Source of the DNA: Pyrinomonadaceae bacterium | GTDB lineage: Bacteria > Acidobacteriota > Blastocatellia > Pyrinomonadales > Pyrinomonadaceae | Reading direction: 5' to 3' | Length of the DNA stretch: 64,000 nucleotides | Assembly (NCBI GenBank): GCA_019694355.1 | Contig: JAIBCB010000005.1 | Coordinates: 42,452-106,451, forward strand | Shown: positions 1 to 64,000 of the stretch, piece by piece | Position numbering within the stretch: the first letter of the stretch is position 1 | How the letters are laid out: the number at the start of each line of letters is the position of its first letter | The notes under the pieces: generated by a model | Database searches by the model: none | What the model saw: the letters and a program-made list of their open reading frames with translations, nothing else | What the model was told of the DNA's origin: nothing | Translations under genes and position numbers: made by a program

Positions 1-411
1 CATGAAAGCGGCGAAGCTCTTGAGCGATTCCGAGCGAACATCGCCCTGCAAGGCGGCGATCCGTCGGTCTGTGATAACCCCGAGAAGCTGATCGAGCGAG
101 ATCTGGTCGTTCTCGACCTGCGAGCCGAAAGCGGAGGTTACGTTTCGGCGATAGATGCGTTGAAGGTCGGCGAGGTCGTCGTCTCTCTTGGCGGCGGGCG
201 TCTCAAGGCGTCCGACGACATCGATCCGTGCGTTGGATATGAGTGCGTGGCAAAGATCGGCGACAGCGTGAACGAGGGCGATATCCTTGGGCGTGTGTCC
301 TGCCGCACGTTGGACCAAGCGGCGCAGGCTGAAGCCGCTCTCCGAAAAGCGTATTCGATCAGCTCGTCTCGAGCAGAATCGCCGGCACTTATACGCGACT
401 CGGTCGGCTAA
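1..411 (+). CDS. Thymidine/pyrimidine-nucleoside phosphorylase, C-terminal part (5' end outside window)
   Basis: Frame 1 is open from nt 1 (HESGEALERFRANIALQGGDP...). GGYVSAIDALKVGEVVVSLGGGRLKASDDIDPCVGY...GDSVNEGDILGRV fits the C-terminal domain pattern of pyrimidine-nucleoside phosphorylases. The listed ORF 160..411 is only its tail from an internal alternative start. Confidence 0.8.
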   Translation, partial: HESGEALERFRANIALQGGDPSVCDNPEKLIERDLVVLDLRAESGGYVSAIDALKVGEVVVSLGGGRLKASDDIDPCVGYECVAKIGDSVNEGDILGRVSCRTLDQAAQAEAALRKAYSISSSRAESPALIRDSVG

Positions 412-484
412 AGAATTCCTCTGAACAATTCGTTCGCTTACGACGTAAATCCAAAAACCGGCAAATCACCGGTGATGTCAATTT

Positions 485-1177
485 ATGCTCGAAGCGATCA
501 ACTTATCGAAAACCTACATCAGTGACGGCATAAGCTACGATGCCCTTCGTGCGGTCGATCTCAAGATCGGCAAGGGCGAACGTGCCGCGATCACCGGACG
601 ATCGGGCAGCGGAAAGTCAACGCTCATGCATCTGCTTGCGTGTCTTGACGAACCGACGGGCGGCAGTGTGGTTTTTGACGGCAAAGATATTTCCAACCTT
701 TCCGAACGTGAAAAGAATGTTCTTCGAAACGAGAAGTTCGGCTTTGTATTCCAGCAATTCTTTCTGAACGGACGCGAGACCGTTTTGGAGAACGTTGCAT
801 TGCCGCTTCGGATCCGCGGTTGGCGGGAGTCTAAGATCCGATCGGCCGCAAAGGCGGCTCTCGCCTCGGTGGAACTTTCAGACAAGGCCGGGAAACGAGC
901 TAAGGATCTATCCGGCGGCGAGAAGCAGCGAGTCTGCGTTGCAAGGGCGTTGGTCGGCGAACCGCAAATGATCTTCGCGGATGAACCGACCGGAAATCTG
1001 GATTCGACGACCGGTAAGCTGCTCGAAGAGATGCTGTTTCAGCTGAATGATGCTCGCGGTATCACGCTTGTTATCGTCACGCACGATCCGGATCTTGCAC
1101 GACGGTGCGGGCGCGTTGTGAATATAAAGGACGGCCGCATAGAGTCGGATCTCGACGCATGGAGAGAAATAGGATGA
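485..1177 (+). CDS. ABC transporter ATP-binding protein (MacB/LolD/FtsE-like)
   Basis: Walker A GRSGSGKST, ABC signature LSGGEKQRV, Walker B MIFADEPT, H-loop VTHD. Its stop overlaps the next start (ATGA). Confidence 0.9.
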   Translation: MLEAINLSKTYISDGISYDALRAVDLKIGKGERAAITGRSGSGKSTLMHLLACLDEPTGGSVVFDGKDISNLSEREKNVLRNEKFGFVFQQFFLNGRETVLENVALPLRIRGWRESKIRSAAKAALASVELSDKAGKRAKDLSGGEKQRVCVARALVGEPQMIFADEPTGNLDSTTGKLLEEMLFQLNDARGITLVIVTHDPDLARRCGRVVNIKDGRIESDLDAWREIG

Positions 1178-2448
1178 GACTTTGGGATATTATCCGGATG
1201 GCGAACCGCAGCCTTCTGCGCAATAAGCTTCGCACGTTCCTTACGATCAGTGCGATCTTTGTCGGCTCTTTCACCTTGACGCTGACCAACGGCCTTGGTG
1301 ACGGGCTTCGCTCCTACGTTGAGACCCAAGTTAAAAATGTCGAAGCGGAACGCGTCGTATTTATCCGCAAGCAGGCTCCGGTCGCCGGCCCGCGACTTAG
1401 CGATGATGAGCCCGCAGAGTATCGTGAGGGCGAGAATAAGGATGAAAATGGCCTTGACCCGTCCGCAATGTCTTTTACGCAGCAGCAGATCGAAAGCATT
1501 ACAAAAGATATCCCGGGCATTAAGACGATAACCCCGCATTATTCGATCCAAGCTGAGTACATCACGCTTGACGGCAGCAAAAAATATCAGGCCGAGCTTG
1601 GAATGCTGTCCGACGGCGTTATTCAAAAGACCGAAGCCGGACGGACGATCGACGGGAAGGATCAAGTGATAATTCCGCATGGCCTTGCACGGGCCCTTGA
1701 TGCGAACATCGCTGGTCTTATCGGAAAACATGCAACGATCGCGTATAAGAACGCGGCTGGTGAACTAAAGACGCTCTCGCTTGAGATAGTCGGCGTTGCG
1801 ACCAAAGGCTTTATCACGAACACCAATTCCTTTGTCGATGTGCAAACGGCCAAACAGATCTACGAAGATCAAAAAACCGGCTACGACGCAGATAAATTCT
1901 TCAATTTCTCGCTTCAGATGGAGTCCGTAAGCGATGGGAAACTCGCTGAGGTAAAGAAAGCATTCGAAGCAAAAGGGTTTGCGGCCGATACGATGGCCGA
2001 TCAGAAGAAGCGCACGTACGATGCCATCGGGATCTTCAAGATCGGGATGAATTTCTTCGCAATGATCGCATTGCTTGCTGCTTCGTTCGGTATCGTGAAC
2101 ACGCTAATAATCGCCGTAATGGAGCGCACAAAGGAGATCGGCCTGCAAAAGGCTCTCGGACTCGGACGCGGCAGAATATTCCTGATGTTCTCGCTCGAAT
2201 CGATCCTCATCGGGTTTTGGGGTGCGATCATAGGAATTCTGAGCGGGATCGTAAGCGGCATCATCGCAAATAGGTTTTTCGTGGCCAGGTATCTGCCATC
2301 ATTTGAGGGTTACGACTTTTTCTCATTCACTCTTCCCTCGATCGTCTCGGTGCTTGCTCTTGTTTCGGGGATAGCGTTCGTTGCGGGAGTTTTCCCGGCG
2401 TTTCGGGCAAGTAAACTTAATCCGATCGAATCACTGCGTTATGAGTAG
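1174..2448 (+). CDS. ABC transporter permease, FtsX/MacB-like
   Basis: MRLWDIIRMANRSLLRNKLRTFLT is a typical FtsX-family N-terminus. It has a large extracytoplasmic loop and a C-terminal 3-TM FtsX domain (ERTKEIGLQKALG). I chose ATG 1174, which is coupled to the upstream stop as ATGA. The 1105 start is an N-terminal over-extension. Confidence 0.85.
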   Translation: MRLWDIIRMANRSLLRNKLRTFLTISAIFVGSFTLTLTNGLGDGLRSYVETQVKNVEAERVVFIRKQAPVAGPRLSDDEPAEYREGENKDENGLDPSAMSFTQQQIESITKDIPGIKTITPHYSIQAEYITLDGSKKYQAELGMLSDGVIQKTEAGRTIDGKDQVIIPHGLARALDANIAGLIGKHATIAYKNAAGELKTLSLEIVGVATKGFITNTNSFVDVQTAKQIYEDQKTGYDADKFFNFSLQMESVSDGKLAEVKKAFEAKGFAADTMADQKKRTYDAIGIFKIGMNFFAMIALLAASFGIVNTLIIAVMERTKEIGLQKALGLGRGRIFLMFSLESILIGFWGAIIGILSGIVSGIIANRFFVARYLPSFEGYDFFSFTLPSIVSVLALVSGIAFVAGVFPAFRASKLNPIESLRYE

Positions 2449-2483
2449 GCCGTTGCTGACTTTTTTGCGATTCTAAAGTAAGC

Positions 2484-2518
2484 TAGAACCTCGTTGAAAG
2501 CAGATACGCGAGGTTCTA
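2484..2518 (+). promoter_or_regulatory. Hairpin sequestering the SD/start codon of the BMP lipoprotein gene
   Basis: TAGAACCTCG (2484-2493) and CGAGGTTCTA (2509-2518) are perfect complements separated by a 15-nt loop. The right arm contains GAGG and the A of ATG 2518. Confidence 0.3.
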
Positions 2519-3582
2519 TGTTCAAATCTCCAACCTTTCCGATGATCTTGGCGGTGGTCTTCGCGATGATGGCGTTGAGCGCTTGCAGCTCGACCGAAGC
2601 CTTGCCGCAAACGGGCTGCCACAAGAATATCGGCATAGTGTTTGATATTGGCGGGAAGAACGACCGCTCGTTCAACGCTGCCGCGTGGGAAGGCGTAAAG
2701 CGGGCTCAGAAAGAACTTAATGTTTGTCTTTACGACGTAGAGCCGGGCGATCCGACATCGATCGAACCGGCGATGCGCGCGTTCGCTGAACGCAATTTCG
2801 ATCTCGTTTTCGGAGTAGGATTCGCGCAAGGCCCGATCATGCAGAAGGTCGCGACCGATTATCCGAACGTGAATTTTGCGATCGTTGACGGCGTGATCTT
2901 CGAAGCAGACGGCAAAACGCCAAAGAAGAACGTCGCCTCGCTCGTCTTTCGCGAACATGAAGGCTCGTATCTCGTCGGGATGATCGCCGCCTACAAATCA
3001 AAGACGGGCGTGCTCGGATTTGTCGGCGGAATGGATATTCCGCTGATACATAAATTTGAAACGGGTTTTGAGGAAGGCGCACGTTCGGTGAATCCCAACA
3101 TCCGAGTGATCGATAACTATGTCGGTGTTACGGATTCTGCGTGGAACAATCCGGGCAAGGGCAAGGAACTCGCACTCTCGCAGATAGAAAATGGTGCCGA
3201 CGTGATATTCACCGCCGCGGGCAATTCTGGCCTCGGTGTTTTTGATGCAGTCGAGCAGTATGGCATCGATCCGAAGACGGGCGAGGCGAGGAAGTTCGTG
3301 ATCGGCGTTGATTCGAACCAGAACGGCGTCAAACCCGGCTTTGTGCTTACGTCGATGGTCAAACGCGTCGATAACGCGGTCTTCGATGTCGTAAAGGAAG
3401 TGGTCGAAGGGAAGTTTCAAGGCGGCTTTCACTCGTTCGGCCTCGACAAGGACGGTGTCGCCTATGCCCTCGATGACTACAACCGCAAGCTCATCCCGCC
3501 AGACGTGATCGAAAAGGTCGAGGAAGCGAAGAAGAAGATCATCGACGGCGAGATCAAAGTTACGGACGCAATGGCGAAATAG
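2518..3582 (+). CDS. BMP-family (PnrA/Med-like) ABC transporter substrate-binding lipoprotein
   Basis: Lipoprotein signal with lipobox (MFKSPTFPMILAVVFAMMALSAC), then GGKNDRSFNAAAWEG and other BMP-family patterns. ATG 2518 is preferred over TTG 2494. Confidence 0.85.
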   Translation: MFKSPTFPMILAVVFAMMALSACSSTEALPQTGCHKNIGIVFDIGGKNDRSFNAAAWEGVKRAQKELNVCLYDVEPGDPTSIEPAMRAFAERNFDLVFGVGFAQGPIMQKVATDYPNVNFAIVDGVIFEADGKTPKKNVASLVFREHEGSYLVGMIAAYKSKTGVLGFVGGMDIPLIHKFETGFEEGARSVNPNIRVIDNYVGVTDSAWNNPGKGKELALSQIENGADVIFTAAGNSGLGVFDAVEQYGIDPKTGEARKFVIGVDSNQNGVKPGFVLTSMVKRVDNAVFDVVKEVVEGKFQGGFHSFGLDKDGVAYALDDYNRKLIPPDVIEKVEEAKKKIIDGEIKVTDAMAK

Positions 3583-3597
3583 CGCTTCGAAGAAAAA

Positions 3598-5088
3598 ATG
3601 CTCGAACTAAAGAACATCACAAAAACATTCGGTTCGGTGGTCGCGAATCGCGACGTTTCATTTAAGGTCGAGAAGGGCAAGATCCACGCGATCGTCGGCG
3701 AGAACGGTGCCGGAAAATCCACGATCATGAAGATCGCTTACGGATTTTACAATGCCGACAGCGGCGAGATCGTTTTCGACGGTCGAGAGGTTTCGATACG
3801 AACACCTCACGATGCGATCGCTCTCGGCATCGGGATGGTGCATCAGCATTTTATGCTCGTCGAGGCGATGACCGTCGCGGAGAACATCATCCTCGGTGCA
3901 GAGACCGGTTCCGCTGTGAACCTCGATCTTGACAAGGCGGAGAGCGAGATCCGGACGCTTTCCGAAGACCTGAAACTTGGCGTCGATCCGAAGGCGTTGG
4001 TCGAAGATCTCTCGGTCGGACAACAGCAGCGGGTCGAGCTTCTAAAGGCTCTCTATCGACACGCAGACCTCCTGATCTTGGATGAGCCGACCGCGGTGCT
4101 TTCGCCGCAAGAGGTCGATGATTTCTTCGCGATCCTGCGTCGGATGCGCGAGCAAGGCAAAACGATCATCATCATCACTCACAAGCTCGATGAGGTGCTC
4201 GCGATCTCCGATGAAGTTACCGTGATGCGTGACGGCAAGGTTGTCGGCAACGTGACGACGAGCGAGACGAACGCGAAGGAACTCGCACGAATGATCGTTG
4301 GCCGCGACGTTCTCCTTCGTGTTGAGAAGCCTGACGCTCATCCTAGCGGAAATATTCTTGAGGTTGAGCAGTTGTCGGTTCGGGGCAAGCACGACGTCGC
4401 CGTCGATGGTGTCTCTTTTGCAGTTCGGGCAGGCGAGATCGTCGGGATCGCCGGTATCGAAGGCAACGGGCAAACCGAGCTGATCGAGTGTCTTGCGGGG
4501 CTTGCCAAGGCCGCATCGGGCTCGATCAAATTTGACGGCCGCGACATCACATCCGCATCTGCTCGCAGGCGGAAAGAACTCGGCATTGCTCATATTCCGG
4601 AAGACAGACATCGACGCGGCCTGCTCTTGAATTCCGATCTTGCGGAGAATTCTATCCTCGGCGTTCACTATCGCCTGCCGATCGCTTCGGCAGGTTTTAT
4701 CAGCAGTGCAGCGGTGGAAAAACGTGTTACCGAGATCATCGAGAATTTTGACGTTCGTCCGCCGAACGCCGAACTTCCGGCTCGTGCTCTTTCGGGCGGC
4801 AATCAGCAAAAGCTAATAATCGGTCGCGAGTTCGAGATCGAACCGCGGCTGCTGCTCGTTTCACAACCGACCCGCGGAGTCGATATCGGCGCCATCGAAT
4901 TCATTCACCAAAAGCTGATCGAGCTGCGCGACTCAGGTGCCGCGATCCTGCTCGTTTCCGCTGAACTGGAAGAGGTTACCGCTCTCGCCGATCGCCTGCT
5001 CGTTATTCGGGAAGGTAAGATCGCAGGCGAGGTCGATCCAAAAACGACATCCATCGAAGACATCGGCCTCTTGATGACCGGCGGATGA
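3598..5088 (+). CDS. ABC transporter ATP-binding protein with two fused NBDs (nucleoside/sugar importer type)
   Basis: NBD1 has [20 protein letters not shown] and LILDEPT. NBD2 has a degenerate Walker A ([10 protein letters not shown]), LSGGNQQKL and [11 protein letters not shown]. This is the usual partner of BMP-family binding proteins. Confidence 0.9.
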
Positions 5089-5094
5089 GATTGC

Positions 5095-5410
5095 ATTCGT
5101 GATTCGTGGCTCCTTTTCCTTTAGTGTTGGAAAGAAGGTTTAGCCACGAATGCACGAATATGAACAGCCGCGAGTTTACGAATAAGAAGGGAGATGCACT
5201 GCCGATGAACCTCCATTCATTCGGTGTGCGTAGAAGAGAATTAATTCGTGAATTCGTGACTCCTTTTCCTTTAGTGTTGGAAAGAAGGTTTAGCGACGAA
5301 TGCGCGAATAAGAACAGCCGCGAGTTTACGAATATGAAGGGAGATGCGCTGCCGATGAACCTCCATTCATTCGGTGTGCGTAGAAAAGAATTAATTCGTG
5401 AATTCGTGGC
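5095..5410. repeat. Tandem 150-bp repeat (2.1 copies) built from alternating inverted 17-mers ATTCGTGAATTCGTGGC / GCCACGAATGCACGAAT
   Basis: TCCTTTTCC recurs at 5111 and 5261, giving a 150-bp period. R motifs lie at 5095-5110, 5244-5260 and 5394-5410. L motifs lie at 5143-5160 and 5293-5310. ORF 5106..5414 is a read-through of this repeat. Confidence 0.9.
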
Positions 5411-5421
5411 TTGAGATTTTC

Positions 5422-5793
5422 CTAGAGAACTATTCGGCGATAGTTCAATTTTTGTTCTCCGAAGTTAACGAGCAGAGCAAGACGGTTGCCAGATACTTTA
5501 AGGTAATTGAGAGCTTGTGCAATGTGTTCATTGGCAAGGCCAGCCATTCCTTTTACCTCGAGGATGATCGAGTCGAGCAATACAAAATCCGCAAAAAAAT
5601 GATGTTGTAGGGTCACTCCTTTGTATTGAACGCTATACTGCTTTTCTCGCTCGTATGAGATGCCGGCACGCTGGAACTCGATCTCAAGCGCGTCCTTGTA
5701 AACAACCTCGAGGAAGCCGGCACCTAAATGGTTGTGGACATCCATACAAATGCCAACGATCCTGTAGGATTCTTCTCGATAAACTATATCCAT
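5422..5793 (-). CDS. GxxExxY protein (PD-(D/E)XK nuclease superfamily, small ~124 aa)
   Basis: MDIVYREESYRIVGICMDVHNHLGAGFLEVVYKDALEIEF... carries the GxxExxY signature (GFLEVVY). Size and C-terminus (LLVNFGEQKLNYRRIV) are typical of the family. I set the start at ATG 5793. The 20 upstream codons of the listed ORF translate the flanking repeat. Confidence 0.85.
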   Translation of the reverse strand: MDIVYREESYRIVGICMDVHNHLGAGFLEVVYKDALEIEFQRAGISYEREKQYSVQYKGVTLQHHFFADFVLLDSIILEVKGMAGLANEHIAQALNYLKVSGNRLALLVNFGEQKLNYRRIVL

Positions 5794-5809
5794 AAAAGAA
5801 CAAGAAGCG

Positions 5810-5880
5810 GCCACGAATGCACGAATAAGACTGATCCTAGCTATTCTGGCCATTCATAATCAGCCACGAATGCACGAATA
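5810..5880. repeat. Two direct copies of the L motif GCCACGAATGCACGAATA
   Basis: Exact 18-mers at 5810-5827 and 5863-5880. The first is the inverted partner of 5394-5410 across the GxxExxY gene. Confidence 0.85.
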
Positions 5881-5933
5881 TAGCGTAAAGAAAGCCGCTT
5901 CGTATCCCTGGCTTGAAGACGCTCTAATCCGAT

Positions 5934-7124
5934 CTATCGTTTTGCGAAAAGCTCCCTCATTTGCCCGACGGCTTTCTCTAGGTTCTCCATAGAGGTTGCG
6001 TACGAGATCCGCAGATAGCCGTCGGCGCCGAAGCCTGCACCGTCGGTTACGACGATGTGAGCCTCTTTAAGCATTGCTTCCGCGACAGCTGCAGAGCTTG
6101 AGAACCTTTCGCCGACGAGTCCGCGGACATCTACAAAGGCGTAGAATGCACCTTCCGGCATTCCGCACTTGAATCCGTTCACTTTATTGAGTTCGGGAAT
6201 GAGCCAGTCGCGGCGGCGTTCGTACTCAGCGGTCATTGCGGCTACCGCAGCTTTCGTCTGATCGAAACTATCAAGAGCTTGCGCACAAGCGTATTGGACG
6301 AACGATGTTGGATGAGTGGCCGAATGGCTCTGGAGCTTGACCATCGCCTTTGTCCACTCAGGATTCGAGATCGTGTATCCGATACGCCAACCCGTCATCG
6401 CGAACGTCTTGGAAAAACTGCCTGCAACACAAACAAAATCGCGCACGCTGCTTGGGAGGACCGCTGAAGAGAAAGGCTCCGCCGGCGGATATGCAAAGAA
6501 CAAGTAACATTCATCCGTCAGAACATACACTCCGTGCGAGGCACACAATTCGATGATGCGGATGAGTTCATCTTTCGGGACGACGCGGCCGGTCGGGTTG
6601 TTAGGCGAATTGACGATCAGTAGCTTCGTCTTGTCATTGATCGCGGCCTCGACCATGTCGGCTGTTAGCACGAAGTCGTTGGCTTCTGTTTCGATGTATT
6701 TCGGTGTCGCCCGGCAGAAATGGACGATCTCAGGGAACGTGACCCAATACGGTTTTGGAATGAGAACCTCATCACCGGGATTCAGGAGCGTGCAGGCCGC
6801 GTTGAACAACGCTTGCTTACCTCCGCACGAAGCGGCGATCTCCTGCGGCGTTATTCTTGCACCAAATTCCTTTGCATAAAACTCGACGATCGACTGGCGG
6901 AACTGCGCGAGGCCCGAAGCAGGCGTGTACTTCGTCAAGCCCGAATGCAGGCCTTTGATGGCGAAATCCTTGATAAACTCAGGGGTGTCAAAGTCCGGCT
7001 CACCAACCGAAAGGTCAATTACTTCGATGCCCTTAGCACGCATTTCAGAAGCCATTTGGGCAGCGATCATGGTCGATGAACCGTGCATCGCCGCGACATT
7101 CTCAGAGACAATGAAATTCGACAT
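5934..7124 (-). CDS. Pyridoxal-phosphate-dependent aminotransferase, class I (aspartate aminotransferase-like)
   Basis: 396 aa. PLP-lysine motif SFSKTFAMTGWRIGY and NPNNPTG are typical of AspC-type class I aminotransferases. Confidence 0.9.
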   Translation of the reverse strand: MSNFIVSENVAAMHGSSTMIAAQMASEMRAKGIEVIDLSVGEPDFDTPEFIKDFAIKGLHSGLTKYTPASGLAQFRQSIVEFYAKEFGARITPQEIAASCGGKQALFNAACTLLNPGDEVLIPKPYWVTFPEIVHFCRATPKYIETEANDFVLTADMVEAAINDKTKLLIVNSPNNPTGRVVPKDELIRIIELCASHGVYVLTDECYLFFAYPPAEPFSSAVLPSSVRDFVCVAGSFSKTFAMTGWRIGYTISNPEWTKAMVKLQSHSATHPTSFVQYACAQALDSFDQTKAAVAAMTAEYERRRDWLIPELNKVNGFKCGMPEGAFYAFVDVRGLVGERFSSSAAVAEAMLKEAHIVVTDGAGFGADGYLRISYATSMENLEKAVGQMRELFAKR

Positions 7125-7179
7125 ACAAATGAGATTCTAGCGTTTATCTGTTTGGAATCCGAATTTGGAAGGCGGGTGA

Positions 7180-7270
7180 GCCACGAGGCACGAATAAGAA
7201 AGGATGTGTCGGCCGATGGATATCTAGCTATTCGATGCGCATAGAGGGAATTCATTCGAGAATTCGTGGC
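7180..7270. repeat. Solo miniature element with the same inverted termini (GCCACGAGGCACGAATA ... ATTCGAGAATTCGTGGC)
   Basis: 91 bp. The termini are degenerate copies of the L and R 17-mers seen at 5095-5880. The interior resembles the 83-nt interior of the tandem units (..GCCGATG.A..). Confidence 0.75.
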
Positions 7271-7280
7271 CAAATTGTTT

Positions 7281-7769
7281 TCAACCGAGCTTTTCGCGCA
7301 TTTTGGTTTCGACCAACTCGGGGATGAGCCCCTCGATCCGGCCGCCGAGTTCGAAGACCTGCTTCATCAGCGATGAGGAGACGTAAGAATATTCTTCGCC
7401 TGCCATCAAGAACACCGTTTCGATCGTTGGCTCGAGACGGCGATTCATCAAGGCCATTCGAAGTTCATATTCGTAATCGCTGACGGCCCGTATGCCGCGA
7501 ATGATCGCCGAGGCATCTACTGAGCGGGCGAATTCAGCGGTCAGGCCCGAGAAACTTTGTACCGTAAGATGGCAGCCGTCGCGTTTTATGCCGCGAAGAA
7601 CATCGTTGATCATTTCGCAACGCTCTTCGACGGAAAACATCGGGGCTTTGTCCGGATTATTTAGGACAGCAACGACGATCTCATCAAAAAGAGGTGTCGA
7701 GCGCTCCAAAATATCCAAGTGGCCGTTGGTTAAAGGGTCGAATGAGCCGGGAAATATTGCTTTTCGCAT
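7281..7769 (-). CDS. coaD: Phosphopantetheine adenylyltransferase
   Basis: MRKAIFPGSFDPLTNGHLDILERS... is the canonical CoaD N-terminus with the (T/H)xGH motif. 162 aa. Confidence 0.95.
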   Translation of the reverse strand: MRKAIFPGSFDPLTNGHLDILERSTPLFDEIVVAVLNNPDKAPMFSVEERCEMINDVLRGIKRDGCHLTVQSFSGLTAEFARSVDASAIIRGIRAVSDYEYELRMALMNRRLEPTIETVFLMAGEEYSYVSSSLMKQVFELGGRIEGLIPELVETKMREKLG

Positions 7770-7918
7770 CGAAGTGTAAATACTTTGTAATTACAATCTG
7801 TAATTATTTCGTCAAACGTATCGCCGAAAGCTTCCAAACGGACCGATACAGGTGGTAAAATCCAAGCTATCGGAGACAATTTGCGATTTTGCGAGACAAA
7901 CATAGCATAGTAACCACA

Positions 7919-8593
7919 ATGGGCAAAACCGGAACCGCGGCCGCGTTCTACGATCTCGAAGGGACGCTGGTGAGTACAAATCTTGTGCACACGCTCGCTT
8001 TCTATGCGAAACGCCAGCAAGGCTTGTGGCAAACGGCGAAAAAGAGCGTCGAGACGCTCGTCAAACTGCCGTTCTTTGGCGTTGCGGACCTTTATTCGCG
8101 AAACGTTTTTAACGAGGTCTTTTTCCGCAGTTACGAGGGCTTTTCGCAGGACCGTCTGCGTTATTTTTCGGAGGAACTGTTCGAGGAAGTGCTAAAACCG
8201 GCGATCTTTCCGGGTACGCCCGAGTTGATCGCCCAGGGCAAGAAGATCGGCCAGCGGCAGGTGGTGCTGACGGGTGCGTTGGATTTCACGATAGATCGGC
8301 TGATGGATCATCTTGGGATCGATGATTATGTGGCAAACCGTCTTGAATTCGTGAACGGATATGCGACCGGCCGCGTTCTGCCGCCCGTGATGGCGTCCGC
8401 GACGAAGGCAAAATGGATACGCGAGTACGCGGAGCGTGAGAACGTCAACCTTTCGGAATCTTATGCCTATTCCGATTCGATCTCTGACCTGCCGATGCTT
8501 TCCATCGTCGGCCACCCCGTCGCCGTTTGCCCCGACTTTCGCCTCAAGCAAACCGCGAGACAGCACGACTGGGCGGTCTTGGACCTGAAATAA
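7919..8593 (+). CDS. HAD-IB family hydrolase (SerB-like phosphatase family)
   Basis: AAFYDLEGTLV (DxxGT motif I), then a cap region, then ...AYSDSISDLPML (motif IV-like). ATG 7919 is preferred over TTG 7889. Confidence 0.8.
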   Translation: MGKTGTAAAFYDLEGTLVSTNLVHTLAFYAKRQQGLWQTAKKSVETLVKLPFFGVADLYSRNVFNEVFFRSYEGFSQDRLRYFSEELFEEVLKPAIFPGTPELIAQGKKIGQRQVVLTGALDFTIDRLMDHLGIDDYVANRLEFVNGYATGRVLPPVMASATKAKWIREYAERENVNLSESYAYSDSISDLPMLSIVGHPVAVCPDFRLKQTARQHDWAVLDLK

Positions 8594-8623
8594 AAGGTGC
8601 ATTGCCGACAAACATCTGATAAA

Positions 8624-8639
8624 GTGGCTACGTAGCCAC
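8624..8639. promoter_or_regulatory. Perfect 16-bp palindrome GTGGCTACGTAGCCAC upstream of the antitoxin gene (candidate TA operator)
   Basis: The exact palindrome lies 22 nt upstream of ATG 8662, followed by GGAGG. Type II TA operons are commonly autoregulated through such sites. Confidence 0.35.
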
Positions 8640-8661
8640 CTATGGCTTTGGAGGTTGTAAA

Positions 8662-8913
8662 ATGTCACATAATGTAAAACAGGCGAAGAATAATCTGAGC
8701 ACACTTATAAAACTTGCTGAAAAAGGCCAACCCCAAGTGATACGGCGGCACGACAAGGAGGTCGCGGTCGTTGTATCCATAGAGGACTGGAAAAAAGCAG
8801 GCGGAAAAAGGAAAACACTGCTGGAGATATTTCAAGGAAGCGGCCTGAAAGAGATTTTGCCATATTTGGAAGACCGTCCTGACGATCCGCCGAGAGAGGT
8901 GATCTTTGAATAA
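8662..8913 (+). CDS. Type II antitoxin, Phd/YefM family
   Basis: MSHNVKQAKNNLSTLIKLAEKGQPQVIRRHDKEVAVVVSIEDWKK is the typical Phd/YefM N-terminal pattern. It sits immediately upstream of a PIN toxin gene (TAA ATG junction). Confidence 0.85.
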   Translation: MSHNVKQAKNNLSTLIKLAEKGQPQVIRRHDKEVAVVVSIEDWKKAGGKRKTLLEIFQGSGLKEILPYLEDRPDDPPREVIFE

Positions 8914-9333
8914 ATGAGTTATTTGCTCGACACAAATGTCGTTTCAGAATCTGAACAGGTACGACCGAACCCTGCGGTTCTGAAGTGGCTTGCCGCCCGG
9001 GATGACACGAATATTTATCTAAGTGCTCTGACCGTAGGTGAGATACGTCGAGGGATTGAAATGCTTGAGTCGGGAAAGAAGAAAGCGCATCTTCGTAACT
9101 GGCTTGAATATATTCGGACAACATTTTCGCAACGTATTCTGCCGGTAACCGAATCAACTTTTGAAGTTTGGGGTGTAATGTTCGCGGCATTTGAAAGAAG
9201 GGGAATGAGGCGACCCATTTTCGATTCGCTCCTGGAGGCGACGGCTCTGGAACACGATCTGATCCTTGTTACGCGCAACGTGCGAAATTTTCAAGGTTCG
9301 TCTGTGACGATCCTAAATCCGTGGGAGGATTAA
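8914..9333 (+). CDS. vapC: Type II toxin, PIN-domain ribonuclease VapC (FitB-like)
   Basis: MSYLLDTNVVSE (first PIN acidic residue), ...LSALTVGEIRRGI..., ...LILVTRNVRNF. 139 aa. Confidence 0.9.
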   Translation: MSYLLDTNVVSESEQVRPNPAVLKWLAARDDTNIYLSALTVGEIRRGIEMLESGKKKAHLRNWLEYIRTTFSQRILPVTESTFEVWGVMFAAFERRGMRRPIFDSLLEATALEHDLILVTRNVRNFQGSSVTILNPWED

Positions 9334-9425
9334 CTGCCGAATACTGAGAGTCGGGTGTTCGCTCGCAAAAGCCCGGGCTTTCGGCAAAAAGGGCGACCGC
9401 GCGATTGGGCGGTATTGGATATGGA

Positions 9426-9677
9426 ATGACAACAGAAGTTGAAGTTACGGATACGTGTCCATTTTGTACTGGCCCGTTGGACGGCGGATGCATTCTTGGA
9501 AATATATCGGCGCTCAACGACCTTGAGCATGGACTGCAATGGTTCGATGGTGAGCCGACGTGGAAGAACAATTTGATGAAGCTGGGTGAGCCCGTCGGTA
9601 AGTTCAAGACATTGGTTGGCAGCTATGCGTTAGGAAGGCGCTGCCGGAAATGCCGAAAGATCATTCTTGACTATTAA
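9426..9677 (+). CDS. Small zinc-ribbon-like protein (two Cys pairs), function unknown
   Basis: CPFC near the N-terminus and CRKC near the C-terminus. It resembles small DUF-type zinc-ribbon proteins. The ATG at 9426 is in frame. Confidence 0.45.
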
Positions 9678-9691
9678 GGCTTCTTAATTTT

Positions 9692-11293
9692 ATGGCGTTA
9701 CAACTACGCAGAAAAACGCACGAGTCGATCGTGTACATTGATAAGGATTCGGCGCCGCGGATAATGCCGAATGGCGAGGATTTTATCCTTGAGGACATTC
9801 CGGTGGGGACGCGGGTCATTTATCCGAACCCGCCGATCAAAGGTCTGCCCAATCGCGAGGCGGCGATCCGTTACGCGTTGAATCATCCGCTTGAGATGGA
9901 ACCGCTTTACGCGCTGCTCGAACCGGGAATGCGTGTCACTATCGCGATGGATGACATTTCGCTGCCGCTGCCGCCGATGGCATTGCCGGATATGCGGCAG
10001 ACGATGCTCGAGGTCGTCCTCGATCTGTGTGCGGCGAACGGCGTTGATGACATTCATTTGATCATCGCCAACTCACTGCATCGCAAGATGACGGAGTGGG
10101 AAATGAAGCGGATGGTCGGCTCAAAGATCTTCGACGCGTACTATCCCGACCGCTATTACAACCACGACGCAGAGGCCGACGACGACCTCGTAACGCTCGG
10201 GCACACGCGGCATAACGAACCGCTGCGAGTCAATAAGCGCGCGATCGAGAGCGACCTGCTTATCTATCTCAACATCAACCTTGTGCCGATGGATGGCGGC
10301 CACAAATCCGTCGCGGTCGGCTTGTGCGATTACGAAAGTTTGCGCGCTCATCACGAACCGCAGACGATCCGCGATTCGCACTCGTATATGGATCCTCCGG
10401 CCTCTGAACTCAATCACAAGGTCATTCGCCTTGGAAAGCTTGTTGACGAGAACTGCAAGGTCTTTCACGTCGAGACCGCGTTGAACAACAAGATGTTCTC
10501 GGACGGCTATGACATCCTGACGCGAAATGAGGACGAATTCTCATTCATGGATCGGATGAAATGGGAGGCGATGGCGCGTACATTCTCGAAGATGCCGCGT
10601 GGTGCACGAAGAAAGATGCTTCACGCGATCCCTGCGCAGTATGAACTGATCGGCTGCTATGCCGGCCGCACCGAACCGGTCCACGAGAAGATCCTTGAAC
10701 TTAATTACCGACAGTACGAAATTCCCGTAAAAGGGCAGTGCGACATAATGATAACGGGTATTCCGGACATCTCGCCCTACAACGTCTATTCGGCCTTGAA
10801 TCCGCTGCTCGTGCAGGTGATGGCCCTCGGTTATCACTTCAATATGTATCGGAACAAGCCGCTGCTTCGGAAGGGCGGCGTGATGATCATCACGCATCCT
10901 TGTTTTGACGAGTTCGATCCGAAATTCCATCCGTCGTATATCGAATTCTTTCACCGTTTGCTGCCGGAATCGCGTGATGCATTTTATCTGCGTGAGAAAT
11001 ACGAGCGTGAATTCGCCTCGAACCCGGCCTACGTCGAGATGTACCGCCGCGGAAATGCGTATCACGGAGCACATCCTTTCTTTATGTGGTATTGGGGTGA
11101 GAACGGCCGTCAGCACGTCGGGCACGTGATCGTTGCCGGCGCAGAAAATGCACACGTCCCTGAAATGCTCGGCTGGGAACGCGCAGACAACCTGACCGAA
11201 GCCATCGCAATGGCACGCTCATATATGGGACGCAACGCCGAGATCACGATGCTCCATCAACCCATCATCGGCCTGTGCAGCGTGACGGATTAG
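9692..11293 (+). CDS. LarA-like (lactate racemase / DUF2088) domain protein, long form
   Basis: The N-terminal half has DUF2088/LarA-like patterns, including [12 protein letters not shown] in the position of the GG-x-KS cofactor-tethering lysine region. At 533 aa it is longer than canonical LarA as I remember it. Confidence 0.65.
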
Positions 11294-11302
11294 ACATTCG
11301 CA

Positions 11303-12043
11303 ATGGACGATAGAAAGCAGCTTTGGGAAGAGATAGGGACGAGCGAGGCTTATTGGGCGGTTGCGACGCACGATAAGTTTCGTGCGGCGAACTTGAATTC
11401 CGAGCTCAAGGAAGATTTTCTTGAATCCGGCCGCGAGCATATTGACGAGGTTTGGCAGACGTTCCGAGGGCTTTTGGGCCGCGATCTGAGACCCGAACAT
11501 GCGATCGATTATGGCTGCGGTGTCGGTCGGCTGGTGATCCCGCTAGCAAAACACAGCGAACAGGCGATCGGCGTCGATATTTCGTCCGCGATGCTGAAGG
11601 AAGCAGAACAGAACGCGGAAGCGGCCGGTTGTTCGAATATCGAACTCCAGACCGTCGATGAGTTCATTCGTGATGAGGCTGCTGAGTACGACCTCGTACA
11701 CACATATATCGTCCTTCAGCATATTGATCCTGCGATCGGATATTCGGTCATCGAAAGGCTGTTGGAGCGGTTGAAGGTCGGCGGTTATGCGATGATCCAT
11801 ACGACGTTCAAGGACACGTCGCCGTTCTTTGGGCGTATGCGTGCTCGCGTCTATCGCGATGTCCCGGGTGTACATCGGGCATTGAATCGCCTTCGCGGCA
11901 GACACGTGCCATTCGTGCCGGTTTACACTTATGACGCCGAACGCATCAGGCAGATCTTCGCGAAGTACGGTTGCGAGACGCTTTTGGAGAAGGACACGGA
12001 TCACAGCCTTCTGGGCAAGATGTTCTATTTGCGGAAAGGATAA
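11303..12043 (+). CDS. Class I SAM-dependent methyltransferase
   Basis: Motif I IDYGCGVGRLVIPLA, motif II-like region DLVHTYIVLQHI. Confidence 0.8.
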   Translation: MDDRKQLWEEIGTSEAYWAVATHDKFRAANLNSELKEDFLESGREHIDEVWQTFRGLLGRDLRPEHAIDYGCGVGRLVIPLAKHSEQAIGVDISSAMLKEAEQNAEAAGCSNIELQTVDEFIRDEAAEYDLVHTYIVLQHIDPAIGYSVIERLLERLKVGGYAMIHTTFKDTSPFFGRMRARVYRDVPGVHRALNRLRGRHVPFVPVYTYDAERIRQIFAKYGCETLLEKDTDHSLLGKMFYLRKG

Positions 12044-12058
12044 GAGCAGTATCGATCA

Positions 12059-12124
12059 ATGAAGTTATCACCAACCGAAACATTCAAGGGTAAGAAGATA
12101 TTTTTTATCGGCGGCACGGAATAG
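12059..12124 (+). pseudogene. Orphaned original 5' end (20 codons + junction codon + stop) of the ElbD-like gene
   Basis: It encodes MKLSPTETFKGKKIFFIGGT-E-stop. The first 20 codons give the same peptide as codons 1-20 of the CDS starting at 13032. About 60 nt align with 6 differences. Confidence 0.8.
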
Positions 12125-13031
12125 ATGCTCATGCTTAAGATTATCCGGAAGAAGGATGGCTAAGAATAGGACAATATTCGTTAAAGGAACAGGCGTTTCG
12201 ATTTCTAATCGTGGCGAAAATGACTACATTTCATTGACTGACATTGCGAAATATCGAAATACCGTTGAGCCGTTCTCGGTGATCAACAACTGGATGCGAA
12301 CTAAGAGCACGATCGATTTCATCGGTTTGTGGGAAACTTTGAACAATCCGGGCTTCAAACCCATCGAATTCGAGAGGTTTAGAAATGAGGCAGGAAGTAA
12401 CTATTTTGTCCTTTCCCCGCAACGATGGATCGAATCAACGAACGCTGTCGGCATCACTTCAAAATCCGGCCGTTACGGAGGAACTTTTGCGCATAGGGAT
12501 ATCGCATTTGAATTCGCTTCCTGGATCTCTTCAGAATTCAAGCTGTACCTTATAACTGAATTCCAACGGCTAAAGACAGAAGAGAACTATAGGTTGCGCC
12601 TTGAATGGAATCTTCAACGAACACTTGCCAAGATCAATTATCGAATTCATACGGATGCGATCAAAGAGAATCTAATTCCGGCGAAACTTTCTAAGTCTCA
12701 GATCAATCTCGTTTATGCAACCGAAGCCGATCTGTTGAATATGGCGTTGTTCGGTAAAACGGCTAAACAATGGCGGGATGTGAACACCGATCTGGAGGGA
12801 AATATCAGGGATCACGCGTCTATCGAACAATTGGTCGTTTTATCGAATTTGGAAAGTCTGAACGCTGTATTGATTCAGCAGGGGATTCCTCAAAGTGCCC
12901 GCTTGCAACAACTCAACAAGATCGCCATAACTCAGATGACTTCGCTGATGAATAATTCGAACATAAAAGAATTAAAGTAGGCCGTTAGAAAGCAGGCACG
13001 TCTGGATCCGTGTGTCCAAGTTTGGAAAGTA
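12119..13031 (+). mobile_element. ~0.9-kb low-GC cassette carrying only a KilA-N gene, inserted in the 5' end of the ElbD-like gene
   Basis: It is bounded by the diverged ~60-nt direct duplication (12059-12118 / 13032-13092). The interior is visibly AT-richer than its flanks. I saw no recombinase. Confidence 0.55.
12156..12980 (+). CDS. KilA-N domain-containing protein
   Basis: ...DYISLTDIAKYRN...INNWMRTKSTIDFIGLWE...GRYGGTFAHRDIAFEFASWIS.EFKLYLI.EFQRLK...LEWNLQRTLAKINYRIHTDAIKENLIP... matches the ~270-aa KilA-N family proteins known from Bacteroidota and cyanobacteria. Confidence 0.85.
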   Translation: MAKNRTIFVKGTGVSISNRGENDYISLTDIAKYRNTVEPFSVINNWMRTKSTIDFIGLWETLNNPGFKPIEFERFRNEAGSNYFVLSPQRWIESTNAVGITSKSGRYGGTFAHRDIAFEFASWISSEFKLYLITEFQRLKTEENYRLRLEWNLQRTLAKINYRIHTDAIKENLIPAKLSKSQINLVYATEADLLNMALFGKTAKQWRDVNTDLEGNIRDHASIEQLVVLSNLESLNAVLIQQGIPQSARLQQLNKIAITQMTSLMNNSNIKELK

Positions 13032-16000
13032 ATGAAACTATCACCAACAGAAACATTTAAGGGTAAGAAGATATTTTTTATCGGCGGGACCGGCTTTGTG
13101 GGCAAGGTCACGCTTTCGATGCTGCTCAATAATTTTCCCGATATTGGGAAGGTATATGCGACCGTGCGTGCACGCGACGAAAATGAGTCGCGGACGAGAT
13201 TTTGGACCAGCATCGTCACGTCACACACGTTCGATCCCCTGAGGGAAAAGTATGGTGATGGGTTCGAGGATTTTATAAAAGAGAAGGTCGTGCCCGTGAA
13301 CGGCGATGTCGGAAACGAGTTCCTAGGGCTGGATGAAGCGGAAGCCAGAAGGATAATGCAGGACACCGACATCATCATAAATGGAGCGGGAAACGTGACC
13401 TTCAATCCGCCGCTCGAGTCCGCCTTGAGGACGAATGTCGTCGGCTCGAACAATATCATCAAGCTGGCTCGAATGATGAAAAAGCCGCGGCTTGTTCATG
13501 TTTCGACGTGCTTTGTCGCCGGAAAGCGTTCGGGTGCGATCTGGGAGAATGAGCCGGTCGTTGGCTATTTTCCTCGTAAGAATGAACTTGTCGGCACGAC
13601 CTTCGATGTAAATCGCGAGGTCGAAGATTGCGCGCGTCTTAGCGAACAGGCTCGTCAGGAAGCCGACGATGCCGTGCAGGCCGCGAAGTTTCGCGAGCTT
13701 GCCCGGAAGAGGTTCATTGACGAGGGACGCGACCCTGATGACGAATCAGAATTAAAGTCCGCGATATTTCGCGAACGCAAGATGTGGATCCGCGAACGGA
13801 CGACCGAACTCGGTGCCGAACGTGCGGAATATTGGGGCTGGACGAACATCTATACTTATTCCAAATCTCTTGCGGAACAGATCATTGCCCAGCAGGATGA
13901 TATTGTTAAATGCCTCGTCCGGCCGAGCATCGTCGAAAGCTCCGTCGCGTATCCTTTTCCGGGCTGGAACGAAGGTTTTACGACGACCGCCCCGCTTATC
14001 TTGATCGCACTTCGCGGCCAGCCCGTTATTCCGGTCAACGAAAAGCTGATCCTCGATATTATTCCGGTCGATATGGTCGCCGGCGTGATACTGGGTGCGG
14101 CCGTGCGTGCTCTGGTTGACGACAATCCGCCGCTTGTTTTTCAGGCGTCGTCGGGCGATTCGAATCCGAACAATATGAAGCGGATCGTGGGCCTCGTCGG
14201 GCTCTACAAGCGTCAGCATTTTGACGAAAAAGAGACGGGCAACAAGTTCATGAATCGTCTCGCAGGTGCGGTTGAGGCAACGCCGGTAAAACAGAGTGCG
14301 TACGAGTTAACGTCCGCACCGATGCTGAATAAGCTCGCAAAGCGGGCCGACGATATGATGGACCGCGTTACACCGCGTTGGGGCGGCGGCAGGATCGGGA
14401 ACATCGTTGCCGACGTGAAGAAGTCGACCGAGAATTTCAAAGAATCAACGCAGGCGACGATGGATGCCTTTGCGATGTTCAAGCCGTTCATGATCGATAA
14501 TGAATATCTCTATCGGTCGGATAACGTCCGCGAACTCGTCTCGTCGATCAAAGAGAAAGAGAAATCTCTCCTTCCATGGTATCCACAGGATCTTGATTGG
14601 TACGATTATTGGCTGAACATCCATTTTCCCGGAATGCGAAAATGGGTTCTTCCGACCCTTGAAGAAGAGCTCAAAGCGGTCGAAAAGCGGGCATTCACTT
14701 ATCGTGATCTTCTCGATCTTTTCGACACGTCGGTCAAGCGATTTTCGACGCGCGTTGCAATGCGGATCGAGCGCGATGGCCGTAAAGAACAGTACACGTT
14801 CGAGGACGTGAACGAATTGACGCTTCGTGCTGCGGGATTTCTTGCTGGGAAAGGAATTCAGTCCGGCGATCGCGTGATCTTGTTCTCCAACAACATGCCC
14901 GAATGGGGAATGACATATTTCGGCATCCTGAAAGCAGGAGCGACCGCGATCCCGATCGATCCCGCAAGTTCGATGGACGAAGTGATCAATTTTGCCAAAG
15001 CGGGAGAGGCCGCGGCGATCGTGATCTCGCCCAAGCTTCTTGCGGAGAACGAAGAGCTGAGATCAAGGCTTAAAGATGAGTTCGGGAAAACTGCTCCGAG
15101 CGTGTGGAGTTTCGACGAGGTCTTTGAGATCGAGAGCGAGATCGAGGAAGCAAAACGCAATGCCTTGCTTCCCGCCAAGGTGCCGTCGAATACGATAGCG
15201 TCCCTTATCTTTACTTCGGGAACGACCGGGACGCCTAAGGCTGTGATGCTCACGCACAAGAATTTCGTGAACATGGTGTCGATGCTTTCGAGCGTCCTCG
15301 AGATGGACCTGACGGACGGCGTTCTATCGGTGCTGCCGATGCACCATACGTTCGAGTTCTCGGCGGGCTTTCTTACGCCGTTCTCGAACGGAACTCAGAT
15401 CACCTATCTGAACGAACTGACCGCCGAAGATCTAACACGCACGATCGAAAATGGTCACGTGACCGGAATGGTCGGCGTTCCTGCCCTTTGGGAGATGCTC
15501 CATCGCAGGATAAAAACGCGTCTGCGTGATCGCGGTGACTGGGTCGCGGACCTTGCCGACAACATCATCGACTTCAACGCGTGGATCCGCGATAACACAC
15601 CCTTCAATCTTGGCCCAATCATCTTTTTCCCGATACATCAAGGGATGGGCGGCAAGATCCGCTATCTGATCTCCGGCGGCTCGGCGCTCAGCGAGAAGGT
15701 CCAAAAAGATCTGCATGGCCTTGGCTTCACTGTTCTTGAAGGCTACGGCCTGACCGAATCATCGCCGGTTCTTACTGTGACGAGGCCTGGCAATAAGCTC
15801 CTGAAGGGAAGCGTCGGCACGCCGCTTCCGGGTGTCGAAGTGCGGATCGAGGATCCGGACGCGACGGGAGTCGGCGAGATCGTTGCACGCGGCCAAAACG
15901 TCATGGCGGGCTATTACAAGAATGATGCGGCGACCGAGTCGGTTCTGCGAGATCGGTGGTTAAGAACCGGCGATCTCGGCCGCATCGACGAGGATGGCAA

Positions 16001-17462
16001 CCTCTTCATTGTCGGACGTTCGAAGGATGTGATCATCGATTCGAACGGCAAGAACATTTACCCTGACGAGATCGAAGATCTTTACTCGAAACTCCCGAGC
16101 ATAAAAGAAATGAGCGTCGTCGGTCTTCCGGATGCGGATGGCGGCGAAAAGATCGCTAGCCTGGTCGTTCCTGATTATGAGAACGACATTGCCTCGCCTC
16201 GCAGCGAAGTAAACAAGAAGATCGAGGAGCATTTTCGCGAGGTTGCGGCCGGGCTTCCGTTCTTTAAGCGAATAAAAGTGATGCATATCACACCTTTCGA
16301 ACTTCCGCGAACAGCGACGCGAAAGGTAAAGCGGCCGGAAGTGGTCGCCATGCTCGAAAAGCTCGAGGATCGGGCTCGTTCCAAGACGAAGTCGATCGTC
16401 GAATCAAAGGGTGATGACAATGTCGCATGGATCCGTAAGATAGTTGCGACCGTTTCAAACCGGCCGCTCAGCGATGTGTCCGTTGACAGCAAGCTCGCCG
16501 ATCTTGGGTTCGATTCTCTGATGTTCGTCGAGTTGCAGGCGGCGATCGAGGATGCCGGTGGACGAGTTCTGACGCCCGACACGCTGAACGAAGTGCAGAC
16601 GGTGCGAGAACTTCTTACCGTAGTCAACCGTCTCGATAGATCCAAACGTCTGCCGAGCGATGCGAAGGCAGAGGAGACAAAGCCCGACGAAGACGACATC
16701 TACATTCCGTCGCTCGTGCGGCGAGTCGGGAATGCGGTCGTTGATCTTGCTCAGGACGCGCTCTATTCCAAGGTTTTGGACACCACGATCGAAGGGCAGA
16801 ACAACGTGCCTCAGCACGTAAACTTTATCGTTACGCCAAATCATGAGTCGCACATTGATACGGGCCTTGTAAAACGAGCTCTGGGCGCCGACGTCGCGGA
16901 ACAGACGGTTGCCGTCGCGGCGGCAGATTATTGGTTCGATACAAAGTATAAGCGGGCGTATATGAACAACTTCACTACGCTTGTTCCGATCGAACGCAGC
17001 GGCGGCCTTCGCCAGTCTCTAAGGCATGTTACGCGGATCCTAAATGATGGATATAACGCTTTGATCTTCCCCGAAGGTACACGGTCTGTTACGGGCGACA
17101 TTGCCGAGTTCAAACCCGTCATCGGCTACTTGGCGTTGAATCAGAAGGTCGGGATCCTTCCGATCTATATCTGGGGCACCTTCGAAGCCTATCCGAAGGG
17201 GATGACGATTCCGAAGCGTGCAAGCATCGGTGCGAAGATCGGCGCAAAGATCGGTGCGTTCCTTTCTTACGAAGAGTTGCGTGATATGACGGTGGGCGTT
17301 CCGAATGCCGAAGCGTACAGACTGATCGCTGCTCGTGTTCAGCATGACGTGGAAAATATGCGCGATGGCCGGCGAGAAAAGTTCGACGTTTTCGCTGTCC
17401 GAAAACAGTGGAAAGCGGAACGCCGCAGATCGCGAAAGCAGGAGCCGGTTATTGATGAGTAA
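13032..17462 (+). CDS. Four-domain lipid enzyme: fatty acyl reductase (SDR) - acyl-CoA/AMP ligase - ACP - 1-acylglycerol-3-phosphate acyltransferase (ElbD-like)
   Basis: The N-terminus has GGTGFVGK plus YTYSK (a FAR/NAD_binding_4-type reductase). The middle has IFTSGTTGTPKAV, EGYGLTES and TGDLGRIDEDGNLFIVGRSKD (adenylate-forming ligase). LADLGFDSLMFVEL is the phosphopantetheine Ser site. The C-terminus has NHESHIDT (HX4D) and FPEGTRS (PlsC/AGPAT). Confidence 0.85.
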   Translation: MKLSPTETFKGKKIFFIGGTGFVGKVTLSMLLNNFPDIGKVYATVRARDENESRTRFWTSIVTSHTFDPLREKYGDGFEDFIKEKVVPVNGDVGNEFLGLDEAEARRIMQDTDIIINGAGNVTFNPPLESALRTNVVGSNNIIKLARMMKKPRLVHVSTCFVAGKRSGAIWENEPVVGYFPRKNELVGTTFDVNREVEDCARLSEQARQEADDAVQAAKFRELARKRFIDEGRDPDDESELKSAIFRERKMWIRERTTELGAERAEYWGWTNIYTYSKSLAEQIIAQQDDIVKCLVRPSIVESSVAYPFPGWNEGFTTTAPLILIALRGQPVIPVNEKLILDIIPVDMVAGVILGAAVRALVDDNPPLVFQASSGDSNPNNMKRIVGLVGLYKRQHFDEKETGNKFMNRLAGAVEATPVKQSAYELTSAPMLNKLAKRADDMMDRVTPRWGGGRIGNIVADVKKSTENFKESTQATMDAFAMFKPFMIDNEYLYRSDNVRELVSSIKEKEKSLLPWYPQDLDWYDYWLNIHFPGMRKWVLPTLEEELKAVEKRAFTYRDLLDLFDTSVKRFSTRVAMRIERDGRKEQYTFEDVNELTLRAAGFLAGKGIQSGDRVILFSNNMPEWGMTYFGILKAGATAIPIDPASSMDEVINFAKAGEAAAIVISPKLLAENEELRSRLKDEFGKTAPSVWSFDEVFEIESEIEEAKRNALLPAKVPSNTIASLIFTSGTTGTPKAVMLTHKNFVNMVSMLSSVLEMDLTDGVLSVLPMHHTFEFSAGFLTPFSNGTQITYLNELTAEDLTRTIENGHVTGMVGVPALWEMLHRRIKTRLRDRGDWVADLADNIIDFNAWIRDNTPFNLGPIIFFPIHQGMGGKIRYLISGGSALSEKVQKDLHGLGFTVLEGYGLTESSPVLTVTRPGNKLLKGSVGTPLPGVEVRIEDPDATGVGEIVARGQNVMAGYYKNDAATESVLRDRWLRTGDLGRIDEDGNLFIVGRSKDVIIDSNGKNIYPDEIEDLYSKLPSIKEMSVVGLPDADGGEKIASLVVPDYENDIASPRSEVNKKIEEHFREVAAGLPFFKRIKVMHITPFELPRTATRKVKRPEVVAMLEKLEDRARSKTKSIVESKGDDNVAWIRKIVATVSNRPLSDVSVDSKLADLGFDSLMFVELQAAIEDAGGRVLTPDTLNEVQTVRELLTVVNRLDRSKRLPSDAKAEETKPDEDDIYIPSLVRRVGNAVVDLAQDALYSKVLDTTIEGQNNVPQHVNFIVTPNHESHIDTGLVKRALGADVAEQTVAVAAADYWFDTKYKRAYMNNFTTLVPIERSGGLRQSLRHVTRILNDGYNALIFPEGTRSVTGDIAEFKPVIGYLALNQKVGILPIYIWGTFEAYPKGMTIPKRASIGAKIGAKIGAFLSYEELRDMTVGVPNAEAYRLIAARVQHDVENMRDGRREKFDVFAVRKQWKAERRRSRKQEPVIDE

Positions 17463-17489
17463 ATTGGTGTAGAATCATTTACGGCACTT

Positions 17490-17815
17490 TTGCCCAATGC
17501 AGACAAAGCGATGGTGCAGCTGGAGAAACTGCGAGATTACTCCTTGAATCCTGATCATCCGCGGGGCAAGCACAAGGCTCGAGTTTTCTCAGCATCTTTA
17601 GACATGCCGAAGGAAGGTGCTTGGCGATTACGGACCGGATCCTGCAAGTCGTGCTTGCAAATGATGTTGAGATAACCGATGAAAACGAGTACGGAACGAG
17701 ATATGTGATGGATTTTCGGGCTTTTGGGCCGAGAGCTTCAGCCGTGATTAGAACTGCCTGGATCATTGATGAGGGCGACACGATTCCCCGCCTGACGAGT
17801 TGTTTTGTAAATAAA
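17490..17815 (+). pseudogene. DUF6883-like gene, frameshifted
   Basis: The N-terminal part (ORF 17490..17675: ...EKLRDYSLNPDHPRGKHKARVFSASL...) and the C-terminal part (ORF 17621..17866: ...NEYGTRYVMDF...VIRTAWIIDEGDTIPRLTSCFV) lie in different frames. They join near 17615-17625. Confidence 0.6.
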
Positions 17816-18039
17816 ATGGAAATGAACAATGAAATCAAAATCCTGGATACGGTTGCTGTGACCTAGGACATTCCTGAACACGGTCTCCGTCGGGGCGAGG
17901 TCGGTACTGTTGTCGGCCGCTGGGAGAATAGCGCAGTTGAGGTCGAATTTACCGACGATTCCGGCGAAGCGAATGCCTTTTCGCCCTCCGCTCCGAACAG
18001 CTGATGCCTCTTTATTATAGACATTTAGATGCGGCTTAG
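17816..18039 (+). pseudogene. DUF4926-like gene with an in-frame TAG and a probable 3' frameshift
   Basis: MEMNNEIKILDTVAVT-TAG(17864)-DIPEHGLRRGEVGTVVGRWENSAVEVEFTDDSGEA... follows the DUF4926 pattern (LDTVxLxxDLPEHGLxxGxxGTVV) straight through the stop. The expected tail LRSEQLMPL is in another frame (17986-18039). Confidence 0.6.
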
Positions 18040-18066
18040 CGATCACGGTTGTGCAAGTGAGGTTGA

Positions 18067-19491
18067 ATGCCTCGGTCGCGCTTAAAAGGACGGACAACGG
18101 TAACTATGAATGATTTTGCAAGACTTTCATTTTCTGCACTTGTCGCGCTGATCGAAGACTCGCTTGACCAGATGGAACGGTGTGTAGAAGGCGATCCTAA
18201 TGATTTCCCAACCCAAATCGAGAGCGCGATAAAGCTATTGACCACGAAAATTTCTGAAGACTTTGTTCGCGACTGGCCCGAGTTTATACGTAAGGAGACG
18301 CAACGGCTCGTCGAAGAGTGTAAATCAGCGAACAACGAGATTGCTGTAGAATTGAAGTCGATTCAAGAGGACTTGGACGGAATTCAAGCCGAACTATCAG
18401 AAAGTAGAGCGGTTGAGACAGGTAATGGCGATGATGTTGAGGATCAATTTGAACAAATTAGAAACTACCTTCAAGGTCTCATGGATCTTTGCGAAACGGT
18501 CGTAGAGCGATTATTTGCCGTGCAATTTAACCGTTCGAGACCGAAGGCTTCTTTCGACCATACCCATGCGGTCAAACATGAACCTTGGATAATAATGTTA
18601 GATTATTTCCGGGCATTCCCGGAAAGAGCTAGCGGGTTAGAAATCAATGATTTTAATAAATTGAGGATAGATCTTATCCGGACAAGACAGGACACCCATA
18701 AATATTCTCGAGTTGCGGAACAGATAGAGGAACTTAAAATACCCCAGAAATACGACTTCTGTATTGAAGGCCATCCGTCACGAGCTGAGCGACTTAAGCA
18801 GAACCGGATTCAATTGGAGGAAATCTCACCTCCATCTCTCAGACGGCAGGTTGAGAGGCAAGCGAAAGAACTTAATACTCGAATTGAAGTTGCTATTCAA
18901 GAGTTACAGAAAAGAGCTGCCGAAACCACTGCACAAAGTCTTGCGCAAGAGAATCCACGGCTTTCTCGGGAGATCAGAGCTAATCAAGAACGGCGCGAGA
19001 GCCAGCTGTCCAAAGATCGCCCTCTGTTGATCGGGAGGCTTCGGCGACGTCTCGAAAGGGGAAACAAAGTGCCGGATGCCATGGCGGCCGAATTTCTTGA
19101 TTTTGAGGTATTTCCGCGAGGTCAATTGCCGATGGACTCGTTTAGCCAGATACTGAGAAAAAGAGGGATTCCTTTAACGCCGGCCACGTTGCACCGATTA
19201 AATCAAATCGAAAAGGAGTTTACCTATGACGTAAAATGCATTGGCAAGAATGGCTTCAATGGTTACATTATCTATCGATTCTTGAATAGCAACATTGTTA
19301 TTGCTGAGAAGCCAATTTATGGAAATGCAACGTACCTCGTGAGGGGCGAATGGGAAGAAGTAAAGAAGATCTTGAAACTTAGTCGGTGGGAGGCTCGGAC
19401 CCACTATAACAAACAGGTAAAACGGATAATCCATTACGATGAAATACAGTGGCTCAGTGAATTGAGACATAGTTTTCATTACTGGCATTAA
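18067..19491 (+). CDS. Hypothetical protein, 474 aa, no family recognised (orphan, low GC)
   Basis: It is a long uninterrupted ORF in an AT-richer stretch. The N-terminal ~330 aa are charged and helical or coiled-coil-like. The C-terminal ~100 aa (GFNGYIIYRF...GNATYLVRGEWEEV...RIIHYDEIQW) look like a compact domain. The start could be ATG 18067 or ATG 18106. Confidence 0.6.
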   Translation: MPRSRLKGRTTVTMNDFARLSFSALVALIEDSLDQMERCVEGDPNDFPTQIESAIKLLTTKISEDFVRDWPEFIRKETQRLVEECKSANNEIAVELKSIQEDLDGIQAELSESRAVETGNGDDVEDQFEQIRNYLQGLMDLCETVVERLFAVQFNRSRPKASFDHTHAVKHEPWIIMLDYFRAFPERASGLEINDFNKLRIDLIRTRQDTHKYSRVAEQIEELKIPQKYDFCIEGHPSRAERLKQNRIQLEEISPPSLRRQVERQAKELNTRIEVAIQELQKRAAETTAQSLAQENPRLSREIRANQERRESQLSKDRPLLIGRLRRRLERGNKVPDAMAAEFLDFEVFPRGQLPMDSFSQILRKRGIPLTPATLHRLNQIEKEFTYDVKCIGKNGFNGYIIYRFLNSNIVIAEKPIYGNATYLVRGEWEEVKKILKLSRWEARTHYNKQVKRIIHYDEIQWLSELRHSFHYWH

Positions 19492-19746
19492 GCGATCCTT
19501 GTGCGAATTTGGAAATAGAAACCGAAGCATGAATAAAACTTTGTTTTTTGTAAAAGGCTGTTTCCGAAAGACCCTCGGGTTTATCGAATGGGCTTGGATT
19601 GCTCTTTTTTGCTTTGTATGCCTCCAGCGAATTGCAGCGGGTTGTACAGGAAGGGCTGATGGCGGAAGTCCGGAAAAGATGCTGGACTTTAAGAAGTTCC
19701 TTTTCAATACGGAGGCTCATCCGATCCGACGAACATGGAAATAGAA

Positions 19747-19776
19747 GTCAGAACCGGGAGCGGTAGCGACTGGGTT
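19747..19776. repeat. Solo copy, opposite orientation, of the CGCTACCGC ... T(T/A)CTGAC hairpin unit family
   Basis: GTCAGAACCGGGAGCGGTAGCGACTGGGTT. Its reverse complement shares the CGCTACCGC core and TTCTGAC tail with the units at 33467-33882. Confidence 0.55.
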
Positions 19777-19797
19777 CCTCCAGCGGAAAGATCACAC

Positions 19798-20826
19798 ATG
19801 CCAAAAAAGAAAACGTCAGCAAAAGCAGCGAAAAAGCTCCTCATTACGGGCGGCACCGGATTTTTGGGTGCGGAGATCGTGCGTCAGTTGGTTGACGCGG
19901 GCGAAAAGAACCTGAGAGTGATGGCATCGAATGTTCCGGAATGGATGCTCGACGCAGGGGTTGAGGCTTGTGAAGGCTCCGTGACATCATCCGAAGACGT
20001 TTCACGTGCAGTCAAAGATGTCGAAACCGTCCTGCATCTCGCCGGAAAGGTTTCGCGTGATAACACCGACGCCGCGGCGATGAATCGCGTTCATCTTGAA
20101 GGGACGCGGACGCTTTGTGAGGCGGCCAGCGAGGCAGGTGTCGGAACGATGCTCCTGGCGTCGTCGAGCGGCACTATCGCCGTGAGCAAGGAAGAAGAGG
20201 TCTTTGATGAAACGTTTCCGGCACCCGTCGAGATCATTTCCCGCTGGGCGTATTATTCATCAAAATATTATCAGGAGCGAACTGCTCTGCTTAACTTTGA
20301 CGGCGAAGGCAAACGGCTCGTTATCCTGAATCCGACCCTATTGCTCGGGCCGGGCGATGAGCGCTTGTCATCGACAAAGCCGATCCTAGATTTCCTTGGG
20401 AAGAAAGTTCCATATTGTCCTAGCGGCGGGCTTAGTTTTGTTGACGTAAGGGATGCTGCCGCTGCTTTTATTTCTGCCATCGAAAAAGGAAACCACCAGG
20501 AAAGATATTTGCTCGGCGCCGAAAATATGCTCTTTTCTGAATTTTTCGGGAGACTTGAAAGATTGTCGGGTGTTAGGGCACCTAGCTTGCGTGTTCCGAA
20601 AAAGTGGGCATTCGCCGGTGCGACGATGATCGAATCGCTGTATTCGAACTGGGGAAAGGCTTCGCCGGTCGCGCCCGGCGAGGTCGATCAAGCCGAGCAT
20701 TTTTGGTATTTCGATTCAAGCAAAGCAAAAGAAGAGCTAGGATTTTCCGCCCGCGATGTTCAAGAGACTCTAAACGACACGGTCGCTTACATTCAACGAC
20801 ATTTTCTCGGCGGCGGACTCTTTTAG
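19798..20826 (+). CDS. NAD-dependent epimerase/dehydratase-family SDR (dihydroflavonol-reductase-like)
   Basis: LLITGGTGFLGAEIVRQL Rossmann motif and a YYSSK (YxxxK) catalytic motif. ATG 19798 is preferred, because the upstream extension translates a repeat unit. Confidence 0.85.
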   Translation: MPKKKTSAKAAKKLLITGGTGFLGAEIVRQLVDAGEKNLRVMASNVPEWMLDAGVEACEGSVTSSEDVSRAVKDVETVLHLAGKVSRDNTDAAAMNRVHLEGTRTLCEAASEAGVGTMLLASSSGTIAVSKEEEVFDETFPAPVEIISRWAYYSSKYYQERTALLNFDGEGKRLVILNPTLLLGPGDERLSSTKPILDFLGKKVPYCPSGGLSFVDVRDAAAAFISAIEKGNHQERYLLGAENMLFSEFFGRLERLSGVRAPSLRVPKKWAFAGATMIESLYSNWGKASPVAPGEVDQAEHFWYFDSSKAKEELGFSARDVQETLNDTVAYIQRHFLGGGLF

Positions 20827-21245
20827 TCCAAAGGGATCAAGTCGAAGAAAAAGAAGATAGCGGCGGCGGCTCGCGGTTCGACACCCGACGCGTAGCCGAT
20901 GGTTCGGCGGCTTGCGTTTTCAATACGGCCGTTCTCCAGGACGTAACCTAGAGTTGTGCGCGAGGCGTTTTCGACGCGGCCGTTGGATCGCAAATAGCCG
21001 ATCGTGCTCCGGCTTGCGTTCTCGACGGTCCCATTGCTTTTAACGTAGCCAAGCGTCCTGCGAGAGGCGTCTTCGAGAGCACCGCTTGTGGAGAGATATC
21101 CAACCGTCCGCCTCGACGCATTTTCGATCGTTCCGGAAGAGGAAACATAGCCGATCGTGCGTCTGCTGGCGTTCTCGATCCTTTGTCCGGCCGCTGCGAT
21201 CGCGCACAAAAATAAGAAGATCGTGAGCAGGAAACTTTTCTTCAT
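20823..21245 (-). CDS. Secreted repeat protein: six tandem 17-aa units (G-x-[IV]-E-N-A-S-R-R-T-[IL]-G-Y-[VL]-x-x-x)
   Basis: Signal peptide MKKSFLLTIFLFLCAIAAAGQ, then RIENASRRTIGYVSSSG / TIENASRRTVGYLSTSG / ALEDASRRTLGYVKSNG / TVENASRSTIGYLRSNG / RVENASRTTLGYVLENG / RIENASRRTIGYASG. This gives a 51-bp DNA periodicity. It may be related to beta-flower-type repeats (low confidence). Confidence 0.7.
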   Translation of the reverse strand: MKKSFLLTIFLFLCAIAAAGQRIENASRRTIGYVSSSGTIENASRRTVGYLSTSGALEDASRRTLGYVKSNGTVENASRSTIGYLRSNGRVENASRTTLGYVLENGRIENASRRTIGYASGVEPRAAAAIFFFFDLIPLD

Positions 21246-22555
21246 CTTGGTCTTACATTGACCGATCTATAGGTCACGAAAATCACCGTCCCAAAAAGTG
21301 CGGCCAGAACGATCGGGATCACCTGCTTGGTCAGATCCGCATTCGTCAATAGCCAAATCATCACAACGAGGGATAGAGTGACCACTACTCCGGCGGCCGG
21401 TATTTGAAATTCGGCCTTTGGCGATCCTTCTTGTCGTCGAAGGATCGGCAACGCGATGCAGGTGGTCGCGTAAACGATAAGACGTGTAACGACTGATATC
21501 GCGAGTGCTGATATGAACGACGTATTAAGGGTAACTATCAAGACGGCAAACGACGTCAATAGGATCGCCGTGGTCGGAATGTGTGAACGCTGAGAAGTCT
21601 TGCCAAGCGGCCGCGGAAGATCGCCTTGTTCCGACATCGCAAAGAGGAGACGTGTGGCCGCGAGCAATCCGACATTCAAGTTGCCGAGGATCGAAACGAG
21701 AGCTCCGACGGTAACGACGATGGCGCCGATCGGTCCCGCAATGACCGCCGCCGCGTCAGCGATTGGACGTTGTGAGGATGCGAGCTCGGGGACGGTTCCG
21801 ATCGCGACGATCTGAATTCCGATATAGAGGATGGCAACGATCGCGAGGGCCAAAAAGAGGCCGACGGGGACGGTCCGTTGAGGGTCCTTTGTTTCGCCGG
21901 CGACGATCACTGCGGATTCAAATCCGACGAACGCGTAGATCAAAAGTAGAACTGACTCGGAGAACGAAGTGAAGGCCGGGGCCGCTCCAAACTGAAATGC
22001 ATTACGATCAACAAAGAACATTCCGGCTGCGACGACCGCAATGAGTGGTGCAAGTTTGCCGACCGTCATTATGTTCGTTGCCGTAGCAGATTGTTTGACG
22101 CCGATGAGGTTGATGATCGTGATAAGAGCGATGATCGCGAGGACGAGAAGCACGCGAATCGCATCAGATGCCGGGAAGAAGAGCCCAAGGTATGTAACGA
22201 ACAGGTTCGTGTTTGCGGCGATCGTCGTAACCCGGACGATCCAGTAGAGCCATCCGACCTCAAAACCGGCAAGCGGCCCGAATGCCTCCCTGGCATAGAG
22301 ATAAGGTCCGCCGCTTTTGTCGAAACGGCTGCCGACCTCAGCGTAGCAAAGCACGAAGAGACCGATGACCAGTGCACATACGACAAATGAAAGAAGGCTG
22401 TATGTACCGACCTTTGCGTAGATCGCCGCGGGCAATCCAAAAATACCCGCACCGATTATCGTGTTTATTACGACCGCGGTGAAGTCTTTTCGGGAAAGGC
22501 CGCGAATGAGTTTGTCCTGCATTCTTAACGTGCAATGGCGCTCAATAGCGTCCAT
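21242..22555 (-). CDS. APC-superfamily amino acid permease
   Basis: About 12 predicted TM segments. The N-terminal motif is FTAVVINTIIGAGIFGLPAAI. The start may be M1 (22555) or M12 (22522). Confidence 0.85.
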   Translation of the reverse strand: MDAIERHCTLRMQDKLIRGLSRKDFTAVVINTIIGAGIFGLPAAIYAKVGTYSLLSFVVCALVIGLFVLCYAEVGSRFDKSGGPYLYAREAFGPLAGFEVGWLYWIVRVTTIAANTNLFVTYLGLFFPASDAIRVLLVLAIIALITIINLIGVKQSATATNIMTVGKLAPLIAVVAAGMFFVDRNAFQFGAAPAFTSFSESVLLLIYAFVGFESAVIVAGETKDPQRTVPVGLFLALAIVAILYIGIQIVAIGTVPELASSQRPIADAAAVIAGPIGAIVVTVGALVSILGNLNVGLLAATRLLFAMSEQGDLPRPLGKTSQRSHIPTTAILLTSFAVLIVTLNTSFISALAISVVTRLIVYATTCIALPILRRQEGSPKAEFQIPAAGVVVTLSLVVMIWLLTNADLTKQVIPIVLAALFGTVIFVTYRSVNVRPR

Positions 22556-22611
22556 TGTTTTATACTCTTTTTGCCCCTATTCTCGAAATATCGAAGGATG
22601 AAACTTTGGTT

Positions 22612-23613
22612 ATGAAACGACTTCGGGATCGTATTGGTTTGTTGGTTCTTTTCCTTTGTGTGAGTACTGCTTTCGGGCAGAAGGCGAGCAGTCGCGAGAT
22701 CGTCAAGCCGGCGGACTATAAGGCTCCGCCGATCGTGTCGGTAAATGAGATGAACGAACTGCTGACACGCGCTGTGGATGCCGCGATCGAAGAATTCAAG
22801 GCAAAGAAGTTTTCTACGCAGGATGTGTCGGCAACTCTGATCGTGCTTAGCGATAATGCTGCCGAATGGAAGCAGGGCGAAGTTCGCGGGACAGAGCGTA
22901 TCTATCCGGCAAGCGTCGTTAAGCTATTCTACATGTCCGCACTTGAGCGTCAGATAGAAGACGGAAAAGTTACGGTCACCCCCGAACTCCAACGCGGGCT
23001 TCGCGATATGATCGTTGATTCTTCGAACGAGGCCACGCAATACATTCTCGATGTCTTAACGGATACTTCAAGCGGGGCCGAGCTCCCTGAGAAACAGTTT
23101 GAGGTTTGGCAGTATAAGCGAAACCGTGTAAACAGATTTTTTGCGTCGATGGGATATGAGAACATCAACGTCAATCAAAAGACCTTTTGTGAGGACGCTT
23201 ACGGCATCGAACAGCAATCGCGAAAGTATAAGGGTGAGAATCGAAATATGCTGACCACGAACGCGGTTGCGAGGCTTCTTTCCGAGATCGTTACGGGCCG
23301 AATTGCAAATAAACAACGCACGGAGGAAATGATGACCCTGCTGCACCGAGATCCGTTCGCCAGTGGCCCGGCAGACGACCAAGCCCACGGTTTCACGGGG
23401 CGAATGTTGATCGACCGAAAATTGACGGGCCTTAAGCTTTGGTCAAAGGCAGGTTGGACTAGCAAGACACGGCACGATGCGGCATACATCGAGACCGCTG
23501 ACGGGCTAAAGTTCGTCCTCGTAGTCTTTACCGTGGATCACGCGGATGAAGCCGGCTTCATACCGGCGGTCGCGGGACGGGTTCTTGATGCATTGACCGC
23601 CAAGGATCATTGA
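22612..23613 (+). CDS. Secreted serine hydrolase, class A beta-lactamase-like fold
   Basis: Signal peptide MKRLRDRIGLLVLFLCVSTAFG, SxxK (PASVVK), SxN (DSSNEAT) and a KTG-like triad (KAGWT). ATG 22612. Confidence 0.7.
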   Translation: MKRLRDRIGLLVLFLCVSTAFGQKASSREIVKPADYKAPPIVSVNEMNELLTRAVDAAIEEFKAKKFSTQDVSATLIVLSDNAAEWKQGEVRGTERIYPASVVKLFYMSALERQIEDGKVTVTPELQRGLRDMIVDSSNEATQYILDVLTDTSSGAELPEKQFEVWQYKRNRVNRFFASMGYENINVNQKTFCEDAYGIEQQSRKYKGENRNMLTTNAVARLLSEIVTGRIANKQRTEEMMTLLHRDPFASGPADDQAHGFTGRMLIDRKLTGLKLWSKAGWTSKTRHDAAYIETADGLKFVLVVFTVDHADEAGFIPAVAGRVLDALTAKDH

Positions 23614-26600
23614 AGGTCGCAAACTTCGATGACCTCCGCGAGTTCTGAGGGTGAATGTTTATCGGCGATGATGTAAGCAAATCCGCGTCGCAGAACATCC
23701 TTTGCCTGCGCTGCCGGCACCGGCCGTGAGAACAGGTAGCCTTGGCCCAATCCGCAATTCAATTCTCTCAGTTTTTCGCGTTGGCTGCGTGTCTCGATGC
23801 CTTCCGCAACGACCTCAAGATCGAGATTTTCGCCTAGCATAAGGATCGTTTTCACGATCAGCGAGCTTTTCTCGTCATCGTCCATCGCCTTCACGAATGA
23901 GCGATCGATCTTTAGTCTTTGGAAAGGGAATTTTTGGAGATAACTAAGACTCGAGTAGCCGGTTCCAAAGTCGTCGGTCGAGAGGCCAACGCCGAGGCGC
24001 CGCAGTTCGCGGAGCACCTTTAACGCCTTGTCACTGTGTTCCATAACAGTGCTCTCGGTTACCTCGAGTTTTATTTGTGAGGGATCTAGACCGCTCCTTC
24101 CGATAGCTTCACGTACCTGAGTTGCGAGGGTCGGATGCATCAACTGCTTTGCCGAAAGATTTACGCTCACGGTGAGGAGGCGATCTGCGTCCCGCTGCCA
24201 TTGGGCCAACTGGCGACAAGCTTCGCTCAGGATCCATTTGCCGATGGGAATAATAAGCCCCGTCTCTTCTGCAACATGAACAAACTCTTCCGGACCGACA
24301 AGGCCGTGTTCGGGATGCTGCCACCGTATCAGAGCTTCGAACTCGCTAACCTTTCCGGACTCGAGATCAACGATCGGTTGGTAATGGACTTCGAACTGTT
24401 CTTTATCGATCGCATGCCGCAGATCGGTCTCGATCTGGAGCAAGGTCATGTTCCGAACGTGCAGTTCCTGGTCAAAGATCTCAAAGCGAGCCTTTCCGCC
24501 CTCCTTCGCTCGGTACATGGCCGCGTCAGCATCTCGCAGGAAATCTTCAGCTGTCCGGTGAATTTGGCCTGAGAGAACGATGCCGATGCTCGCCGTTGTG
24601 AAAACCTCGTAGTTGTCGAGTTTGAATGGTTCGGAGATCCTTATTTGGAGTCTTTCCGCGATCTTTGCGACTTCACGTGGATTGCTGCTTCGCTGCAGCA
24701 AGATCGTGAACTCATCGCCGCCGAGCCTTGCGACGATATCACCTGGCCTTACGCACGAGCTCAGCTTCTCGGCGATCGCGACAAGAAGTTTGTCGCCGAT
24801 GGTATGCCCGAGACTGTCGTTGATGACCTTGAAACGATCGAGGTCCAGAAATAGGACCGCGAAATGGGCAAACTCGCTGCGTTCGCTTTTTGCCACGGCA
24901 TCACGAAGGTGATTCATGAACGCTGCCCTATTTGGGAGTTCGGTGAGCGGGTCATGAAGGGCATAATGGCGCAGACGTTCTTCGGCCAGCGTGCGTTCGG
25001 TAATGTCACGAAAACAGCAAACGCGGCCGACGGGCTCACCGTCGGCAAACTGAGGCTGGGAATACCGTTCGTAGATACGGCCGTCCTTTAGCCTAACGAT
25101 GGAATTCATCGCGAGCTGCGTGTCATTGTAGAGGGCGTCGAGATCCGAAATAAATAATTCGGGCTCCTCGAGTTGTGCACAGAGATGTCCGATCATCTCA
25201 TCGGCATCCTTTACCTTCCCTTCATGAACGGGAAGGCCCCACATATCACCAAATTTCTTGTTATAGGTAACTATCTGCCTGTCGAGACTCATTACGACGA
25301 TGCCGTCAGCCGTGGACTCAAAGGTAGATGAGAAAAGCGATACCGTCTCGAGTATCTTCCGCTCAGCAATTCGTTTTTCAGTGATATTGCGTCCCAGGCC
25401 TTGGATTCCGACCGGAACACCGTCGGCGTACATCATTCTAGTACTGACCTCGAGCGTGATGCGCTGTCCGTCTTTTGCGATGATCTCGATCTCGTACATC
25501 GTCGCTTTGTCGCTCTCCGACATTCGCGGCTTCATGTTGCTAGCCGTTTCAATAAACTCCGGTGCGACGATATCCACGTAGTGCATCTTGAGAAGCTCAT
25601 CGCGTGAATATCCGGTGACCAGCTCAACAGCACGATTTAAAGACGTGAAGTTGCCATTAGTGTCGTGCGTGTAGATAAGATCGTTTGCGTTCTCAACAAG
25701 ATCGCGAAACCGCGCTTCGCTCTCTCTCAGTGCGTCTTCAGCACGTCGGCTGTCAGTAATATCCTGGATCGTGCCGAACAGCCTCTCGGTTCGCCCATTC
25801 GGTCCTCCGACCGTTTCAGCCTGCGTTTTCAAGAGGCGTTCCTGGCCGTCGGGCAGGATGATCCGCACTTCGACATCGAAATATTTTTGCTCGCGGATCG
25901 CTGAGACGAAGCTCTCGGAGAAGATCGTACGATCGGACGGGCGGATCGCTTGATAGATAAAATCTATTGTTGGCCGGATCGAACGCGGAGCATAGCCAAA
26001 GATGCGATATACCTCATCGGACCACGTGATGATATTCGCAGGAGAATTTATGCCTTCTTTAAGCTCCATCTCCCAGCTTCCGAGGTGCGTGATCCTTTGG
26101 GCGGCGGCCAGATTTGCCTCGCTCTTGCGCAAGGCTTCGTCCGAAAGCCGACGATCTGTAATGTCGCGGGCGATGCCTTGCACGCCGACGAAAACTCCGT
26201 CCTTTAGGATAGGTCGGCTTTTAACGTCGAGCGTTGCCCGCCCTCCATCTTTTCGTATGCAGTCGATCTCAAAGGAAGTTTCTTCTCCCGCCACCTTTTT
26301 TAGGAACTCTTCGCGGGCGTACTCCATTTGCTCCGGGACGACAATATCCGCAAAATTCAACCCTAAGGCTTCATTGAGCGAATAGCCTAAAACTGCCTCT
26401 GCGGCCTTGTTGATTGAGGTGTAGTTCCCATTGACGTCCTGGACGTACAAGATGTCGCTTGCATTCTCGAAAAGTTCTCTATATCGCGCTTCGCTCTCAC
26501 GCAGGCGATTCTCGGATTCGACAAGGAGAGAAATGTCCTGCCAGATCACCATTCCCGAGAAGATCGAGCCATTCTCGTCGCGGATCGGGAGAACGGTAAC

Positions 26601-27320
26601 GGAGAATAGCCCATCTTCGTTCGATTCGTGCCAAGTGAGGGTTTCACCTGCGAGAGCTCGTCGGTAACGCTCGGCCCACTTGACTCCTTCCTCACCCGGG
26701 AACACTTCCAAAACGGTCTTCCCCTCAAACATCTCTTTCGGCCAGCGACGCGTGTCGAGTTGTTCGCCTTCCGCGAGTCGATAGGAGAGGTTGTCATCAA
26801 ACAGGAGCACACCGGCACCGGGGATGTTGCTGGCCAACGCCCGATAGAATTTTTCGCGCCGCTCAAGCTCCTTTTCGCTTTCCATTTCCGATGTGATGTC
26901 AAGAATGACGCCCTGCCAGCACAGCCGCTCGCCTGACTTATCGAGAATGAAGCAGCCGCGATCCCGAACCCAGGCAATTCGGCTATCGGCACAGATCACG
27001 CGATATACAAAATCCGTGCTTTCGCCACGCTTTAAAGCTTCTCGCGTTCTTTCGAGGACCTCGCGATCTTCCGGATGAGTTACGAGATCCCAAATGTCAG
27101 GTTTGGTCAGCCAAACTTCCAGCGGATAGCCGAACCGCTCGAACGAGCGACTAATAAAGAGGGGCTTGTGCGGCGGCGATGGTGTAACTGCATAGAACAT
27201 CGCCGGAAGGTTCTCGATAAAGGTCCGGAAGAGGCTGTCGTCGGCCGCGATGATCGGGAGATTTGCCAAGATCCTTTCGCCCGCCTTGCTTACGGCTTCA
27301 TTTTTAAGGAGGGTTGTCAT
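23607..27320 (-). CDS. Multi-PAS sensor diguanylate cyclase/phosphodiesterase (GGDEF + EAL)
   Basis: 1237 aa. Several PAS/PAC units, with the pattern ...ERLFGTIQDITDSRRAE... repeated. GGDEF is intact (RLGGDEFTILL). EAL is intact (EALIRW, DDFGTGYSSLSYL). Confidence 0.9.
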   Translation of the reverse strand: MTTLLKNEAVSKAGERILANLPIIAADDSLFRTFIENLPAMFYAVTPSPPHKPLFISRSFERFGYPLEVWLTKPDIWDLVTHPEDREVLERTREALKRGESTDFVYRVICADSRIAWVRDRGCFILDKSGERLCWQGVILDITSEMESEKELERREKFYRALASNIPGAGVLLFDDNLSYRLAEGEQLDTRRWPKEMFEGKTVLEVFPGEEGVKWAERYRRALAGETLTWHESNEDGLFSVTVLPIRDENGSIFSGMVIWQDISLLVESENRLRESEARYRELFENASDILYVQDVNGNYTSINKAAEAVLGYSLNEALGLNFADIVVPEQMEYAREEFLKKVAGEETSFEIDCIRKDGGRATLDVKSRPILKDGVFVGVQGIARDITDRRLSDEALRKSEANLAAAQRITHLGSWEMELKEGINSPANIITWSDEVYRIFGYAPRSIRPTIDFIYQAIRPSDRTIFSESFVSAIREQKYFDVEVRIILPDGQERLLKTQAETVGGPNGRTERLFGTIQDITDSRRAEDALRESEARFRDLVENANDLIYTHDTNGNFTSLNRAVELVTGYSRDELLKMHYVDIVAPEFIETASNMKPRMSESDKATMYEIEIIAKDGQRITLEVSTRMMYADGVPVGIQGLGRNITEKRIAERKILETVSLFSSTFESTADGIVVMSLDRQIVTYNKKFGDMWGLPVHEGKVKDADEMIGHLCAQLEEPELFISDLDALYNDTQLAMNSIVRLKDGRIYERYSQPQFADGEPVGRVCCFRDITERTLAEERLRHYALHDPLTELPNRAAFMNHLRDAVAKSERSEFAHFAVLFLDLDRFKVINDSLGHTIGDKLLVAIAEKLSSCVRPGDIVARLGGDEFTILLQRSSNPREVAKIAERLQIRISEPFKLDNYEVFTTASIGIVLSGQIHRTAEDFLRDADAAMYRAKEGGKARFEIFDQELHVRNMTLLQIETDLRHAIDKEQFEVHYQPIVDLESGKVSEFEALIRWQHPEHGLVGPEEFVHVAEETGLIIPIGKWILSEACRQLAQWQRDADRLLTVSVNLSAKQLMHPTLATQVREAIGRSGLDPSQIKLEVTESTVMEHSDKALKVLRELRRLGVGLSTDDFGTGYSSLSYLQKFPFQRLKIDRSFVKAMDDDEKSSLIVKTILMLGENLDLEVVAEGIETRSQREKLRELNCGLGQGYLFSRPVPAAQAKDVLRRGFAYIIADKHSPSELAEVIEVCDLQ

Positions 27321-27589
27321 CGAAAAAAAGGGATATTAGGGTCGGATCTAAAAGGGAATGCCCTTCGGAATGAAGCAAATAGGGGCTTTAAGGCGGCTGA
27401 TCAAACGGAGAGTTATACACAAACCATTCGGTCGCAAAGAGAAACGGCTACGCGCTTGGGTTGCGCGACGCACTAATAGTAACATGAAATACAAAGCCGT
27501 TGCTACCTTTTTTCGCTTGGTCAGGATCTGTTTCGAGGCCGGATCTTCGCCCGTTTTTTCAATGCCTTGACCGGACCTTTCTGCTGAAT

Positions 27590-28864
27590 ATGCGAGTCTT
27601 TACTTTATTTATCCTCTTAATTGCTTTCAATGTGCTCTCTCTCGGCCAGACGATGCCGAAAGGCGCCGATCCGGTGCTTTGGCAAAAGGCCCTTCGGATC
27701 CACAAAGCGGCGTTTGTCGTTGACGGTCACAATGATATTACTTCGCCGATGGTCGATGAGGATTTTGATCTTGGTACCGACTCCCGCGGTAAGTATCACA
27801 AGGACGGCGATCCTTTTCACACGGACATTTCGCGCCTTAGAGCGGGCGGGATCACAGGCGAGTTCTTCTCGATCTATGTTTCGGGCTCGACCCTAAAGAC
27901 GGGTGGTGCGATGCGGCGTGCAATGGATCTGATCGACGCAACATACCGCGAGGTCGAGCGTCACCCGAAAGCTCTTTCGATGTGCACGACTGCGGCCGAC
28001 ATCCGAAATGCGAAACGACAGGGCAAGGTCTGCGTATTGATGGGCATCGAGGGTGGCTATGCGATCGAGAATTCGCTGTACGCCCTGCGTGATTTTTATC
28101 GCTTGGGGATTCGCTATATGACGCTGACGCACAATGTTTCACACGATTGGGCAGATGCGCATGGCGACGTGCCGAAGAACAACGGCCTTTCCGAATTTGG
28201 TAAAGAAGTTGTCAGGGAAATGAACCGGCTCGGTATGTTTGTTGATATCTCACACGTTTCCGAGAAGGTGATGAACGACGTTCTTGATGTATCGACCGCT
28301 CCGATCATCGCTTCGCATTCTTCGGCCAGGGCCTTGAACGACCACACTCGAAATGTTTCCGATGCGGTTCTTCGGCGTGTAGCAAAGAATGGCGGCGTCA
28401 TAATGGTGAATTTCTATCCGTCTTTCCTTGATGCCCGCACGAACAAGGAAGAGAACGAGCGAGCAGCGCGTCTCAAGCCCGAGATCGATGCCCTTAAGGC
28501 AAAATTCAAAGATGACCCGGATGGCTTTAACGCGGCTCAGCGAAAGCTTTTTGCCGAGAATCCGATCTACGTTACGCCCTACACGCGTATCGTTGACCAC
28601 ATCGACCATATCCGCGATGTCGCAGGAATCGACCACGTAGGGATCGGCTCTGATTTTGACGGAATTCCTTTCTTGCCCGCCGGAATGAACGGCATTGAAG
28701 ATATGCCGCTTGTTACTTACGAGATGCTGCGTCGCGGATATACCGAAGCGGACATCCGTAAAGTGTTGGGCGGCAACCTCCTTCGTGCAATGACACAGAT
28801 GGAGAAGGTTGCCGGAAAAAGGCAGATCAGCGGCCAAGGCAGTCTCAAGCGGCTAAACAAATAA
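27590..28864 (+). CDS. Membrane (renal-type) dipeptidase, peptidase family M19
   Basis: Signal peptide MRVFTLFILLIAFNVLSLG, VVDGHNDI zinc-binding motif, ...MGIEGG..., ...TLTHN..., ...HVGIGSDFDG. Confidence 0.9.
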   Translation: MRVFTLFILLIAFNVLSLGQTMPKGADPVLWQKALRIHKAAFVVDGHNDITSPMVDEDFDLGTDSRGKYHKDGDPFHTDISRLRAGGITGEFFSIYVSGSTLKTGGAMRRAMDLIDATYREVERHPKALSMCTTAADIRNAKRQGKVCVLMGIEGGYAIENSLYALRDFYRLGIRYMTLTHNVSHDWADAHGDVPKNNGLSEFGKEVVREMNRLGMFVDISHVSEKVMNDVLDVSTAPIIASHSSARALNDHTRNVSDAVLRRVAKNGGVIMVNFYPSFLDARTNKEENERAARLKPEIDALKAKFKDDPDGFNAAQRKLFAENPIYVTPYTRIVDHIDHIRDVAGIDHVGIGSDFDGIPFLPAGMNGIEDMPLVTYEMLRRGYTEADIRKVLGGNLLRAMTQMEKVAGKRQISGQGSLKRLNK

Positions 28865-28889
28865 TAATTTCCAAGATCAACCCATTTTG

Positions 28890-28931
28890 CCGGCCCCCGA
28901 TCTTCAGAACAATAAGGGGGCTGGTTTTTTG
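28890..28931 (+). terminator. Rho-independent terminator after the dipeptidase gene
   Basis: CCGGCCCCC / GGGGGCTGG form a 9-bp stem (one G-U), followed by TTTTTTG. Confidence 0.7.
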
Positions 28932-29121
28932 TTGCAAACTGTGTTATGTTTTGCGACAGCCCCTAATTGCGTTTCTTAATTTTACTTTTGCGGCTGGATC
29001 TAAAGGCGGATCCAGATGGTTTTTCCTGCCGCTGAGGTGGCTCATCCCTTTTTATTTGGATGGCCATATATCCCAATTGTGGTCTTGGCGGCCTCACATC
29101 CAAATGGAGGGATACAAGAAA

Positions 29122-32061
29122 ATGCGACACTTCTCGCTCATTGAAGGCGTAAGGATGCTTTCAAAACCAGGAGCACGGACTCTTACCAGTCTTCTTTTGC
29201 TTATGGCCCTGATCTTGCCGGCCGTTGTTCTAGGCCAGGATCTAAGATCGGCTCCGAGTGATTCCAATCTACCGGATGCAAGCCGGCACGCTCAAAAGCT
29301 CAATGTTAAGGTTGATCCCAATGCGGTCTCTTTTCCGCAGCAGGCAATTGTCTCTGAGCCTTTGGGCGGCAACCCTTGCGAATGGACAGCGGCGGCCGTT
29401 TCGCCGAGCCCGATCCTGGATCAGGCTACGACGGCGATTGGCTCGAATCTTTACACCTTTGCGGGCGTCGGCAGCGGAGCGGTTTTGGCGATCGCTCAGA
29501 AGTTCGATGGAACGGCATGGAGTAGCCTTGCATCCGTACCGGTCGCCCTCGAGTTTCCGTCGGCCGTTTCGGATGGCACGTCTGCATATATCGTCGCCGG
29601 TGTTGACGGAACTGGTACGAGCGTAAACACTCTTTACCGTTACAATCCGGGCACCAACGACTATACGACGCTTGCTCCCGCTCCGACCGCGACATGGAAT
29701 CAGGCGGTCGTGTATCTCAACGGTAAGATCTATAAGATCGGCGGCTACATATCGAGCGGCGGTACCACGAATTCTACGAATGCTCTTGATATCTACGACG
29801 TAACTGCGAACACCTGGTCGAGCGGTGCACCCTATCCGCTTGCTCAGGGTTGGATGTCAGCCTTTACCGATGGCACGTATATTTATGTGGCCGGCGGCGT
29901 TTCGTCCGTATCAGGGTCAGTTCCTTCGACCAAGACCTATCGATACGATCCCGGTACGAACACTTGGGATGATGCGGCGATCGCTGACCTGCCCGTGAGC
30001 CGTTGGGGTTCAGCATCATCGATCATCTCGTATCGCGGCGGCTGGGTGCTCGCCGGCGGCTATGTCGGCGGCACCGCTGCCACAGACCTTTCTGCAGCCA
30101 CGGTCAAATGGGATCCGGTCGCCAATTCCTGGTCGTCCCTGCCTGATATGCTCGCGGCTCGGGCCCGTATGACAGGTGCTGTTATCGGCGATGCCTTTCA
30201 CGTGATCGGCGGACGTTCTTCTGCAGGCGGATTTAACGGCACGAACGACAACCAGCGTTTGTTCTGTATAGACCCGAACCAGCCGTATCTTGTTGGCAGC
30301 GCTGCGTATGTTTCTGATAACGGCACGCCCGCAAATGGCGTTCCGGATCCGGGCGAAACGGTTACCGTTAGCCTTGCGGTCAACAACATTGGCGGCACCG
30401 CGTCCGGAAACGTGTCGGTTACCTTGGCGAACTCGGGCGGGATCACCAATCCGAGCGGCCCGATCAACTACGGCGTGATCGCACCTAATGCTTCGGCAAC
30501 TCAGAATTTCACATTCCAGGTTCCCGGAGACGCAGCGTGCGGAAGCGTGATCACCCTTTCCTTCGACATCGCAGATGGTGCGACGCACTACGCGACGACG
30601 AAGTCCTATAACCTTGGAGTTCTTCAGACGGCGTTCTCCGAGAATTTTGACGGTGTTACGGCGCCGACGCTGCCTTCCGGCTGGGTACAAAACCAGACCT
30701 CGGGCACCGGCATTACTTGGACGACGGTTACGTCCCCGGTAAATTCGGCTCCGAACTCAGCCTTCGCGAACGATCCGGGAGCGGTCAATGCTGCCGCACT
30801 CGAATCACCTGCGTTCAACATCTCGTCTGCGGGTTCGGTCCTTACTTTCAAGAACAACTACAATACCGAGAACACGTACGATGGTGCCGTTCTTGAGATC
30901 AAGATAGGTGCCGGATCGTGGACAGACTTTGTGACCGCTGGCGGATCGTTCAGTGCTGGCGGCTACAACGGAACGATCAGCACCAGCTTTGGAAGTCCGA
31001 TCGGAGGCCGACAGGCTTGGACAGGCAACGCGAACGGTTTCATCACAACGACCGCTACGTTCCCCGCGGCCGCTGTCGGTCAATCCGTACAGCTTCGTTG
31101 GCTGATGGCGTCGGATAGTTCGGTAGCTTCGACCGGTATCAACATCGACGACATCGCGGTCACGAGCGGCTATCTCTGCAACCAGCCCGCCGCCGTGAGG
31201 TCACGTGCTGATTTTGACGGCGACGGCAAATCGGATCTTTCGGTCTTCCGTCCGTCCGAAGGCAATTGGTACCTGGAGCTTACAGGCAACATTCCTTCCG
31301 GCATTTCGAGCCTAAACGTCGTTCATTGGGGAGCTGCGGGCGATTCTCTCGTACCGGGCGACTACGACAACGACGGCAGGACGGACTTTGCGGTCTGGCG
31401 TGCGAACGACACAGAGGGTGCCCCGGATTTCTACATCCTGAACAGCAATGACTTTACCTACAGCGGCATTGCATTCGGCAGGACAGGGGACGTTCCGCTT
31501 GCGGGCGATTATGACGGTGACGGCAAGACCGATGCCGCTATCTTCCGTCCGTCAGAAGGGAACTGGTATCTCTGGAGCTCGCAGGATGGCGGGACGACCG
31601 TTATTCCGTTCGGAAACAGCACAGATATACCGGTTTCGATCGACAACGATGGCGACGGCAAAGCGAATTTGGCCGTGTACCGTCCGTCCGAGGGCAACTG
31701 GTACATCCAGAATGCGACCGGATCCGCCGTCAGTGTCATCCAGTTCGGCACAATGGGCGACCTCCTCGTGCCGGCAGACTATGACGGTGACGATAAGGAC
31801 GACGTGGCTGTCTTCCGTCCGTCCAATGGAACATGGTACATCCTGAATTCCACGGACAGCAGCGTTAGCTACATTCCGTTCGGAACTTCGGGAGATGTCC
31901 CGGTCCCGGCCGACTATGATGGCGACGGAAAGGACGATATCGCTGTCTATCGCGGCGGTACATGGTATACCCTGTTCTCGAACGGCGGCAGCGGAGTGGC
32001 CAACTTCGGCCTTGCGTCCGATCAGCCTATTCCAACCGGATACCTTCCGGCTCAGAATTAG
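29122..32061 (+). CDS. Large secreted protein: six Kelch-like blades, CARDB-like and lectin/LamG-like regions, six FG-GAP/VCBS repeats
   Basis: Kelch-like h-x-h-GG strands occur at ~50-aa spacing (LYTFAGVG, AYIVAGVDG, IYKIGGY, IYVAGGV, WVLAGGY, FHVIGGRS). The C-terminus has D[FY]DGDGK.D.AV[FY]RPS.G.WY six times. The start is ATG 29122 (GGAGGG upstream) or 29155. The 28951 start is unlikely. Confidence 0.8.
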   Translation: MRHFSLIEGVRMLSKPGARTLTSLLLLMALILPAVVLGQDLRSAPSDSNLPDASRHAQKLNVKVDPNAVSFPQQAIVSEPLGGNPCEWTAAAVSPSPILDQATTAIGSNLYTFAGVGSGAVLAIAQKFDGTAWSSLASVPVALEFPSAVSDGTSAYIVAGVDGTGTSVNTLYRYNPGTNDYTTLAPAPTATWNQAVVYLNGKIYKIGGYISSGGTTNSTNALDIYDVTANTWSSGAPYPLAQGWMSAFTDGTYIYVAGGVSSVSGSVPSTKTYRYDPGTNTWDDAAIADLPVSRWGSASSIISYRGGWVLAGGYVGGTAATDLSAATVKWDPVANSWSSLPDMLAARARMTGAVIGDAFHVIGGRSSAGGFNGTNDNQRLFCIDPNQPYLVGSAAYVSDNGTPANGVPDPGETVTVSLAVNNIGGTASGNVSVTLANSGGITNPSGPINYGVIAPNASATQNFTFQVPGDAACGSVITLSFDIADGATHYATTKSYNLGVLQTAFSENFDGVTAPTLPSGWVQNQTSGTGITWTTVTSPVNSAPNSAFANDPGAVNAAALESPAFNISSAGSVLTFKNNYNTENTYDGAVLEIKIGAGSWTDFVTAGGSFSAGGYNGTISTSFGSPIGGRQAWTGNANGFITTTATFPAAAVGQSVQLRWLMASDSSVASTGINIDDIAVTSGYLCNQPAAVRSRADFDGDGKSDLSVFRPSEGNWYLELTGNIPSGISSLNVVHWGAAGDSLVPGDYDNDGRTDFAVWRANDTEGAPDFYILNSNDFTYSGIAFGRTGDVPLAGDYDGDGKTDAAIFRPSEGNWYLWSSQDGGTTVIPFGNSTDIPVSIDNDGDGKANLAVYRPSEGNWYIQNATGSAVSVIQFGTMGDLLVPADYDGDDKDDVAVFRPSNGTWYILNSTDSSVSYIPFGTSGDVPVPADYDGDGKDDIAVYRGGTWYTLFSNGGSGVANFGLASDQPIPTGYLPAQN

Positions 32062-32081
32062 GGTCGATCGGTAAAAACCTT

Positions 32082-32127
32082 AGCTGTTCGGAGCGTGCAA
32101 AGGCGTTCCGAACAGCTTTTTTCTTTT
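32082..32127 (+). terminator. Rho-independent terminator
   Basis: AGCTGTTCGGA (32082-32092) / TCCGAACAGCT (32107-32117) form an 11-bp stem, followed by TTTTTTCTTTT. Confidence 0.75.
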
Positions 32128-32187
32128 GATGCTTCGCGGCTATGCTGCCAATTTGTTTGCCTATTCGGAATGAAAAATGTGCATGCG

Positions 32188-32271
32188 CTTTGATACATTT
32201 TGTGCGGTTTGATACGTTTTGTGCGGAATGTGTCGATTTGTGCGGTTTGATACGTTTTGTGCGGTTTGTGC
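32188..32271. repeat. Four and a half direct 19-bp repeats (TTTGATACGTTTTGTGCGG), iteron-like
   Basis: Units at 32188-32207, 32208-32226, 32227-32245 (diverged) and 32246-32264, plus a partial unit at 32265-32271. The period is not a multiple of 3. Confidence 0.8.
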
Positions 32272-32407
32272 TTCAAACGTGCGCGTCGGTTCGCTATGAT
32301 GACAACACGGTCGAACCGGCCGCTTGGTCTTTGAAAAACTTAGTTCGTGGTTCGTTGTAAATTGCTCATTGTTCTTTGGTCATCGGTCATTGATCTTTGG
32401 TCTTTGC

Positions 32408-32580
32408 GGCTTGCCGCAGCGCAGTGCGGTCGGGCTTGCCCGACCGTCACACGACTTAGGAATATATCGGAGCGTGCGGAGCACGCGACAGAGCGTTTGT
32501 CGGCGGCAAGCCGCCTCCGGGAGTCTGAGGTGGCAATTGACGGTCGGGCAAGCCCGACCGCACTGCCAAGGGGCAAGCCC
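32408..32580. repeat. ~170-bp element with 26-nt terminal inverted repeats (copy A)
   Basis: GCAGTGCGGTCGGGCTTGCCCGACCG (32421-32446) is the exact reverse complement of CGGTCGGGCAAGCCCGACCGCACTGC (32541-32566). There is a central palindrome TGTCGGCGGCAAGCCGCCTCC. Confidence 0.8.
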
Positions 32581-32794
32581 GTGAGGCAAGTGGCCTTCGT
32601 CCTTCGCGTTCTTTGCGTCTCCTTTGCGTTCTTTGCGTTTACGATCTTGTTTGGAAACGCAAAGGCCGCCAAGCTAAATCCACAAAGATCGCGGAGATAC
32701 AGGATTCTGAATCCCAGATTTGAAATTTGAAATGTGAGATTCAAGATTTCAGGCCCTCGCTTGATCAGGGCTGTATTTCAAGTTTTGAAATATG

Positions 32795-32811
32795 ATTCGT
32801 GAATTCGTGGC
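32795..32811. repeat. Solo ATTCGTGAATTCGTGGC motif (same 17-mer as at 5394-5410)
   Basis: It is an exact 17-mer. I saw no partner L motif nearby. Confidence 0.7.
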
Positions 32812-32853
32812 TGCTTTCTTCCGTTGCAAACTTTGTTGCTCGATCGTTTTTGT

Positions 32854-33070
32854 GGCTTGCCGCATTGCAGTGCGGTCGGGGTTCGTGGGTCATAGATCCC
32901 CACGTGTTGCAAAAAACGCCACCGTGCCCGACCGTCACTCGGATTACGAATATTTCGGAGCGTGCGAAGCACGCGACAGAGCGTTTGTCGGCGGCAGGCC
33001 GCCTCCAGAAGGGTCGGTGTACGCTCATCGGTCGGGCAAGCCCTACCGCACTGCCAAGGGGCAAGCCCGG
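32854..33070. repeat. Copy B of the TIR element, with a 46-bp insertion in the left-arm hairpin loop
   Basis: It is collinear with copy A, except that GGTCGGG[46 nt, 32881-32926]CCCGACC interrupts the left arm. The right arm is CGGTCGGGCAAGCCCTACCGCACTGCCAAGGGGCAAGCCCGG. Confidence 0.75.
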
Positions 33071-33254
33071 AAGATGGTCTAGGTCTTGTCGGCGGCGAGC
33101 CGCCTCGAAGAGAACTGAAAGCGGAGAATTGAGAATGGAATATGTGGTTGGAAATTTTTTTGCGAAATTCTGGGACAAATCGCGTAAGTGACTGAGAACA
33201 CAGCACTTATGTGTCCCAGAGGCTGTCCCACGAGCGTCTTGGCTGGGACAAAAG

Positions 33255-33390
33255 ACGGCCATTGGCGGCGGCAAGCCGCCTCCAGGAGTCTGATCTGGCT
33301 AGGGACGGTCGGGCAAGCCAGACCGCACTGCGAAAGGGCATAGCTCGGAAGATGTTCTCAGTCTTGTCGGCGGCAAGCCGCCTCCGAGGT
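33255..33390. repeat. Copy C: right half of the TIR element plus the GTCTTGTCGGCGGCAAGCCGCCTCC tail
   Basis: It starts at the central GGCGGCAAGCCGCCTCC palindrome and runs through CGGTCGGGCAAGCCAGACCGCACTGC. The tail motif also follows copy B (33083-33107). Confidence 0.65.
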
Positions 33391-33466
33391 TGGTTTTGGG
33401 GCACGGTTCCACGGCATAAATGCCGTGGCAATTCGGCGGCGGAGCCCTTACTAACGTGAATACTGC

Positions 33467-33882
33467 CCGCCCGCTGACACAGGCGGTTCTGACAAGACCA
33501 CCCGCTACCGCAGGTGGTACTGACAGGGCCTGGCCGCCCGCGACGTGGGCTTGGGATCTGGCTAACACCGAACGCCCTTACGAACGTGCGGGCTTCGGCA
33601 ACCGAAATACAACAGGCAATTGGCGGGCAAGAGGATCAATTACAGCTGTCAGCTATGAGCTATCAGCTATCAGCGAACACGATGTTTGAAAACCTTACGG
33701 TTGCGGGCTTTTGCAATGCTGACCGCCCGCTGACGCAGGCGGTTCTGACAATACCACCCGCTACCGCAGGTGGTACTGACTGCCCACTGCTGACGGCTCA
33801 CTGGCGACCACCCGCTACCGCAGGTGGTACTGACTGCCCACTGCTGACGGCTCACTGGCGACCGCCCGCTCACGCAGAGGTG
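33467..33882. repeat. Cluster of 27-nt hairpin units (CCRCC-CGCTRMCRCA-GGYGG-TWCTGAC), including a 2 x 54-bp tandem
   Basis: Units at 33467-33493, 33498-33524, 33723-33749, 33754-33780 and 33808-33834, with a degenerate one at 33862-33882. Segments 33754-33807 and 33808-33861 are identical 54-bp repeats. Confidence 0.8.
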
Positions 33883-33893
33883 TCGGCGTTCCG

Positions 33894-36701
33894 TCAAATG
33901 CCGGCTCCGTGGCATTTTTTGAACTTCTTGCCGGAGCCGCAATAGCAGGCGTCGTTCGGTTTCATCTTTGGTGTGTCGCGGACATAGGGCGTGTGTCGAG
34001 CCGCCTCGGCACCGGCGGCGTCGGCGGTCGCCATTGCACCGGTGAATGCCATACCTGCGGCCTGCTTGCGTGCACGCTGCATTTCGAGGCGTTCGAGCCG
34101 CTCGCGTTCCTCCTGTTCATCACGAGTGATGATCTCGAGGTTGAAGAGGGCCTTCGTCGTGTTCGTGTCGATGCGGTCGAGCATATCCTGGAACATATCG
34201 AACGACTGCTTTTTGTACTCCACGAGCGGATCTTTCTGACCGTAGCCGACAAGCCCGATGCCTTGCTTGACGTGATCGATCGAGAGAAGGTGATCCTTCC
34301 ACTGCGAATCGATGATGTTGAGCATAATGTAACGCTCATAGGCACGGAGGCTTTCATCGCCCGCGAGCTTCTCTTTCGCCGCGTAATTGGCGGATGCGGT
34401 CTTCCAGATGGCTTCCTCGATCTGCTGAGGATTCATCGTTTTGAAATCGACACCGCAATCGACCGCGGGATCGACCGCGTAGATGTGCGCGATCTCGGCC
34501 GCGTATGTATCGATGTCCCATTTGTCGGGCGTTGTCTGCATCGAAAGATAGCTCGCGGTGAGATCACCGAGAAGATCGTGTGCGACGCCGGTCTCGCCGA
34601 GCAGATATTCGCGATGTTCAGGTTCGAACATCAACTGCCGACGCAGGCCATAGATGGTCTCACGCTGACGGTTCATAACGTCATCGTACTTGAGGACGTG
34701 TTTGCGTGTTTCGAAGTTGCGGCCTTCGACGGCACCTTGGGCACGCTCGATCTGGCGGGAAACGGTGCGGGACTCGATCGCCATACCCTTTTCCATACCG
34801 AGCCATTCCATCATCGAGCGAACCTTGTCGCCTGCGAAGATACGCATCAGATCGTCCTCCAGCGAAAGGACGAAACGCGAACTTCCGGGATCGCCCTGAC
34901 GTCCTGCACGTCCGCGAAGCTGGTTGTCGATGCGGCGTGATTCGTGACGTTCGGTGCCGAGAATGTGCAGTCCGCCTACTGCCTGGACCTCCTTTGCCTC
35001 TTCGGCAACGACGCGTTTTGCTTTGGCGAGTTCTGCTTCGAATTGCTCCTCGGTCGCCTCGTCGGGATTGATCTCCTGACGTTTCAGATATTCGCGGGCA
35101 AGAAACTCCGGATTGCCGCCGAGCAGAATATCGGTTCCGCGGCCGGCCATGTTCGTCGCGATCGTTACGGCACCTTTTCGGCCCGCTTGAGCGATGATCT
35201 CGGCTTCGCGTTCGTGATACTTCGCATTAAGCACGTTGTGCGGAACCCCGGCGGCCCTTAGCTTACCGGCGATAAGTTCGGAATTTTCGACCGAGACGGT
35301 ACCGACGAGAACGGGCTGGCCTTTCGCGTGCAGTTCCTTGATCTCATCGACGACAGCGTCCCATTTTTCGGGAAGCGTGCGATAGATCACGTCGGCAGTA
35401 TCCTTGCGAACCATCGGACGGTTCGTCGGGATCGCAACGACATCGAGGCCGTAAACTTCGTTGAATTCTTCCGCTTCGGTTTCGGCAGTACCGGTCATGC
35501 CGCCGAGCTTTTCGTACATACGGAAGTAGTTCTGCAAGGTGATCGTCGCGAGCGTCTGATTCTCGCGTTCGATCTTCACGCCTTCTTTTGCTTCGACGGC
35601 CTGGTGCAGTCCATCCGACCAACGCCGTCCCTGCATCAAGCGGCCGGTGAAATCGTCGACGATGATGACCTCGCCTTCCTGCACGACGTAATGATGGTCG
35701 AGCTTGTAGAGCGTATGAGCCTTCAGAGCCTGCTCAACGCAATGGAGCAGGTCCATATTCGACGGATCGTAAAGGTTCGAGACGCCAAGCAGGCGTTCAG
35801 CCTTTGATACGCCCTGCTCGGTGAGAACGGACGAGTGATTCTTTTCATCGAGAAGATAATCGCCGGTCGTAACCTTTGTTTCCTCGTCCTTCTCGCCGCG
35901 TTCAAGCTGCGGGATGATCTGATTCGCCGTATAGTATTTATCGGTCGCCTCGTCGGACGCGCCCGAGATGATCAGCGGCGTACGAGCTTCGTCGATGAGG
36001 ATCGAATCGACCTCGTCAACGATCGCGAAATAATGATCACGCTGGACGAGCGATTCGACATCGAACTTCATATTATCGCGAAGATAATCGAAACCGAACT
36101 CGTTGTTCGTGCCGTACGTGATGTCGCTCGCGTAAGCTTCCTTTCGCTCGATGTCATCGAGGTCGTTCTGAATACAGCCGACGGTCAGTCCGAGGAACTT
36201 GTGAATGCGTCCCATCCATTCGGAGTCGCGAGAGGCGAGGTAGTCGTTGACGGTGACGATGTGGACGCCGCGGCCGGTAAGTGCGTTGAGATATGACGGC
36301 AAGGTCGCAACGAGCGTTTTACCTTCGCCCGTTCGCATCTCAGCGATTCGGCCTTGGTGAAGAGCGATGCCGCCGATCATCTGGACATCGAAATGCCTCA
36401 TTCCCGTAACCCGAACTGAGGCTTCGCGCATGGTTGCGAAAGCTTCCGGCAGGATCTCGTTCAGAACTTCCTGCTCGGCCTTGCGGCGTGCGTCTTTATC
36501 CTCGATGCCTTCGAGCCGCTGTCGGATGAGCTCTTTGAACTTCGGTGTCTGAGCCTTCAGCGTGTCGTCGGACATCGCCTTCATCGTCGGCTCCCAATTC
36601 TCGATCTCCTTGACGGTCGATTGAACTTTCTTCAAGAACACGTCGCTCGACGTGCCGAAGAGCTTCTTTACTAATTTGTCTGCAAACTTATTTGTTGCCA
36701 T
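33894..36701 (-). CDS. secA: Preprotein translocase ATPase SecA
   Basis: MRTGEGKTLVATLP (Walker A), DEVDSILIDEARTPLIISG, TNMAGRGTDI, and the C-terminal zinc-binding tail CYCGSGKKFKKCHG. 935 aa. Confidence 0.97.
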   Translation of the reverse strand: MATNKFADKLVKKLFGTSSDVFLKKVQSTVKEIENWEPTMKAMSDDTLKAQTPKFKELIRQRLEGIEDKDARRKAEQEVLNEILPEAFATMREASVRVTGMRHFDVQMIGGIALHQGRIAEMRTGEGKTLVATLPSYLNALTGRGVHIVTVNDYLASRDSEWMGRIHKFLGLTVGCIQNDLDDIERKEAYASDITYGTNNEFGFDYLRDNMKFDVESLVQRDHYFAIVDEVDSILIDEARTPLIISGASDEATDKYYTANQIIPQLERGEKDEETKVTTGDYLLDEKNHSSVLTEQGVSKAERLLGVSNLYDPSNMDLLHCVEQALKAHTLYKLDHHYVVQEGEVIIVDDFTGRLMQGRRWSDGLHQAVEAKEGVKIERENQTLATITLQNYFRMYEKLGGMTGTAETEAEEFNEVYGLDVVAIPTNRPMVRKDTADVIYRTLPEKWDAVVDEIKELHAKGQPVLVGTVSVENSELIAGKLRAAGVPHNVLNAKYHEREAEIIAQAGRKGAVTIATNMAGRGTDILLGGNPEFLAREYLKRQEINPDEATEEQFEAELAKAKRVVAEEAKEVQAVGGLHILGTERHESRRIDNQLRGRAGRQGDPGSSRFVLSLEDDLMRIFAGDKVRSMMEWLGMEKGMAIESRTVSRQIERAQGAVEGRNFETRKHVLKYDDVMNRQRETIYGLRRQLMFEPEHREYLLGETGVAHDLLGDLTASYLSMQTTPDKWDIDTYAAEIAHIYAVDPAVDCGVDFKTMNPQQIEEAIWKTASANYAAKEKLAGDESLRAYERYIMLNIIDSQWKDHLLSIDHVKQGIGLVGYGQKDPLVEYKKQSFDMFQDMLDRIDTNTTKALFNLEIITRDEQEERERLERLEMQRARKQAAGMAFTGAMATADAAGAEAARHTPYVRDTPKMKPNDACYCGSGKKFKKCHGAGI

Positions 36702-36819
36702 ATCTAGATCCTATAAAAACTATATTCACAGCTCACGTGCGGGCTGCTGACACGGGCTACGGACGTTTTGGCGAGATATGTTTGAACTGAACTCGCCGCT
36801 GCATTGCGTTGTTGGCAAG

Positions 36820-37278
36820 TTAGGCGTTGAGGCCGGAGCGGGCGAGCGGAACTGAGCGGGCGAAAGCGGTGCTCGATATTGCGTCGAGGCGGGCTCGATG
36901 GATACGTTCGTCGAGAGAGGAAACCGAGGCGTCAAATGCCTCATCCGCGATCACGGCGATCGTCGATGTGTGTGTTTGAGCGACTTCCGCGGCGGCAAAT
37001 ACGAGCGAAAGATGTAGCGAGGCTTCGGCTTGTGAGAGGTCAAGCCTTTCCGACCCGTCAGCCGCGGCCAGGCCGTTTGTCGATCCTTCAGGATCGACTG
37101 ATGTCGATCTCTCCGTGACCGCCGGTTCAAATTCCCGAACTTCGCTGCGGCGTTGGATCGAGTGCTGCTGCGGTGTTTGAGCGACAAGCTGCGGCGTTGC
37201 ACCCGCGAGCACAAGCCCGAGGTACACGGCGACGACCGCTGCCGTCAATATCGAATTTGTCGTTCTATGTTCGCTCAA
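36820..37278 (-). CDS. Hypothetical small membrane-anchored protein
   Basis: It has one N-terminal TM segment (ILTAAVVAVYLGLVLAG) and GC-rich third positions. It lies 8 nt downstream of the preceding gene on the same strand. I recognised no family. Confidence 0.45.
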   Translation of the reverse strand: MSEHRTTNSILTAAVVAVYLGLVLAGATPQLVAQTPQQHSIQRRSEVREFEPAVTERSTSVDPEGSTNGLAAADGSERLDLSQAEASLHLSLVFAAAEVAQTHTSTIAVIADEAFDASVSSLDERIHRARLDAISSTAFARSVPLARSGLNA

Positions 37279-37285
37279 AACTTAA

Positions 37286-38713
37286 TTAACCGATCTTGTC
37301 GCTCCCCGGCCGTTTTTCGGTCGAAAGATTAACTTTATCATTTTGCTGCTGAGTTGCACGCTCTTTGGCCAACTTTCTGTCAATGATCGTCTTGATCATC
37401 TCTTTCGGGACATTAAGCTGGATGACGAGGTTGCTGCCTTCGGATGATATGGTGGTCGCGTTCAACAGGGCGAGATCGTCGAGAGCGTTCTGCAGCTTTT
37501 CGGCGTTTGCCGGGTCATTCACCGACTGCATTTGCTGGATGTCGGCCTCTTTTGACTTGCGTGCAAGGTCAGCAAGGATGCGCATTCCCGCCGCCTTTCC
37601 CGAAGCACTCTCCGGACTTTCGAGCTGCGAAACGGCTCGCGCACCGAGATTCGCTTGATCTTGCTGCATCGAGAGCGTCAATGTCTTTCCGGAAAGCTCC
37701 GAAAGATACGCAAGGAATCCGCTCTCGTTAAAGGCTTCGATCGACCGTTTAAGTACGGCGACTGCTTCTTTATCCGTGCTCTCGGCGCGCGTGATGCGGA
37801 AGGACTTCTTGTCCAAATGCCCGTCTTTATTGAGCTTACCGGACGCCTCGACGATAAATTGCGAATCCAACACGGCCGCACGCTTGTCGTCCGGCAGGGC
37901 ATTGACCATTTTCGCTAGGTCCTTGAAAGGCAAGCGGTTGATCTGCCCGGCAATTGCTGTCGGATCTTCCGGGGTCGGCGAAGCGGCCGCCACCTTCGGA
38001 TCGGTCTTTGTGCCGGTAGAATTCGGAATTCCCGGTATGCCATCAGTTTTGTCGCCCGAATTTGGATGCTTCGGATCGGCGTCTCCAAAGGTCGGAAGGT
38101 CGCCGACAACAGAATTCTTGTTGGGTTTTGCGTACTTCGGCTTTGTGTTCGTTAGATCCGAACCGGTCGAAGGCCGCGGAAAAGGATCCGTGGTCGGAAA
38201 CCCGGACGTGAACGCCCCGGAATTAAACCCGTTCGGATCGTTCTGAGCCGCGAGCATAGCATCGTACTCATCCTTATTTGCGATCTGAAAATAGCCTTGC
38301 GGATAATCAAGCGGTGCGTTCTCACCGCCGACGTCGATCATCGTAACATCAAAATCGCCATTGCCGAGTTCGGTGCGCTCGTATTGCTTGTCAACGAATT
38401 CGCGGTCCGAACCGAAAAGAGTGCTGGCAACCGCGACCGCATCAAGCACGCTGCAAACGCGGCCGACGAACGGGCTGTCGCAGGCCTTTGTTGTCAAAAG
38501 CGAGGTCTGTGCGATTCCCGCAAGCAGCAGCATATTCACGATCGCTACGCCGCCCACGATCTTGTAGAAACGCGGCGTCCAATCCCACGTCCTAACCTCG
38601 TAGTGGTATAGAAAATCGCCAGCTTCTGCCGGCGGTGCCGGTTCATTTATTTCGTAGATCGACTGCTCGAACATATTGACCAAATTTGCCCTCGGAACTA
38701 TGCCAAAACTCAA
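37286..38713 (-). CDS. Hypothetical single-pass membrane protein with a Pro/Gly/Asn-rich linker
   Basis: TM segment FYKIVGGVAIVNMLLLAGIAQTSLL, a low-complexity middle region and a C-terminal ~200-aa domain. I recognised no family. The start is uncertain (M1 or M14). Confidence 0.6.
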   Translation of the reverse strand: MSFGIVPRANLVNMFEQSIYEINEPAPPAEAGDFLYHYEVRTWDWTPRFYKIVGGVAIVNMLLLAGIAQTSLLTTKACDSPFVGRVCSVLDAVAVASTLFGSDREFVDKQYERTELGNGDFDVTMIDVGGENAPLDYPQGYFQIANKDEYDAMLAAQNDPNGFNSGAFTSGFPTTDPFPRPSTGSDLTNTKPKYAKPNKNSVVGDLPTFGDADPKHPNSGDKTDGIPGIPNSTGTKTDPKVAAASPTPEDPTAIAGQINRLPFKDLAKMVNALPDDKRAAVLDSQFIVEASGKLNKDGHLDKKSFRITRAESTDKEAVAVLKRSIEAFNESGFLAYLSELSGKTLTLSMQQDQANLGARAVSQLESPESASGKAAGMRILADLARKSKEADIQQMQSVNDPANAEKLQNALDDLALLNATTISSEGSNLVIQLNVPKEMIKTIIDRKLAKERATQQQNDKVNLSTEKRPGSDKIG

Positions 38714-38834
38714 TTTCCTTAGACGCTATGCCGCGGCTTTGCGTTGCGGCATAAATAATTATCGTAACATACACGCGTCCTGCCGCGTAAAGATTCGACA
38801 AGTACACCGACAGGAGCCTAAAATCACGTTCTAG

Positions 38835-39704
38835 ATGACACGAAATCGCAAAGATCGACCTCGAAAACCGCAAAAAAAGCGTCCCGAGGGCCACTTCTAT
38901 GAACGTTTTGATAAACGAAAGCTTGCAGCCCCAAGTTCCGTCGATCCCGTGCGAAATAAAAGGCGAGTCGAAGGTGTCGAAAAGCTCCTCTCAGGCATTG
39001 GCGTGCCGGAATCACGGCCTTTTAAGCCCGATGCGTTTCAGCTAGAAGCACTCGCGGCCATCGATACCGAAGATGTTCTGGTTACCGCACCAACCGGCAG
39101 CGGAAAGACCTGGATCGCACGCGAGGAGATCCGCCGTCTTCTCGCCGCAGGCAAAAAGGCGTGGTACACGACGCCATTAAAAGCACTAACGAACTCGAAA
39201 TATGCCGAGTTTTCGGAGGAATTCGGGGCTGAGAATGTCGGCATCCTGACGGGCGACAGGAAGGAGAATTTTGACGCTCCGCTGATCGTCGGTACAACCG
39301 AGATCTATCGAAATCAGCTTTTTGACGCACTTCGGACCGGCAGCGAGGTCGAGACAGACCTTGTCATCCTCGATGAGGCTCATTATCTGGCCGACGAAGA
39401 TCGCGGCCACGTCTGGGAAGAGGCGATCATTCTTTCGCCAAAGCGGATTAGGCTGCTTTTGCTCTCGGCGACGGTCGGCGGTGCCGAGGAATTCGCGGAT
39501 TGGATCGAACAAGTTCGGGAGACGAAAGTTCGCGTCGTAAAAGCCGGGCCGCGGCCGGTCGAACTTCGGGCCGCATATCTTTCGAGCGAACTGGATCTCT
39601 ATCCGCTTTTTGGGCCAGACGGCGGATACAACCGCGACATCGATGCCGCTGAAAGAAAGAAAACCGACGCCGCTCGACGCCGGTTTCCACGAAGAAGGCG
39701 ATAA
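38835..39704 (+). CDS. Ski2/HelY-like DEAD/DEAH-box helicase, N-terminal RecA1 half only (truncated)
   Basis: FQLEAL..., Walker A APTGSGKTWIA, TPLKALTNSKY, TGD, DEAH (ILDEAHYL), RGHVWEE, SAT (LLLSATVGG), ...RPVEL. The ORF stops about 45 aa later, so helicase motifs IV-VI are absent. Confidence 0.75.
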   Translation: MTRNRKDRPRKPQKKRPEGHFYERFDKRKLAAPSSVDPVRNKRRVEGVEKLLSGIGVPESRPFKPDAFQLEALAAIDTEDVLVTAPTGSGKTWIAREEIRRLLAAGKKAWYTTPLKALTNSKYAEFSEEFGAENVGILTGDRKENFDAPLIVGTTEIYRNQLFDALRTGSEVETDLVILDEAHYLADEDRGHVWEEAIILSPKRIRLLLLSATVGGAEEFADWIEQVRETKVRVVKAGPRPVELRAAYLSSELDLYPLFGPDGGYNRDIDAAERKKTDAARRRFPRRRR

Positions 39705-39710
39705 AACCTT

Positions 39711-40751
39711 TTACTTCTTTGTTAATTTAACTTGTCCCATAAGGGTGTTGATGTCGGCCTGCGGTAAGGCGAGCGAAACCGTAACGTCCGTCTCTACCTG
39801 CGCGATCTTTACGCTCTTGATCAATCGAGCATACATTCTTTGGTCGGCACGCTTGGAGCCGCCCAAGAACGCATTGCCGATTGCTTGCAGGCCTAGAAGG
39901 GTCGAATTCAGCTGCTTCGCCGATGCTGCATCGACGCTTCTCAAGAGTGCTGAGAATGCGAGTCCATCCGCTATCGAGTCTGCCGAACCGGCCATAAATC
40001 GCAGATTCTTCAACGTGTTGCCAAGATCGTCATTTTCGAGCGGGATGAATTTCCCGAGACCGTCAATATTCTCCATCGCGAATGCCGCGACGGTCGTTGG
40101 CGAATCCTTAAGAAGGCTCTTGATCGTCGGGTTGACCGAGGTCTGATGCTCGACCGCTTCAACGACACGAGATGTTGCGCCGAATGCCAGGGTGTTCGGA
40201 TCCAACGCGACGAAGGCGATCTCTTTTGTGATCTCATCGGGGACCGCGGCGCTTGAGCCGACCGCTTTTGCCGCCTCTTTCGCCGGCACCTCGAACTGGC
40301 ACACGTAAATAGTCTTCTCCGAAACCATTCGCTCCGTACAAGGTGTCTTGCTCGATCTAGATGCCTTTGCGATCACATCGGCGGCGTTGAGATCACCGCG
40401 TCCAATGAAGACCGGAAGGATCTTCGGCTTGCCGCTTTCGACATTTTCAGCCCCAACACCGACGACAACATTTGCAAATTTGAGTACGTCTGAGCTGGCT
40501 TTCGACTTGAATACCGCTAATCCTTGATCGACCTCGGCCTTTAACTCCGGGTTGCCTGCGAGCAGCTTTGGAAGGGCATCATTCAAGCCTTTTTGGACAT
40601 CGAGCGTGACGACGCCGCTTGACGCCGGCAAAAGATCGACCAAGCGCTGTTTGGCCGTCGACGGTTCGGACGTCTGAGCTGACGTTACTGCTGCCAGCGA
40701 TACTGCGGCAATGGCGGCCGCAAAGATATTTCGAAATTTCATACGGTGCAA
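39711..40751 (-). CDS. Hypothetical secreted protein
   Basis: Signal peptide MKFRNIFAAAIAAVSLAAVTSAQ. I recognised no family. Confidence 0.6.
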   Translation of the reverse strand: MHRMKFRNIFAAAIAAVSLAAVTSAQTSEPSTAKQRLVDLLPASSGVVTLDVQKGLNDALPKLLAGNPELKAEVDQGLAVFKSKASSDVLKFANVVVGVGAENVESGKPKILPVFIGRGDLNAADVIAKASRSSKTPCTERMVSEKTIYVCQFEVPAKEAAKAVGSSAAVPDEITKEIAFVALDPNTLAFGATSRVVEAVEHQTSVNPTIKSLLKDSPTTVAAFAMENIDGLGKFIPLENDDLGNTLKNLRFMAGSADSIADGLAFSALLRSVDAASAKQLNSTLLGLQAIGNAFLGGSKRADQRMYARLIKSVKIAQVETDVTVSLALPQADINTLMGQVKLTKK

Positions 40752-40806
40752 AACCTCTGTTCAGGATTATACCTAGACCTAACGCTAAAAGATGCTCAAA
40801 TGTTCG

Positions 40807-41382
40807 TCAAGAGTTTGCCGTTAATCGAGCTTTTTGGTCTTTTATTACTTCAAATTCGAACCTGATCTCTTTGCCGCGAATGATCGTATTCAAATAATGC
40901 TCCCAAAATTTGCGTGTAAACCGCATCGCGGGCCATTTTTGGTCAAGATTGATGAAGATCTGAAAGCCGAGGAGCCGCCAAAGTTTCAGCGTGGTGACGT
41001 AGCACGAGATCGGCCGGAGCCGAACATCCGTATAGAAATCGAAGTTGCATCGATCTTCAACAAAGGTATCGAAGGTGTATGAATTTATATGATTTCGGTG
41101 CGTCGGGTCGTTCGGCCAGTCCGGGTTTGTGTAATGCGGAGCGAGCAGCTTGATGCGGCCGCCCGGTTTTGTGACGCGATGGAGTTCGGCGATGAATGCC
41201 ATCACATCCGGCACGTGTTCGACAACGTGGTTCGAAACCACTAGATCGAATTCATTGTCGACAAAAGGATACGGAATTTCACCCAGATCGTGAATAACGT
41301 CTGCATCCGACCGTGGGCTAATGTCAAGACCGACCGCACCTTCAAACTTGTTAACGCCGCAACCGACGTCGAGGACTTTCAT
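40807..41382 (-). CDS. Class I SAM-dependent methyltransferase (Methyltransf_11-like)
   Basis: Motif I MKVLDVGCGVNKF, followed by ...DLVVSNHVVEHV.... Confidence 0.8.
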   Translation of the reverse strand: MKVLDVGCGVNKFEGAVGLDISPRSDADVIHDLGEIPYPFVDNEFDLVVSNHVVEHVPDVMAFIAELHRVTKPGGRIKLLAPHYTNPDWPNDPTHRNHINSYTFDTFVEDRCNFDFYTDVRLRPISCYVTTLKLWRLLGFQIFINLDQKWPAMRFTRKFWEHYLNTIIRGKEIRFEFEVIKDQKARLTANS

Positions 41383-41403
41383 CGAGATAGTTTAACAAGA
41401 CAA

Positions 41404-42042
41404 TCAACCGCTGCGAACTCGTTCCGCCTTTTCCGAAAGGTAGTAATGCCAAAGCAGACGCGCGGCGACCGAACGATGCGGCCGCCAGCGTTCTGCGATC
41501 TCGATGAATTCGTCTGCTGTAGGCTTCGGCTCGCCGCTAAGCCGATGCCACGCCGAATGGAGTGCGATGTCGCCACGCGGCATCACGTCAGGCCGAAGAA
41601 GTGCCATCAGCAGATAAATATCGGCCGTCCAGGTTCCGATGCCCTTCAACGAAAGAAGGGTCTCTTTTACCTCCGCGTCAGCAAGATGTTCGAGAGCGTT
41701 GAGGTCGAGCGTTCCTTCGAGGATCGCGTTCGCAAGGCCGCGTCCGTATGAAGTCTTCTGTCGAGAGAAACCGTCGCGTTTCAGTTCGACATCGTTCACC
41801 GTTAGAAAGCTTTCCGGCGTAACGGCACCGAGCCGAAGTTCGAGCTTATCAAAACAAGCTTTTGCCGACGCGAGCGAGACCTGCTGTTCGAGAATGATCT
41901 GCAAAAGCGTCGCAAAACCGGGCTCGCGATCCCACATCGGCGGAACGCCGTACTTTTCGTAAACAACCGCAAATTCAGCGTGATCGGCCGCAAGAACGGC
42001 TACGGCACGTTCGAGTTTGGTCTGGTTGAGGCGTTTCGGCAT
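41404..42042 (-). CDS. DNA-3-methyladenine glycosylase II family (AlkA-like, HhH-GPD)
   Basis: HhH motif LLSLKGIGTWTADIYLLMAL, followed by PRGDIAL (catalytic Asp region). ATG 42042 is preferred over the 42102 extension. Confidence 0.8.
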   Translation of the reverse strand: MPKRLNQTKLERAVAVLAADHAEFAVVYEKYGVPPMWDREPGFATLLQIILEQQVSLASAKACFDKLELRLGAVTPESFLTVNDVELKRDGFSRQKTSYGRGLANAILEGTLDLNALEHLADAEVKETLLSLKGIGTWTADIYLLMALLRPDVMPRGDIALHSAWHRLSGEPKPTADEFIEIAERWRPHRSVAARLLWHYYLSEKAERVRSG

Positions 42043-42192
42043 CAATACTTGATCGATCAGTAGCAGGACACGACAAAATGTAACCAATTTACAATGGCAC
42101 AATTTACAATGAACAATTGCAGATCTTCCGATTGTAAATTGTCCATTGGTGCATTGCTAATTGGAAAGAGCCGGCCTCAACGCGGACGCTCG

Positions 42193-42654
42193 TCACCAGA
42201 TCGACGGCACCGCAGATTCATCGAGTTCGATCGTGCGGCCGTCGGGCAGAATGTGAATGATGCGGGAGACGCCTCTCGTCTTTAGTGCCGGGGAAAGCAA
42301 TCCAACGCGATGACAGTTTGCACGCGGTACCTTGTGCTTTGACAAGGGCTGCGATTCCGAGCACATCAATGCCGTGCGATGTTCAGATGCAAGCTCGATG
42401 ATCCGATTCAACGCCCACTCAAATTCTTCGGACGTGTGGCGAAGGCGGCCGCCCGCTTCGGGAATATGCTCGTAGCCGATGCCGCTTTCGCGGAGTAATT
42501 CGGCGAGCACCAAGCGATTGAATTGAGGCCAGCGTGAACGCGGATTCGTGCGTACATCACAGACGAACTCGATCTTGAACTGTCGAAGCAAGTCGAGAAA
42601 ATAGGCGAAGTCGTGACGGCCGTGCCCGATCGTGTAGATCGTGATCGCCTTCAT
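42193..42654 (-). CDS. DUF488 domain protein
   Basis: [42 protein letters not shown] is the characteristic DUF488 N-terminus. Confidence 0.8.
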   Translation of the reverse strand: MKAITIYTIGHGRHDFAYFLDLLRQFKIEFVCDVRTNPRSRWPQFNRLVLAELLRESGIGYEHIPEAGGRLRHTSEEFEWALNRIIELASEHRTALMCSESQPLSKHKVPRANCHRVGLLSPALKTRGVSRIIHILPDGRTIELDESAVPSIW

Positions 42655-43550
42655 ACTAGATCCATGTCCGCCATTGAGAGCGGATCGTCGAGCGGTTCCA
42701 TATGTGTCGTTGCGATCACGCCGGGAACGGCAGCACGCATCGCGGCCTCTATCTCCTCGGCAAGTTCGTGGCCGTGTTGGATCGTCCAGTCATCGGGCAT
42801 CAGGACGTGGACCGAGACGAAGGTTCGCGGCCCGGCAACGCGTGTCCGCAGAGCGTGATAGTCGATGCCGATCTTTGCTTTATAGTCATCGAGAATGCCG
42901 ACGATCTTCGCGATGTCGTCTTCGGAAGCTGACGCGTCCATCAGGCCTTCGGCTGACTCTTTTACGACGTGATAGCCCGTCCAGAGGATGTTGCCGGCGA
43001 CCGCCAAAGCGATCAGCGGATCGAGGATCGTCCAACCGGTAGCACCGATGACGATGATCGCGAAAATGACGCCGATCGATGTATAGACGTCGGTCATCAA
43101 GTGTTTTCCGTCCGCTTCGAGGGTGATCGAACGATGTTCGCGTCCGCGGCGAATAAGAAGCTGACCGACCACCAGGTTTATTACGGAGGCAGCCGCTGAG
43201 ATCGCAATGCCGATCCCGATGTTCTCGATCGGCCTTGGTGTTACGAGCCGCTCGATCGCGGCCCACGCGATGCTGATCGCGGCCATGCCGATGAGCGAAC
43301 CCTCAAGTGCGCCGGAGAAATATTCGGCCTTTGTGTGGCCAAAATTGTGGCCGTCGTCCGGGGGCCGCGAAGCGACCGTGAGCATCCAGAGTGCAAAGAC
43401 CGCGGCGACAAGATTGATGATCGATTCGAGCGCGTCGGAGAGCAGGCCGACCGAGCCCGTGTAAACGTATGCACCCGCCTTGAGCGAGATAGTTGCAATG
43501 GCCGCCGCGATGGAGAGCCAGAGATAGCGAGTGAGCTTTCTATCGATCAT
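42651..43550 (-). CDS. Cation diffusion facilitator (CDF) family transporter
   Basis: Six TM segments, with [12 protein letters not shown] and [13 protein letters not shown] metal-site helices and a cytoplasmic C-terminal domain. ATG 43550 overlaps the upstream gene's end by 11 nt. The 43616 start is an over-extension. Confidence 0.85.
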
Positions 43551-45573
43551 TAAGTTGTCGGATCGCGTCGATCGTCTGCGGATTCTCGAGCGAAGAGAGG
43601 TCGCCCGGATCTTCACCCAAATAGGCAGAACGGATGACGCGGCGCATTACCTTTGCGTTCCTTGTTTTTGGAAGGGCAGGGACAGCGTAAATGGCGGAAG
43701 GTGCGAGCGGCTTGCCCATCTCTCTTGCGACGAGGGCCTTGAGCTCAACCTCTAGCCCGGTCGCTATCGCTCCCGGTTCTGACACGACGCAGAACGCGAC
43801 CATCGCGGTTCCTTTTACCTCGTCAGGTACACCGATGACCGCGGCTTCGATCACATCATCGTGTGAGACGAGAATACTTTCGACCTCCGCCGGACCGACG
43901 CGTTTGCCCGCGACCTTCAGCGTGTCGTCGCTGCGGCCGAGAATGTACCAGCTGCCATCTTCATCCTCCATAGCCCAGTCGCCGTGGACCCAAATGCCTT
44001 CAAAACGCCGCCAATAGGCATCGAGGTATCGTTCTTTTTCTTCCCAAAAACCGCGTGCCATCCCGACCCACGGCTGTTTGATCACGAGTTCGCCGACTTG
44101 CCCGCGTTCGACGGGTTTGCCGCTCTCATCAAGAATATCAACATCCATTCCCGGACACGGCGCCGGAAAAGAGCATGGTTTGATCGGCAAGATCGGATTG
44201 CCCATTAAGATGCCGCCCGCGATCTCTGTCCCGCCGGAGTAATTTATTATCGGCAGTTTTGAATTGCCGACCTTTTCGAATAACCACCACCACGGACCGG
44301 GATTCCACGGCTCGCCCGTCGATGCGAGGATCCGGAGTGACGAAAGATCGTGTCGTTTGAACGGGGGAAAGCGGCTGCTCCCGTCTGAGTTCCGTTCTTC
44401 GGCGGCGGCAAGGCTCCGAACAAGTGTCGGCGAGATGCCAAGTACCTCGACGTTGTGCTTTGCACAGAATTCCCACATTCGGTCGGGTGTCGGGTGATCG
44501 GGTGCGCCGTCGTAAATACAAATGGTCGCGCCGTTGATCAAAGCACCATAGATCAGCCACGGCCCCATCATCCAGCCAAGATCCGTATACCAACAGATAC
44601 GCGTGCCCTTGCCGACATCCGTCCCGAATGCCATATCCTGCGCAGCCTTGATCGGAAAACTCGCGTGCGTGTGCGCAATGCCTTTCGGCTTGCCGGTCGT
44701 TCCCGACGTGTAAAGAATGATCAGCGGATCTTCGGCGGAGGTCGATTCACATTTACCGCCTTGCGAAGACAAGAGAGCCTGAAACTCACAATAGCTGACC
44801 GTTTCGAGCTGACCGCTGACAGTTTCCTTTCCAAATTTCAGAACGAAGATATGCTCGACCGACGGGCAATGGGAGACGGCCTCTTCTGCGGTCGGGAAGG
44901 CCTCGTAGAATTTGCCGCGTCTTGGAAAGCCGTCGCACGTAAAGAGAGCCTTGGCCTTGACTGCGCTTAGCCGCGAAGCGATCGCCTCTACGCCATAGCC
45001 TGAGAATACCGGCATTGCGATGGCTCCGATCCTGTTGATCGACAGCAATATCGCGACCGTCTCGATGGTCATCGGCAGATGGATCGCGATCGCGTCGCCC
45101 TTGCCGAAGCCCTTTTCGCGAAGACCTGCCGAACACCGCTCGACAAGATCAAGAAGTTCGGCGAAGCTCGCCTCTTTGACCTCGCCATCCTCACTTTCGC
45201 AGATGACCGCCGGCTGATCCTTCATCTCGTCCGCCTGCCAGCGATCGAGACACATTGTGGTGACATTCAATCCTGCCGCCGGAACGCCGCCCTCAGTGCG
45301 GACGGCGTCCGCGTTCCGTTGGAACCACTTCGGGAACTCGATGCCGTTCGTAGTATCCAAGAGCTTGTCGTACGGCGGGTCGAATCTTATGTCGAGAAAT
45401 TTGAGCACTTCTTCTGTAAACTTTTCGACATCGCGGATGGAAAATTGATAAAGCTCGTCCCAGGTCGAGACGCCGACCTCACGCATAAAACGTGTTATCT
45501 GAGCCCTCTCGGCCACCTCGGCTGAAGGTTTCCAGGCAAAAGCCTGGTTCTCAAAGGCGTTAGAATCCTGCAT
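43540..45573 (-). CDS. AMP-dependent acyl-CoA synthetase (Acs / acetoacetyl-CoA synthetase-like)
   Basis: 677 aa. [21 protein letters not shown]-binding motif, ...YSGGTEI..., ...[17 protein letters not shown].... Confidence 0.85.
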
Positions 45574-45631
45574 AAAAGAAGTTTGGCAAATTCGCGAGCT
45601 GTATTAAAGTTATGCTATCACGATAGATTTT

Positions 45632-46420
45632 ATGAACGAACTGCCTGTCGGTATCGAGCTGCCGCAAAAGCTATTTGAAGGGAAGACGGCGATCGTTACC
45701 GGTGCTTCGAGAGGTGTTGGAAGGGCGACGGCGATACGGCTTGCAGAAGGCGGGGCGAACGTCGTGATCAACTATCTTTCGAATTCCGCCGAGGCAGCAG
45801 AGACGGCGGAAGCGTGTGTGTCTAAAGGAGTTAAGGCCGTTACGATAGCCGCAGATGTGTCAGAGTTCGCCGGCGCGCAGTCGGTCGCTCGGGCTGCTCT
45901 GGAGAACTTCGGACGCATTGATCTTCTCGTTTGTAATGCAGGAATCTGGGAAGGCGCACCGATCGAGGAGATGGATGAGGAAGTTTGGAACAAGGTTCTG
46001 AACACGAACTTAAAATCCGCATGGGCGACGACAAAAGCGTGCGTTCCTGCGATGCGAAAGCAGCCTTCCGGATCGATCGTTCTCGTGTCCTCGACCGCGG
46101 GGCAGAGAGGCGAGGCGAACTATTCGAACTACGCGGCTTCAAAAGGCGGCCAGATCTCATTCACAAAAGCGCTTGCAAGTGAATTGTGTCCGAACATACG
46201 CGTAAATGCGGTCGCGCCAGGCTGGATCGAAACGGCGATGATACGGCCTGCATTTGAAGACAGGGAATACGAACGAGAGGTGATAGAAGCGATACCGCTT
46301 AAACGAATGGCAACGACCGACGACGTTGCTCTATCGATCTGTTTTCTACTTTCGGACTGGTCGCGGCACATCACGGGCGAAGTCCTAAATATCAATGGCG
46401 GTGCCGTGCTTTGCGGGTAG
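45632..46420 (+). CDS. SDR-family oxidoreductase (FabG-like 3-oxoacyl reductase)
   Basis: TGASRGVGRA cofactor motif, NAG, SSTAG...YSNYAASKGG (S-YxxxK). Confidence 0.85.
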   Translation: MNELPVGIELPQKLFEGKTAIVTGASRGVGRATAIRLAEGGANVVINYLSNSAEAAETAEACVSKGVKAVTIAADVSEFAGAQSVARAALENFGRIDLLVCNAGIWEGAPIEEMDEEVWNKVLNTNLKSAWATTKACVPAMRKQPSGSIVLVSSTAGQRGEANYSNYAASKGGQISFTKALASELCPNIRVNAVAPGWIETAMIRPAFEDREYEREVIEAIPLKRMATTDDVALSICFLLSDWSRHITGEVLNINGGAVLCG

Positions 46421-46434
46421 TTTTGAAAAGGGAC

Positions 46435-46464
46435 TTGACAGCGATCGGCTGTTTGCGATAGCTT
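46435..46464 (+). promoter_or_regulatory. Candidate sigma-70 promoter of the metY leader
   Basis: TTGACA (46435-46440), an 18-nt spacer, then TAGCTT (46459-46464). The -35 is perfect and the -10 is weak. Confidence 0.3.
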
Positions 46465-46498
46465 GAATTCACTCGATGCGAAAGATCGAGATGTTCGT

Positions 46499-46573
46499 AT
46501 GAACAACGTAACGCTCAAACATAAATGTATGTGTTGTTGTCGCTGCCGCGACACAGCGCTTACGTTTGCTTGA
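46499..46573 (+). CDS. Candidate leader peptide sORF, 24 codons, poly-Cys (MNNVTLKHKCMCCCRCRDTALTFA)
   Basis: ATG 46499 to TGA 46571-46573, read by hand; it is too short for the ORF track. It has 5 Cys and 1 Met in 7 consecutive codons (46526-46546). It lies between the candidate promoter and a terminator upstream of metY-metX. I saw no clear SD. Confidence 0.4.
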   Translation: MNNVTLKHKCMCCCRCRDTALTFA

Positions 46574-46710
46574 GAGTTTACGGCCCGCTCAACGGGCAAT
46601 GAAAACTAAAGAAACGTGGCGATTTAAGGCAACTTGCTCCACGAAAAAAACTGCTAAAGCGTCTTAGGCGATCTCATGATTCGCCGAAAGAAAACGAGGA
46701 TCTAAGAGAA

Positions 46711-46743
46711 GCTCTCGTGCACTTTAGCACGAGGGCTTTTTTC
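46711..46743 (+). terminator. Intrinsic terminator inside the metY 5' leader (attenuator / expression platform)
   Basis: GCTCTCGTGC / GCACGAGGGC form a 10-bp stem (one G-U) with a 6-nt loop, followed by TTTTTT. It sits 77 nt upstream of the metY ATG. Confidence 0.7.
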
Positions 46744-46774
46744 GTTGTGCAAAAAGGAAGTTGCCGTGAAATAA

Positions 46775-48130
<1,356 letters not shown>

Positions 48131-48218
48131 CCGAACGCTGCAAGTGCGGAGGCGGCATTTGGGGCATCCCCGATGTGGGAAAATGCCGCTTCCACGCTTG
48201 CGAAACAGGAGTGAACAA

Positions 48219-49277
48219 ATGTTTGAGATCGACTTTTTAATCAATGAACCTTTTGAACTAGAGTCCGGCGAGGTGCTTACAGAACTGAAGCTTCGCACCA
48301 CCATCTACGGAAAACTTAACGCAGAAAGATCGAATGCGGTGCTTGTGTTCCATGCACTGACCGGCTCGTCAAGGATCCACGACTGGTGGAACGGCGTTCT
48401 TGCGGAAGGCGGTGCACTAGACACCTCCGCGGATGCATTCATCTGTGTCAACTATCTCGGTTCCTGCTACGGTTCGACAAGCGCGAAAGATCTCAAACGC
48501 AGGAATTCACGGCGAGAGGTTCCCATCGTTACGACACGCGACATTGTCCGTTCGACATCGCTGCTTTTTGAATATCTGGGCGTTCATCGATTCAAGGCGG
48601 TCATCGGAGGAAGCGTTGGCGGAATGCTGGCTCTGCAGTTTGCCGTGGACTTTCCAACGGTCGCAGATGAGATCATTGCCATTGCCGCGGCGCCGCTTTC
48701 TGCAATGGGGCTTGCGCTAAATCACATCCAGCGGCAGGCCGTGGCACGCGGCGATCTCGACATTGCACGAAAGATCGCATTGCTCTCCTATCGTTCGCCG
48801 AGACAGTTCGAAGACCGATTCGGGCGGAAGCCGAATCGCAACGGTGAAGACCCAAAGGGCACCATTCAGGGTCGTTTCGATGTCGGCGGTTATCTCGATC
48901 ACCAGGGAGCGGCATTTCGGAAACGCTTTGAACTCGAAAGCTATGAACTTCTCACGAAGACGATGGATCTTTTTGATCTTTCGGATGAAGATATCGTAAA
49001 GATCCGTTCTCGTGTTTCGCTCGTTGGGATCTCGTCGGATTGGCTGTTTCCGCCGGCCGACGTGAGGGCTTTGGCCGCAAGGCTTTCAGGGTTCGGCGTT
49101 GATGCACGGTATCACGAACTGCTATCCGACGTTGGGCATGATGCGTTCCTGACCGACACGGGCGAGATAAGCGAGATCTTGCGCGAAGTGCTTTCGCCGC
49201 CTGAGATCACCTACGAAGAGTCCGAGATCGGACGATCTCCGCTTGAGCCCGAACGACTTGCGGTCGGCTGTAGCTGA
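48219..49277 (+). CDS. metX: Homoserine O-acetyltransferase
   Basis: ...VFHALTGSS..., nucleophile elbow GGSVGGM, ...SDWLFPP... and a C-terminal His region. ATG 48219 is preceded by AGGAG. The 48144 start is an over-extension. Confidence 0.9.
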   Translation: MFEIDFLINEPFELESGEVLTELKLRTTIYGKLNAERSNAVLVFHALTGSSRIHDWWNGVLAEGGALDTSADAFICVNYLGSCYGSTSAKDLKRRNSRREVPIVTTRDIVRSTSLLFEYLGVHRFKAVIGGSVGGMLALQFAVDFPTVADEIIAIAAAPLSAMGLALNHIQRQAVARGDLDIARKIALLSYRSPRQFEDRFGRKPNRNGEDPKGTIQGRFDVGGYLDHQGAAFRKRFELESYELLTKTMDLFDLSDEDIVKIRSRVSLVGISSDWLFPPADVRALAARLSGFGVDARYHELLSDVGHDAFLTDTGEISEILREVLSPPEITYEESEIGRSPLEPERLAVGCS

Positions 49278-49431
49278 ACTAATTCTGCGTAGATGAGAAA
49301 TGCCGGGCTAAAATGGACAAGTTTTTTTCGGTCTGTTGGCCCGGCCTTCTTTTGCGGTGATTATGGCGATCATAAGATTTTCTTAAGCTCCGATTGCAGA
49401 AGAGACGCGTCTCATTTACTTTTTTATTAAG

Positions 49432-50814
49432 GTGAGCGAAACAACATTTCCTGTCGTTATGAAATTTGGCGGCACGTCGGTAGGTGACGTGGCCGCTTTC
49501 GAGCGCGTTTGCGGGATCGTTCAGAGCCAGTTGGATAAGCGGCCGGTCGTTGTAACGTCCGCAATGACAAAGGTTACGGATGCTTTGCTCGCCGCGTTCG
49601 AAATGGCACGCAAGGACGATCTGGCCGGGGCGGTCGAATCTCTCGAACCGCATTTCGAACGTCATATCGAGATCACGTCCGCGTTCTTTCCCGACGATAC
49701 CGAAAACATCTTTCACAATGAACTTCGCCTTGCGCGAGCCGAGATCAAGGATCTTTTAACGCGAGCTGCTCGCCGAAGCCTGCCGCTGCAGATGTTGAAA
49801 GACGCGATCGTATCTTATGGAGAGCAACTTTCATCGCGTCTTTTGGCGGAGGTTTTGAGGTCACGCGGGATCGCTGCTCGCACGGTCGATTCGCGACGCC
49901 TGATCGTTACTGATGATGAGTTCGGGGCCGCGCAGCCGATCATCGACGAGACGAATGAGCTGATCGAGCTCGAACTTGGTCCCCTTATCGGAGCTGGAGA
50001 GGTTCCCGTGCTTGGCGGCTTCATTGCTGCAAATCGCGGCGGCGAGACCACGACGCTGGGACGAGGCGGCTCAGATTATTCTGCAGCGATAGTTGCTGCT
50101 GCGTTAAAGGCTTCTGAACTTCAGATATGGACGGATGTAACGGGCGTTATGACCTGCGATCCGCGCATCTGCAGCGACGCTTCGACCGTGCCTGTCCTTT
50201 CGTATGAGGAGGCCGCCGAGTTGGCATATTTTGGAGCGAAGGTCCTGCACCCGAAGACGATCAAGCCGGCGGTGGACAACGCGATCCCGGTACGCGTCTG
50301 CAATACGTCCGAGCCACAACTGACCGGTACGATGGTGCTCGCAGGGTCGGACGAGACCGAGAATAAGATCAAGTCGATCGCACATAAGAGCAATATCACG
50401 ATACTGCGCATCACGTCAGCACGAATGTTGGGCGCATACGGCTTTATGAGCGCGGTCTTTCAGGTCTTTGACCGCCATCGCACAGTGATCGATGTCATCT
50501 CCACGTCGGAGGTTTCTGTCGCTCTGACGCTCGACAAACCCGACAATATTGAGAAGGTCGTCGAAGATCTGTCGCGTATCGGCGAGGTCGAGGTCGAACG
50601 CGGCTATGCGGTCGTCTGCGTAGTTGGCGAGGGCCTAAGAGCCTCGACCGGGCTCGCCGCCAAGATATTCAAGACGATCGAGGATGTCCACGTCGAGCTC
50701 GTCTCGCACGGTGCGTCCGCCGTGAATCTTACCTTCGTAGTTCGCGAATCGGACGTCGCCGATGTCATCAAGAAACTCCATCATGAGTTCTTCAGTGAAA
50801 AAAAATCTGTATGA
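49432..50814 (+). CDS. lysC: Aspartate kinase
   Basis: VVMKFGGTSVGD N-terminal kinase motif, ...TTLGRGGSDYSA..., and two C-terminal ACT-like repeats. GTG start. Confidence 0.92.
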   Translation: MSETTFPVVMKFGGTSVGDVAAFERVCGIVQSQLDKRPVVVTSAMTKVTDALLAAFEMARKDDLAGAVESLEPHFERHIEITSAFFPDDTENIFHNELRLARAEIKDLLTRAARRSLPLQMLKDAIVSYGEQLSSRLLAEVLRSRGIAARTVDSRRLIVTDDEFGAAQPIIDETNELIELELGPLIGAGEVPVLGGFIAANRGGETTTLGRGGSDYSAAIVAAALKASELQIWTDVTGVMTCDPRICSDASTVPVLSYEEAAELAYFGAKVLHPKTIKPAVDNAIPVRVCNTSEPQLTGTMVLAGSDETENKIKSIAHKSNITILRITSARMLGAYGFMSAVFQVFDRHRTVIDVISTSEVSVALTLDKPDNIEKVVEDLSRIGEVEVERGYAVVCVVGEGLRASTGLAAKIFKTIEDVHVELVSHGASAVNLTFVVRESDVADVIKKLHHEFFSEKKSV

Positions 50815-51626
50815 AGGGCTCGTCCAAAAAGATCGTGTTGGCAATATTCGGCCTGCTGGTTATCGCAGCATGCAAGACTCAGTTGCCTGCTCCTCAGCAG
50901 AAATACCCTGTCGACAAGTTCCAATCAAGGGAAGCGCGAATCGGCGGTGAAACCTTCCGATACCGCGTCTACGTTCCGCAAGAGCTTTCCGAAAAATCAG
51001 CTCCAGCGGTTTTGCTTTATCTGCATGGCGCGGGAAATCGTGGTACCGACAATGAGTCGCAGCTTAACGGACTTGCCGAGCAAATTGAGGCGAAAAAGGA
51101 TAAGATTAACTTTATTATCGTTATACCGCAATGCTTACCCGACGGGTTCTGGGACGAGCAAATGTTGGCGCGCGCAGACAAGGCCATGAACGACACGGTG
51201 GAGGAGTTTAAGGCAGACGGACATCGCTTATACCTGGCCGGGTTCTCTTTGGGCGGATACGGTGTATGGAGCATGGCCGCGACACATCCGGGAAAGTTTG
51301 CGGCGATTGTGCCAATGTCGGGCAGAGTGCTTCCGCGTCCGAACGAAATAAAGCACGTTTCCAAAGATATTGCTCAAATGTCTGAAACGACTGATCCGTA
51401 CAGGGCATTCGCCGAGAAGATCGGAAATACACCGACGTGGATCTTTCATGGCGCAGACGATAATGTTGTTGCTCCGGAAAACTCTAGAAGGATGTTTGCA
51501 GCAATGAAGGCCGCGGGAAATCAGCAACTGACGTTCGAAGAGACGCCGGGCAAGGGCCACGAACCTCTAGCTTTTGCCGCTCCCGGCTTTTTTGAATGGC
51601 TTACTGCTCAGAGCCTGGATCGATGA
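50811..51626 (+). CDS. Alpha/beta hydrolase (carboxylesterase / prolyl-oligopeptidase-type), lipoprotein
   Basis: Lipobox LLVIAAC, LYLHGAGNRG, nucleophile elbow GFSLGG, HGADDNVV. Confidence 0.75.
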   Translation: MKGSSKKIVLAIFGLLVIAACKTQLPAPQQKYPVDKFQSREARIGGETFRYRVYVPQELSEKSAPAVLLYLHGAGNRGTDNESQLNGLAEQIEAKKDKINFIIVIPQCLPDGFWDEQMLARADKAMNDTVEEFKADGHRLYLAGFSLGGYGVWSMAATHPGKFAAIVPMSGRVLPRPNEIKHVSKDIAQMSETTDPYRAFAEKIGNTPTWIFHGADDNVVAPENSRRMFAAMKAAGNQQLTFEETPGKGHEPLAFAAPGFFEWLTAQSLDR

Positions 51627-52627
51627 TGAATATTTTCGAACTAACAACCGCGTTGATGTCGATCCCGTCCACTTCAGGCGAAGAGGAGGCGGTCGGGTTT
51701 TGGCTGCGCGACTATTTGGTCGAGCTTGGCTGGACGGTCGAGCTGCATAGTGTTAGCGATGGTCAGAACAACGTGATCGCGACACTGAACGACACTCCGC
51801 GGGTTTGGTTTTCGACACATATGGACACTGTGCCGCCGTTCATACCGCCGACCGAGGACGATGAAAAGATCTATGGCCGCGGTGCGTGCGATGCGAAGGG
51901 GATAATCGCATCGCAGATAACGGCTGCAGAGCGTTTGCGTTCGGAAGGCATTAACGACATCGGGTTGCTCTTCACCGTCGAAGAAGAACGAGCATCGACG
52001 GGTGCCAAGGCCGCGAACCTTCATCCATTGGCGGCAAAATGCGAATTTCTCATCAATGGAGAGCCGACGGACAACGACCTCGCGATCGGTTCAAAAGGAA
52101 CGTTCCGCCTGAATATCCAAACGACCGGCAAGGCCGCTCATTCTGCGTACCCGGAAGAAGGGGAATCCGCGATCGAAAAATTGCTCGACATACTCGAAGA
52201 TGTGCGGCACACGCGTCTTCCGAATGATGATTTCTTTGGCGAAACGACCGTCAATATCGGCACCATCGATGGCGGAATGGCGCTCAACGTGATCCCGCCG
52301 TCTGCCGAAGCGGGCCTCGCCATACGCCTGACGACAAAGCGTGAGCCGATCGAAGACGCTATCCGCTCGGTCGTTCGTGATCGCGGCGAGATCGAGGTCT
52401 TGTCTGCGAGCGAACCGGTCAGAATGCATGCTGTCGATGGTTTTACTCAAAAGGTCGTAAGATTTACGACCGATATTCCGCACCTGCCAAACTGGGGAAA
52501 GCCCCTTCTCATCGGCCCCGGCTCGATCCTTGTCGCCCACACAAAAGACGAATTCGTGCTCAAGAAGGATCTTGAAAAGGCAGTAAGTCTTTACGAGGAT
52601 CTAGCCAAAAAGCTGTTGACAGACTAG
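51623..52627 (+). CDS. M20-family metallopeptidase (ArgE/DapE-like deacylase)
   Basis: STHMDTVPP, GRGACDAKG, NGEPT. Its start is coupled to the upstream stop (ATGA at 51623). Confidence 0.8.
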   Translation: MMNIFELTTALMSIPSTSGEEEAVGFWLRDYLVELGWTVELHSVSDGQNNVIATLNDTPRVWFSTHMDTVPPFIPPTEDDEKIYGRGACDAKGIIASQITAAERLRSEGINDIGLLFTVEEERASTGAKAANLHPLAAKCEFLINGEPTDNDLAIGSKGTFRLNIQTTGKAAHSAYPEEGESAIEKLLDILEDVRHTRLPNDDFFGETTVNIGTIDGGMALNVIPPSAEAGLAIRLTTKREPIEDAIRSVVRDRGEIEVLSASEPVRMHAVDGFTQKVVRFTTDIPHLPNWGKPLLIGPGSILVAHTKDEFVLKKDLEKAVSLYEDLAKKLLTD

Positions 52628-52714
52628 AGCGTCGGCCAAGTTTCTCCGTCTGCAAACTTTTTTTCGCTGCGCGTCGTATTATCTTCGAACAAATTCTCTT
52701 ACAGGATCACCAGA

Positions 52715-54598
52715 ATGAAAAAGCGAATCATTTTCCTCCTTTTTGTGTTGACCCTTGCGGCAATACCGACCTTGGCGCAAGATCAGCTCTTTATGCCGCG
52801 TAATGTTAAGGCGGCCTACGCGAACGGCACACGGAGTGCCGACGGCAAGCCAGGTCCGAAATACTCCCAGAACAAGTCCGTCCACAGCATACATATGACG
52901 ATCGCACCACCGGGCCGGACGATCACCGGCGCCGAGGAGATCGTTTATACGAACAACGGCCCGAAGCCGCTTCCGACGCTGGTGCTGCGTTTTGAACTGA
53001 ACGCCCACTCGCCCGAAGCGGCACGCGACCAACCTACATCCACAGAGGAGATGACATCGGACGTTTCGATCGATGAGTATGCTGAGAACGGAAAGGTCAA
53101 AGAATGGAAGCCGTTGATCCCGAGAAAGGGAATGACATACAACGTAGTCAAATTGGACGAGCCAGTGCCGCCCGGCGGAACCGTCAAGCTATCGTTCAAA
53201 TGGCATTACGAGCTTGTTCTCCCATCCGGCCGTGAGGGCGTGATCGACCCAACGACGTTCTATGTCGCCTATTTTTATCCCAGGGTCGCAGTGCTCGACG
53301 ATGTTAACGGCTGGGATCAGGTCGCGCATATTCCGTCGCACGAATTTTTCGGTGATTTTAATGATTACACGCTCGAGGTTACCGTCCCGAAGAATTACAT
53401 CGTTTGGGCAACGGGCGATCTGACGAATGCCGATGAGGTGCTCCAACCCGCGATCGCCGAACGTCTCAAGAGGTCGTTTACGAGCGATGAGGTCGTGAAT
53501 GTTGCAACTCTCGATGAGGTGAAGGCCGGCAAGGTTACTGCTCAGAATGCGACCAATACCTGGAAATGGAAGGCCGACAATGTTTCGGATGTTGCATTCG
53601 GCTTGAGCGATCATTATATCTGGGACGCAGGCAGTCTTGTCGTTGATAAAAAGACGGGCAGGAGAGCGAGCACGCAGGCGGCTTACGACGAGCCGTCAAA
53701 GAACTTCGCGAATATGGTGAAGTACATCAAGACCTCCCTTGATTTTTCATCGAATCAATGGCCGGGCGTGCCGTATCCCTATCCGAAGATGACGGTCTTC
53801 CGCGGCTTCGCCGATATGGAATATCCGATGATGGCCAATGACAGCGCGCAAGAGAATCCGGATATGCAGGAGTTCGTTGCGGCCCACGAGGTGATGCATT
53901 CGTACTTTCCATTCTATATGGGAATAAACGAACGGCGGTATGCGTTCATGGAAGAAGGCTGGACGACCGCATTCGAATACTTGTTTAACGAAGCGACCTT
54001 CAGCAAAGATCAAGCAGACAAGCTGTTCAAGGCCTTCCGTGTTCGCGGTTGGATCCGAAATATGTCTTCGGACGCAGATATCCCGATCATGACGCCCGAG
54101 AATGTTCTGACAGGCGGCGGATACGGGAATAACAAATACGGACGCGCGGCTTTGGGCTACCTTGCGATGAAGGACCTGCTGGGCGACGCGGAATTCAAGC
54201 GTGTCCTTCACGGCTTTATGGATCGCTGGCACGGCAAACACCCGACGCCGTGGGATATGTTCAACAGCTTCAATAACATCTCCGGCAAGGATATGAACTG
54301 GTTCTGGAATGCCTGGTTCTTCAATTACAGCTACATCGATCTCGCGGTCGCTGGCGTTAATAGATCGGACATCACGATCAAAAATCTTGGCGGCTCGCCC
54401 GCACCGTTCGATGTGAAAGTGACCTTTGATGATGGTACGACCGAAACGCTCCATCAAACTCCCGCGATCTGGGAAAAGGATACGAAGCAAGCGGTCGTCC
54501 GCGTCGCTTCGAAAAAGGCCATTAAAAGCGTCGCTCTCGACGGCGGGATCTTTTTGGACTACAACGAAGTTGACAACGTCTGGCCGGCGGCAAAATAG
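52715..54598 (+). CDS. Secreted M1-like gluzincin metallopeptidase
   Basis: Signal peptide MKKRIIFLLFVLTLAAIPTLAQ. HEVMH, with a Glu 18-19 residues downstream (FMEEGW), fits HEXXH-X18-E. Confidence 0.75.
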   Translation: MKKRIIFLLFVLTLAAIPTLAQDQLFMPRNVKAAYANGTRSADGKPGPKYSQNKSVHSIHMTIAPPGRTITGAEEIVYTNNGPKPLPTLVLRFELNAHSPEAARDQPTSTEEMTSDVSIDEYAENGKVKEWKPLIPRKGMTYNVVKLDEPVPPGGTVKLSFKWHYELVLPSGREGVIDPTTFYVAYFYPRVAVLDDVNGWDQVAHIPSHEFFGDFNDYTLEVTVPKNYIVWATGDLTNADEVLQPAIAERLKRSFTSDEVVNVATLDEVKAGKVTAQNATNTWKWKADNVSDVAFGLSDHYIWDAGSLVVDKKTGRRASTQAAYDEPSKNFANMVKYIKTSLDFSSNQWPGVPYPYPKMTVFRGFADMEYPMMANDSAQENPDMQEFVAAHEVMHSYFPFYMGINERRYAFMEEGWTTAFEYLFNEATFSKDQADKLFKAFRVRGWIRNMSSDADIPIMTPENVLTGGGYGNNKYGRAALGYLAMKDLLGDAEFKRVLHGFMDRWHGKHPTPWDMFNSFNNISGKDMNWFWNAWFFNYSYIDLAVAGVNRSDITIKNLGGSPAPFDVKVTFDDGTTETLHQTPAIWEKDTKQAVVRVASKKAIKSVALDGGIFLDYNEVDNVWPAAK

Positions 54599-54609
54599 TT
54601 GATAAGGGT

Positions 54610-54642
54610 AAGCCCTGAGGCCGGATGCCGGCTTCAGGGCTT
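54610..54642. other. 15-bp GC-rich hairpin between convergent genes
   Basis: AAGCCCTGAGGCCGG / CCGGCTTCAGGGCTT (one G-U). It is followed by an A-run on the plus strand, so there is no canonical U-tail after the hairpin on either strand. Confidence 0.4.
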
Positions 54643-54670
54643 AAAAAAACCTTTCAAGGCAGCAGTAGTT

Positions 54671-55837
54671 CTAAAACCGAACTCTGGTAATTGTTCCCGG
54701 AAAGATATTCGTTACGAAGATGTCGCCCGTACGATCATCCCGAGCCATACTTGACGGCGTGATCAATGTCGGGACAACAACGCTCGCGTTTCCGTCACGG
54801 TCGAACCGTCGGAGCCGTCCGGGAGCATTCGCAAGGAAATTCGTGCTGAACTCAAGTACGTAGTAACCGTCGCGGCCGAAACGCTGGTTGACAGGCATTA
54901 TGTCCATCGTGGATGCAAGTCCAGAGAGGATCGTCTCATGTTCTCCGGTCCATAGGTTGACGGCCTGAACATCAGATTGCCCATTGATCATTGGGAATCC
55001 GGTCAACTCAGGCACAAGGAGTTTCCTGCCGACGAAATGAACGTTATCGGGCACGGCCTCGATGAATGGGCCGCCGATCGTGCCAAAGAGCGGATTTGGC
55101 CTATTGGGAAACTCCACGAATGTGGACAATTCGCCTGTGAAGAGATTGACCTTATGAAGCTCGTTATAGGAGGCGTCGGCAACAAAAAGGTTCCATCCTA
55201 CCTGTTCAACAGCGAAAGGGTGTGACGTGCGGATCGCATTCGGGGCGTTTGGCTGCGGTTCCGGGCGATAGTCGGGAATGTCGGCTACGAGAAATACGAA
55301 GATCGAGTCGCCATCGGCGTTTCGGATCCGGACCCAGTGACCGGCGGCGATATCCTCCTGATCCTTTAAGGTCATCTCGAATTCGCTGTTAAGCGACTCA
55401 AAATTCCTCGGAAGGATGACTCCGAGCACCGAACAGAAAAGCGGCGATGACGGAGATCCTGTAGGGTACTGGGAGCCTCCGATCATTGTCGCAGCGTCGC
55501 CGACCCCGGATGTCACCCAAAGGACGCGCCCGTTCAGGTCAATGCCTGTTGTCCCGTCAGACTCTGGCGGGCCGCCGAGATTGCTAACGCCCGAAGGCAG
55601 TCCGCTGATAAGCGTGTGTCGAACACCGGTCGTTCGGTCGATGACCGAAATACGCCCGGTGTTCGCGTCCATCGTTCCATTTTCAGAGACGAGGAACGTA
55701 TTTCGCGGGCCGGGAATGATCTTCGTTGGAAGATTCAGCCCAGCGGTTACGACCTGCGTTGTCTGTGCGGGAAGGCTTCCTGTCAGGCCGACAAAAAGGA
55801 AGACCAGGGTTGCAAGTATGCTTGCTGCTTTTTTCAT
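54671..55837 (-). CDS. Secreted beta-propeller-like protein, paralog 1 (possibly ScyD/ScyE-like)
   Basis: Signal peptide MKKAASILATLVFLFVGLTGSLPAQ. It aligns with 61227..62399 over its full length at about three-quarters identity by eye. ATG 55837 is preceded by GGAGAG. Confidence 0.7.
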   Translation of the reverse strand: MKKAASILATLVFLFVGLTGSLPAQTTQVVTAGLNLPTKIIPGPRNTFLVSENGTMDANTGRISVIDRTTGVRHTLISGLPSGVSNLGGPPESDGTTGIDLNGRVLWVTSGVGDAATMIGGSQYPTGSPSSPLFCSVLGVILPRNFESLNSEFEMTLKDQEDIAAGHWVRIRNADGDSIFVFLVADIPDYRPEPQPNAPNAIRTSHPFAVEQVGWNLFVADASYNELHKVNLFTGELSTFVEFPNRPNPLFGTIGGPFIEAVPDNVHFVGRKLLVPELTGFPMINGQSDVQAVNLWTGEHETILSGLASTMDIMPVNQRFGRDGYYVLEFSTNFLANAPGRLRRFDRDGNASVVVPTLITPSSMARDDRTGDIFVTNIFPGTITRVRF

Positions 55838-56109
55838 AGTACTCTCCATTTGCGCTGAGGTTAGTAGCTTTGCTTCGCGAAACCCCGTACCGATACTCCA
55901 AACACGTACCTTTTTGGCCTATTGCGGCAAAAAGTCGGCCGGATGTACAATGAAACAGCCCGGTCAAGGATCAAGTGGACTCGCTGGTCAAGGACGGCGC
56001 TGTTTAGCCGGTTTGGGCGTTCACGTGACTGTAATCTATCTCGGCCGCCTCACTTTAATCCTTCATTCTGGGTGAAATTTTCCTGACTTTTGTCTGGCGC
56101 TGGGCTCAA

Positions 56110-58146
56110 ATGGCCGATAATGGCGGCAATATTTACGAATTCGACGGCTTTCGGCTGGATGTTCGCGAGCGGATCCTTTCGTGCGGCGGGAAGCGGCTCC
56201 AGATAAGAGACAAAGCGTTCGACCTTCTTTGCGCACTCGTTGACCGGAGCGGAAGTCTGGTAACGAAGGACGAACTGCTTTCTGCGATATGGCCTGACAC
56301 GATCGTCGAAGAGAACACGCTGGACAAGAACGTTTCGCTTCTTCGGCGTCTCTTTTCAGAAAGGCTTCCGGATAAACATGTTATCGAAACGGTCAGAGGT
56401 CACGGGTATCGATTTGCCTTGGCCGTTACGACGAAGCCGAACGCCGTAGCTTCGCTCGAGCAGGCTCAGCAGAGTTCAAATCCGGCGTTGGCAAATGCGT
56501 CCGAGGTCGACAGCAGTGCTTCCCCATACGAGATAGGCCTCCACAAACTGCCGCCTGAGCTGATCTTGAATGGCTATCCTGCCGACGAAAGCCCCACCGA
56601 GCCCTTCAAACCACTGGCCGGCACAAGATCAAAGGACTCGCGTGGCGGGCGAGGCTTGCACGTGGGGTTGATCAGCTTGGGCAGTATCGCACTTTTGATC
56701 TTGCTGTACGTTGTTTCGCACGACAGCCGGCCGCCGCATGGCGGCGAACCTGAGGCGCGCAAGATCGCGGTTTTGCCGCTTGCTAATCGGACTCGCGACC
56801 CGAACATCGAATATCTGACGGACGGGATCACAGAGGGTATCATTGATGACCTTGCGCAGTTGCCCGGTATCAAGGTGTTGTCTAGGGACTCGGTTTTCCG
56901 CTTTAAGAATAGTGAGGCGGACATGAGCGGTATCGCATCTCAACTGGGTGCGGACTTCGTAATGTCTGGTGAGATAGATAAGGTTGGCGATCAGTTCGTG
57001 ATATCGGTCCGTCTTGTGGACTCGCAGGACGGGGCACAGATCTGGGGACATCAATACGTCAATAATGACGACTCCCTTCTCCGCGTTCAGAAACAGATCA
57101 CGCTCGATGTCGAAGAGAGCCTGCATGTTAAACTAGGCCTCCGCGAACGCGGCTTACTTGCGCGTGGGTCGACGCACAATCCGGCGGCATATCGCCTATA
57201 TTTACTGGGTCACTACCATAATTTGAAAATGACCGAACCGGAGCTCCTTTCCGGTATTCAGTACTTCCGCAAGGCTACCGAGGTCGATCCGGGGTTTGCC
57301 CAGGCATATGTTGGCCTCGCGAACTGCTATTTGCCTCTTGGGATAGCCGGTTGGCACATGCCTTCCCGTGACGCATTGAAGGAATCTAAGTCGGCCGCGA
57401 CAAAGGCACTCGAGCTCGACCCGAAGCTCGCCACAGCCCACTCAGCCCTAGCGTGGACGCTCTATTTGCTCGACCATGATTGGAATGCCGCCGAGAAAGA
57501 ATTCAGGCAGGCGTTGACCTTGTCACCTTTTGATTCGGACATTCATCGCGGCTTGTCTCATATGCTTTCGTTGGCAGGGCATCACGAAGAAGCGATCGCC
57601 GAAGGCGAACGGTCCTTGGAACTTGATCCGCTTTCGCTAGTGTCGAATACGATCTTCGCACAGACCCTATTTTTTGGAGGCCGAACGGACGACGCGATCG
57701 CTCAGCTTAACAAGACATTTGAGATCGAGTCCGATTTCTGGATCGCGCGCAACCTTCTCGGCCGGATTTATGTTTCCGAAGGGCGATATCCGGAAGCTCT
57801 TCATGAGTTCGAGACGGCGAGGGATCATTCAGGCGGCGGCAGCATCGTGCCAATAGCTGAGATCGGATATACGTACGCAAAGATGGGCGACCGCGCTAAT
57901 GCATTGAAGCTGATAGAGGCTTTGCATAAACAGGAGGGCAAAAGGTTCGTTTCGTTCTACTCGTACGCTATTATCTACAACGGCCTTGGCGATCGCAAGG
58001 CCGCCATGGTGAACCTAGCTCGGTCGATCCATGATTGTGAGGCCGATTCTCTTTTCCTAAAGGCAATCGGTAGATGGAAGCCTTATATGGAGGATCCCAA
58101 ATTCGATGCCTTAATACGGCCTTTGAATTTTGAGCCTACAAATTAA
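56110..58146 (+). CDS. CadC/ToxR-like transcriptional regulator: wHTH - TM - TolB-like - TPR
   Basis: YEFDGFRLDVRERILSCGGKRLQIRDKAFDLLCALV...IETVRGHGYRF (OmpR/PhoB-type winged helix), TM segment HVGLISLGSIALLILLYVV, IAVLPLANRT...EYLTDGITEGIIDDL (TolB-like), then TPR repeats. Confidence 0.8.
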   Translation: MADNGGNIYEFDGFRLDVRERILSCGGKRLQIRDKAFDLLCALVDRSGSLVTKDELLSAIWPDTIVEENTLDKNVSLLRRLFSERLPDKHVIETVRGHGYRFALAVTTKPNAVASLEQAQQSSNPALANASEVDSSASPYEIGLHKLPPELILNGYPADESPTEPFKPLAGTRSKDSRGGRGLHVGLISLGSIALLILLYVVSHDSRPPHGGEPEARKIAVLPLANRTRDPNIEYLTDGITEGIIDDLAQLPGIKVLSRDSVFRFKNSEADMSGIASQLGADFVMSGEIDKVGDQFVISVRLVDSQDGAQIWGHQYVNNDDSLLRVQKQITLDVEESLHVKLGLRERGLLARGSTHNPAAYRLYLLGHYHNLKMTEPELLSGIQYFRKATEVDPGFAQAYVGLANCYLPLGIAGWHMPSRDALKESKSAATKALELDPKLATAHSALAWTLYLLDHDWNAAEKEFRQALTLSPFDSDIHRGLSHMLSLAGHHEEAIAEGERSLELDPLSLVSNTIFAQTLFFGGRTDDAIAQLNKTFEIESDFWIARNLLGRIYVSEGRYPEALHEFETARDHSGGGSIVPIAEIGYTYAKMGDRANALKLIEALHKQEGKRFVSFYSYAIIYNGLGDRKAAMVNLARSIHDCEADSLFLKAIGRWKPYMEDPKFDALIRPLNFEPTN

Positions 58147-58251
58147 GGATCGCTCGTGCGGAACCCGACGATCAACCAGAAGGCATCCGCTCTGATCGAC
58201 GTCGCCCCCTTTTGCGCGTCGCTAATTCGCTTGACGCGATCTCTCGCAACT

Positions 58252-61125
58252 TTAAGGTTTCTCACCATAAACGTCGGGATTCTGGAGCTTTCCTTTTTCG
58301 CTCGCGGGCTTTTCGACCTCAGGTACGATTCGGTTCTTCTCGGCGTAAGGGTCTTTCCGAATCCCGGTTACCTGCCACGAGACCTTTACATTCGGCTTAT
58401 CGGTCCTGATCTTGAACTTATTGCCGCTCACCTCCTCAGAGATGATCGCCTGAGCGAAGGTGCCAATGACAGTTAGTTGATAGCGAACGTCCTTATTAAG
58501 GGCTTCGAAGTAGCCGGGAAGGAGGACCGTTGCCTCACCGTTGGCATCGGTGGTGATGTTGCCGTTATAGACGTTCATCATATCGGGCGATTCGACGAAC
58601 GAATGAAAAAGGTACTTGTTGTACGGATCAAGCGGGTGATCGATCCTGAATGAGCCTGCCGCTTTTGTAAGCGTTCCCGGAATCGTTACGGTGTCCGTAG
58701 CTCGACCGATAACAATGGTGTTGTCGGTGGTCGCGAGAGCACCCGCACCGATCGCCGTTGCGAAACTCACATTCGGGCCTAGTTTTGCGTTTCGGCCGAG
58801 TGCTGTGCTGTTGGTACCTGTTAGAAGGCCATCCCCTGCGTTGTCCCCGACCAAAGTATTATCCCCGCCGGTAGTGACTGATCCCCCGGTGTAAGTGCCG
58901 AGAAAGGTGTTCCCGCCTCCGGTTGTAAGTTGGCGCCCCGCAAACGAACCAAAAATAGCGTTGTCGCTGCCGTCGGTCGTATTGAGTCCACTTTCGAATC
59001 CCACAAGCGTATCCCCAACCCCGAACCGAAGGTTTGATCCCGCAGAAAACCCGACCAGCAGGTTATAAGACTCAGGCGGGGTCGCCAGAATTCGAATGCC
59101 GTACGAGTTGTATTGTGTTGCGTCAAACTTGTTCGCTGTCCCTGTGCCGTCAATATTAAAGTTTGCTCCGGCCTGTTGGGATGTTTGGTTAAGAATCCCC
59201 GCCGGGCTTGACGCCGCGGCGATCGTAAGGGTATTCCCGGCAGGAGTAATCGTTACGTTCGGCCCGGCGGCGAGCGTTACGGCATTGTTCAGCCCGTTGA
59301 CGCTTGTTACGACGGTGCCGGCACCCGTTGCGGCGGTTGTCTGCTTTGTGCCGTCAGGAAAGATAACGCCGTTACCAGCTCCGCTGACTTTTGCGTCTCC
59401 GACAACTTCAAGTTTTGCCGTCGGCGCCGAGGTGCCGATCCCGACGTTCGCATTGTTTCCAAGGACGACTGAATTGCTTTGTGAAACGACCGCACCTCCA
59501 CCGATCGCTGTGGCGTTTGTCAACGATCCGCTCGCAACATCGGAACCAGCGCCGATAAGCGTGTTATTTGAGCCGTTCGTGTTGCTGAGACCCGCACTAT
59601 TTCCCACGAATGAATTTAAGCTTCCAAGGCTGTTTGCCCCTGCGGAAATACCAAAAAACGAATTGCGTTCGCCCGAAACGTTATTTTGTCCGGCACTGCC
59701 TCCGAAAAACGCATTGTAATTTCCGATTGTATTTTGGCTTCCCGCGACCAGACCGAAAAAGGAGTTTGCCTGACCCGTTGTATTTGAAGACCCAGCCTCG
59801 AGGCCGAAAAAGGCGTTGAAGCTTCCCGTGGTATTGACAAAACCGGCGTGGTACCCAAACAGCGAGTTCGACATGCCTGTGGTATTCGCCTGTCCGGCAG
59901 ATCGGCCAAAGAACGAGTTGAACTGTCCAGATGTGTTGGTCAGTCCTGCTTCGGAACCAAAGAAAGAGTTGTCGTCCGCTGTATTGCCCTGTCCAGCTTT
60001 GGCTCCAAAGAAAGAATTGTTTGAGCCCGATTGATTGTTCAGTCCCGAATTCATCCCAAAGTATGAGTTTTGACTGCCGGTTGTAGCCCTGAGACCCGAT
60101 ACGTAACCGTAAAAAGAGTTATCATTTCCGGTCATGTCGAATCCGCATGGAAATACATCACAACCCCCGCCACTATTGAATCCCGAGATCGTGTTGCGGT
60201 TACCCGACGTATTGTTGCTCCCGGCCCAGGTGCCCAAGAAGACGTTATTGGAACCGAGCGTGTTCAACCACCCGGCTGAATCGCCAAAAAAACTGTTGTA
60301 TCCACCAATTGTGTTCGAGAAACCGGCGACAGCGCCGATGAACGTGTTCGAACCGCCGGTTGTATTGCCGAAGCCTCCACTCTGCCCCGCGAAGGTGTTG
60401 CGCGAACCGCTCGTGTTGTTGAACCCGGCGAGATTGCCAAGAAACGTGTTAGCAACGCCAGTTGAAGTCTGCGCCTTGGAAGGACCTGCGAGACTTGAGC
60501 CCTTAGGCGTCGGTGCCGTGCCCGTATCGCTGCCTAGTACGAGGTTTCCCGATCCGTCAGAAGTCAGGACACGGTTCCCACCGAGATTGAACTGGGTCGC
60601 CGCGTTGACCGTGTCGTAAGTGGTAGAGCCGGCGACCGTTAGGTTGCCGATAAGGGTGACGTTGCCGTTCGCATCGGATTGGACAAAACGAGCGGCATCG
60701 ACACCGCCAAGCTTTGCCGAATCTTCGGATGAGCCTGCAGTACCACTCTTTATCGCGTGCGGTGCCGAAAGTATCTGCTGCCGAGGAGTCAGGGTCGTAT
60801 ACGTGTCGCCGGGCAGTTTTTTGACCGAAACCTCTAAATAGAGGTCATTTCCCGATATCGCCGCCGCTCCAAAATCAAGCTGCACGTTGAATACCCCGTC
60901 GCGAACGTTAACGTTCAAGTCCGATAGTATGCCGATCGACGTCCCGCTTGTCGCAGCGTTCCAAAGGCCGAACTGCATTATGTAAGCCCCGTTCGCGGGG
61001 ACACCTGCGTCAGTCAGCTTTCCTTGGTAGCTGAAGGCCGAAGTTTGCCCGAAGGTGTTGAAAATACCGAACGCACCAAGGATCGTGCTGATCGCAAGGC
61101 GTGCCGTTAATCTCTGAATTTTCAT
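58252..61125 (-). CDS. Secreted fibre/adhesin-like protein with many ~14-aa N-[ST]-x-x-G repeats
   Basis: Signal peptide. N-terminal FSYQGKLTDAGVPANGAYIMQFGLW... module. A long run of units such as NTFLGNLAGFNNTSGSRNTFAGQSGGFGNTTGGSNTFIGAVAGFSNTIGGYNSFFG. A conserved-looking C-terminal domain (FRIDHPLDPYNKYLFHSFVESPDMMNVYNG...KVSWQVTGIRKD). Confidence 0.75.
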   Translation of the reverse strand: MKIQRLTARLAISTILGAFGIFNTFGQTSAFSYQGKLTDAGVPANGAYIMQFGLWNAATSGTSIGILSDLNVNVRDGVFNVQLDFGAAAISGNDLYLEVSVKKLPGDTYTTLTPRQQILSAPHAIKSGTAGSSEDSAKLGGVDAARFVQSDANGNVTLIGNLTVAGSTTYDTVNAATQFNLGGNRVLTSDGSGNLVLGSDTGTAPTPKGSSLAGPSKAQTSTGVANTFLGNLAGFNNTSGSRNTFAGQSGGFGNTTGGSNTFIGAVAGFSNTIGGYNSFFGDSAGWLNTLGSNNVFLGTWAGSNNTSGNRNTISGFNSGGGCDVFPCGFDMTGNDNSFYGYVSGLRATTGSQNSYFGMNSGLNNQSGSNNSFFGAKAGQGNTADDNSFFGSEAGLTNTSGQFNSFFGRSAGQANTTGMSNSLFGYHAGFVNTTGSFNAFFGLEAGSSNTTGQANSFFGLVAGSQNTIGNYNAFFGGSAGQNNVSGERNSFFGISAGANSLGSLNSFVGNSAGLSNTNGSNNTLIGAGSDVASGSLTNATAIGGGAVVSQSNSVVLGNNANVGIGTSAPTAKLEVVGDAKVSGAGNGVIFPDGTKQTTAATGAGTVVTSVNGLNNAVTLAAGPNVTITPAGNTLTIAAASSPAGILNQTSQQAGANFNIDGTGTANKFDATQYNSYGIRILATPPESYNLLVGFSAGSNLRFGVGDTLVGFESGLNTTDGSDNAIFGSFAGRQLTTGGGNTFLGTYTGGSVTTGGDNTLVGDNAGDGLLTGTNSTALGRNAKLGPNVSFATAIGAGALATTDNTIVIGRATDTVTIPGTLTKAAGSFRIDHPLDPYNKYLFHSFVESPDMMNVYNGNITTDANGEATVLLPGYFEALNKDVRYQLTVIGTFAQAIISEEVSGNKFKIRTDKPNVKVSWQVTGIRKDPYAEKNRIVPEVEKPASEKGKLQNPDVYGEKP

Positions 61126-61226
61126 ATTCTCCTCAAAATGTGCTCTTGTGTGAGCAAGGGGAAGAACGGCAGACTTCGGTCAACGCGCCGGACGAAAGTC
61201 TGCCGCTCGGGCTCAGCGGGCGAGCC

Positions 61227-62399
61227 CTATAACCGAACGCGTGTGATCGTGCCCGGAAAGATATTCGTCACGAAAATATCGCCCGTACGGTCATCCCGGA
61301 CCATACTTGATGGCGTCGGAAGCACGGGCACCACAACCGTGCTATTGCCGTCCGCGTCGATCCGCCTCAGTCTGCCGGGCGCGTTCGCAAGTTGGTTCGT
61401 ACTGAATTCGAGCACGTAATAGCCATCCCGGCGAAAGCGTTGAGCGACGGGCATTATGTCCATTGCGGATGAAAGCCCTGTTAAGACCGTCTCACGTTCG
61501 CCGGTCCAAAGATCGACGCTTTGTACATCAGATTGTCCGGCGATGAAAGGGAAGCCGGTCAGCTCAGGAACTAGAAGCTTCCTTCCGAAACGGTGGACGT
61601 TGTCGGGTACAGGCTCAATGAATGGGCCGCCTATGGTTCCAAAAAGCGGGTTTGGCCGATTCGGGAACGCAATTACGGTCGTAAGGCTTCCGCTCAGCAG
61701 GTTCGCCTTAAGCAGTTCGTTGTATGAGGCGTCGCTTATGTAAAGATCGGGCCCGACGATTTCCAATCCGAACGGATGTGATGTCCTAACGGCATTTGGA
61801 GCATTAGGCCTCGGCTCGGGGCGATAGTCGGGAATATCAACGGCAAGGACGATAAAGACAGATGCTCCATCGGCGTTTGTGATCCTGACCCAGTGGCTCT
61901 GTGCTATATCTTCCTGATCCTTCATCGTCATGACGAATTCACTGTTGAGGGACTCGAAATGTCGCGGCAGGATCACGGCCATGACCGAACAGAACAGCGG
62001 CGATGACGGAGACTCTGTCGGATATTGCGAGCCGCCGATGTTCGTGGCACCGTCGCCGATACCTGATGCGATGAAGAGAACACGCCCGTCCAGGTCGATC
62101 GCGGTCGTTCCGTCTTGATCAGGCGGGCCGCCGAGGTTATCAACGCCGGATGGCAAACCGCTGATGAGGGTATGTCTGACGCCGGTCGTTCGATCGACCA
62201 CCGAGACCCGGCCGGTATTCGGTTCGAGGGTCCCGGCCTCGGACACGAGAAATGTATTGCCGGGCCCCTTAATGATCTTGGTCGGATGGTCCAATCCGGC
62301 GGTCACGACCTCCGTAGTTTGAGCAAAAGCGGGGATCGAGATCCCGGCGGCGAGAAGTAGTGCGAGCAAAACTCTTTCAATGGTGGCGAATTCCCTCAT
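61227..62399 (-). CDS. Secreted beta-propeller-like protein, paralog 2
   Basis: MREFATIERVLLALLLAAGISIPAFAQ signal peptide. AAGGAG lies upstream of ATG 62399. The listed 62681 start adds 94 implausible residues. Confidence 0.7.
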   Translation of the reverse strand: MREFATIERVLLALLLAAGISIPAFAQTTEVVTAGLDHPTKIIKGPGNTFLVSEAGTLEPNTGRVSVVDRTTGVRHTLISGLPSGVDNLGGPPDQDGTTAIDLDGRVLFIASGIGDGATNIGGSQYPTESPSSPLFCSVMAVILPRHFESLNSEFVMTMKDQEDIAQSHWVRITNADGASVFIVLAVDIPDYRPEPRPNAPNAVRTSHPFGLEIVGPDLYISDASYNELLKANLLSGSLTTVIAFPNRPNPLFGTIGGPFIEPVPDNVHRFGRKLLVPELTGFPFIAGQSDVQSVDLWTGERETVLTGLSSAMDIMPVAQRFRRDGYYVLEFSTNQLANAPGRLRRIDADGNSTVVVPVLPTPSSMVRDDRTGDIFVTNIFPGTITRVRL

Positions 62400-62588
62400 A
62401 GCAGCTCCTTTTTCAAAATTCGGATCGGGAGGCGATATTCGTTGCGACGAATTTAGGGTGGGTGTAAAATGGATGTCCGGTATCCCACCCAGATCTTTTA
62501 CGAACATTTTCGAGGATGGTAGATGAGCAAGGTCGGCCTTGTCTTTCAAGATTCTTGAAACTTTTCTGATTTTTGTCTGAATGTGTCG

Positions 62589-64000
62589 ATGTTGCCGAGT
62601 GGAAACAAGATCTACGAATTCGATCGGTTTAGGTTGGATGTCCACGAGCGGACCCTTTCCTGCCGAGGTGAACGCTTGCATTTGGCGGACAAAGCCTTCG
62701 ACTTGCTTTGCGCACTTGCGGACAATAGCGGTAAGCGCCTTTCAAAAAGCGAACTGCTTGAAGGGGTCTGGACTGATTCGTTCGTTGAAGAGAACACCCT
62801 GGATAAGAATATCTCGCTCCTTAGGCGGCTGTTTAGCGAGGCTAGGCCCGGGGTCGAGTTCATTGAAACGGTCCGTGGGCACGGCTATCGATTCGTGGCC
62901 CCATTGATAGAGATCGCGCCGATATTCGGCCGCACGGGTCCTGGCGTCGATGCCGCTCCTTCATCAATCGCAGTTCTGCCATTTACGAACTTTGAAAATG
63001 ATCCGAAGATAGAGTATTTCTGTGAGGGCTTGGTCGAAGAGCTGATCAATTCCCTTGCCAAGGTGCATGATCTCAAGGTCGCGGCTCGCACATCGACCTT
63101 CTCATTCAAAGGGAAGAAAATGCCGATCGCTGCAATTGCGCGAACCCTCGATGTCGAAAAGGTTCTCGAGGGGAGCCTTCGGAAAGAAGGCGACGCGTTC
63201 TTTGCGACAGTCAGGCTGATAGACGGCAAAAGCGGATATGCCATCTGGTCGGAGCAATATCATTGTCCCGTAAGCGAGATCTTCGCCCTGCAGGATGAGA
63301 TCGCATTGGCGGTCATCGGAGCTCTCAACATCCAGATGACTACTGAAGAGCGGAACGCTGTCTTGAAACGGCCTACCGCCAGCTCTCAGGCCTATCTTCT
63401 TTACTTACGAGGCCAGTATTATCGATGGCGGCCGATAAAAGAGAGTTTCTCGAATGCCTTGAAGTACTTTGAACGATCGGTCAAGGTCGATCCGAAATTC
63501 GCGCGCGGCTACTTTGGGATCTCGACCTATTTCGGATACGGCGGGGCTTGGGGCCTGCTGTCGATGCCGCCGGAAAGGTCCTGGCCGCTCGCCGAGGCGG
63601 CGGCAAGAAAAGCGATCGATCTCGATCCTTCCCTCCAAGAGCTGAGACTGTCATTTGCCGCGTTCGACCTGGTAGATCATCGGAAGCTGGATGCAGCAGA
63701 AGTGCAGATCCGTGCGATCGCGGCGGATCACCCGGACCTTCCCGAGATTCATCATATCTATTCCTTTTTGCTAGCCGTCACCGGCCGTTTTGACGAGGCG
63801 ATCGAGGAGGCCCGGCGTGCGCTTTCCCTGGACCCGTTGTCAGTGGTATTTAGCCGATTTGTCGGATCGTTCCTCTATTACGCTCGACGTTACGGAGAGG
63901 CGATCACGCAGCTTCTGGACGCCGCCGAATTGGATCCGAACAACCCGAAAGTTCACGAAGCCCTGTTCGAGGTGTACTATTCGACCGGACAGTTTGAAGT
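62589..64000 (+). CDS. CadC-like regulator, paralog 2 (wHTH - TolB-like - TPR; 3' end outside window)
   Basis: I translated this by hand. It is open from ATG 62589 to the window edge and is not in the ORF track because it has no stop. MLPSGNKIYEFDRFRLDVHERTLSCRGERLHLADKAFDLLCALADNSG...IETVRGHGYRFVAP..., then IAVLPFTNFENDPKIEYFCEGLVEELINSL, then TPR-like repeats. Confidence 0.75.
   Translation, partial: MLPSGNKIYEFDRFRLDVHERTLSCRGERLHLADKAFDLLCALADNSGKRLSKSELLEGVWTDSFVEENTLDKNISLLRRLFSEARPGVEFIETVRGHGYRFVAPLIEIAPIFGRTGPGVDAAPSSIAVLPFTNFENDPKIEYFCEGLVEELINSLAKVHDLKVAARTSTFSFKGKKMPIAAIARTLDVEKVLEGSLRKEGDAFFATVRLIDGKSGYAIWSEQYHCPVSEIFALQDEIALAVIGALNIQMTTEERNAVLKRPTASSQAYLLYLRGQYYRWRPIKESFSNALKYFERSVKVDPKFARGYFGISTYFGYGGAWGLLSMPPERSWPLAEAAARKAIDLDPSLQELRLSFAAFDLVDHRKLDAAEVQIRAIAADHPDLPEIHHIYSFLLAVTGRFDEAIEEARRALSLDPLSVVFSRFVGSFLYYARRYGEAITQLLDAAELDPNNPKVHEALFEVYYSTGQFE

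Follow-up and report, generated by a model that had tools for sequence, protein, structure and literature searches.

The locus described here raises the question of whether a small nuclease-fold gene and the short inverted repeats that enclose it constitute a single genetic unit and, if so, what kind of unit this would be. The locus lies in a 64-kb stretch of DNA, hereafter the window. Its repeat is a 17-mer with the consensus GCCACGAAT(G/T)CACGAAT, and nine copies of it, in one orientation (L) or as the complement (R), occur within 5095-7270. The features of the region are as follows.

5095-5110, 5244-5260, 5394-5410 and 7254-7270: R copies, the first of 16 nt with one base missing
5143-5159, 5293-5309, 5810-5826, 5863-5879 and 7180-7195: L copies, the second with 2 mismatches and the last of 16 nt with one base missing
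5095-5408: tandem array, 150-nt unit, 2.1 copies, 95% identity, R and L alternating
5167-5183 and 5317-5333: degenerate L-like copies GCCGCGAGTTTACGAAT, one per 150-nt unit
5394-5410: R copy ATTCGTGAATTCGTGGC, left arm of the inverted pair enclosing the gene, 11 nt past the GxxExxY stop codon
5422-5793, minus strand: GxxExxY gene, 123 aa, matching the TIGR04256 and PF13366 (PDDEXK_3) profiles
5810-5826: L copy GCCACGAATGCACGAAT, right arm of the enclosing pair, 16 nt before the GxxExxY start codon
5863-5879: further L copy, oriented like the one before it and 36 nt past it, equal to the solo motif retained in the gene-less allele of relatives L212 and L231
7180-7270: gene-less L-58-R hairpin in the coaD-aminotransferase spacer, homologous throughout to the L...R portion of the 150-nt unit
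32795-32811: solo R copy in a repeat-rich spacer of 1.8 kb that holds no genes

A motif scan recovered the copies and complements of the original prediction at all of their sites, including the solo R, and the predicted order R-L-R-L-R, GxxExxY gene, L-L, aminotransferase gene, L-R was correct. The predicted spacers of 33/83 nt and 35/57 nt measured 32/84 and 36/58 nt. The 17-nt arms at 5394-5410 and 5810-5826 are 94% complementary and exactly 399 nt apart, and they are able to pair around the whole gene, as had been proposed. The gene itself had been described as 399 nt long; this figure is the distance between the arms, whereas the ORF proper comprises 372 nt (5422-5793). Long hairpins were predicted on both strands of the array at 5095-5408, with fold z-scores of -6.2 and -7.8 for the R-32-L hairpin and of -2.9 and -3.4 for L-84-R. 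The repeats also matter for annotation, as a spurious 84-aa ORF is drawn over them in public gene calls. A further fuzzy match at 29764-29781 falls within a long ORF and was taken as chance.

An arrangement of this kind could in principle arise by chance or through faulty assembly of tandem repeats, as the sequence stems from a metagenome assembly in which repeats may be collapsed or expanded. However, 8-10 copies were observed against a chance expectation of 0.35 matches (≤3 mismatches), and none of 100 shuffles reached 8. The same arrangement is present in nine independently assembled contigs, the orthologous locus L210 displays the same gene-repeat design, and the design was found again in isolate genomes. 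This explanation is already refuted, and we assign it practically no probability.

The enclosed gene belongs to the GxxExxY family, as predicted, scoring 131.6 bits against TIGR04256 (cut-off 35; profile positions 2-116 of 116) and 119.8 bits against PF13366 (cut-off 22). Conserved residues of the protein are E29, D69, E79-x-K81 and Q93xxxY97, of which D69, E79-V-K81 and Q93xxxY97 form invariant columns in an alignment of 24 sequences. An AlphaFold2 model (pLDDT 94) presented the element order H H E E E H E E. In a Foldseek comparison with the PDB, the top match was Cas4 SSO0001 (4ic1; E 1e-4), followed by lambda exonuclease, LHK-Exo and also ACE1, while splicing endonucleases matched far more weakly than the DNA exonucleases and Cas4. 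The catalytic D...(D/E)xK, the QxxxY motif and the fold order are those of the RecB/Cas4-like branch of the PD-(D/E)XK superfamily, and the protein models as a minimal Cas4/RecB/lambda-exonuclease-like nuclease core. It has no Fe-S cysteine cluster and is therefore not a canonical Cas4. The catalytic motif D..ExK..QxxxY looks intact, and the predicted enzyme appears active and constrained. Comparison with the L210 ortholog gave a dN/dS of 0.057 at a dS of 0.89; the gene is thus under strong purifying selection (dN/dS 0.06).

The family is large, with 17,235 clusters at 50% identity for GxxExxY/PDDEXK_3 and 4,148 close relatives of the protein studied here. In some genomes it forms large paralog sets; within the window the gene is present as a single copy. 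Searches in specialised collections returned little: the family profile had no match in a PDB sequence search, and PHROGs gave a marginal endonuclease match only. Homologs were absent from phage genomes and present in 8 of 72,556 plasmid records, all of them large non-mobilizable replicons, so there is no sign of plasmid or phage carriage. PDDEXK_3 has been entered as 'Unknown' with 'multiple transfers' (Steczkiewicz et al., 2012; PMC3424549).

The association between gene and repeat extends far beyond the window. At least 120 genome stretches, representing six phyla, contain the exact 17-mer, for the most part in hairpins between genes, the hosts being Bacteroidota, Ignavibacteria, Chlorobiota, Chloroflexia, Planctomycetaceae and Acidobacteria, with no Proteobacteria or Firmicutes among the stretches listed. 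Starting from the repeat, a GxxExxY ORF lies within 36 nt of the motif in six of the eight motif loci that have such an ORF. Starting from the gene, the 17-mer (≤3 mismatches) occurs within 150 nt in 63 of 80 metagenomic relatives, on both sides in 44. A relaxed word doublet was detected within the same distance in 68 of 77 metagenomic relatives (88%), as against 21 of 795 control windows (2.6%). Similarly, 53% of the genes have a flank inverted-repeat score of at least 12, compared with 1.8% of control ORFs (p = 7e-16). The claim that gene and repeats behave as a unit is therefore upheld across phyla and from both sides.

Distant family members (28-47% identity) from Bacteroides, Bernardetia, Sphingomonas, Gemmatirosa and Treponema are flanked by inverted arrays of related, differing 7-9-nt words. 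Deep-clade arrays were found in Bacteroides finegoldii, Bernardetia, Sphingomonas, Treponema, Prevotella and two Gemmatirosa paralogs. The word of the window clade is CACGAAT, arranged as GCCACGAAT-N-CACGAAT, and those of other clades are CACGGAT, CGCGGAT, CRCAGAGGA, CACAGAGA and CGCGAAGG. A single Gemmatirosa replicon carries the GxxExxY gene in three places, and its two paralogs have two different words, each being the word of their nearest protein relatives in other phyla. Word type tracks the protein clade rather than the host; within the close subfamily, the relation between word variant and protein identity was not significant (p = 0.09). The window is one instance of a family-wide cassette of about 450-480 bp, in which a ~125-aa GxxExxY gene is flanked, usually within 30 nt on each side, by arms made of two or three tandem 7-9-nt words.

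Gene-less copies had been predicted alongside gene-bearing ones; they exist and are the more numerous, the words recurring without the gene in many intergenic hairpins and in tandem arrays. Alignment identified three occurrences in the window of a ~95-nt L-57/60-R element with a conserved interior. Among relatives, the hairpin at 7180-7270 is retained in L228, cut to 24 nt in L212 and missing from L214 and L215, and the L210 version differs in its loop and carries a compensatory A:T to G:C change. The arms of inverted pairs co-vary. Gene-less units elsewhere have the order L-loop-R in 48 cases and R-loop-L in 9. With L-loop-R as the canonical unit, the window gene therefore sits between units and does not replace a 33-nt mini-hairpin, contrary to the original prediction. 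The motif lies outside long ORFs in 85% of cases, though ORFs make up 78% of those loci. A consensus scan identified no canonical terminator at the hairpins, and Rfam gave no match on the whole window (gathering thresholds) or on 4900-7500 (E up to 10).

The abundance of these hairpins invites an explanation in which the association is passive. The word hairpins would then be REP-like intergenic elements that terminate transcription, stabilise mRNA or act as hot spots of recombination, and slippage or some other factor would have spread them. Small accessory genes, GxxExxY among them, would land or survive best beside such hairpins, and the protein would perform an unrelated job such as repair or defence. 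Consistent with this, hairpins outnumber genes ~13 to 1 at the motif-selected loci and prefer the 3' sides of genes (neighbours tandem in 39 cases, convergent in 15, divergent in 5). One relative has defence-like surroundings (SNF2, KilA-N, GxxExxY, Eco57I-like), and purifying selection with long residence is compatible with a host function. The specificity of the association argues against it: across all loci examined, 30 small ORFs lie within a strong inverted repeat and 27 of these are GxxExxY, while one of the remaining three is a DUF559-like endonuclease with a different palindrome. The clade-specific words accompany the protein across phyla and even within one replicon, and PADLOC models at E up to 1 returned no defence-family match. 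A link to a RAYT-like gene found no support: the Y1_Tnp gene of L214 is flanked by another palindrome (GCCCGC...GCGGGC), and no Y1_Tnp adjoins CACGAAT motifs at the loci examined.

The predicted search for empty sites bears on the same explanation, and such sites were found in close and distant relatives. In L228, the closest relative, the spacer is reduced to 29 nt and contains neither gene nor motif; L212 and L231 keep one solo motif and no gene, and L214 and L215 have no motif. In Sphingomonas paeninsulae the fabD|fabG spacer is empty and devoid of words, whereas in S. parapaucimobilis it holds an inverted repeat, the gene and a second inverted repeat. The ABC|aminotransferase spacer of Chloracidobacterium is also occupied, in the opposite orientation. 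The window differs from L228 in the following segment.

5070-5978 (approximate): segment differing from L228, with 96-98% nucleotide identity elsewhere

Besides the repeats and the GxxExxY gene, this segment includes the final ~20 nt of the ABC gene on one side and the final ~45 nt of the aminotransferase gene on the other. The 3' end of the window aminotransferase gene and the first 47 nt of the spacer match the L212 lineage and not L228. Ordinary homologous recombination can explain this polymorphism, and its resemblance to allelic replacement is a point in favour of a passive association. At orthologous empty sites the gene is missing along with most or all of the repeats, and this joint absence of the words counts against a passive association. 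Overall, we consider a passive association unlikely, while giving it appreciable weight. Gene and repeats are gained, lost and passed on together.

A further possibility is that the cassette acts at the RNA level. The transcribed arms would form a stem like that of rRNA intervening sequences and be cut by RNase III or by the encoded protein, thereby insulating the operon, setting the level of the small mRNA or providing self-regulation. The setting of the gene agrees with this: only 10-30 nt separate the upstream arm from the start codon, which is too little room for a promoter, and a consensus scan revealed nothing resembling a promoter in the vicinity of the gene. In 47 of 55 cases the neighbour upstream runs in the same direction, some cassettes lie inside operons (e.g. 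fabD|fabG), and the stems are stable as RNA. The arms themselves point the other way. Wobble counting on the sense strand gave 33 A.C mismatches against 13 of the G.U type, the opposite of what the intervening-sequence-like RNA stem of the original prediction would lead one to expect, and that idea finds no support. Gene orientation relative to L and R is variable in the 43 two-sided cases (LgR 18, RgL 14, RgR 9, LgL 2), and the arms are direct rather than inverted in 11 of them, a quarter. The gene-less hairpins fold equally well on both strands, Rfam has no match, and the nearest folds are DNA exonucleases and Cas4, far ahead of splicing endonucleases. We therefore regard an RNA-level role as improbable.

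The idea of a selfish mobile cassette is supported in part. Gene-less copies and empty sites agree with it; target duplication, a copy at a second locus and enrichment on plasmids or phages were not seen. No target-site duplication or clean insertion junction was visible in the compared genomes, some of which are too distant while the others differ through recombination of a tract that enters the flanking genes. Exact-sequence look-ups of two relatives gave no identical gene copy at a second locus, P0046 and P0021 having one context each. We infer, with these reservations, that the cassette may move.

Our best reading, which we hold tentatively and at somewhat less than an even chance, is a partnership resembling that of REP sequences and RAYTs, in which a PD-(D/E)XK nuclease takes the place of the HUH transposase. 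The GxxExxY protein would be the cognate nuclease of the flanking word arrays, recognising them as duplex, cruciform or single-stranded hairpin DNA and nicking or cutting there. Host recombination and repair could subsequently copy or rearrange the DNA between or beside the arms. Such repair-driven copying would carry the gene from allele to allele along with co-converted flanks, in a homing-like manner, and the same process would multiply or delete gene-less hairpins. Against this reading stand the single gene copy in the 64-kb window, the variable orientation of the gene with direct arms in 11 of 43 two-sided cases, the non-significant relation of word variant to protein identity in the close subfamily, and the fact that a 123-aa nuclease shows no evident strand-transfer activity. 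The long vertical persistence and the purifying selection suggest a stable, possibly host-tolerated or useful partnership and not a fast-moving transposon. A bolder generalisation, which is possible but doubtful, would make the GxxExxY proteins, with >17,000 clusters at 50% identity, the dedicated nucleases of palindromic word arrays that form a hitherto unrecognised class spanning several phyla. The ~470-bp IR-gene-IR unit would then be a minimal self-propagating cassette using a Cas4-like nuclease and host recombination, with the CACGAAT-type hairpins of Bacteroidota, Acidobacteriota, Chlorobiota and others as its non-autonomous offspring, and the whole would be a second counterpart of REPIN-RAYT with an independent mechanism.

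GxxExxY/PDDEXK_3 is a very large protein family without an assigned function, and the CACGAAT-type hairpins are a conspicuous intergenic feature of several major phyla that, as far as we found, is apparently undescribed. None of the papers naming GxxExxY concerned the repeat link, and no paper with the 15-mers was found. Linking the family with the hairpins provides a testable hypothesis for both, namely that a nuclease acts sequence-specifically on a defined candidate substrate of 17 nt, and would account for the small insertions seen repeatedly within conserved operons. A real partnership would in addition offer a compact enzyme, possibly with a defined recognition sequence.

Several known systems share part of this design. 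TIR transposons with their MITEs and integron cassettes likewise present an inverted-repeat-bounded unit with shorter cargo-less relatives, as well as a small gene that lacks a promoter, runs in the direction of its upstream neighbour and precedes an imperfect palindrome. Unlike them, the GxxExxY cassette contains no DDE, serine or tyrosine recombinase and measures only about 450-480 bp; no target duplication was seen in the compared genomes. An integron gene cassette was rejected, the arms being CRCNRAT-type words and not attC core sites (RYYYAAC/GTTRRRY), with no integrase, no array of different cassettes and housekeeping neighbours.

Free-standing homing endonuclease genes (intronless homing), which include the PD-(D/E)XK enzyme I-Ssp6803I, are also small nuclease genes wedged between conserved genes and patchily present at one orthologous spacer among relatives. 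The allele difference observed here runs tens of bases into both flanking genes, in the manner of co-conversion tracts. However, homing genes have no conserved inverted repeats around them and leave no gene-less hairpin families, and they usually decay once fixed, whereas the GxxExxY gene maintains a dN/dS of 0.06 over a dS of 0.9. The ORF-bearing intervening sequences of 23S rRNA, which encode a four-helix-bundle protein (TIGR02436) and whose stem is cut by RNase III, similarly place a small ORF inside inverted repeats able to close the insert; theirs, too, is a multi-copy protein family of unknown function in overlapping phyla. The GxxExxY cassettes differ in lying between protein-coding genes, with no rRNA or Rfam family in the window, in their protein family, and in a mismatch pattern that speaks against a sense RNA stem. 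No four-helix-bundle gene occupied such a cassette among the loci examined.

The closest likeness is to the REP/REPIN-RAYT system. In both, numerous short palindromes populate intergenic DNA as singlets, doublets and clustered arrays, the gene of one dedicated small enzyme lies between inverted copies of this dispersed repeat, the repeat sequence goes with the enzyme clade, and inheritance is mostly vertical under purifying selection. The enzymes differ, since the one here is of the PD-(D/E)XK type (Cas4/lambda-exo-like) whereas RAYT is an HUH/Y1 transposase (IS200/IS605-type). The arms here consist of tandem 7-9-nt words and not of GTAG- or CGTC-tagged palindromes, an identical 17-mer is common to several phyla, and the gene can be multi-copy, as in the Gemmatirosa replicon. 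If the proposed partnership is real, it would be the second case after REPIN-RAYT of long-lived repeats kept with a dedicated enzyme, built on another catalytic fold.

Repeat words at 5095-7270 occur as nine copies of GCCACGAATGCACGAAT (L) or its near-complement ATTCGTGAATTCGTGGC (R), with a tenth at 32795. A motif search allowing up to three mismatches returned 8 L/R matches against 0.35 expected, and an indel-tolerant search added two 16-nt copies (5095-5110 and 7180-7195). The elements around the GxxExxY gene were located as follows.

5095-5408: 150-nt tandem repeat
5394-5410: R arm, 94% complementary to the L arm, with 399 nt between the two
5422-5793, minus strand: full-length GxxExxY (PDDEXK_3) ORF, enclosed by the R and L arms
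5810-5826: L arm

Motif, inverted-repeat and ORF searches bore out the layout of repeats and gene described in the original prediction, whose spacer lengths were one off. The same arrangement was present in nine independently assembled metagenome contigs; the source organism belongs to the Pyrinomonadaceae (phylum Acidobacteriota). The window also holds three copies of a gene-less L...R element of ~95 nt, the interior of which is conserved. An ORF runs through the tandem repeat (5106-5414, plus strand), and its opposite strand is called as an 84-aa gene in public contigs (L001-L006); this ORF is most likely spurious, since no protein family matched it and its residues merely mirror the repeat.

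According to the original prediction, GxxExxY genes typically adjoin CACGAAT-like repeats. The window protein had 4,148 relatives at E ≤ 1e-10 (best 68-75% identical; at least five phyla), and 80 metagenomic loci with relatives 60-70% identical to it were sampled. The 17-mer, at no more than three mismatches, lay within 150 nt of the gene in 63/80 loci and on both sides in 44/80. Most seeming exceptions carried the variants CACAGAT, CGCGAAT, CACTAAT, CGCTAAT or CACAAAT, in which both heptamers and both arms were altered jointly. A relaxed doublet (C[AG]CN[AGC]AT-N-C[AG]CN[AGC]AT) was found at 68 of the 77 distinct genes, against 21/795 control windows of equal length elsewhere in the same loci. 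When the two 90-nt flanks were paired without reference to any motif, the top inverted-repeat score was at least 12 in 53% of the genes, compared with 1.8% of control ORFs (p = 7e-16). Across all loci examined, a strong inverted repeat enclosed 30 ORFs of 80-260 aa, 27 of which were GxxExxY. Viewed from the gene, the link to the repeat is close to a rule.

The order of the arms was variable (L-gene-R 18, R-gene-L 14, R-gene-R 9, L-gene-L 2), and two layouts recurred: the gene within one L...R pair, or flanked by two complete hairpins. The arms could be read as the stem of an RNA; this reading is weakened by the mismatch spectrum, as the sense-strand arms of the 44 sampled genes with a flanking inverted repeat (L130-L209) contained 33 A·C mismatches versus 13 of the G·U type (G·T; p = 0.0045).

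Viewed from the repeat, an exact scan for GCCACGAATKCACGAAT with one genome per species returned at least 120 stretches. The sources among the matches listed were Flavobacterium, Chryseobacterium, Chitinophagales, Cytophagales, Bacteroidales, Ignavibacteria, Chlorobiota, Acidobacteria, Chloracidobacterium, a Chloroflexia MAG and a Planctomycetaceae MAG; none was from Proteobacteria, Firmicutes or Actinobacteria. Among these matches the motif was mainly intergenic, with 15% of 262 inside long ORFs, which make up 78% of the DNA. Its commonest forms there were the L-loop-R hairpin (48 vs 9 R-loop-L) and the tandem array, and the spacers holding it were tandem (39), convergent (15) or divergent (5), divergent promoter spacers being avoided. 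A GxxExxY ORF was present in 8 of the 120 listed motif loci, no more than 36 nt from the motif in 6 of the 8; where a small ORF was tightly enclosed by two motifs in the listed loci, it was GxxExxY.

Annotated GxxExxY genes with 28-47% identity to the window protein were likewise bracketed, by different words.

Words at GxxExxY genes of distant clades
Bacteroides finegoldii, between radA and a FAD protein: CACAGAGGA/CGCAGAGGA arrays, 30-nt arms, 90% complementary
Bernardetia: CACAGAGA words
Sphingomonas parapaucimobilis, within the fabD|fabG operon: CGCGAAGG/CGCGAGGA words
Treponema saccharophilum: CACGGAT
Prevotella nigrescens: CAAATC-type words
Fusobacteria plasmid: direct repeat containing ATCCGTG

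One annotated gene, from Persicobacter, was without such a repeat. A single Gemmatirosa replicon carries two paralogs, each with its own word: the first shares the CGCAGAGGA word with its closest protein relative in Bacteroides (48.6% identity), and the second has CGCGGAT, a word of the CACGGAT/CACGAAT clade. These different, clade-matched words indicate that at this depth the choice of word goes with the protein clade rather than with the host. Among members of the close subfamily, word variant did not track protein identity (p = 0.09). A passive reading of the repeats as a 'safe haven' is weakened by the specificity of the enclosed ORFs and by the clade-specific words. The unit is a conserved cassette, in which co-varying word-array arms with clade-specific words surround a nuclease gene, and there are related gene-less hairpins. 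In S. parapaucimobilis (L235:1480-1908), the annotated ORF runs through the right-hand repeat arm and stops 2 nt before fabG; the homologous protein end lies ~18 codons earlier, and the arm is therefore translated there as a C-terminal tail.

Loci orthologous to the coaD-aminotransferase-ABC region of the window were recovered from relatives.

Orthologous loci compared with the window
L210: 83% nucleotide identity; gene at the same place, same arms, downstream array different
L212/L231: 83% nucleotide identity; without the gene, one solo motif and 10 nt kept
L214, L215: motif wholly absent
L228-L230: closest, 96-98% nucleotide identity; 29-nt spacer without gene or motif, coaD-aminotransferase hairpin kept

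Gene presence was patchy on a neighbour-joining tree of three flanking genes, (window,(L212,(L214,L210))) with L215 outside. Near-identity between the window and L228 breaks off ~45 nt ahead of the aminotransferase stop and ~20 nt ahead of the ABC stop; between these points lies the cassette of the window, whose aminotransferase 3' end matches the L212 lineage exactly. A divergent tract reaching into both flanking genes, together with this L212-type end, points to replacement of one allele by another, with conversion of the flanks, rather than to a clean insertion. In the genome of Chloracidobacterium sp. GCA_016715795.1 (flanking proteins 72-80% identical), a 71% identical GxxExxY gene occupies the same convergent spacer in opposite orientation, between two hairpins bearing the identical 17-mer. 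The empty fabD|fabG spacer of Sphingomonas paeninsulae had none of the words bracketing the S. parapaucimobilis gene. Gene and repeats are gained and lost jointly; no direct sign of movement was seen among the loci compared. The coaD-aminotransferase spacer hairpin of Chloracidobacterium sp. GCA_016715795.1 (L250:3740-3860) carries CGCAGAGA three times per arm, and the orthologous window site is a CACGAAT hairpin; different word types therefore share one site across genera.

The GxxExxY family and its fold class are already known and annotated; PDDEXK_3 has been given unknown function and 'multiple transfers' (PMC3424549). An alignment of 24 relatives showed E29, D69, E79-x-K81 and Q93xxxY97 to be invariant. 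The AlphaFold2 model of the window protein was confident (pLDDT 94), and its nearest PDB folds were Cas4 SSO0001, lambda exonuclease, LHK-Exo, ACE1 and the AddAB/AdnAB nuclease domains, with far lower scores for splicing endonucleases and Holliday-junction resolvases. These neighbours make it a minimal nuclease core of the RecB/Cas4-like type that lacks the iron-sulfur module. Selection has long maintained the gene; dN/dS was 0.057 at dS 0.89 against the L210 ortholog, and the housekeeping neighbours were alike. The family comprises 17,235 clusters at 50% identity, almost all ~125-aa single-domain proteins. No member was found in the phage genomes searched and few on plasmids, and no known defence model matched the protein. 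The family also includes about a dozen representatives of ~250-390 aa with two GxxExxY domains (e.g. P0295, P0296, P0340, P0347), which are either tandem fusions or adjacent paralogs read through. In Cloacimonetes-type contigs (L243:1-4375), the close relative P0046 lies in a defence-island-like setting with hairpins on either side, between a KilA-N protein (SNF2 helicase upstream) and an Eco57I-like type IIG restriction-modification gene.

Other repeat-rich sites were also observed. The solo R copy lies in a 1.8-kb gene-free spacer (32062-33893) flanked by two convergent large ORFs and holding several unrelated palindromic or tandem repeat families: ~80-nt GGCAAGCC...GGCTTGCC units (3 copies), CCACCCGCTACCGCAGGTGGT hairpins and TTTGTGCGG words. 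A hairpin at 32600-32673 is built from CTTTGCG/CGCAAAG word doublets, and these words adjoin CACGAAT hairpins in Flavobacterium and another Acidobacteria genome (L035, L049, L039). Their resemblance to the CGCGAAGG words that bracket the Sphingomonas gene makes them possible gene-less partners of another clade. A second variable site (8662-9333, between HAD hydrolase and Lar_N genes; compared with L212, L214 and L231) holds a PhdYeFM/PIN toxin-antitoxin pair in the window, a T5orf172 protein in L212, and in L214 a Y1_Tnp (RAYT-like) gene with GCCCGC...GCGGGC palindromes on its flanks. At L023:5294-5674, a 126-aa ORF, putatively akin to the DUF559/Vsr-like endonucleases, sits inside a perfect 20-nt palindrome pair of another sequence (TCCCCTCTAAAAAGAGGGGA) and may be another small nuclease gene bracketed by its own repeat.

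A literature search found no papers on the repeats or on the repeat-gene link, which a database comment may mention. In the mechanism that we propose, the nuclease would recognise its own words, and cutting at them would drive copying or loss dependent on recombination. Spread between alleles would be homing-like, and the logic would be that of REP-RAYT, as another system pairing repeats with an enzyme dedicated to them.

Follow-up and report, generated by a model that had tools for sequence, protein, structure and literature searches.

Many hotspots of horizontally acquired genes, including genes for anti-phage defence, lie between core genes and contain neither an integrase nor a transposase. 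Exchange at such integrase-free sites has been attributed to homologous recombination by the host, and the usual explanation is a double crossover in the flanks, which leaves no trace (PMC5635113, PMC10250203). The interval described here lies between the genes for a LarA homologue and an ElbD-like protein (ElbD) of a Pyrinomonadaceae bacterium. It resembles the minimal mobile elements of Neisseria and core defence hotspots (Oliveira et al. 2017, PMC5635113; Johnson et al. 2023, PMC10250203) in that conserved flanks enclose lineage-specific cargo rich in defence and toxin-antitoxin genes, apparently with few or no mobility genes. However, the standard model for minimal mobile elements is a scarless double crossover in the flanking genes, whereas the duplicated gene-end scars at our locus point to events, either single-crossover or one-ended, that took place within roughly 60 nt of the start or end of a flanking gene.

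Further parallels are the displacement of Rhs C-termini (Jackson et al. 2009, PMC2935791), for which a circle and a single crossover have been proposed, and effector-immunity displacement in the Vibrio T6SS (Kirchberger et al. 2017, PMC5361080). In E. coli, single crossovers of circular molecules led to partial lacZ duplications of 109–950 bp (PMC3240628). This Campbell-type integration shares with our locus the partial duplication of a homologous segment flanking the insert, but a laboratory plasmid with longer homology was used, in contrast to a natural event with a handle of about 60 bp. In the Rhs and T6SS systems, as at our locus, an incoming piece of a conserved gene is accompanied by new cargo and recombination runs through this piece. 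The end of the resident gene is moved out of the way and persists as a silent fragment, recurrent events yield arrays of fragments of variable length, and no element recombinase is evident. A silent fragment beside the intact gene, with newer cargo in between, was found in our case, and arrays were found in the related loci L083/L186. The difference is that Rhs and T6SS systems exchange a 3′ end with a variable toxin domain and change the protein. Here, what is displaced is a conserved 5′ end with the start codon and about 20 codons, or some 20 codons at the 3′ end of the LarA-homologue gene; the gene is of the housekeeping-enzyme type, the protein is unchanged and has no variable toxin tip, and the cargo is an unrelated stand-alone gene. 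The locus thus works like this end-displacement class, but it is not a member of the polymorphic-toxin systems. With it, the 'end displacement' described for toxins of the Rhs and T6SS types would also apply to ordinary enzyme genes and their 5′ ends.

Integration that restores a gene end is well established for integrative elements, and prophage e14, for example, integrates in icd and carries a replacement gene end. Such prophages, as well as islands that target tRNA genes, have in common with our locus a duplicated end with synonymous differences, a live copy that appears partly element-derived, an intact protein, and chimeras of the attL/attR kind. The chimera pattern is non-discriminating, as it is equally expected of a homologous single crossover. 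These elements, however, encode an integrase and always recombine at the same core. At our locus, no integrase, resolvase or transposase was found among the precomputed Pfam annotations of the genes within about 8 kb on either side, in line with the original prediction. The junctions also differ from relative to relative, and the insert consists of just one gene of 274 aa, all of which speaks against membership in the integrase-type class. An integron cassette was likewise rejected. The insert is similarly small and co-oriented, has no evident promoter of its own, and was added at one spot beside a conserved gene with older entries pushed along, but an IntI-type integrase is absent within about 8 kb, a general repeat scan (not a dedicated attC model) found no attC-like imperfect palindrome bounding it, and the repeat unit is a piece of the neighbouring gene. 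The target-site duplication of a transposon or IS was also rejected, because the repeat is 60–62 nt long and 10% divergent, a repeat scan found no inverted repeats bounding 12119–13031, and no transposase is annotated within about 8 kb.

In the window, that is, the whole stretch of 64 kb of DNA that was analysed, a methyltransferase gene, a displaced start of the ElbD gene (the stub) and a KilA-N gene lie between the two borders (Table 1). LarA homologue, methyltransferase, KilA-N and ElbD share one orientation, and the gaps measure 9, 15 and 51 nt. In relatives' loci that reach it, the LarA homologue has full-length matches with 90–99% aa identity. The methyltransferase is resident cargo of the interval, and its orthologues (82–87% aa identity) lie directly 5′ of ElbD in L011, L013 and L015. 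The original prediction described an AT-richer insert of 0.9 kb with KilA-N as the only ORF. This agrees with the GC content, which is 0.41–0.45 over 12000–13050 versus 0.54–0.56 on either side, and with the ORFs between the two starts, where KilA-N is the single substantial one and the others (46–63 aa) overlap it. An antisense TTG ORF (12932–13462, 176 aa) clips the last 49 nt of KilA-N and extends into the ElbD start.

Table 1. Features of the LarA-homologue/ElbD interval and its borders (window coordinates; nt numbers are those of the ElbD gene)
Feature	Position	Strand	Description and basis
LarA-homologue gene	9692..11293	+	Pfam Lar_N; NCBIfam LarAH14/15/16 family, 806 bits vs cutoff 740; conserved left border of the variable interval
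SAM-dependent methyltransferase gene	11303..12043	+	Pfam Methyltransf_23/25/12
Native methyltransferase-ElbD spacer	12044..12058	+	Colinear with spacer of empty-site locus L011, ...GAGCAGTAT(C/T)GATCA ATGAAGTTATCA (alignment)
Stub (displaced ElbD start)	12059..12124	+	20 codons, then GAA TAG
Stub nt 1–26	12059..12084		Native-like
Stub nt 27–60	12085..12118		Stub-specific synonymous variants C27, C57, G60; read as handle-derived
Cassette leader	12120..12155	+	36 nt from end of homology to KilA-N ATG
KilA-N gene (payload)	12156..12980	+	274 aa; Pfam PF04383; PADLOC, candidate PDC-S22
Palindrome inside KilA-N gene	12357..12380	.	AAACCCATCGAATTCGAGAGGTTT; inverted-repeat scan; RNA fold z = -3.0
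Cassette spacer 5′ of live start	12981..13031	+	Colinear with KilA-N-to-start spacers of L083 and L023 (alignment)
Live ElbD start	13032..13091	+	Nt 1–18 (13032–13049) with cassette-linked alleles A6, C7, A18; native-like from nt 19
ElbD-like multidomain lipid gene	13032..17462	+	1476 aa; Pfam NAD_binding_4, Sterile, AMP-binding, PP-binding, Acyltransferase (reductase, AMP-ligase, carrier-protein and acyltransferase domains); conserved right border

The segments 12059–12118 and 13032–13091 have the identical translation MKLSPTETFKGKKIFFIGGT, the first 20 codons of ElbD. They are about 10% divergent, with six differences (AAG/AAA, TTA/CTA, ACC/ACA, TTC/TTT, GGC/GGG and ACG/ACC). The full repeat comprises 62 nt (12058–12119 versus 13031–13092), including an extra A before each ATG and the G opening codon 21. 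Recomputation bore out that all six differences are synonymous, and also that the stub begins 15 nt past the methyltransferase stop and ends after one further codon. The stub and its 15-nt 5′ spacer are colinear with the methyltransferase-ElbD junctions of the empty sites L011 and L015. The pair is the sole occurrence in the 64-kb window (self-BLAST E 9e-19; repeat scan), and a dispersed repeat, which the original prediction had considered, is therefore ruled out. An assembly artefact is ruled out by the presence of the arrangement in 20 of 20 independent contigs from several studies. Of these population contigs, 19 were 100% identical over 2.7 kb, and the only SNP (12087 A>T) lies in the stub and is non-synonymous. 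The stub now drifts, and the 21-codon ORF at 12059 is a fossil start and not a gene, which calls for caution in annotation.

Even if only the stub had drifted neutrally, the probability of six synonymous changes out of six would be about 0.003–0.006. For the three stub-specific differences, all of which are synonymous, the value is ~0.016 under decay (synonymous fraction about 0.25). Pooling of the independent stub/live pairs from relatives yielded 46 synonymous versus 14 non-synonymous differences (p = 1e-7). It follows that the two copies diverged while they served as gene starts in different lineages, as had been proposed, and that the repeat is not a simple target-site duplication.

The two copies were compared with the closest empty site, L195, in which LarA homologue, methyltransferase and ElbD follow one another without KilA-N, an arrangement that fits the insertion proposed originally. 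The ElbD genes of L195 and the window are 95.9% identical at the nucleotide level, and the DNA of LarA homologue and methyltransferase is 92.8% identical. At the six variable sites, L195 has G6, T7 and C18 like the stub, and T27, G57 and C60 like the live copy. Over nt 1–26 the stub is identical to L195, and it mismatches it only at 27, 57 and 60. The live copy is identical to L195 over nt 19–107 and mismatches it only at nt 6, 7 and 18, the next mismatch being at nt 108. Each copy is thus a chimera reciprocal to the other, a pattern that bears the mark of a single crossover in nt 19–26. More distant empty sites (the L199 clade, L011 and L012) also have G6 and T7 as well as T27, G57 and C60; C18 is common only to the stub and L195 among the empty sites compared. 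Judged against L195, the live copy is apparently not wholly foreign and the stub not wholly native. Both copies share a haplotype at nt 28–56 that is rare in the family (GGT..ATA TTT TTT), which implies that the handle came from a close relative or that the middle was later homogenised by gene conversion. At other loci with stubs the reciprocal pattern could not be reproduced, since the closest empty sites available there are 6–20% divergent. Alternatively, L195 itself could be an excision product of recombination between stub and live copy at nt 19–26; the stub could then be native throughout and the live start entirely foreign. A rough calculation speaks against this, as about three neutral changes of the stub would be expected since the split, yet all differences that were seen are synonymous (P about 0.1).

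The same region was surveyed in 80 Pyrinomonadaceae species (loci) for ElbD, and the length of the interval was measured in 59 species. It varies from 0 to 4559 nt, with varied genes inside. The first 500 residues of ElbD are 87–97% identical across the 80 species, and the flanking LarA homologue and ElbD are 87–99% aa identical in the loci that include them; two conserved genes thus flank cargo that differs between lineages. Displaced ElbD 5′ stubs were present in 12 of the 80 loci, where they adjoin KilA-N, MNT/HepT, DUF1016/YhcG, RAYT, a TPR protein or REP-like hairpins, and L083/L186 contain four successive ElbD starts. Mirror-image stubs of the LarA-homologue 3′ end (last about 20 codons) were found at six loci, beside Phd-like and putative-toxin, ORF6N-like or membrane-protein cassettes. 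Occupants other than that of the window therefore exist in relatives, and they include toxin-antitoxin, DUF1016, ORF6N, RAYT and further KilA-N cassettes. The inserts range from 0.14 to 1.2 kb, their payloads are mutually unrelated, and inspection revealed no common end motif. The ElbD-stub junctions are at about codons 11, 15, 21, 22, 22–23, 33 and about 25–36. Four or five of about ten fall at codons 21–23 (P about 0.007, before correction for window choice), and this clustering may reflect a preferred site, which would not be expected of homologous recombination alone.

Parts of the cassette were found to travel together. In three lineages (the window, stub 2 of L083, and L023; alignment), an 'ATG AAA CTA' start accompanies the spacer and the 3′ end of KilA-N, and cassette-linked parts are common to the window, L083/L186 and L023. 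In L185 the stub and KilA-N form an in-frame fusion. The first 32 nt of the live copy are identical to the KilA-N-linked stub 2 of L083. The leader of L083/L186 is also 36 nt long and its resemblance is visible by eye, and the RNA fold of the spacer in the window is no better than that of shuffled sequences (z = 0.6). The claim that the incoming DNA brought its own 5′ end is thus supported by the co-travelling start, but only the left part of the live copy is foreign relative to L195.

The displaced ends that differ almost only synonymously, together with the reciprocal chimera in the window, indicate that the incoming DNA brought a short piece of a core gene and recombined within it. We propose, with a probability of about 0.6, that the KilA-N insertion was a single-crossover end displacement by host recombination. 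A cassette of about 973 nt, composed of leader, KilA-N/PDC-S22 gene, spacer and an additional ElbD start of roughly 60 nt (the handle), would have entered an ancestor of the host species by one reciprocal exchange between the handle and the resident ElbD start, with the crossover within nt 19–26. The outcome would be Campbell-like: the resident start and the right part of the handle would be displaced upstream as a dead 20-codon stub, and the left part of the handle and the resident gene would form the live start, leaving the protein unchanged. An element-encoded recombinase would not be required, as host homologous recombination on a 60-bp identity patch would suffice. The same process would have been repeated in the family at both borders, making the interval an integrase-free hotspot where small genes of the defence and toxin-antitoxin types accumulate and displaced gene ends stay behind in arrays. 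Inferred elements of this model are a donor that was circular or had two ends in some other way, the dependence on RecA, and the path by which the DNA entered the cell. Points against it are the possible origin of L195 by excision, the rare haplotype shared by both copies, the reciprocal pattern being limited to the window, and the junction cluster at codons 21–23; moreover, a non-replicating circle has no obvious way of passing from cell to cell. The original prediction had considered an uncharacterised route of movement. Ordinary recombination via the 60-nt handle, recurring at both borders with many different cassettes, is the simplest explanation.

Site-specific integration is an unlikely alternative. 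The 60-nt segment would be an att site that mimics the gene start, the recombinase would have acted in trans or been lost since, and the cassette would be a stump or a mobilised mini-element. Reciprocal chimeras with one crossover point have exactly the appearance of attL and attR, and several junctions cluster at codons 21–23, in the GGCGGGACGGGG stretch. However, the relatives' junctions span about codon 11 to 36 with unrelated payloads, mirror-image stubs exist at the LarA-homologue 3′ end, the inserts lack a visible common end motif, no integrase, resolvase or transposase is annotated within about 8 kb, and no tRNA gene was found in the 64-kb window.

Rather improbable, too, is a one-ended, homology-facilitated illegitimate recombination of linear DNA that was anchored in ElbD and joined with its far end at recipient codon 21, so that the stub would be wholly native and the live start wholly donor DNA. 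The variable junction positions fit illegitimate joints. Such joints are said to favour GC-rich patches near the homology border, a preference that would fit the junction cluster at the G-rich stretch. This mechanism has been proposed for the analogous T6SS effector-immunity displacement (PMC5361080), and it may well account for the founding events of some other stubs. In the window, however, it requires that the native start acquired three synonymous changes of its own (27, 57 and 60), as well as a donor allele identical to L195 across nt 19–107, including the rare GGT/ATA/TTT haplotype. A simple linear replacement also needs a homologous crossover downstream of nt 62, where no donor tract is visible, and of the 60 recombinants screened in E. 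coli, 56 had arisen as single-crossover duplications and not by an event of this type (PMC3240628).

Duplication of the gene start in situ, as a long target duplication at insertion with later divergence, is disfavoured already and appears very unlikely. The similarity of the stub would then have been kept by selection, as KilA-N leader or translation-initiation region, or by gene conversion. Both copies do share the rare haplotype, the copies of L185 are identical over 56 nt, and the KilA-N genes of L185, L116 and L138 use or abut the resident start region. In addition, synonymous sites of ElbD codons 1–10 are unusually conserved family-wide (third-position diversity 0.17 versus about 0.5). 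This explanation is opposed by the synonymous bias in the window and in the pooled pairs, by the ordered match to L195 (left part stub, right part live copy), which is not expected from divergence in place, by the non-synonymous nature of the lone SNP, and by the AAA CTA start that is linked to the cassette in several lineages.

Homing is highly improbable. In this scenario the conserved GGTGFVG-coding sequence would be cut by the KilA-N protein or by a partner of it, repair would copy the cassette into the break, and synonymous changes would protect the occupied site: the junctions do cluster in DNA for a Rossmann GxxGxxG motif, a typical kind of homing target, and the KilA-N fold has reportedly been likened to DNA-binding modules of LAGLIDADG enzymes, but KilA-N is the only Pfam match of the protein, with no LAGLIDADG, GIY-YIG, HNH or PD-(D/E)xK nuclease domain, a family profile search found no solved-structure (PDB) relative, the C-terminal half is predicted to be all helical (low-confidence model, pLDDT 55), homing does not duplicate its target, and the toxin-antitoxin pair, DUF1016 and TPR protein that occupy this place elsewhere are unrelated payloads.

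Single-crossover end displacement would offer a testable mechanism (60-bp handle, one crossover) for the spread of small defence and toxin-antitoxin genes without machinery of their own. It leaves a signature that can be searched for, namely stub, cargo, live end and near-zero non-synonymous differences. More tentatively, small defence-type and toxin-antitoxin genes (KilA-N/PDC-S22, ORF6N, DUF1016, MNT-HepT, Phd-PIN) could form a class of recombinase-less mobile cassettes with handles of roughly 40–100 nt from host gene ends, which would loop out through recombination of one handle with another and re-insert by a single host-mediated crossover. The handle would often be the host start codon and translation-initiation region. 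If this is true, re-insertion would restore the host gene and borrow its expression signals, and it would be a general way of filling integrase-free defence hotspots across phyla. In L135, an unrelated KilA-N gene is preceded by a 5′ stub of hsdM that measures about 290 nt, and this may then be a second example of a handle-bearing cassette.

The original prediction that the cassette now supplies the promoter of the lipid gene was not supported. Simple scans found no promoter-like or terminator-like site on the + strand from 12044 to 13031, and read-through from upstream is at least as likely.

The payload itself is a small candidate anti-phage gene. The KilA-N domain (PF04383, residues 16–141) was identified with E 1.4e-20 and 73.5 bits versus a gathering cutoff of 23.8. 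The PADLOC match to PDC-S22 is full-length (E 7.5e-135; residues 1–273 on profile positions 1–273 of 281); PDC systems in PADLOC are defence candidates through genomic association only. The protein also matches PHROG 2657, and in a full-text search PDC-S22 turned up in one paper, a Streptococcus suis genomics study in which it is named three times. Homologues are numerous, with at least 8000 matches at E <= 1e-5; the best 120 of these are 73–100% identical, and the named sources among the matches listed belong to several phyla. With regard to the other occupants of the interval, L060 carries an IS200-like Y1 transposase (RAYT type) and most others have no mobility genes, and REP-like hairpins are common in relatives. 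The palindrome inside the KilA-N gene lies within the KilA-N remnants of both L023 and L048.

The duplicated gene start was confirmed in full as originally described, with respect to the translation, the synonymous differences, the GC content and the ORFs between the copies. Both copies encode the peptide MKLSPTETFKGKKIFFIGGT and differ at six nucleotides, all six of which are synonymous exchanges. The match begins with the A preceding each ATG and ends with the initial G of codon 21. Copy 1, the displaced start or stub, begins 15 nt past the methyltransferase stop codon and terminates with GAA TAG. Copy 2, the live copy, is the start of a 1476-aa ORF with the Pfam domains NAD_binding_4/Sterile, AMP-binding, PP-binding, and Acyltransferase, and therefore, the label ElbD-like is fair. 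The AT-richness claimed for the cassette between the copies was also verified, as its GC content is 0.41–0.45 vs. 0.54–0.56 outside, and a 274-aa KilA-N protein is its sole real ORF. The locus reads, entirely on the plus strand, LarA-family isomerase homologue (NCBIfam LarAH14/15/16), methyltransferase, stub, KilA-N, and ElbD-like gene, with intergenic gaps of 9, 15, and 51 nt. The same arrangement was present in 20 of 20 independent contigs from several studies, which rules out an assembly artefact; 19 of the 20 were identical over 2.7 kb.

Coordinates of the features in the window and in homologous loci
Feature	Sequence	Position	Description
Repeat of a 150-nt unit	window	5095–5408	2.1 copies, 95% identity; overlapping an 84-aa called ORF, immediately ahead of a PDDEXK_3 gene
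Antitoxin-toxin pair	window	~8662–9333	PhdYeFM and PIN, adjoining the LarA homologue on its upstream side (from the annotation of identical contigs)
Stub (copy 1)	window	12059–12118	match extends over 12058–12119
Population SNP	window	12087	A>T
Palindrome	window	12357–12380	24 nt, inside KilA-N
Live copy (copy 2)	window	13032–13091	match extends over 13031–13092
Repeat-rich region	window	32060–33900	~1.8 kb, direct and inverted repeats
Repeat of a 19-nt unit	window	32184–32268	4.5 copies, within the repeat-rich region
TTG ORF	window	32765–33274	169 aa, minus strand; only ORF of at least 150 aa in the repeat-rich region
Repeat of a 54-nt unit	window	33753–33877	2.3 copies, within the repeat-rich region
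Similar pair	window	54671–55768, 61227–62324	71% identical over 1.1 kb, 6.5 kb apart; probably paralogous genes
Second similar pair	window	56073–56414, 62556–62893	
KilA-N remnant	L023	4781–4831	beside the stub
KilA-N remnant	L048	5930–5976	
KilA-N homologue	L187	5001–5828	84% identical
Live ElbD start	L186	6159–6210	7-nt duplication AAGGGTA, frameshift

About 23–27% of random changes in these codons are expected to be synonymous. The probability of six synonymous changes out of six is 2–4e-4 if all changes occurred in a neutral stub, and 0.003–0.006 if the live copy also gained synonymous changes. The sole SNP among the 20 population contigs falls in the stub and is non-synonymous, showing that the stub drifts freely now, and therefore, the synonymous-only differences must predate the junction. 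Judged by this substitution pattern, they must have built up while both sequences were working gene starts, and the two copies are not the product of a duplication in place. Pooled over independent ElbD pairs, stubs and live copies differ by 46 synonymous and 14 non-synonymous changes (p = 1e-7 under the most generous null), and thus incoming DNA here brings, as a rule, the donor's form of the adjacent gene end. Third-position diversity in ElbD codons 1–40 (79 sequences) is 0.17 in codons 1–10, and it is about 0.5 beyond codon 40; synonymous sites at the 5′-end are either constrained or homogenised by repeated exchange of the start.

The empty site that was to be looked for in relatives, i.e., a locus without the cassette, was found. 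A search with the ElbD protein yielded a 99% identical protein (P0121) on contig L195, where LarA homologue, methyltransferase, and ElbD follow one another without KilA-N. The nucleotide identity to the window is 95.9% over 4430 nt for ElbD and 92.8% for the LarA homologue plus methyltransferase. Look-ups of the exact KilA-N, methyltransferase, and ElbD proteins for a conspecific empty site gave occupied sites only.

Nucleotides at the six variable positions of the ElbD start
Sequence	nt 6	nt 7	nt 18	nt 27	nt 57	nt 60
L195 (empty site)	G	T	C	T	G	C
Stub	G	T	C	C	C	G
Live copy	A	C	A	T	G	C

No difference separates the stub from L195 across nt 1–26, nor the live copy from L195 across nt 19–107. More distant empty sites (the L199 clade, L011, and L012) likewise read G6, T7, T27, G57, and C60; C18 is found, among these sites, L195, and the stub, only in the stub and L195. 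Aligned with L011 and L015, the stub and the spacer ahead of it are colinear with the junction of methyltransferase and ElbD. The sorted three-plus-three pattern is 1 of 20 possible orderings, and its direction is as the model predicts. All three stub-specific differences are synonymous, which has a probability of about 0.016 under decay (our own calculation from the synonymous fraction), making decay an unlikely source for them. The simplest reading of the sequences is that the native start read G T C T G C, that the handle, a cassette-borne copy of the ElbD start of about 60 nt, read A C A C C G, and that one exchange took place within nt 19–26. Alternatively, L195 itself could be the excision product of a window-like arrangement, and the stub could then be wholly native; the odds against this are only about tenfold by our own arithmetic. 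A rare haplotype at nt 28–56 is common to both copies, suggesting either a handle from a close relative or later gene conversion. For the other stub-bearing loci, the nearest empty relatives are 6–20% divergent, too far to map crossovers. The central original inference, that the incoming DNA brought its own gene start, is right and is now better supported.

The locus behaves like an integrase-free hotspot at which gene ends are displaced via a short homology handle. One reciprocal exchange of the chromosome with a molecule that is homologous to it in the handle alone would yield the order handle, cargo, handle, with two chimeric copies. After an exchange between nt 19 and 26, the stub would consist of native sequence on the left and handle on the right, and the live start would be its counterpart, with handle on the left and native sequence on the right. 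Recombination between stub and live copy would cleanly delete the cassette and free a circle with one handle. The predicted empty junction would be methyltransferase, spacer, and a start running from ATGAAGTTA... directly to ...GGGACCGGCTTTGTG, and the predicted circle junction would be the KilA-N 3′-end, spacer, one 60-nt handle, the GAATAG leader, and the KilA-N 5′-end. The first capture of a handle would necessarily have been an illegitimate event, which fits the spread of the ElbD junctions and their loose clustering in a G-rich GGCGGGACGGGG patch.

Single crossovers of circular plasmids in E. coli gave partial lacZ duplications of 109–950 bp and were far commoner than true one-ended illegitimate events (PMC3240628); they are a process of the same kind as the displacement via a short handle considered here. 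A circle and single-crossover model has been proposed for Rhs C-terminal displacement (PMC2935791), and one-ended illegitimate recombination has been proposed for the displacement of T6SS effector-immunity genes (PMC5361080). Polymorphic-toxin loci likewise undergo gene-end displacement, whereas here it affects an ordinary enzyme gene, at the 5′-end, and the cargo is a candidate defence gene that stands alone.

A less likely possibility is that a recombinase provided in trans moved the cassette. At the locus itself, the original statement that no integrase or transposase was seen holds, and none is annotated within about 8 kb of the stub and cassette. The window contains no tRNA genes, and no Rfam element was found in 11000–14000 at E ≤ 1, excluding a known RNA element as target. 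A diversity-generating retroelement was ruled out because adenines are not specifically affected (the changes being G>A, T>C, C>A, C>T, C>G, and G>C) and the neighbourhood contains no reverse transcriptase. A dispersed repeat, the contrary case named in the original prediction, was ruled out because the two copies are the sole occurrences in the window.

The interval between the LarA homologue and ElbD was compared in 80 species-level relatives retrieved via the ElbD N-terminus. Across 59 loci with both genes, the LarA-homologue stop and the ElbD start lie 0–4559 nt apart (median 1326), and different lineages have unrelated sequence upstream of ElbD, as far as the ATG itself. Additional ElbD 5′-fragments, one or more per locus, occur in 12 of the 80 loci, with homology ending at about codon 11, 15, 21, 22, 22–23, 33, or 25–36, and L083/L186 contain four ElbD starts in succession. 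The inserts beside the fragments are KilA-N, an MNT/HepT toxin-antitoxin pair (L048), a DUF1016/YhcG nuclease-family gene (L068), an IS200-like Y1 transposase of the RAYT type (L060), a TPR protein fused to the stub (L090), and REP-like hairpin elements of about 120–140 nt. At the LarA-homologue border, six loci contain the complete gene, a cassette, and then a fragment of the gene's last 14–24 codons; the cargo of these cassettes is a Phd-like antitoxin followed by a putative toxin ORF, an ORF6N-like gene, or else a membrane protein. Selfish cargo is also present to the left of the LarA-homologue gene, where a PhdYeFM/PIN pair is located.

In many relatives, the ElbD ATG directly adjoins a REP-like hairpin, GCGGACnnnnnnGTCCGC with GTTCCGT after it (L013, L016, L018, L019, L033, L036, L041, L045, L051, L055, L059, L065, L067, L086, L195, and others), and copies in opposite orientation border the 120–140-nt inserts after some stubs. 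In L060, this position is occupied by the RAYT-type Y1 transposase. The hairpin is absent from the window, ruling out a REP/MITE explanation there. In L181–L184 (the L012 lineage), a Phd-like antitoxin and its 79-aa partner are followed in the interval by KilA-N, by another methyltransferase that is 49% identical, and by a RhuM-like fragment; type I restriction-modification loci typically contain such gene types as well.

The cassette is accompanied by a start of its own. An alignment of the window, L083, and L023 shows a colinear series of KilA-N 3′-end, spacer, and the start 'ATG AAA CTA TCA CCA ACA GAA A'. In L083, the cassette-linked ElbD start has become a stub in turn, and nucleotides 1–32 of the live copy in the window are identical to stub 2 of L083. 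The leader from the end of homology to the KilA-N ATG is 36 nt long in the window and in L083/L186, and similar by eye. In L185, a 21-codon ElbD stub is joined in frame to KilA-N, resulting in a 310-aa protein (P0004), and KilA-N fragments adjoin stubs or live starts in L023 and L048. Compared with the window, KilA-N is identical at 83% of nucleotides in L083, 77% in L023, and 76% in L012, where the gene lies elsewhere within the interval. The frameshift in L186 is either a sequencing error or the sign of a recently inactivated gene. The palindrome inside KilA-N encodes the conserved FKPIEFERF (RNA fold z = –3.0), and the remnants in L048 and L023 both span it.

The original prediction had also proposed that the ElbD promoter is now supplied by the cassette. 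Crude scans built for the sigma-70 consensus revealed no promoter-like and no terminator-like site on the plus strand of the cassette, and the spacer RNA folds no better than shuffled sequences. It is equally plausible that ElbD is transcribed together with the genes preceding it.

The match of the KilA-N protein to the PADLOC candidate PDC-S22 is full-length. A PDB profile search gave no match, and an AlphaFold model from a 14-sequence alignment had a pLDDT of 55. At least 8000 candidate homologues were found at E ≤ 1e-5; the best 120 of these are 73–100% identical, and their sources include Bacteroidales, Melioribacteraceae, Pirellula, and Chthoniobacterales. Homologues also occur on satellite prophages and plasmids; one adjoins a Qat defence system, and two adjoin recombinase genes, with Tn3-family transposases close by. 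Flanking direct repeats of at least 30 nt were found for 5 of 69 metagenomic homologues vs. 2 of 75 control ORFs, a non-significant difference (Fisher p = 0.19), which gives no support to such repeats as a general KilA-N property. Only three of the five repeat-flanked cases are of the same kind as the window. In L135, KilA-N is preceded by a stub comprising about 290 nt of hsdM, the gene located downstream, and the first 160 nt of this stub show about 15 synonymous and 3–4 non-synonymous differences (counted by eye). In L116, the 42-nt duplication comprises the hsdM 3′-end and the first 8 nt of the next gene, of which KilA-N borrows the first two codons, and in L138, a 62-nt leader is duplicated up to ATGA. 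The homologue in L187 lies between two paralogous Ser/Thr-kinase/Tricorn-domain genes without a flanking repeat and ends 2 nt ahead of the next start.
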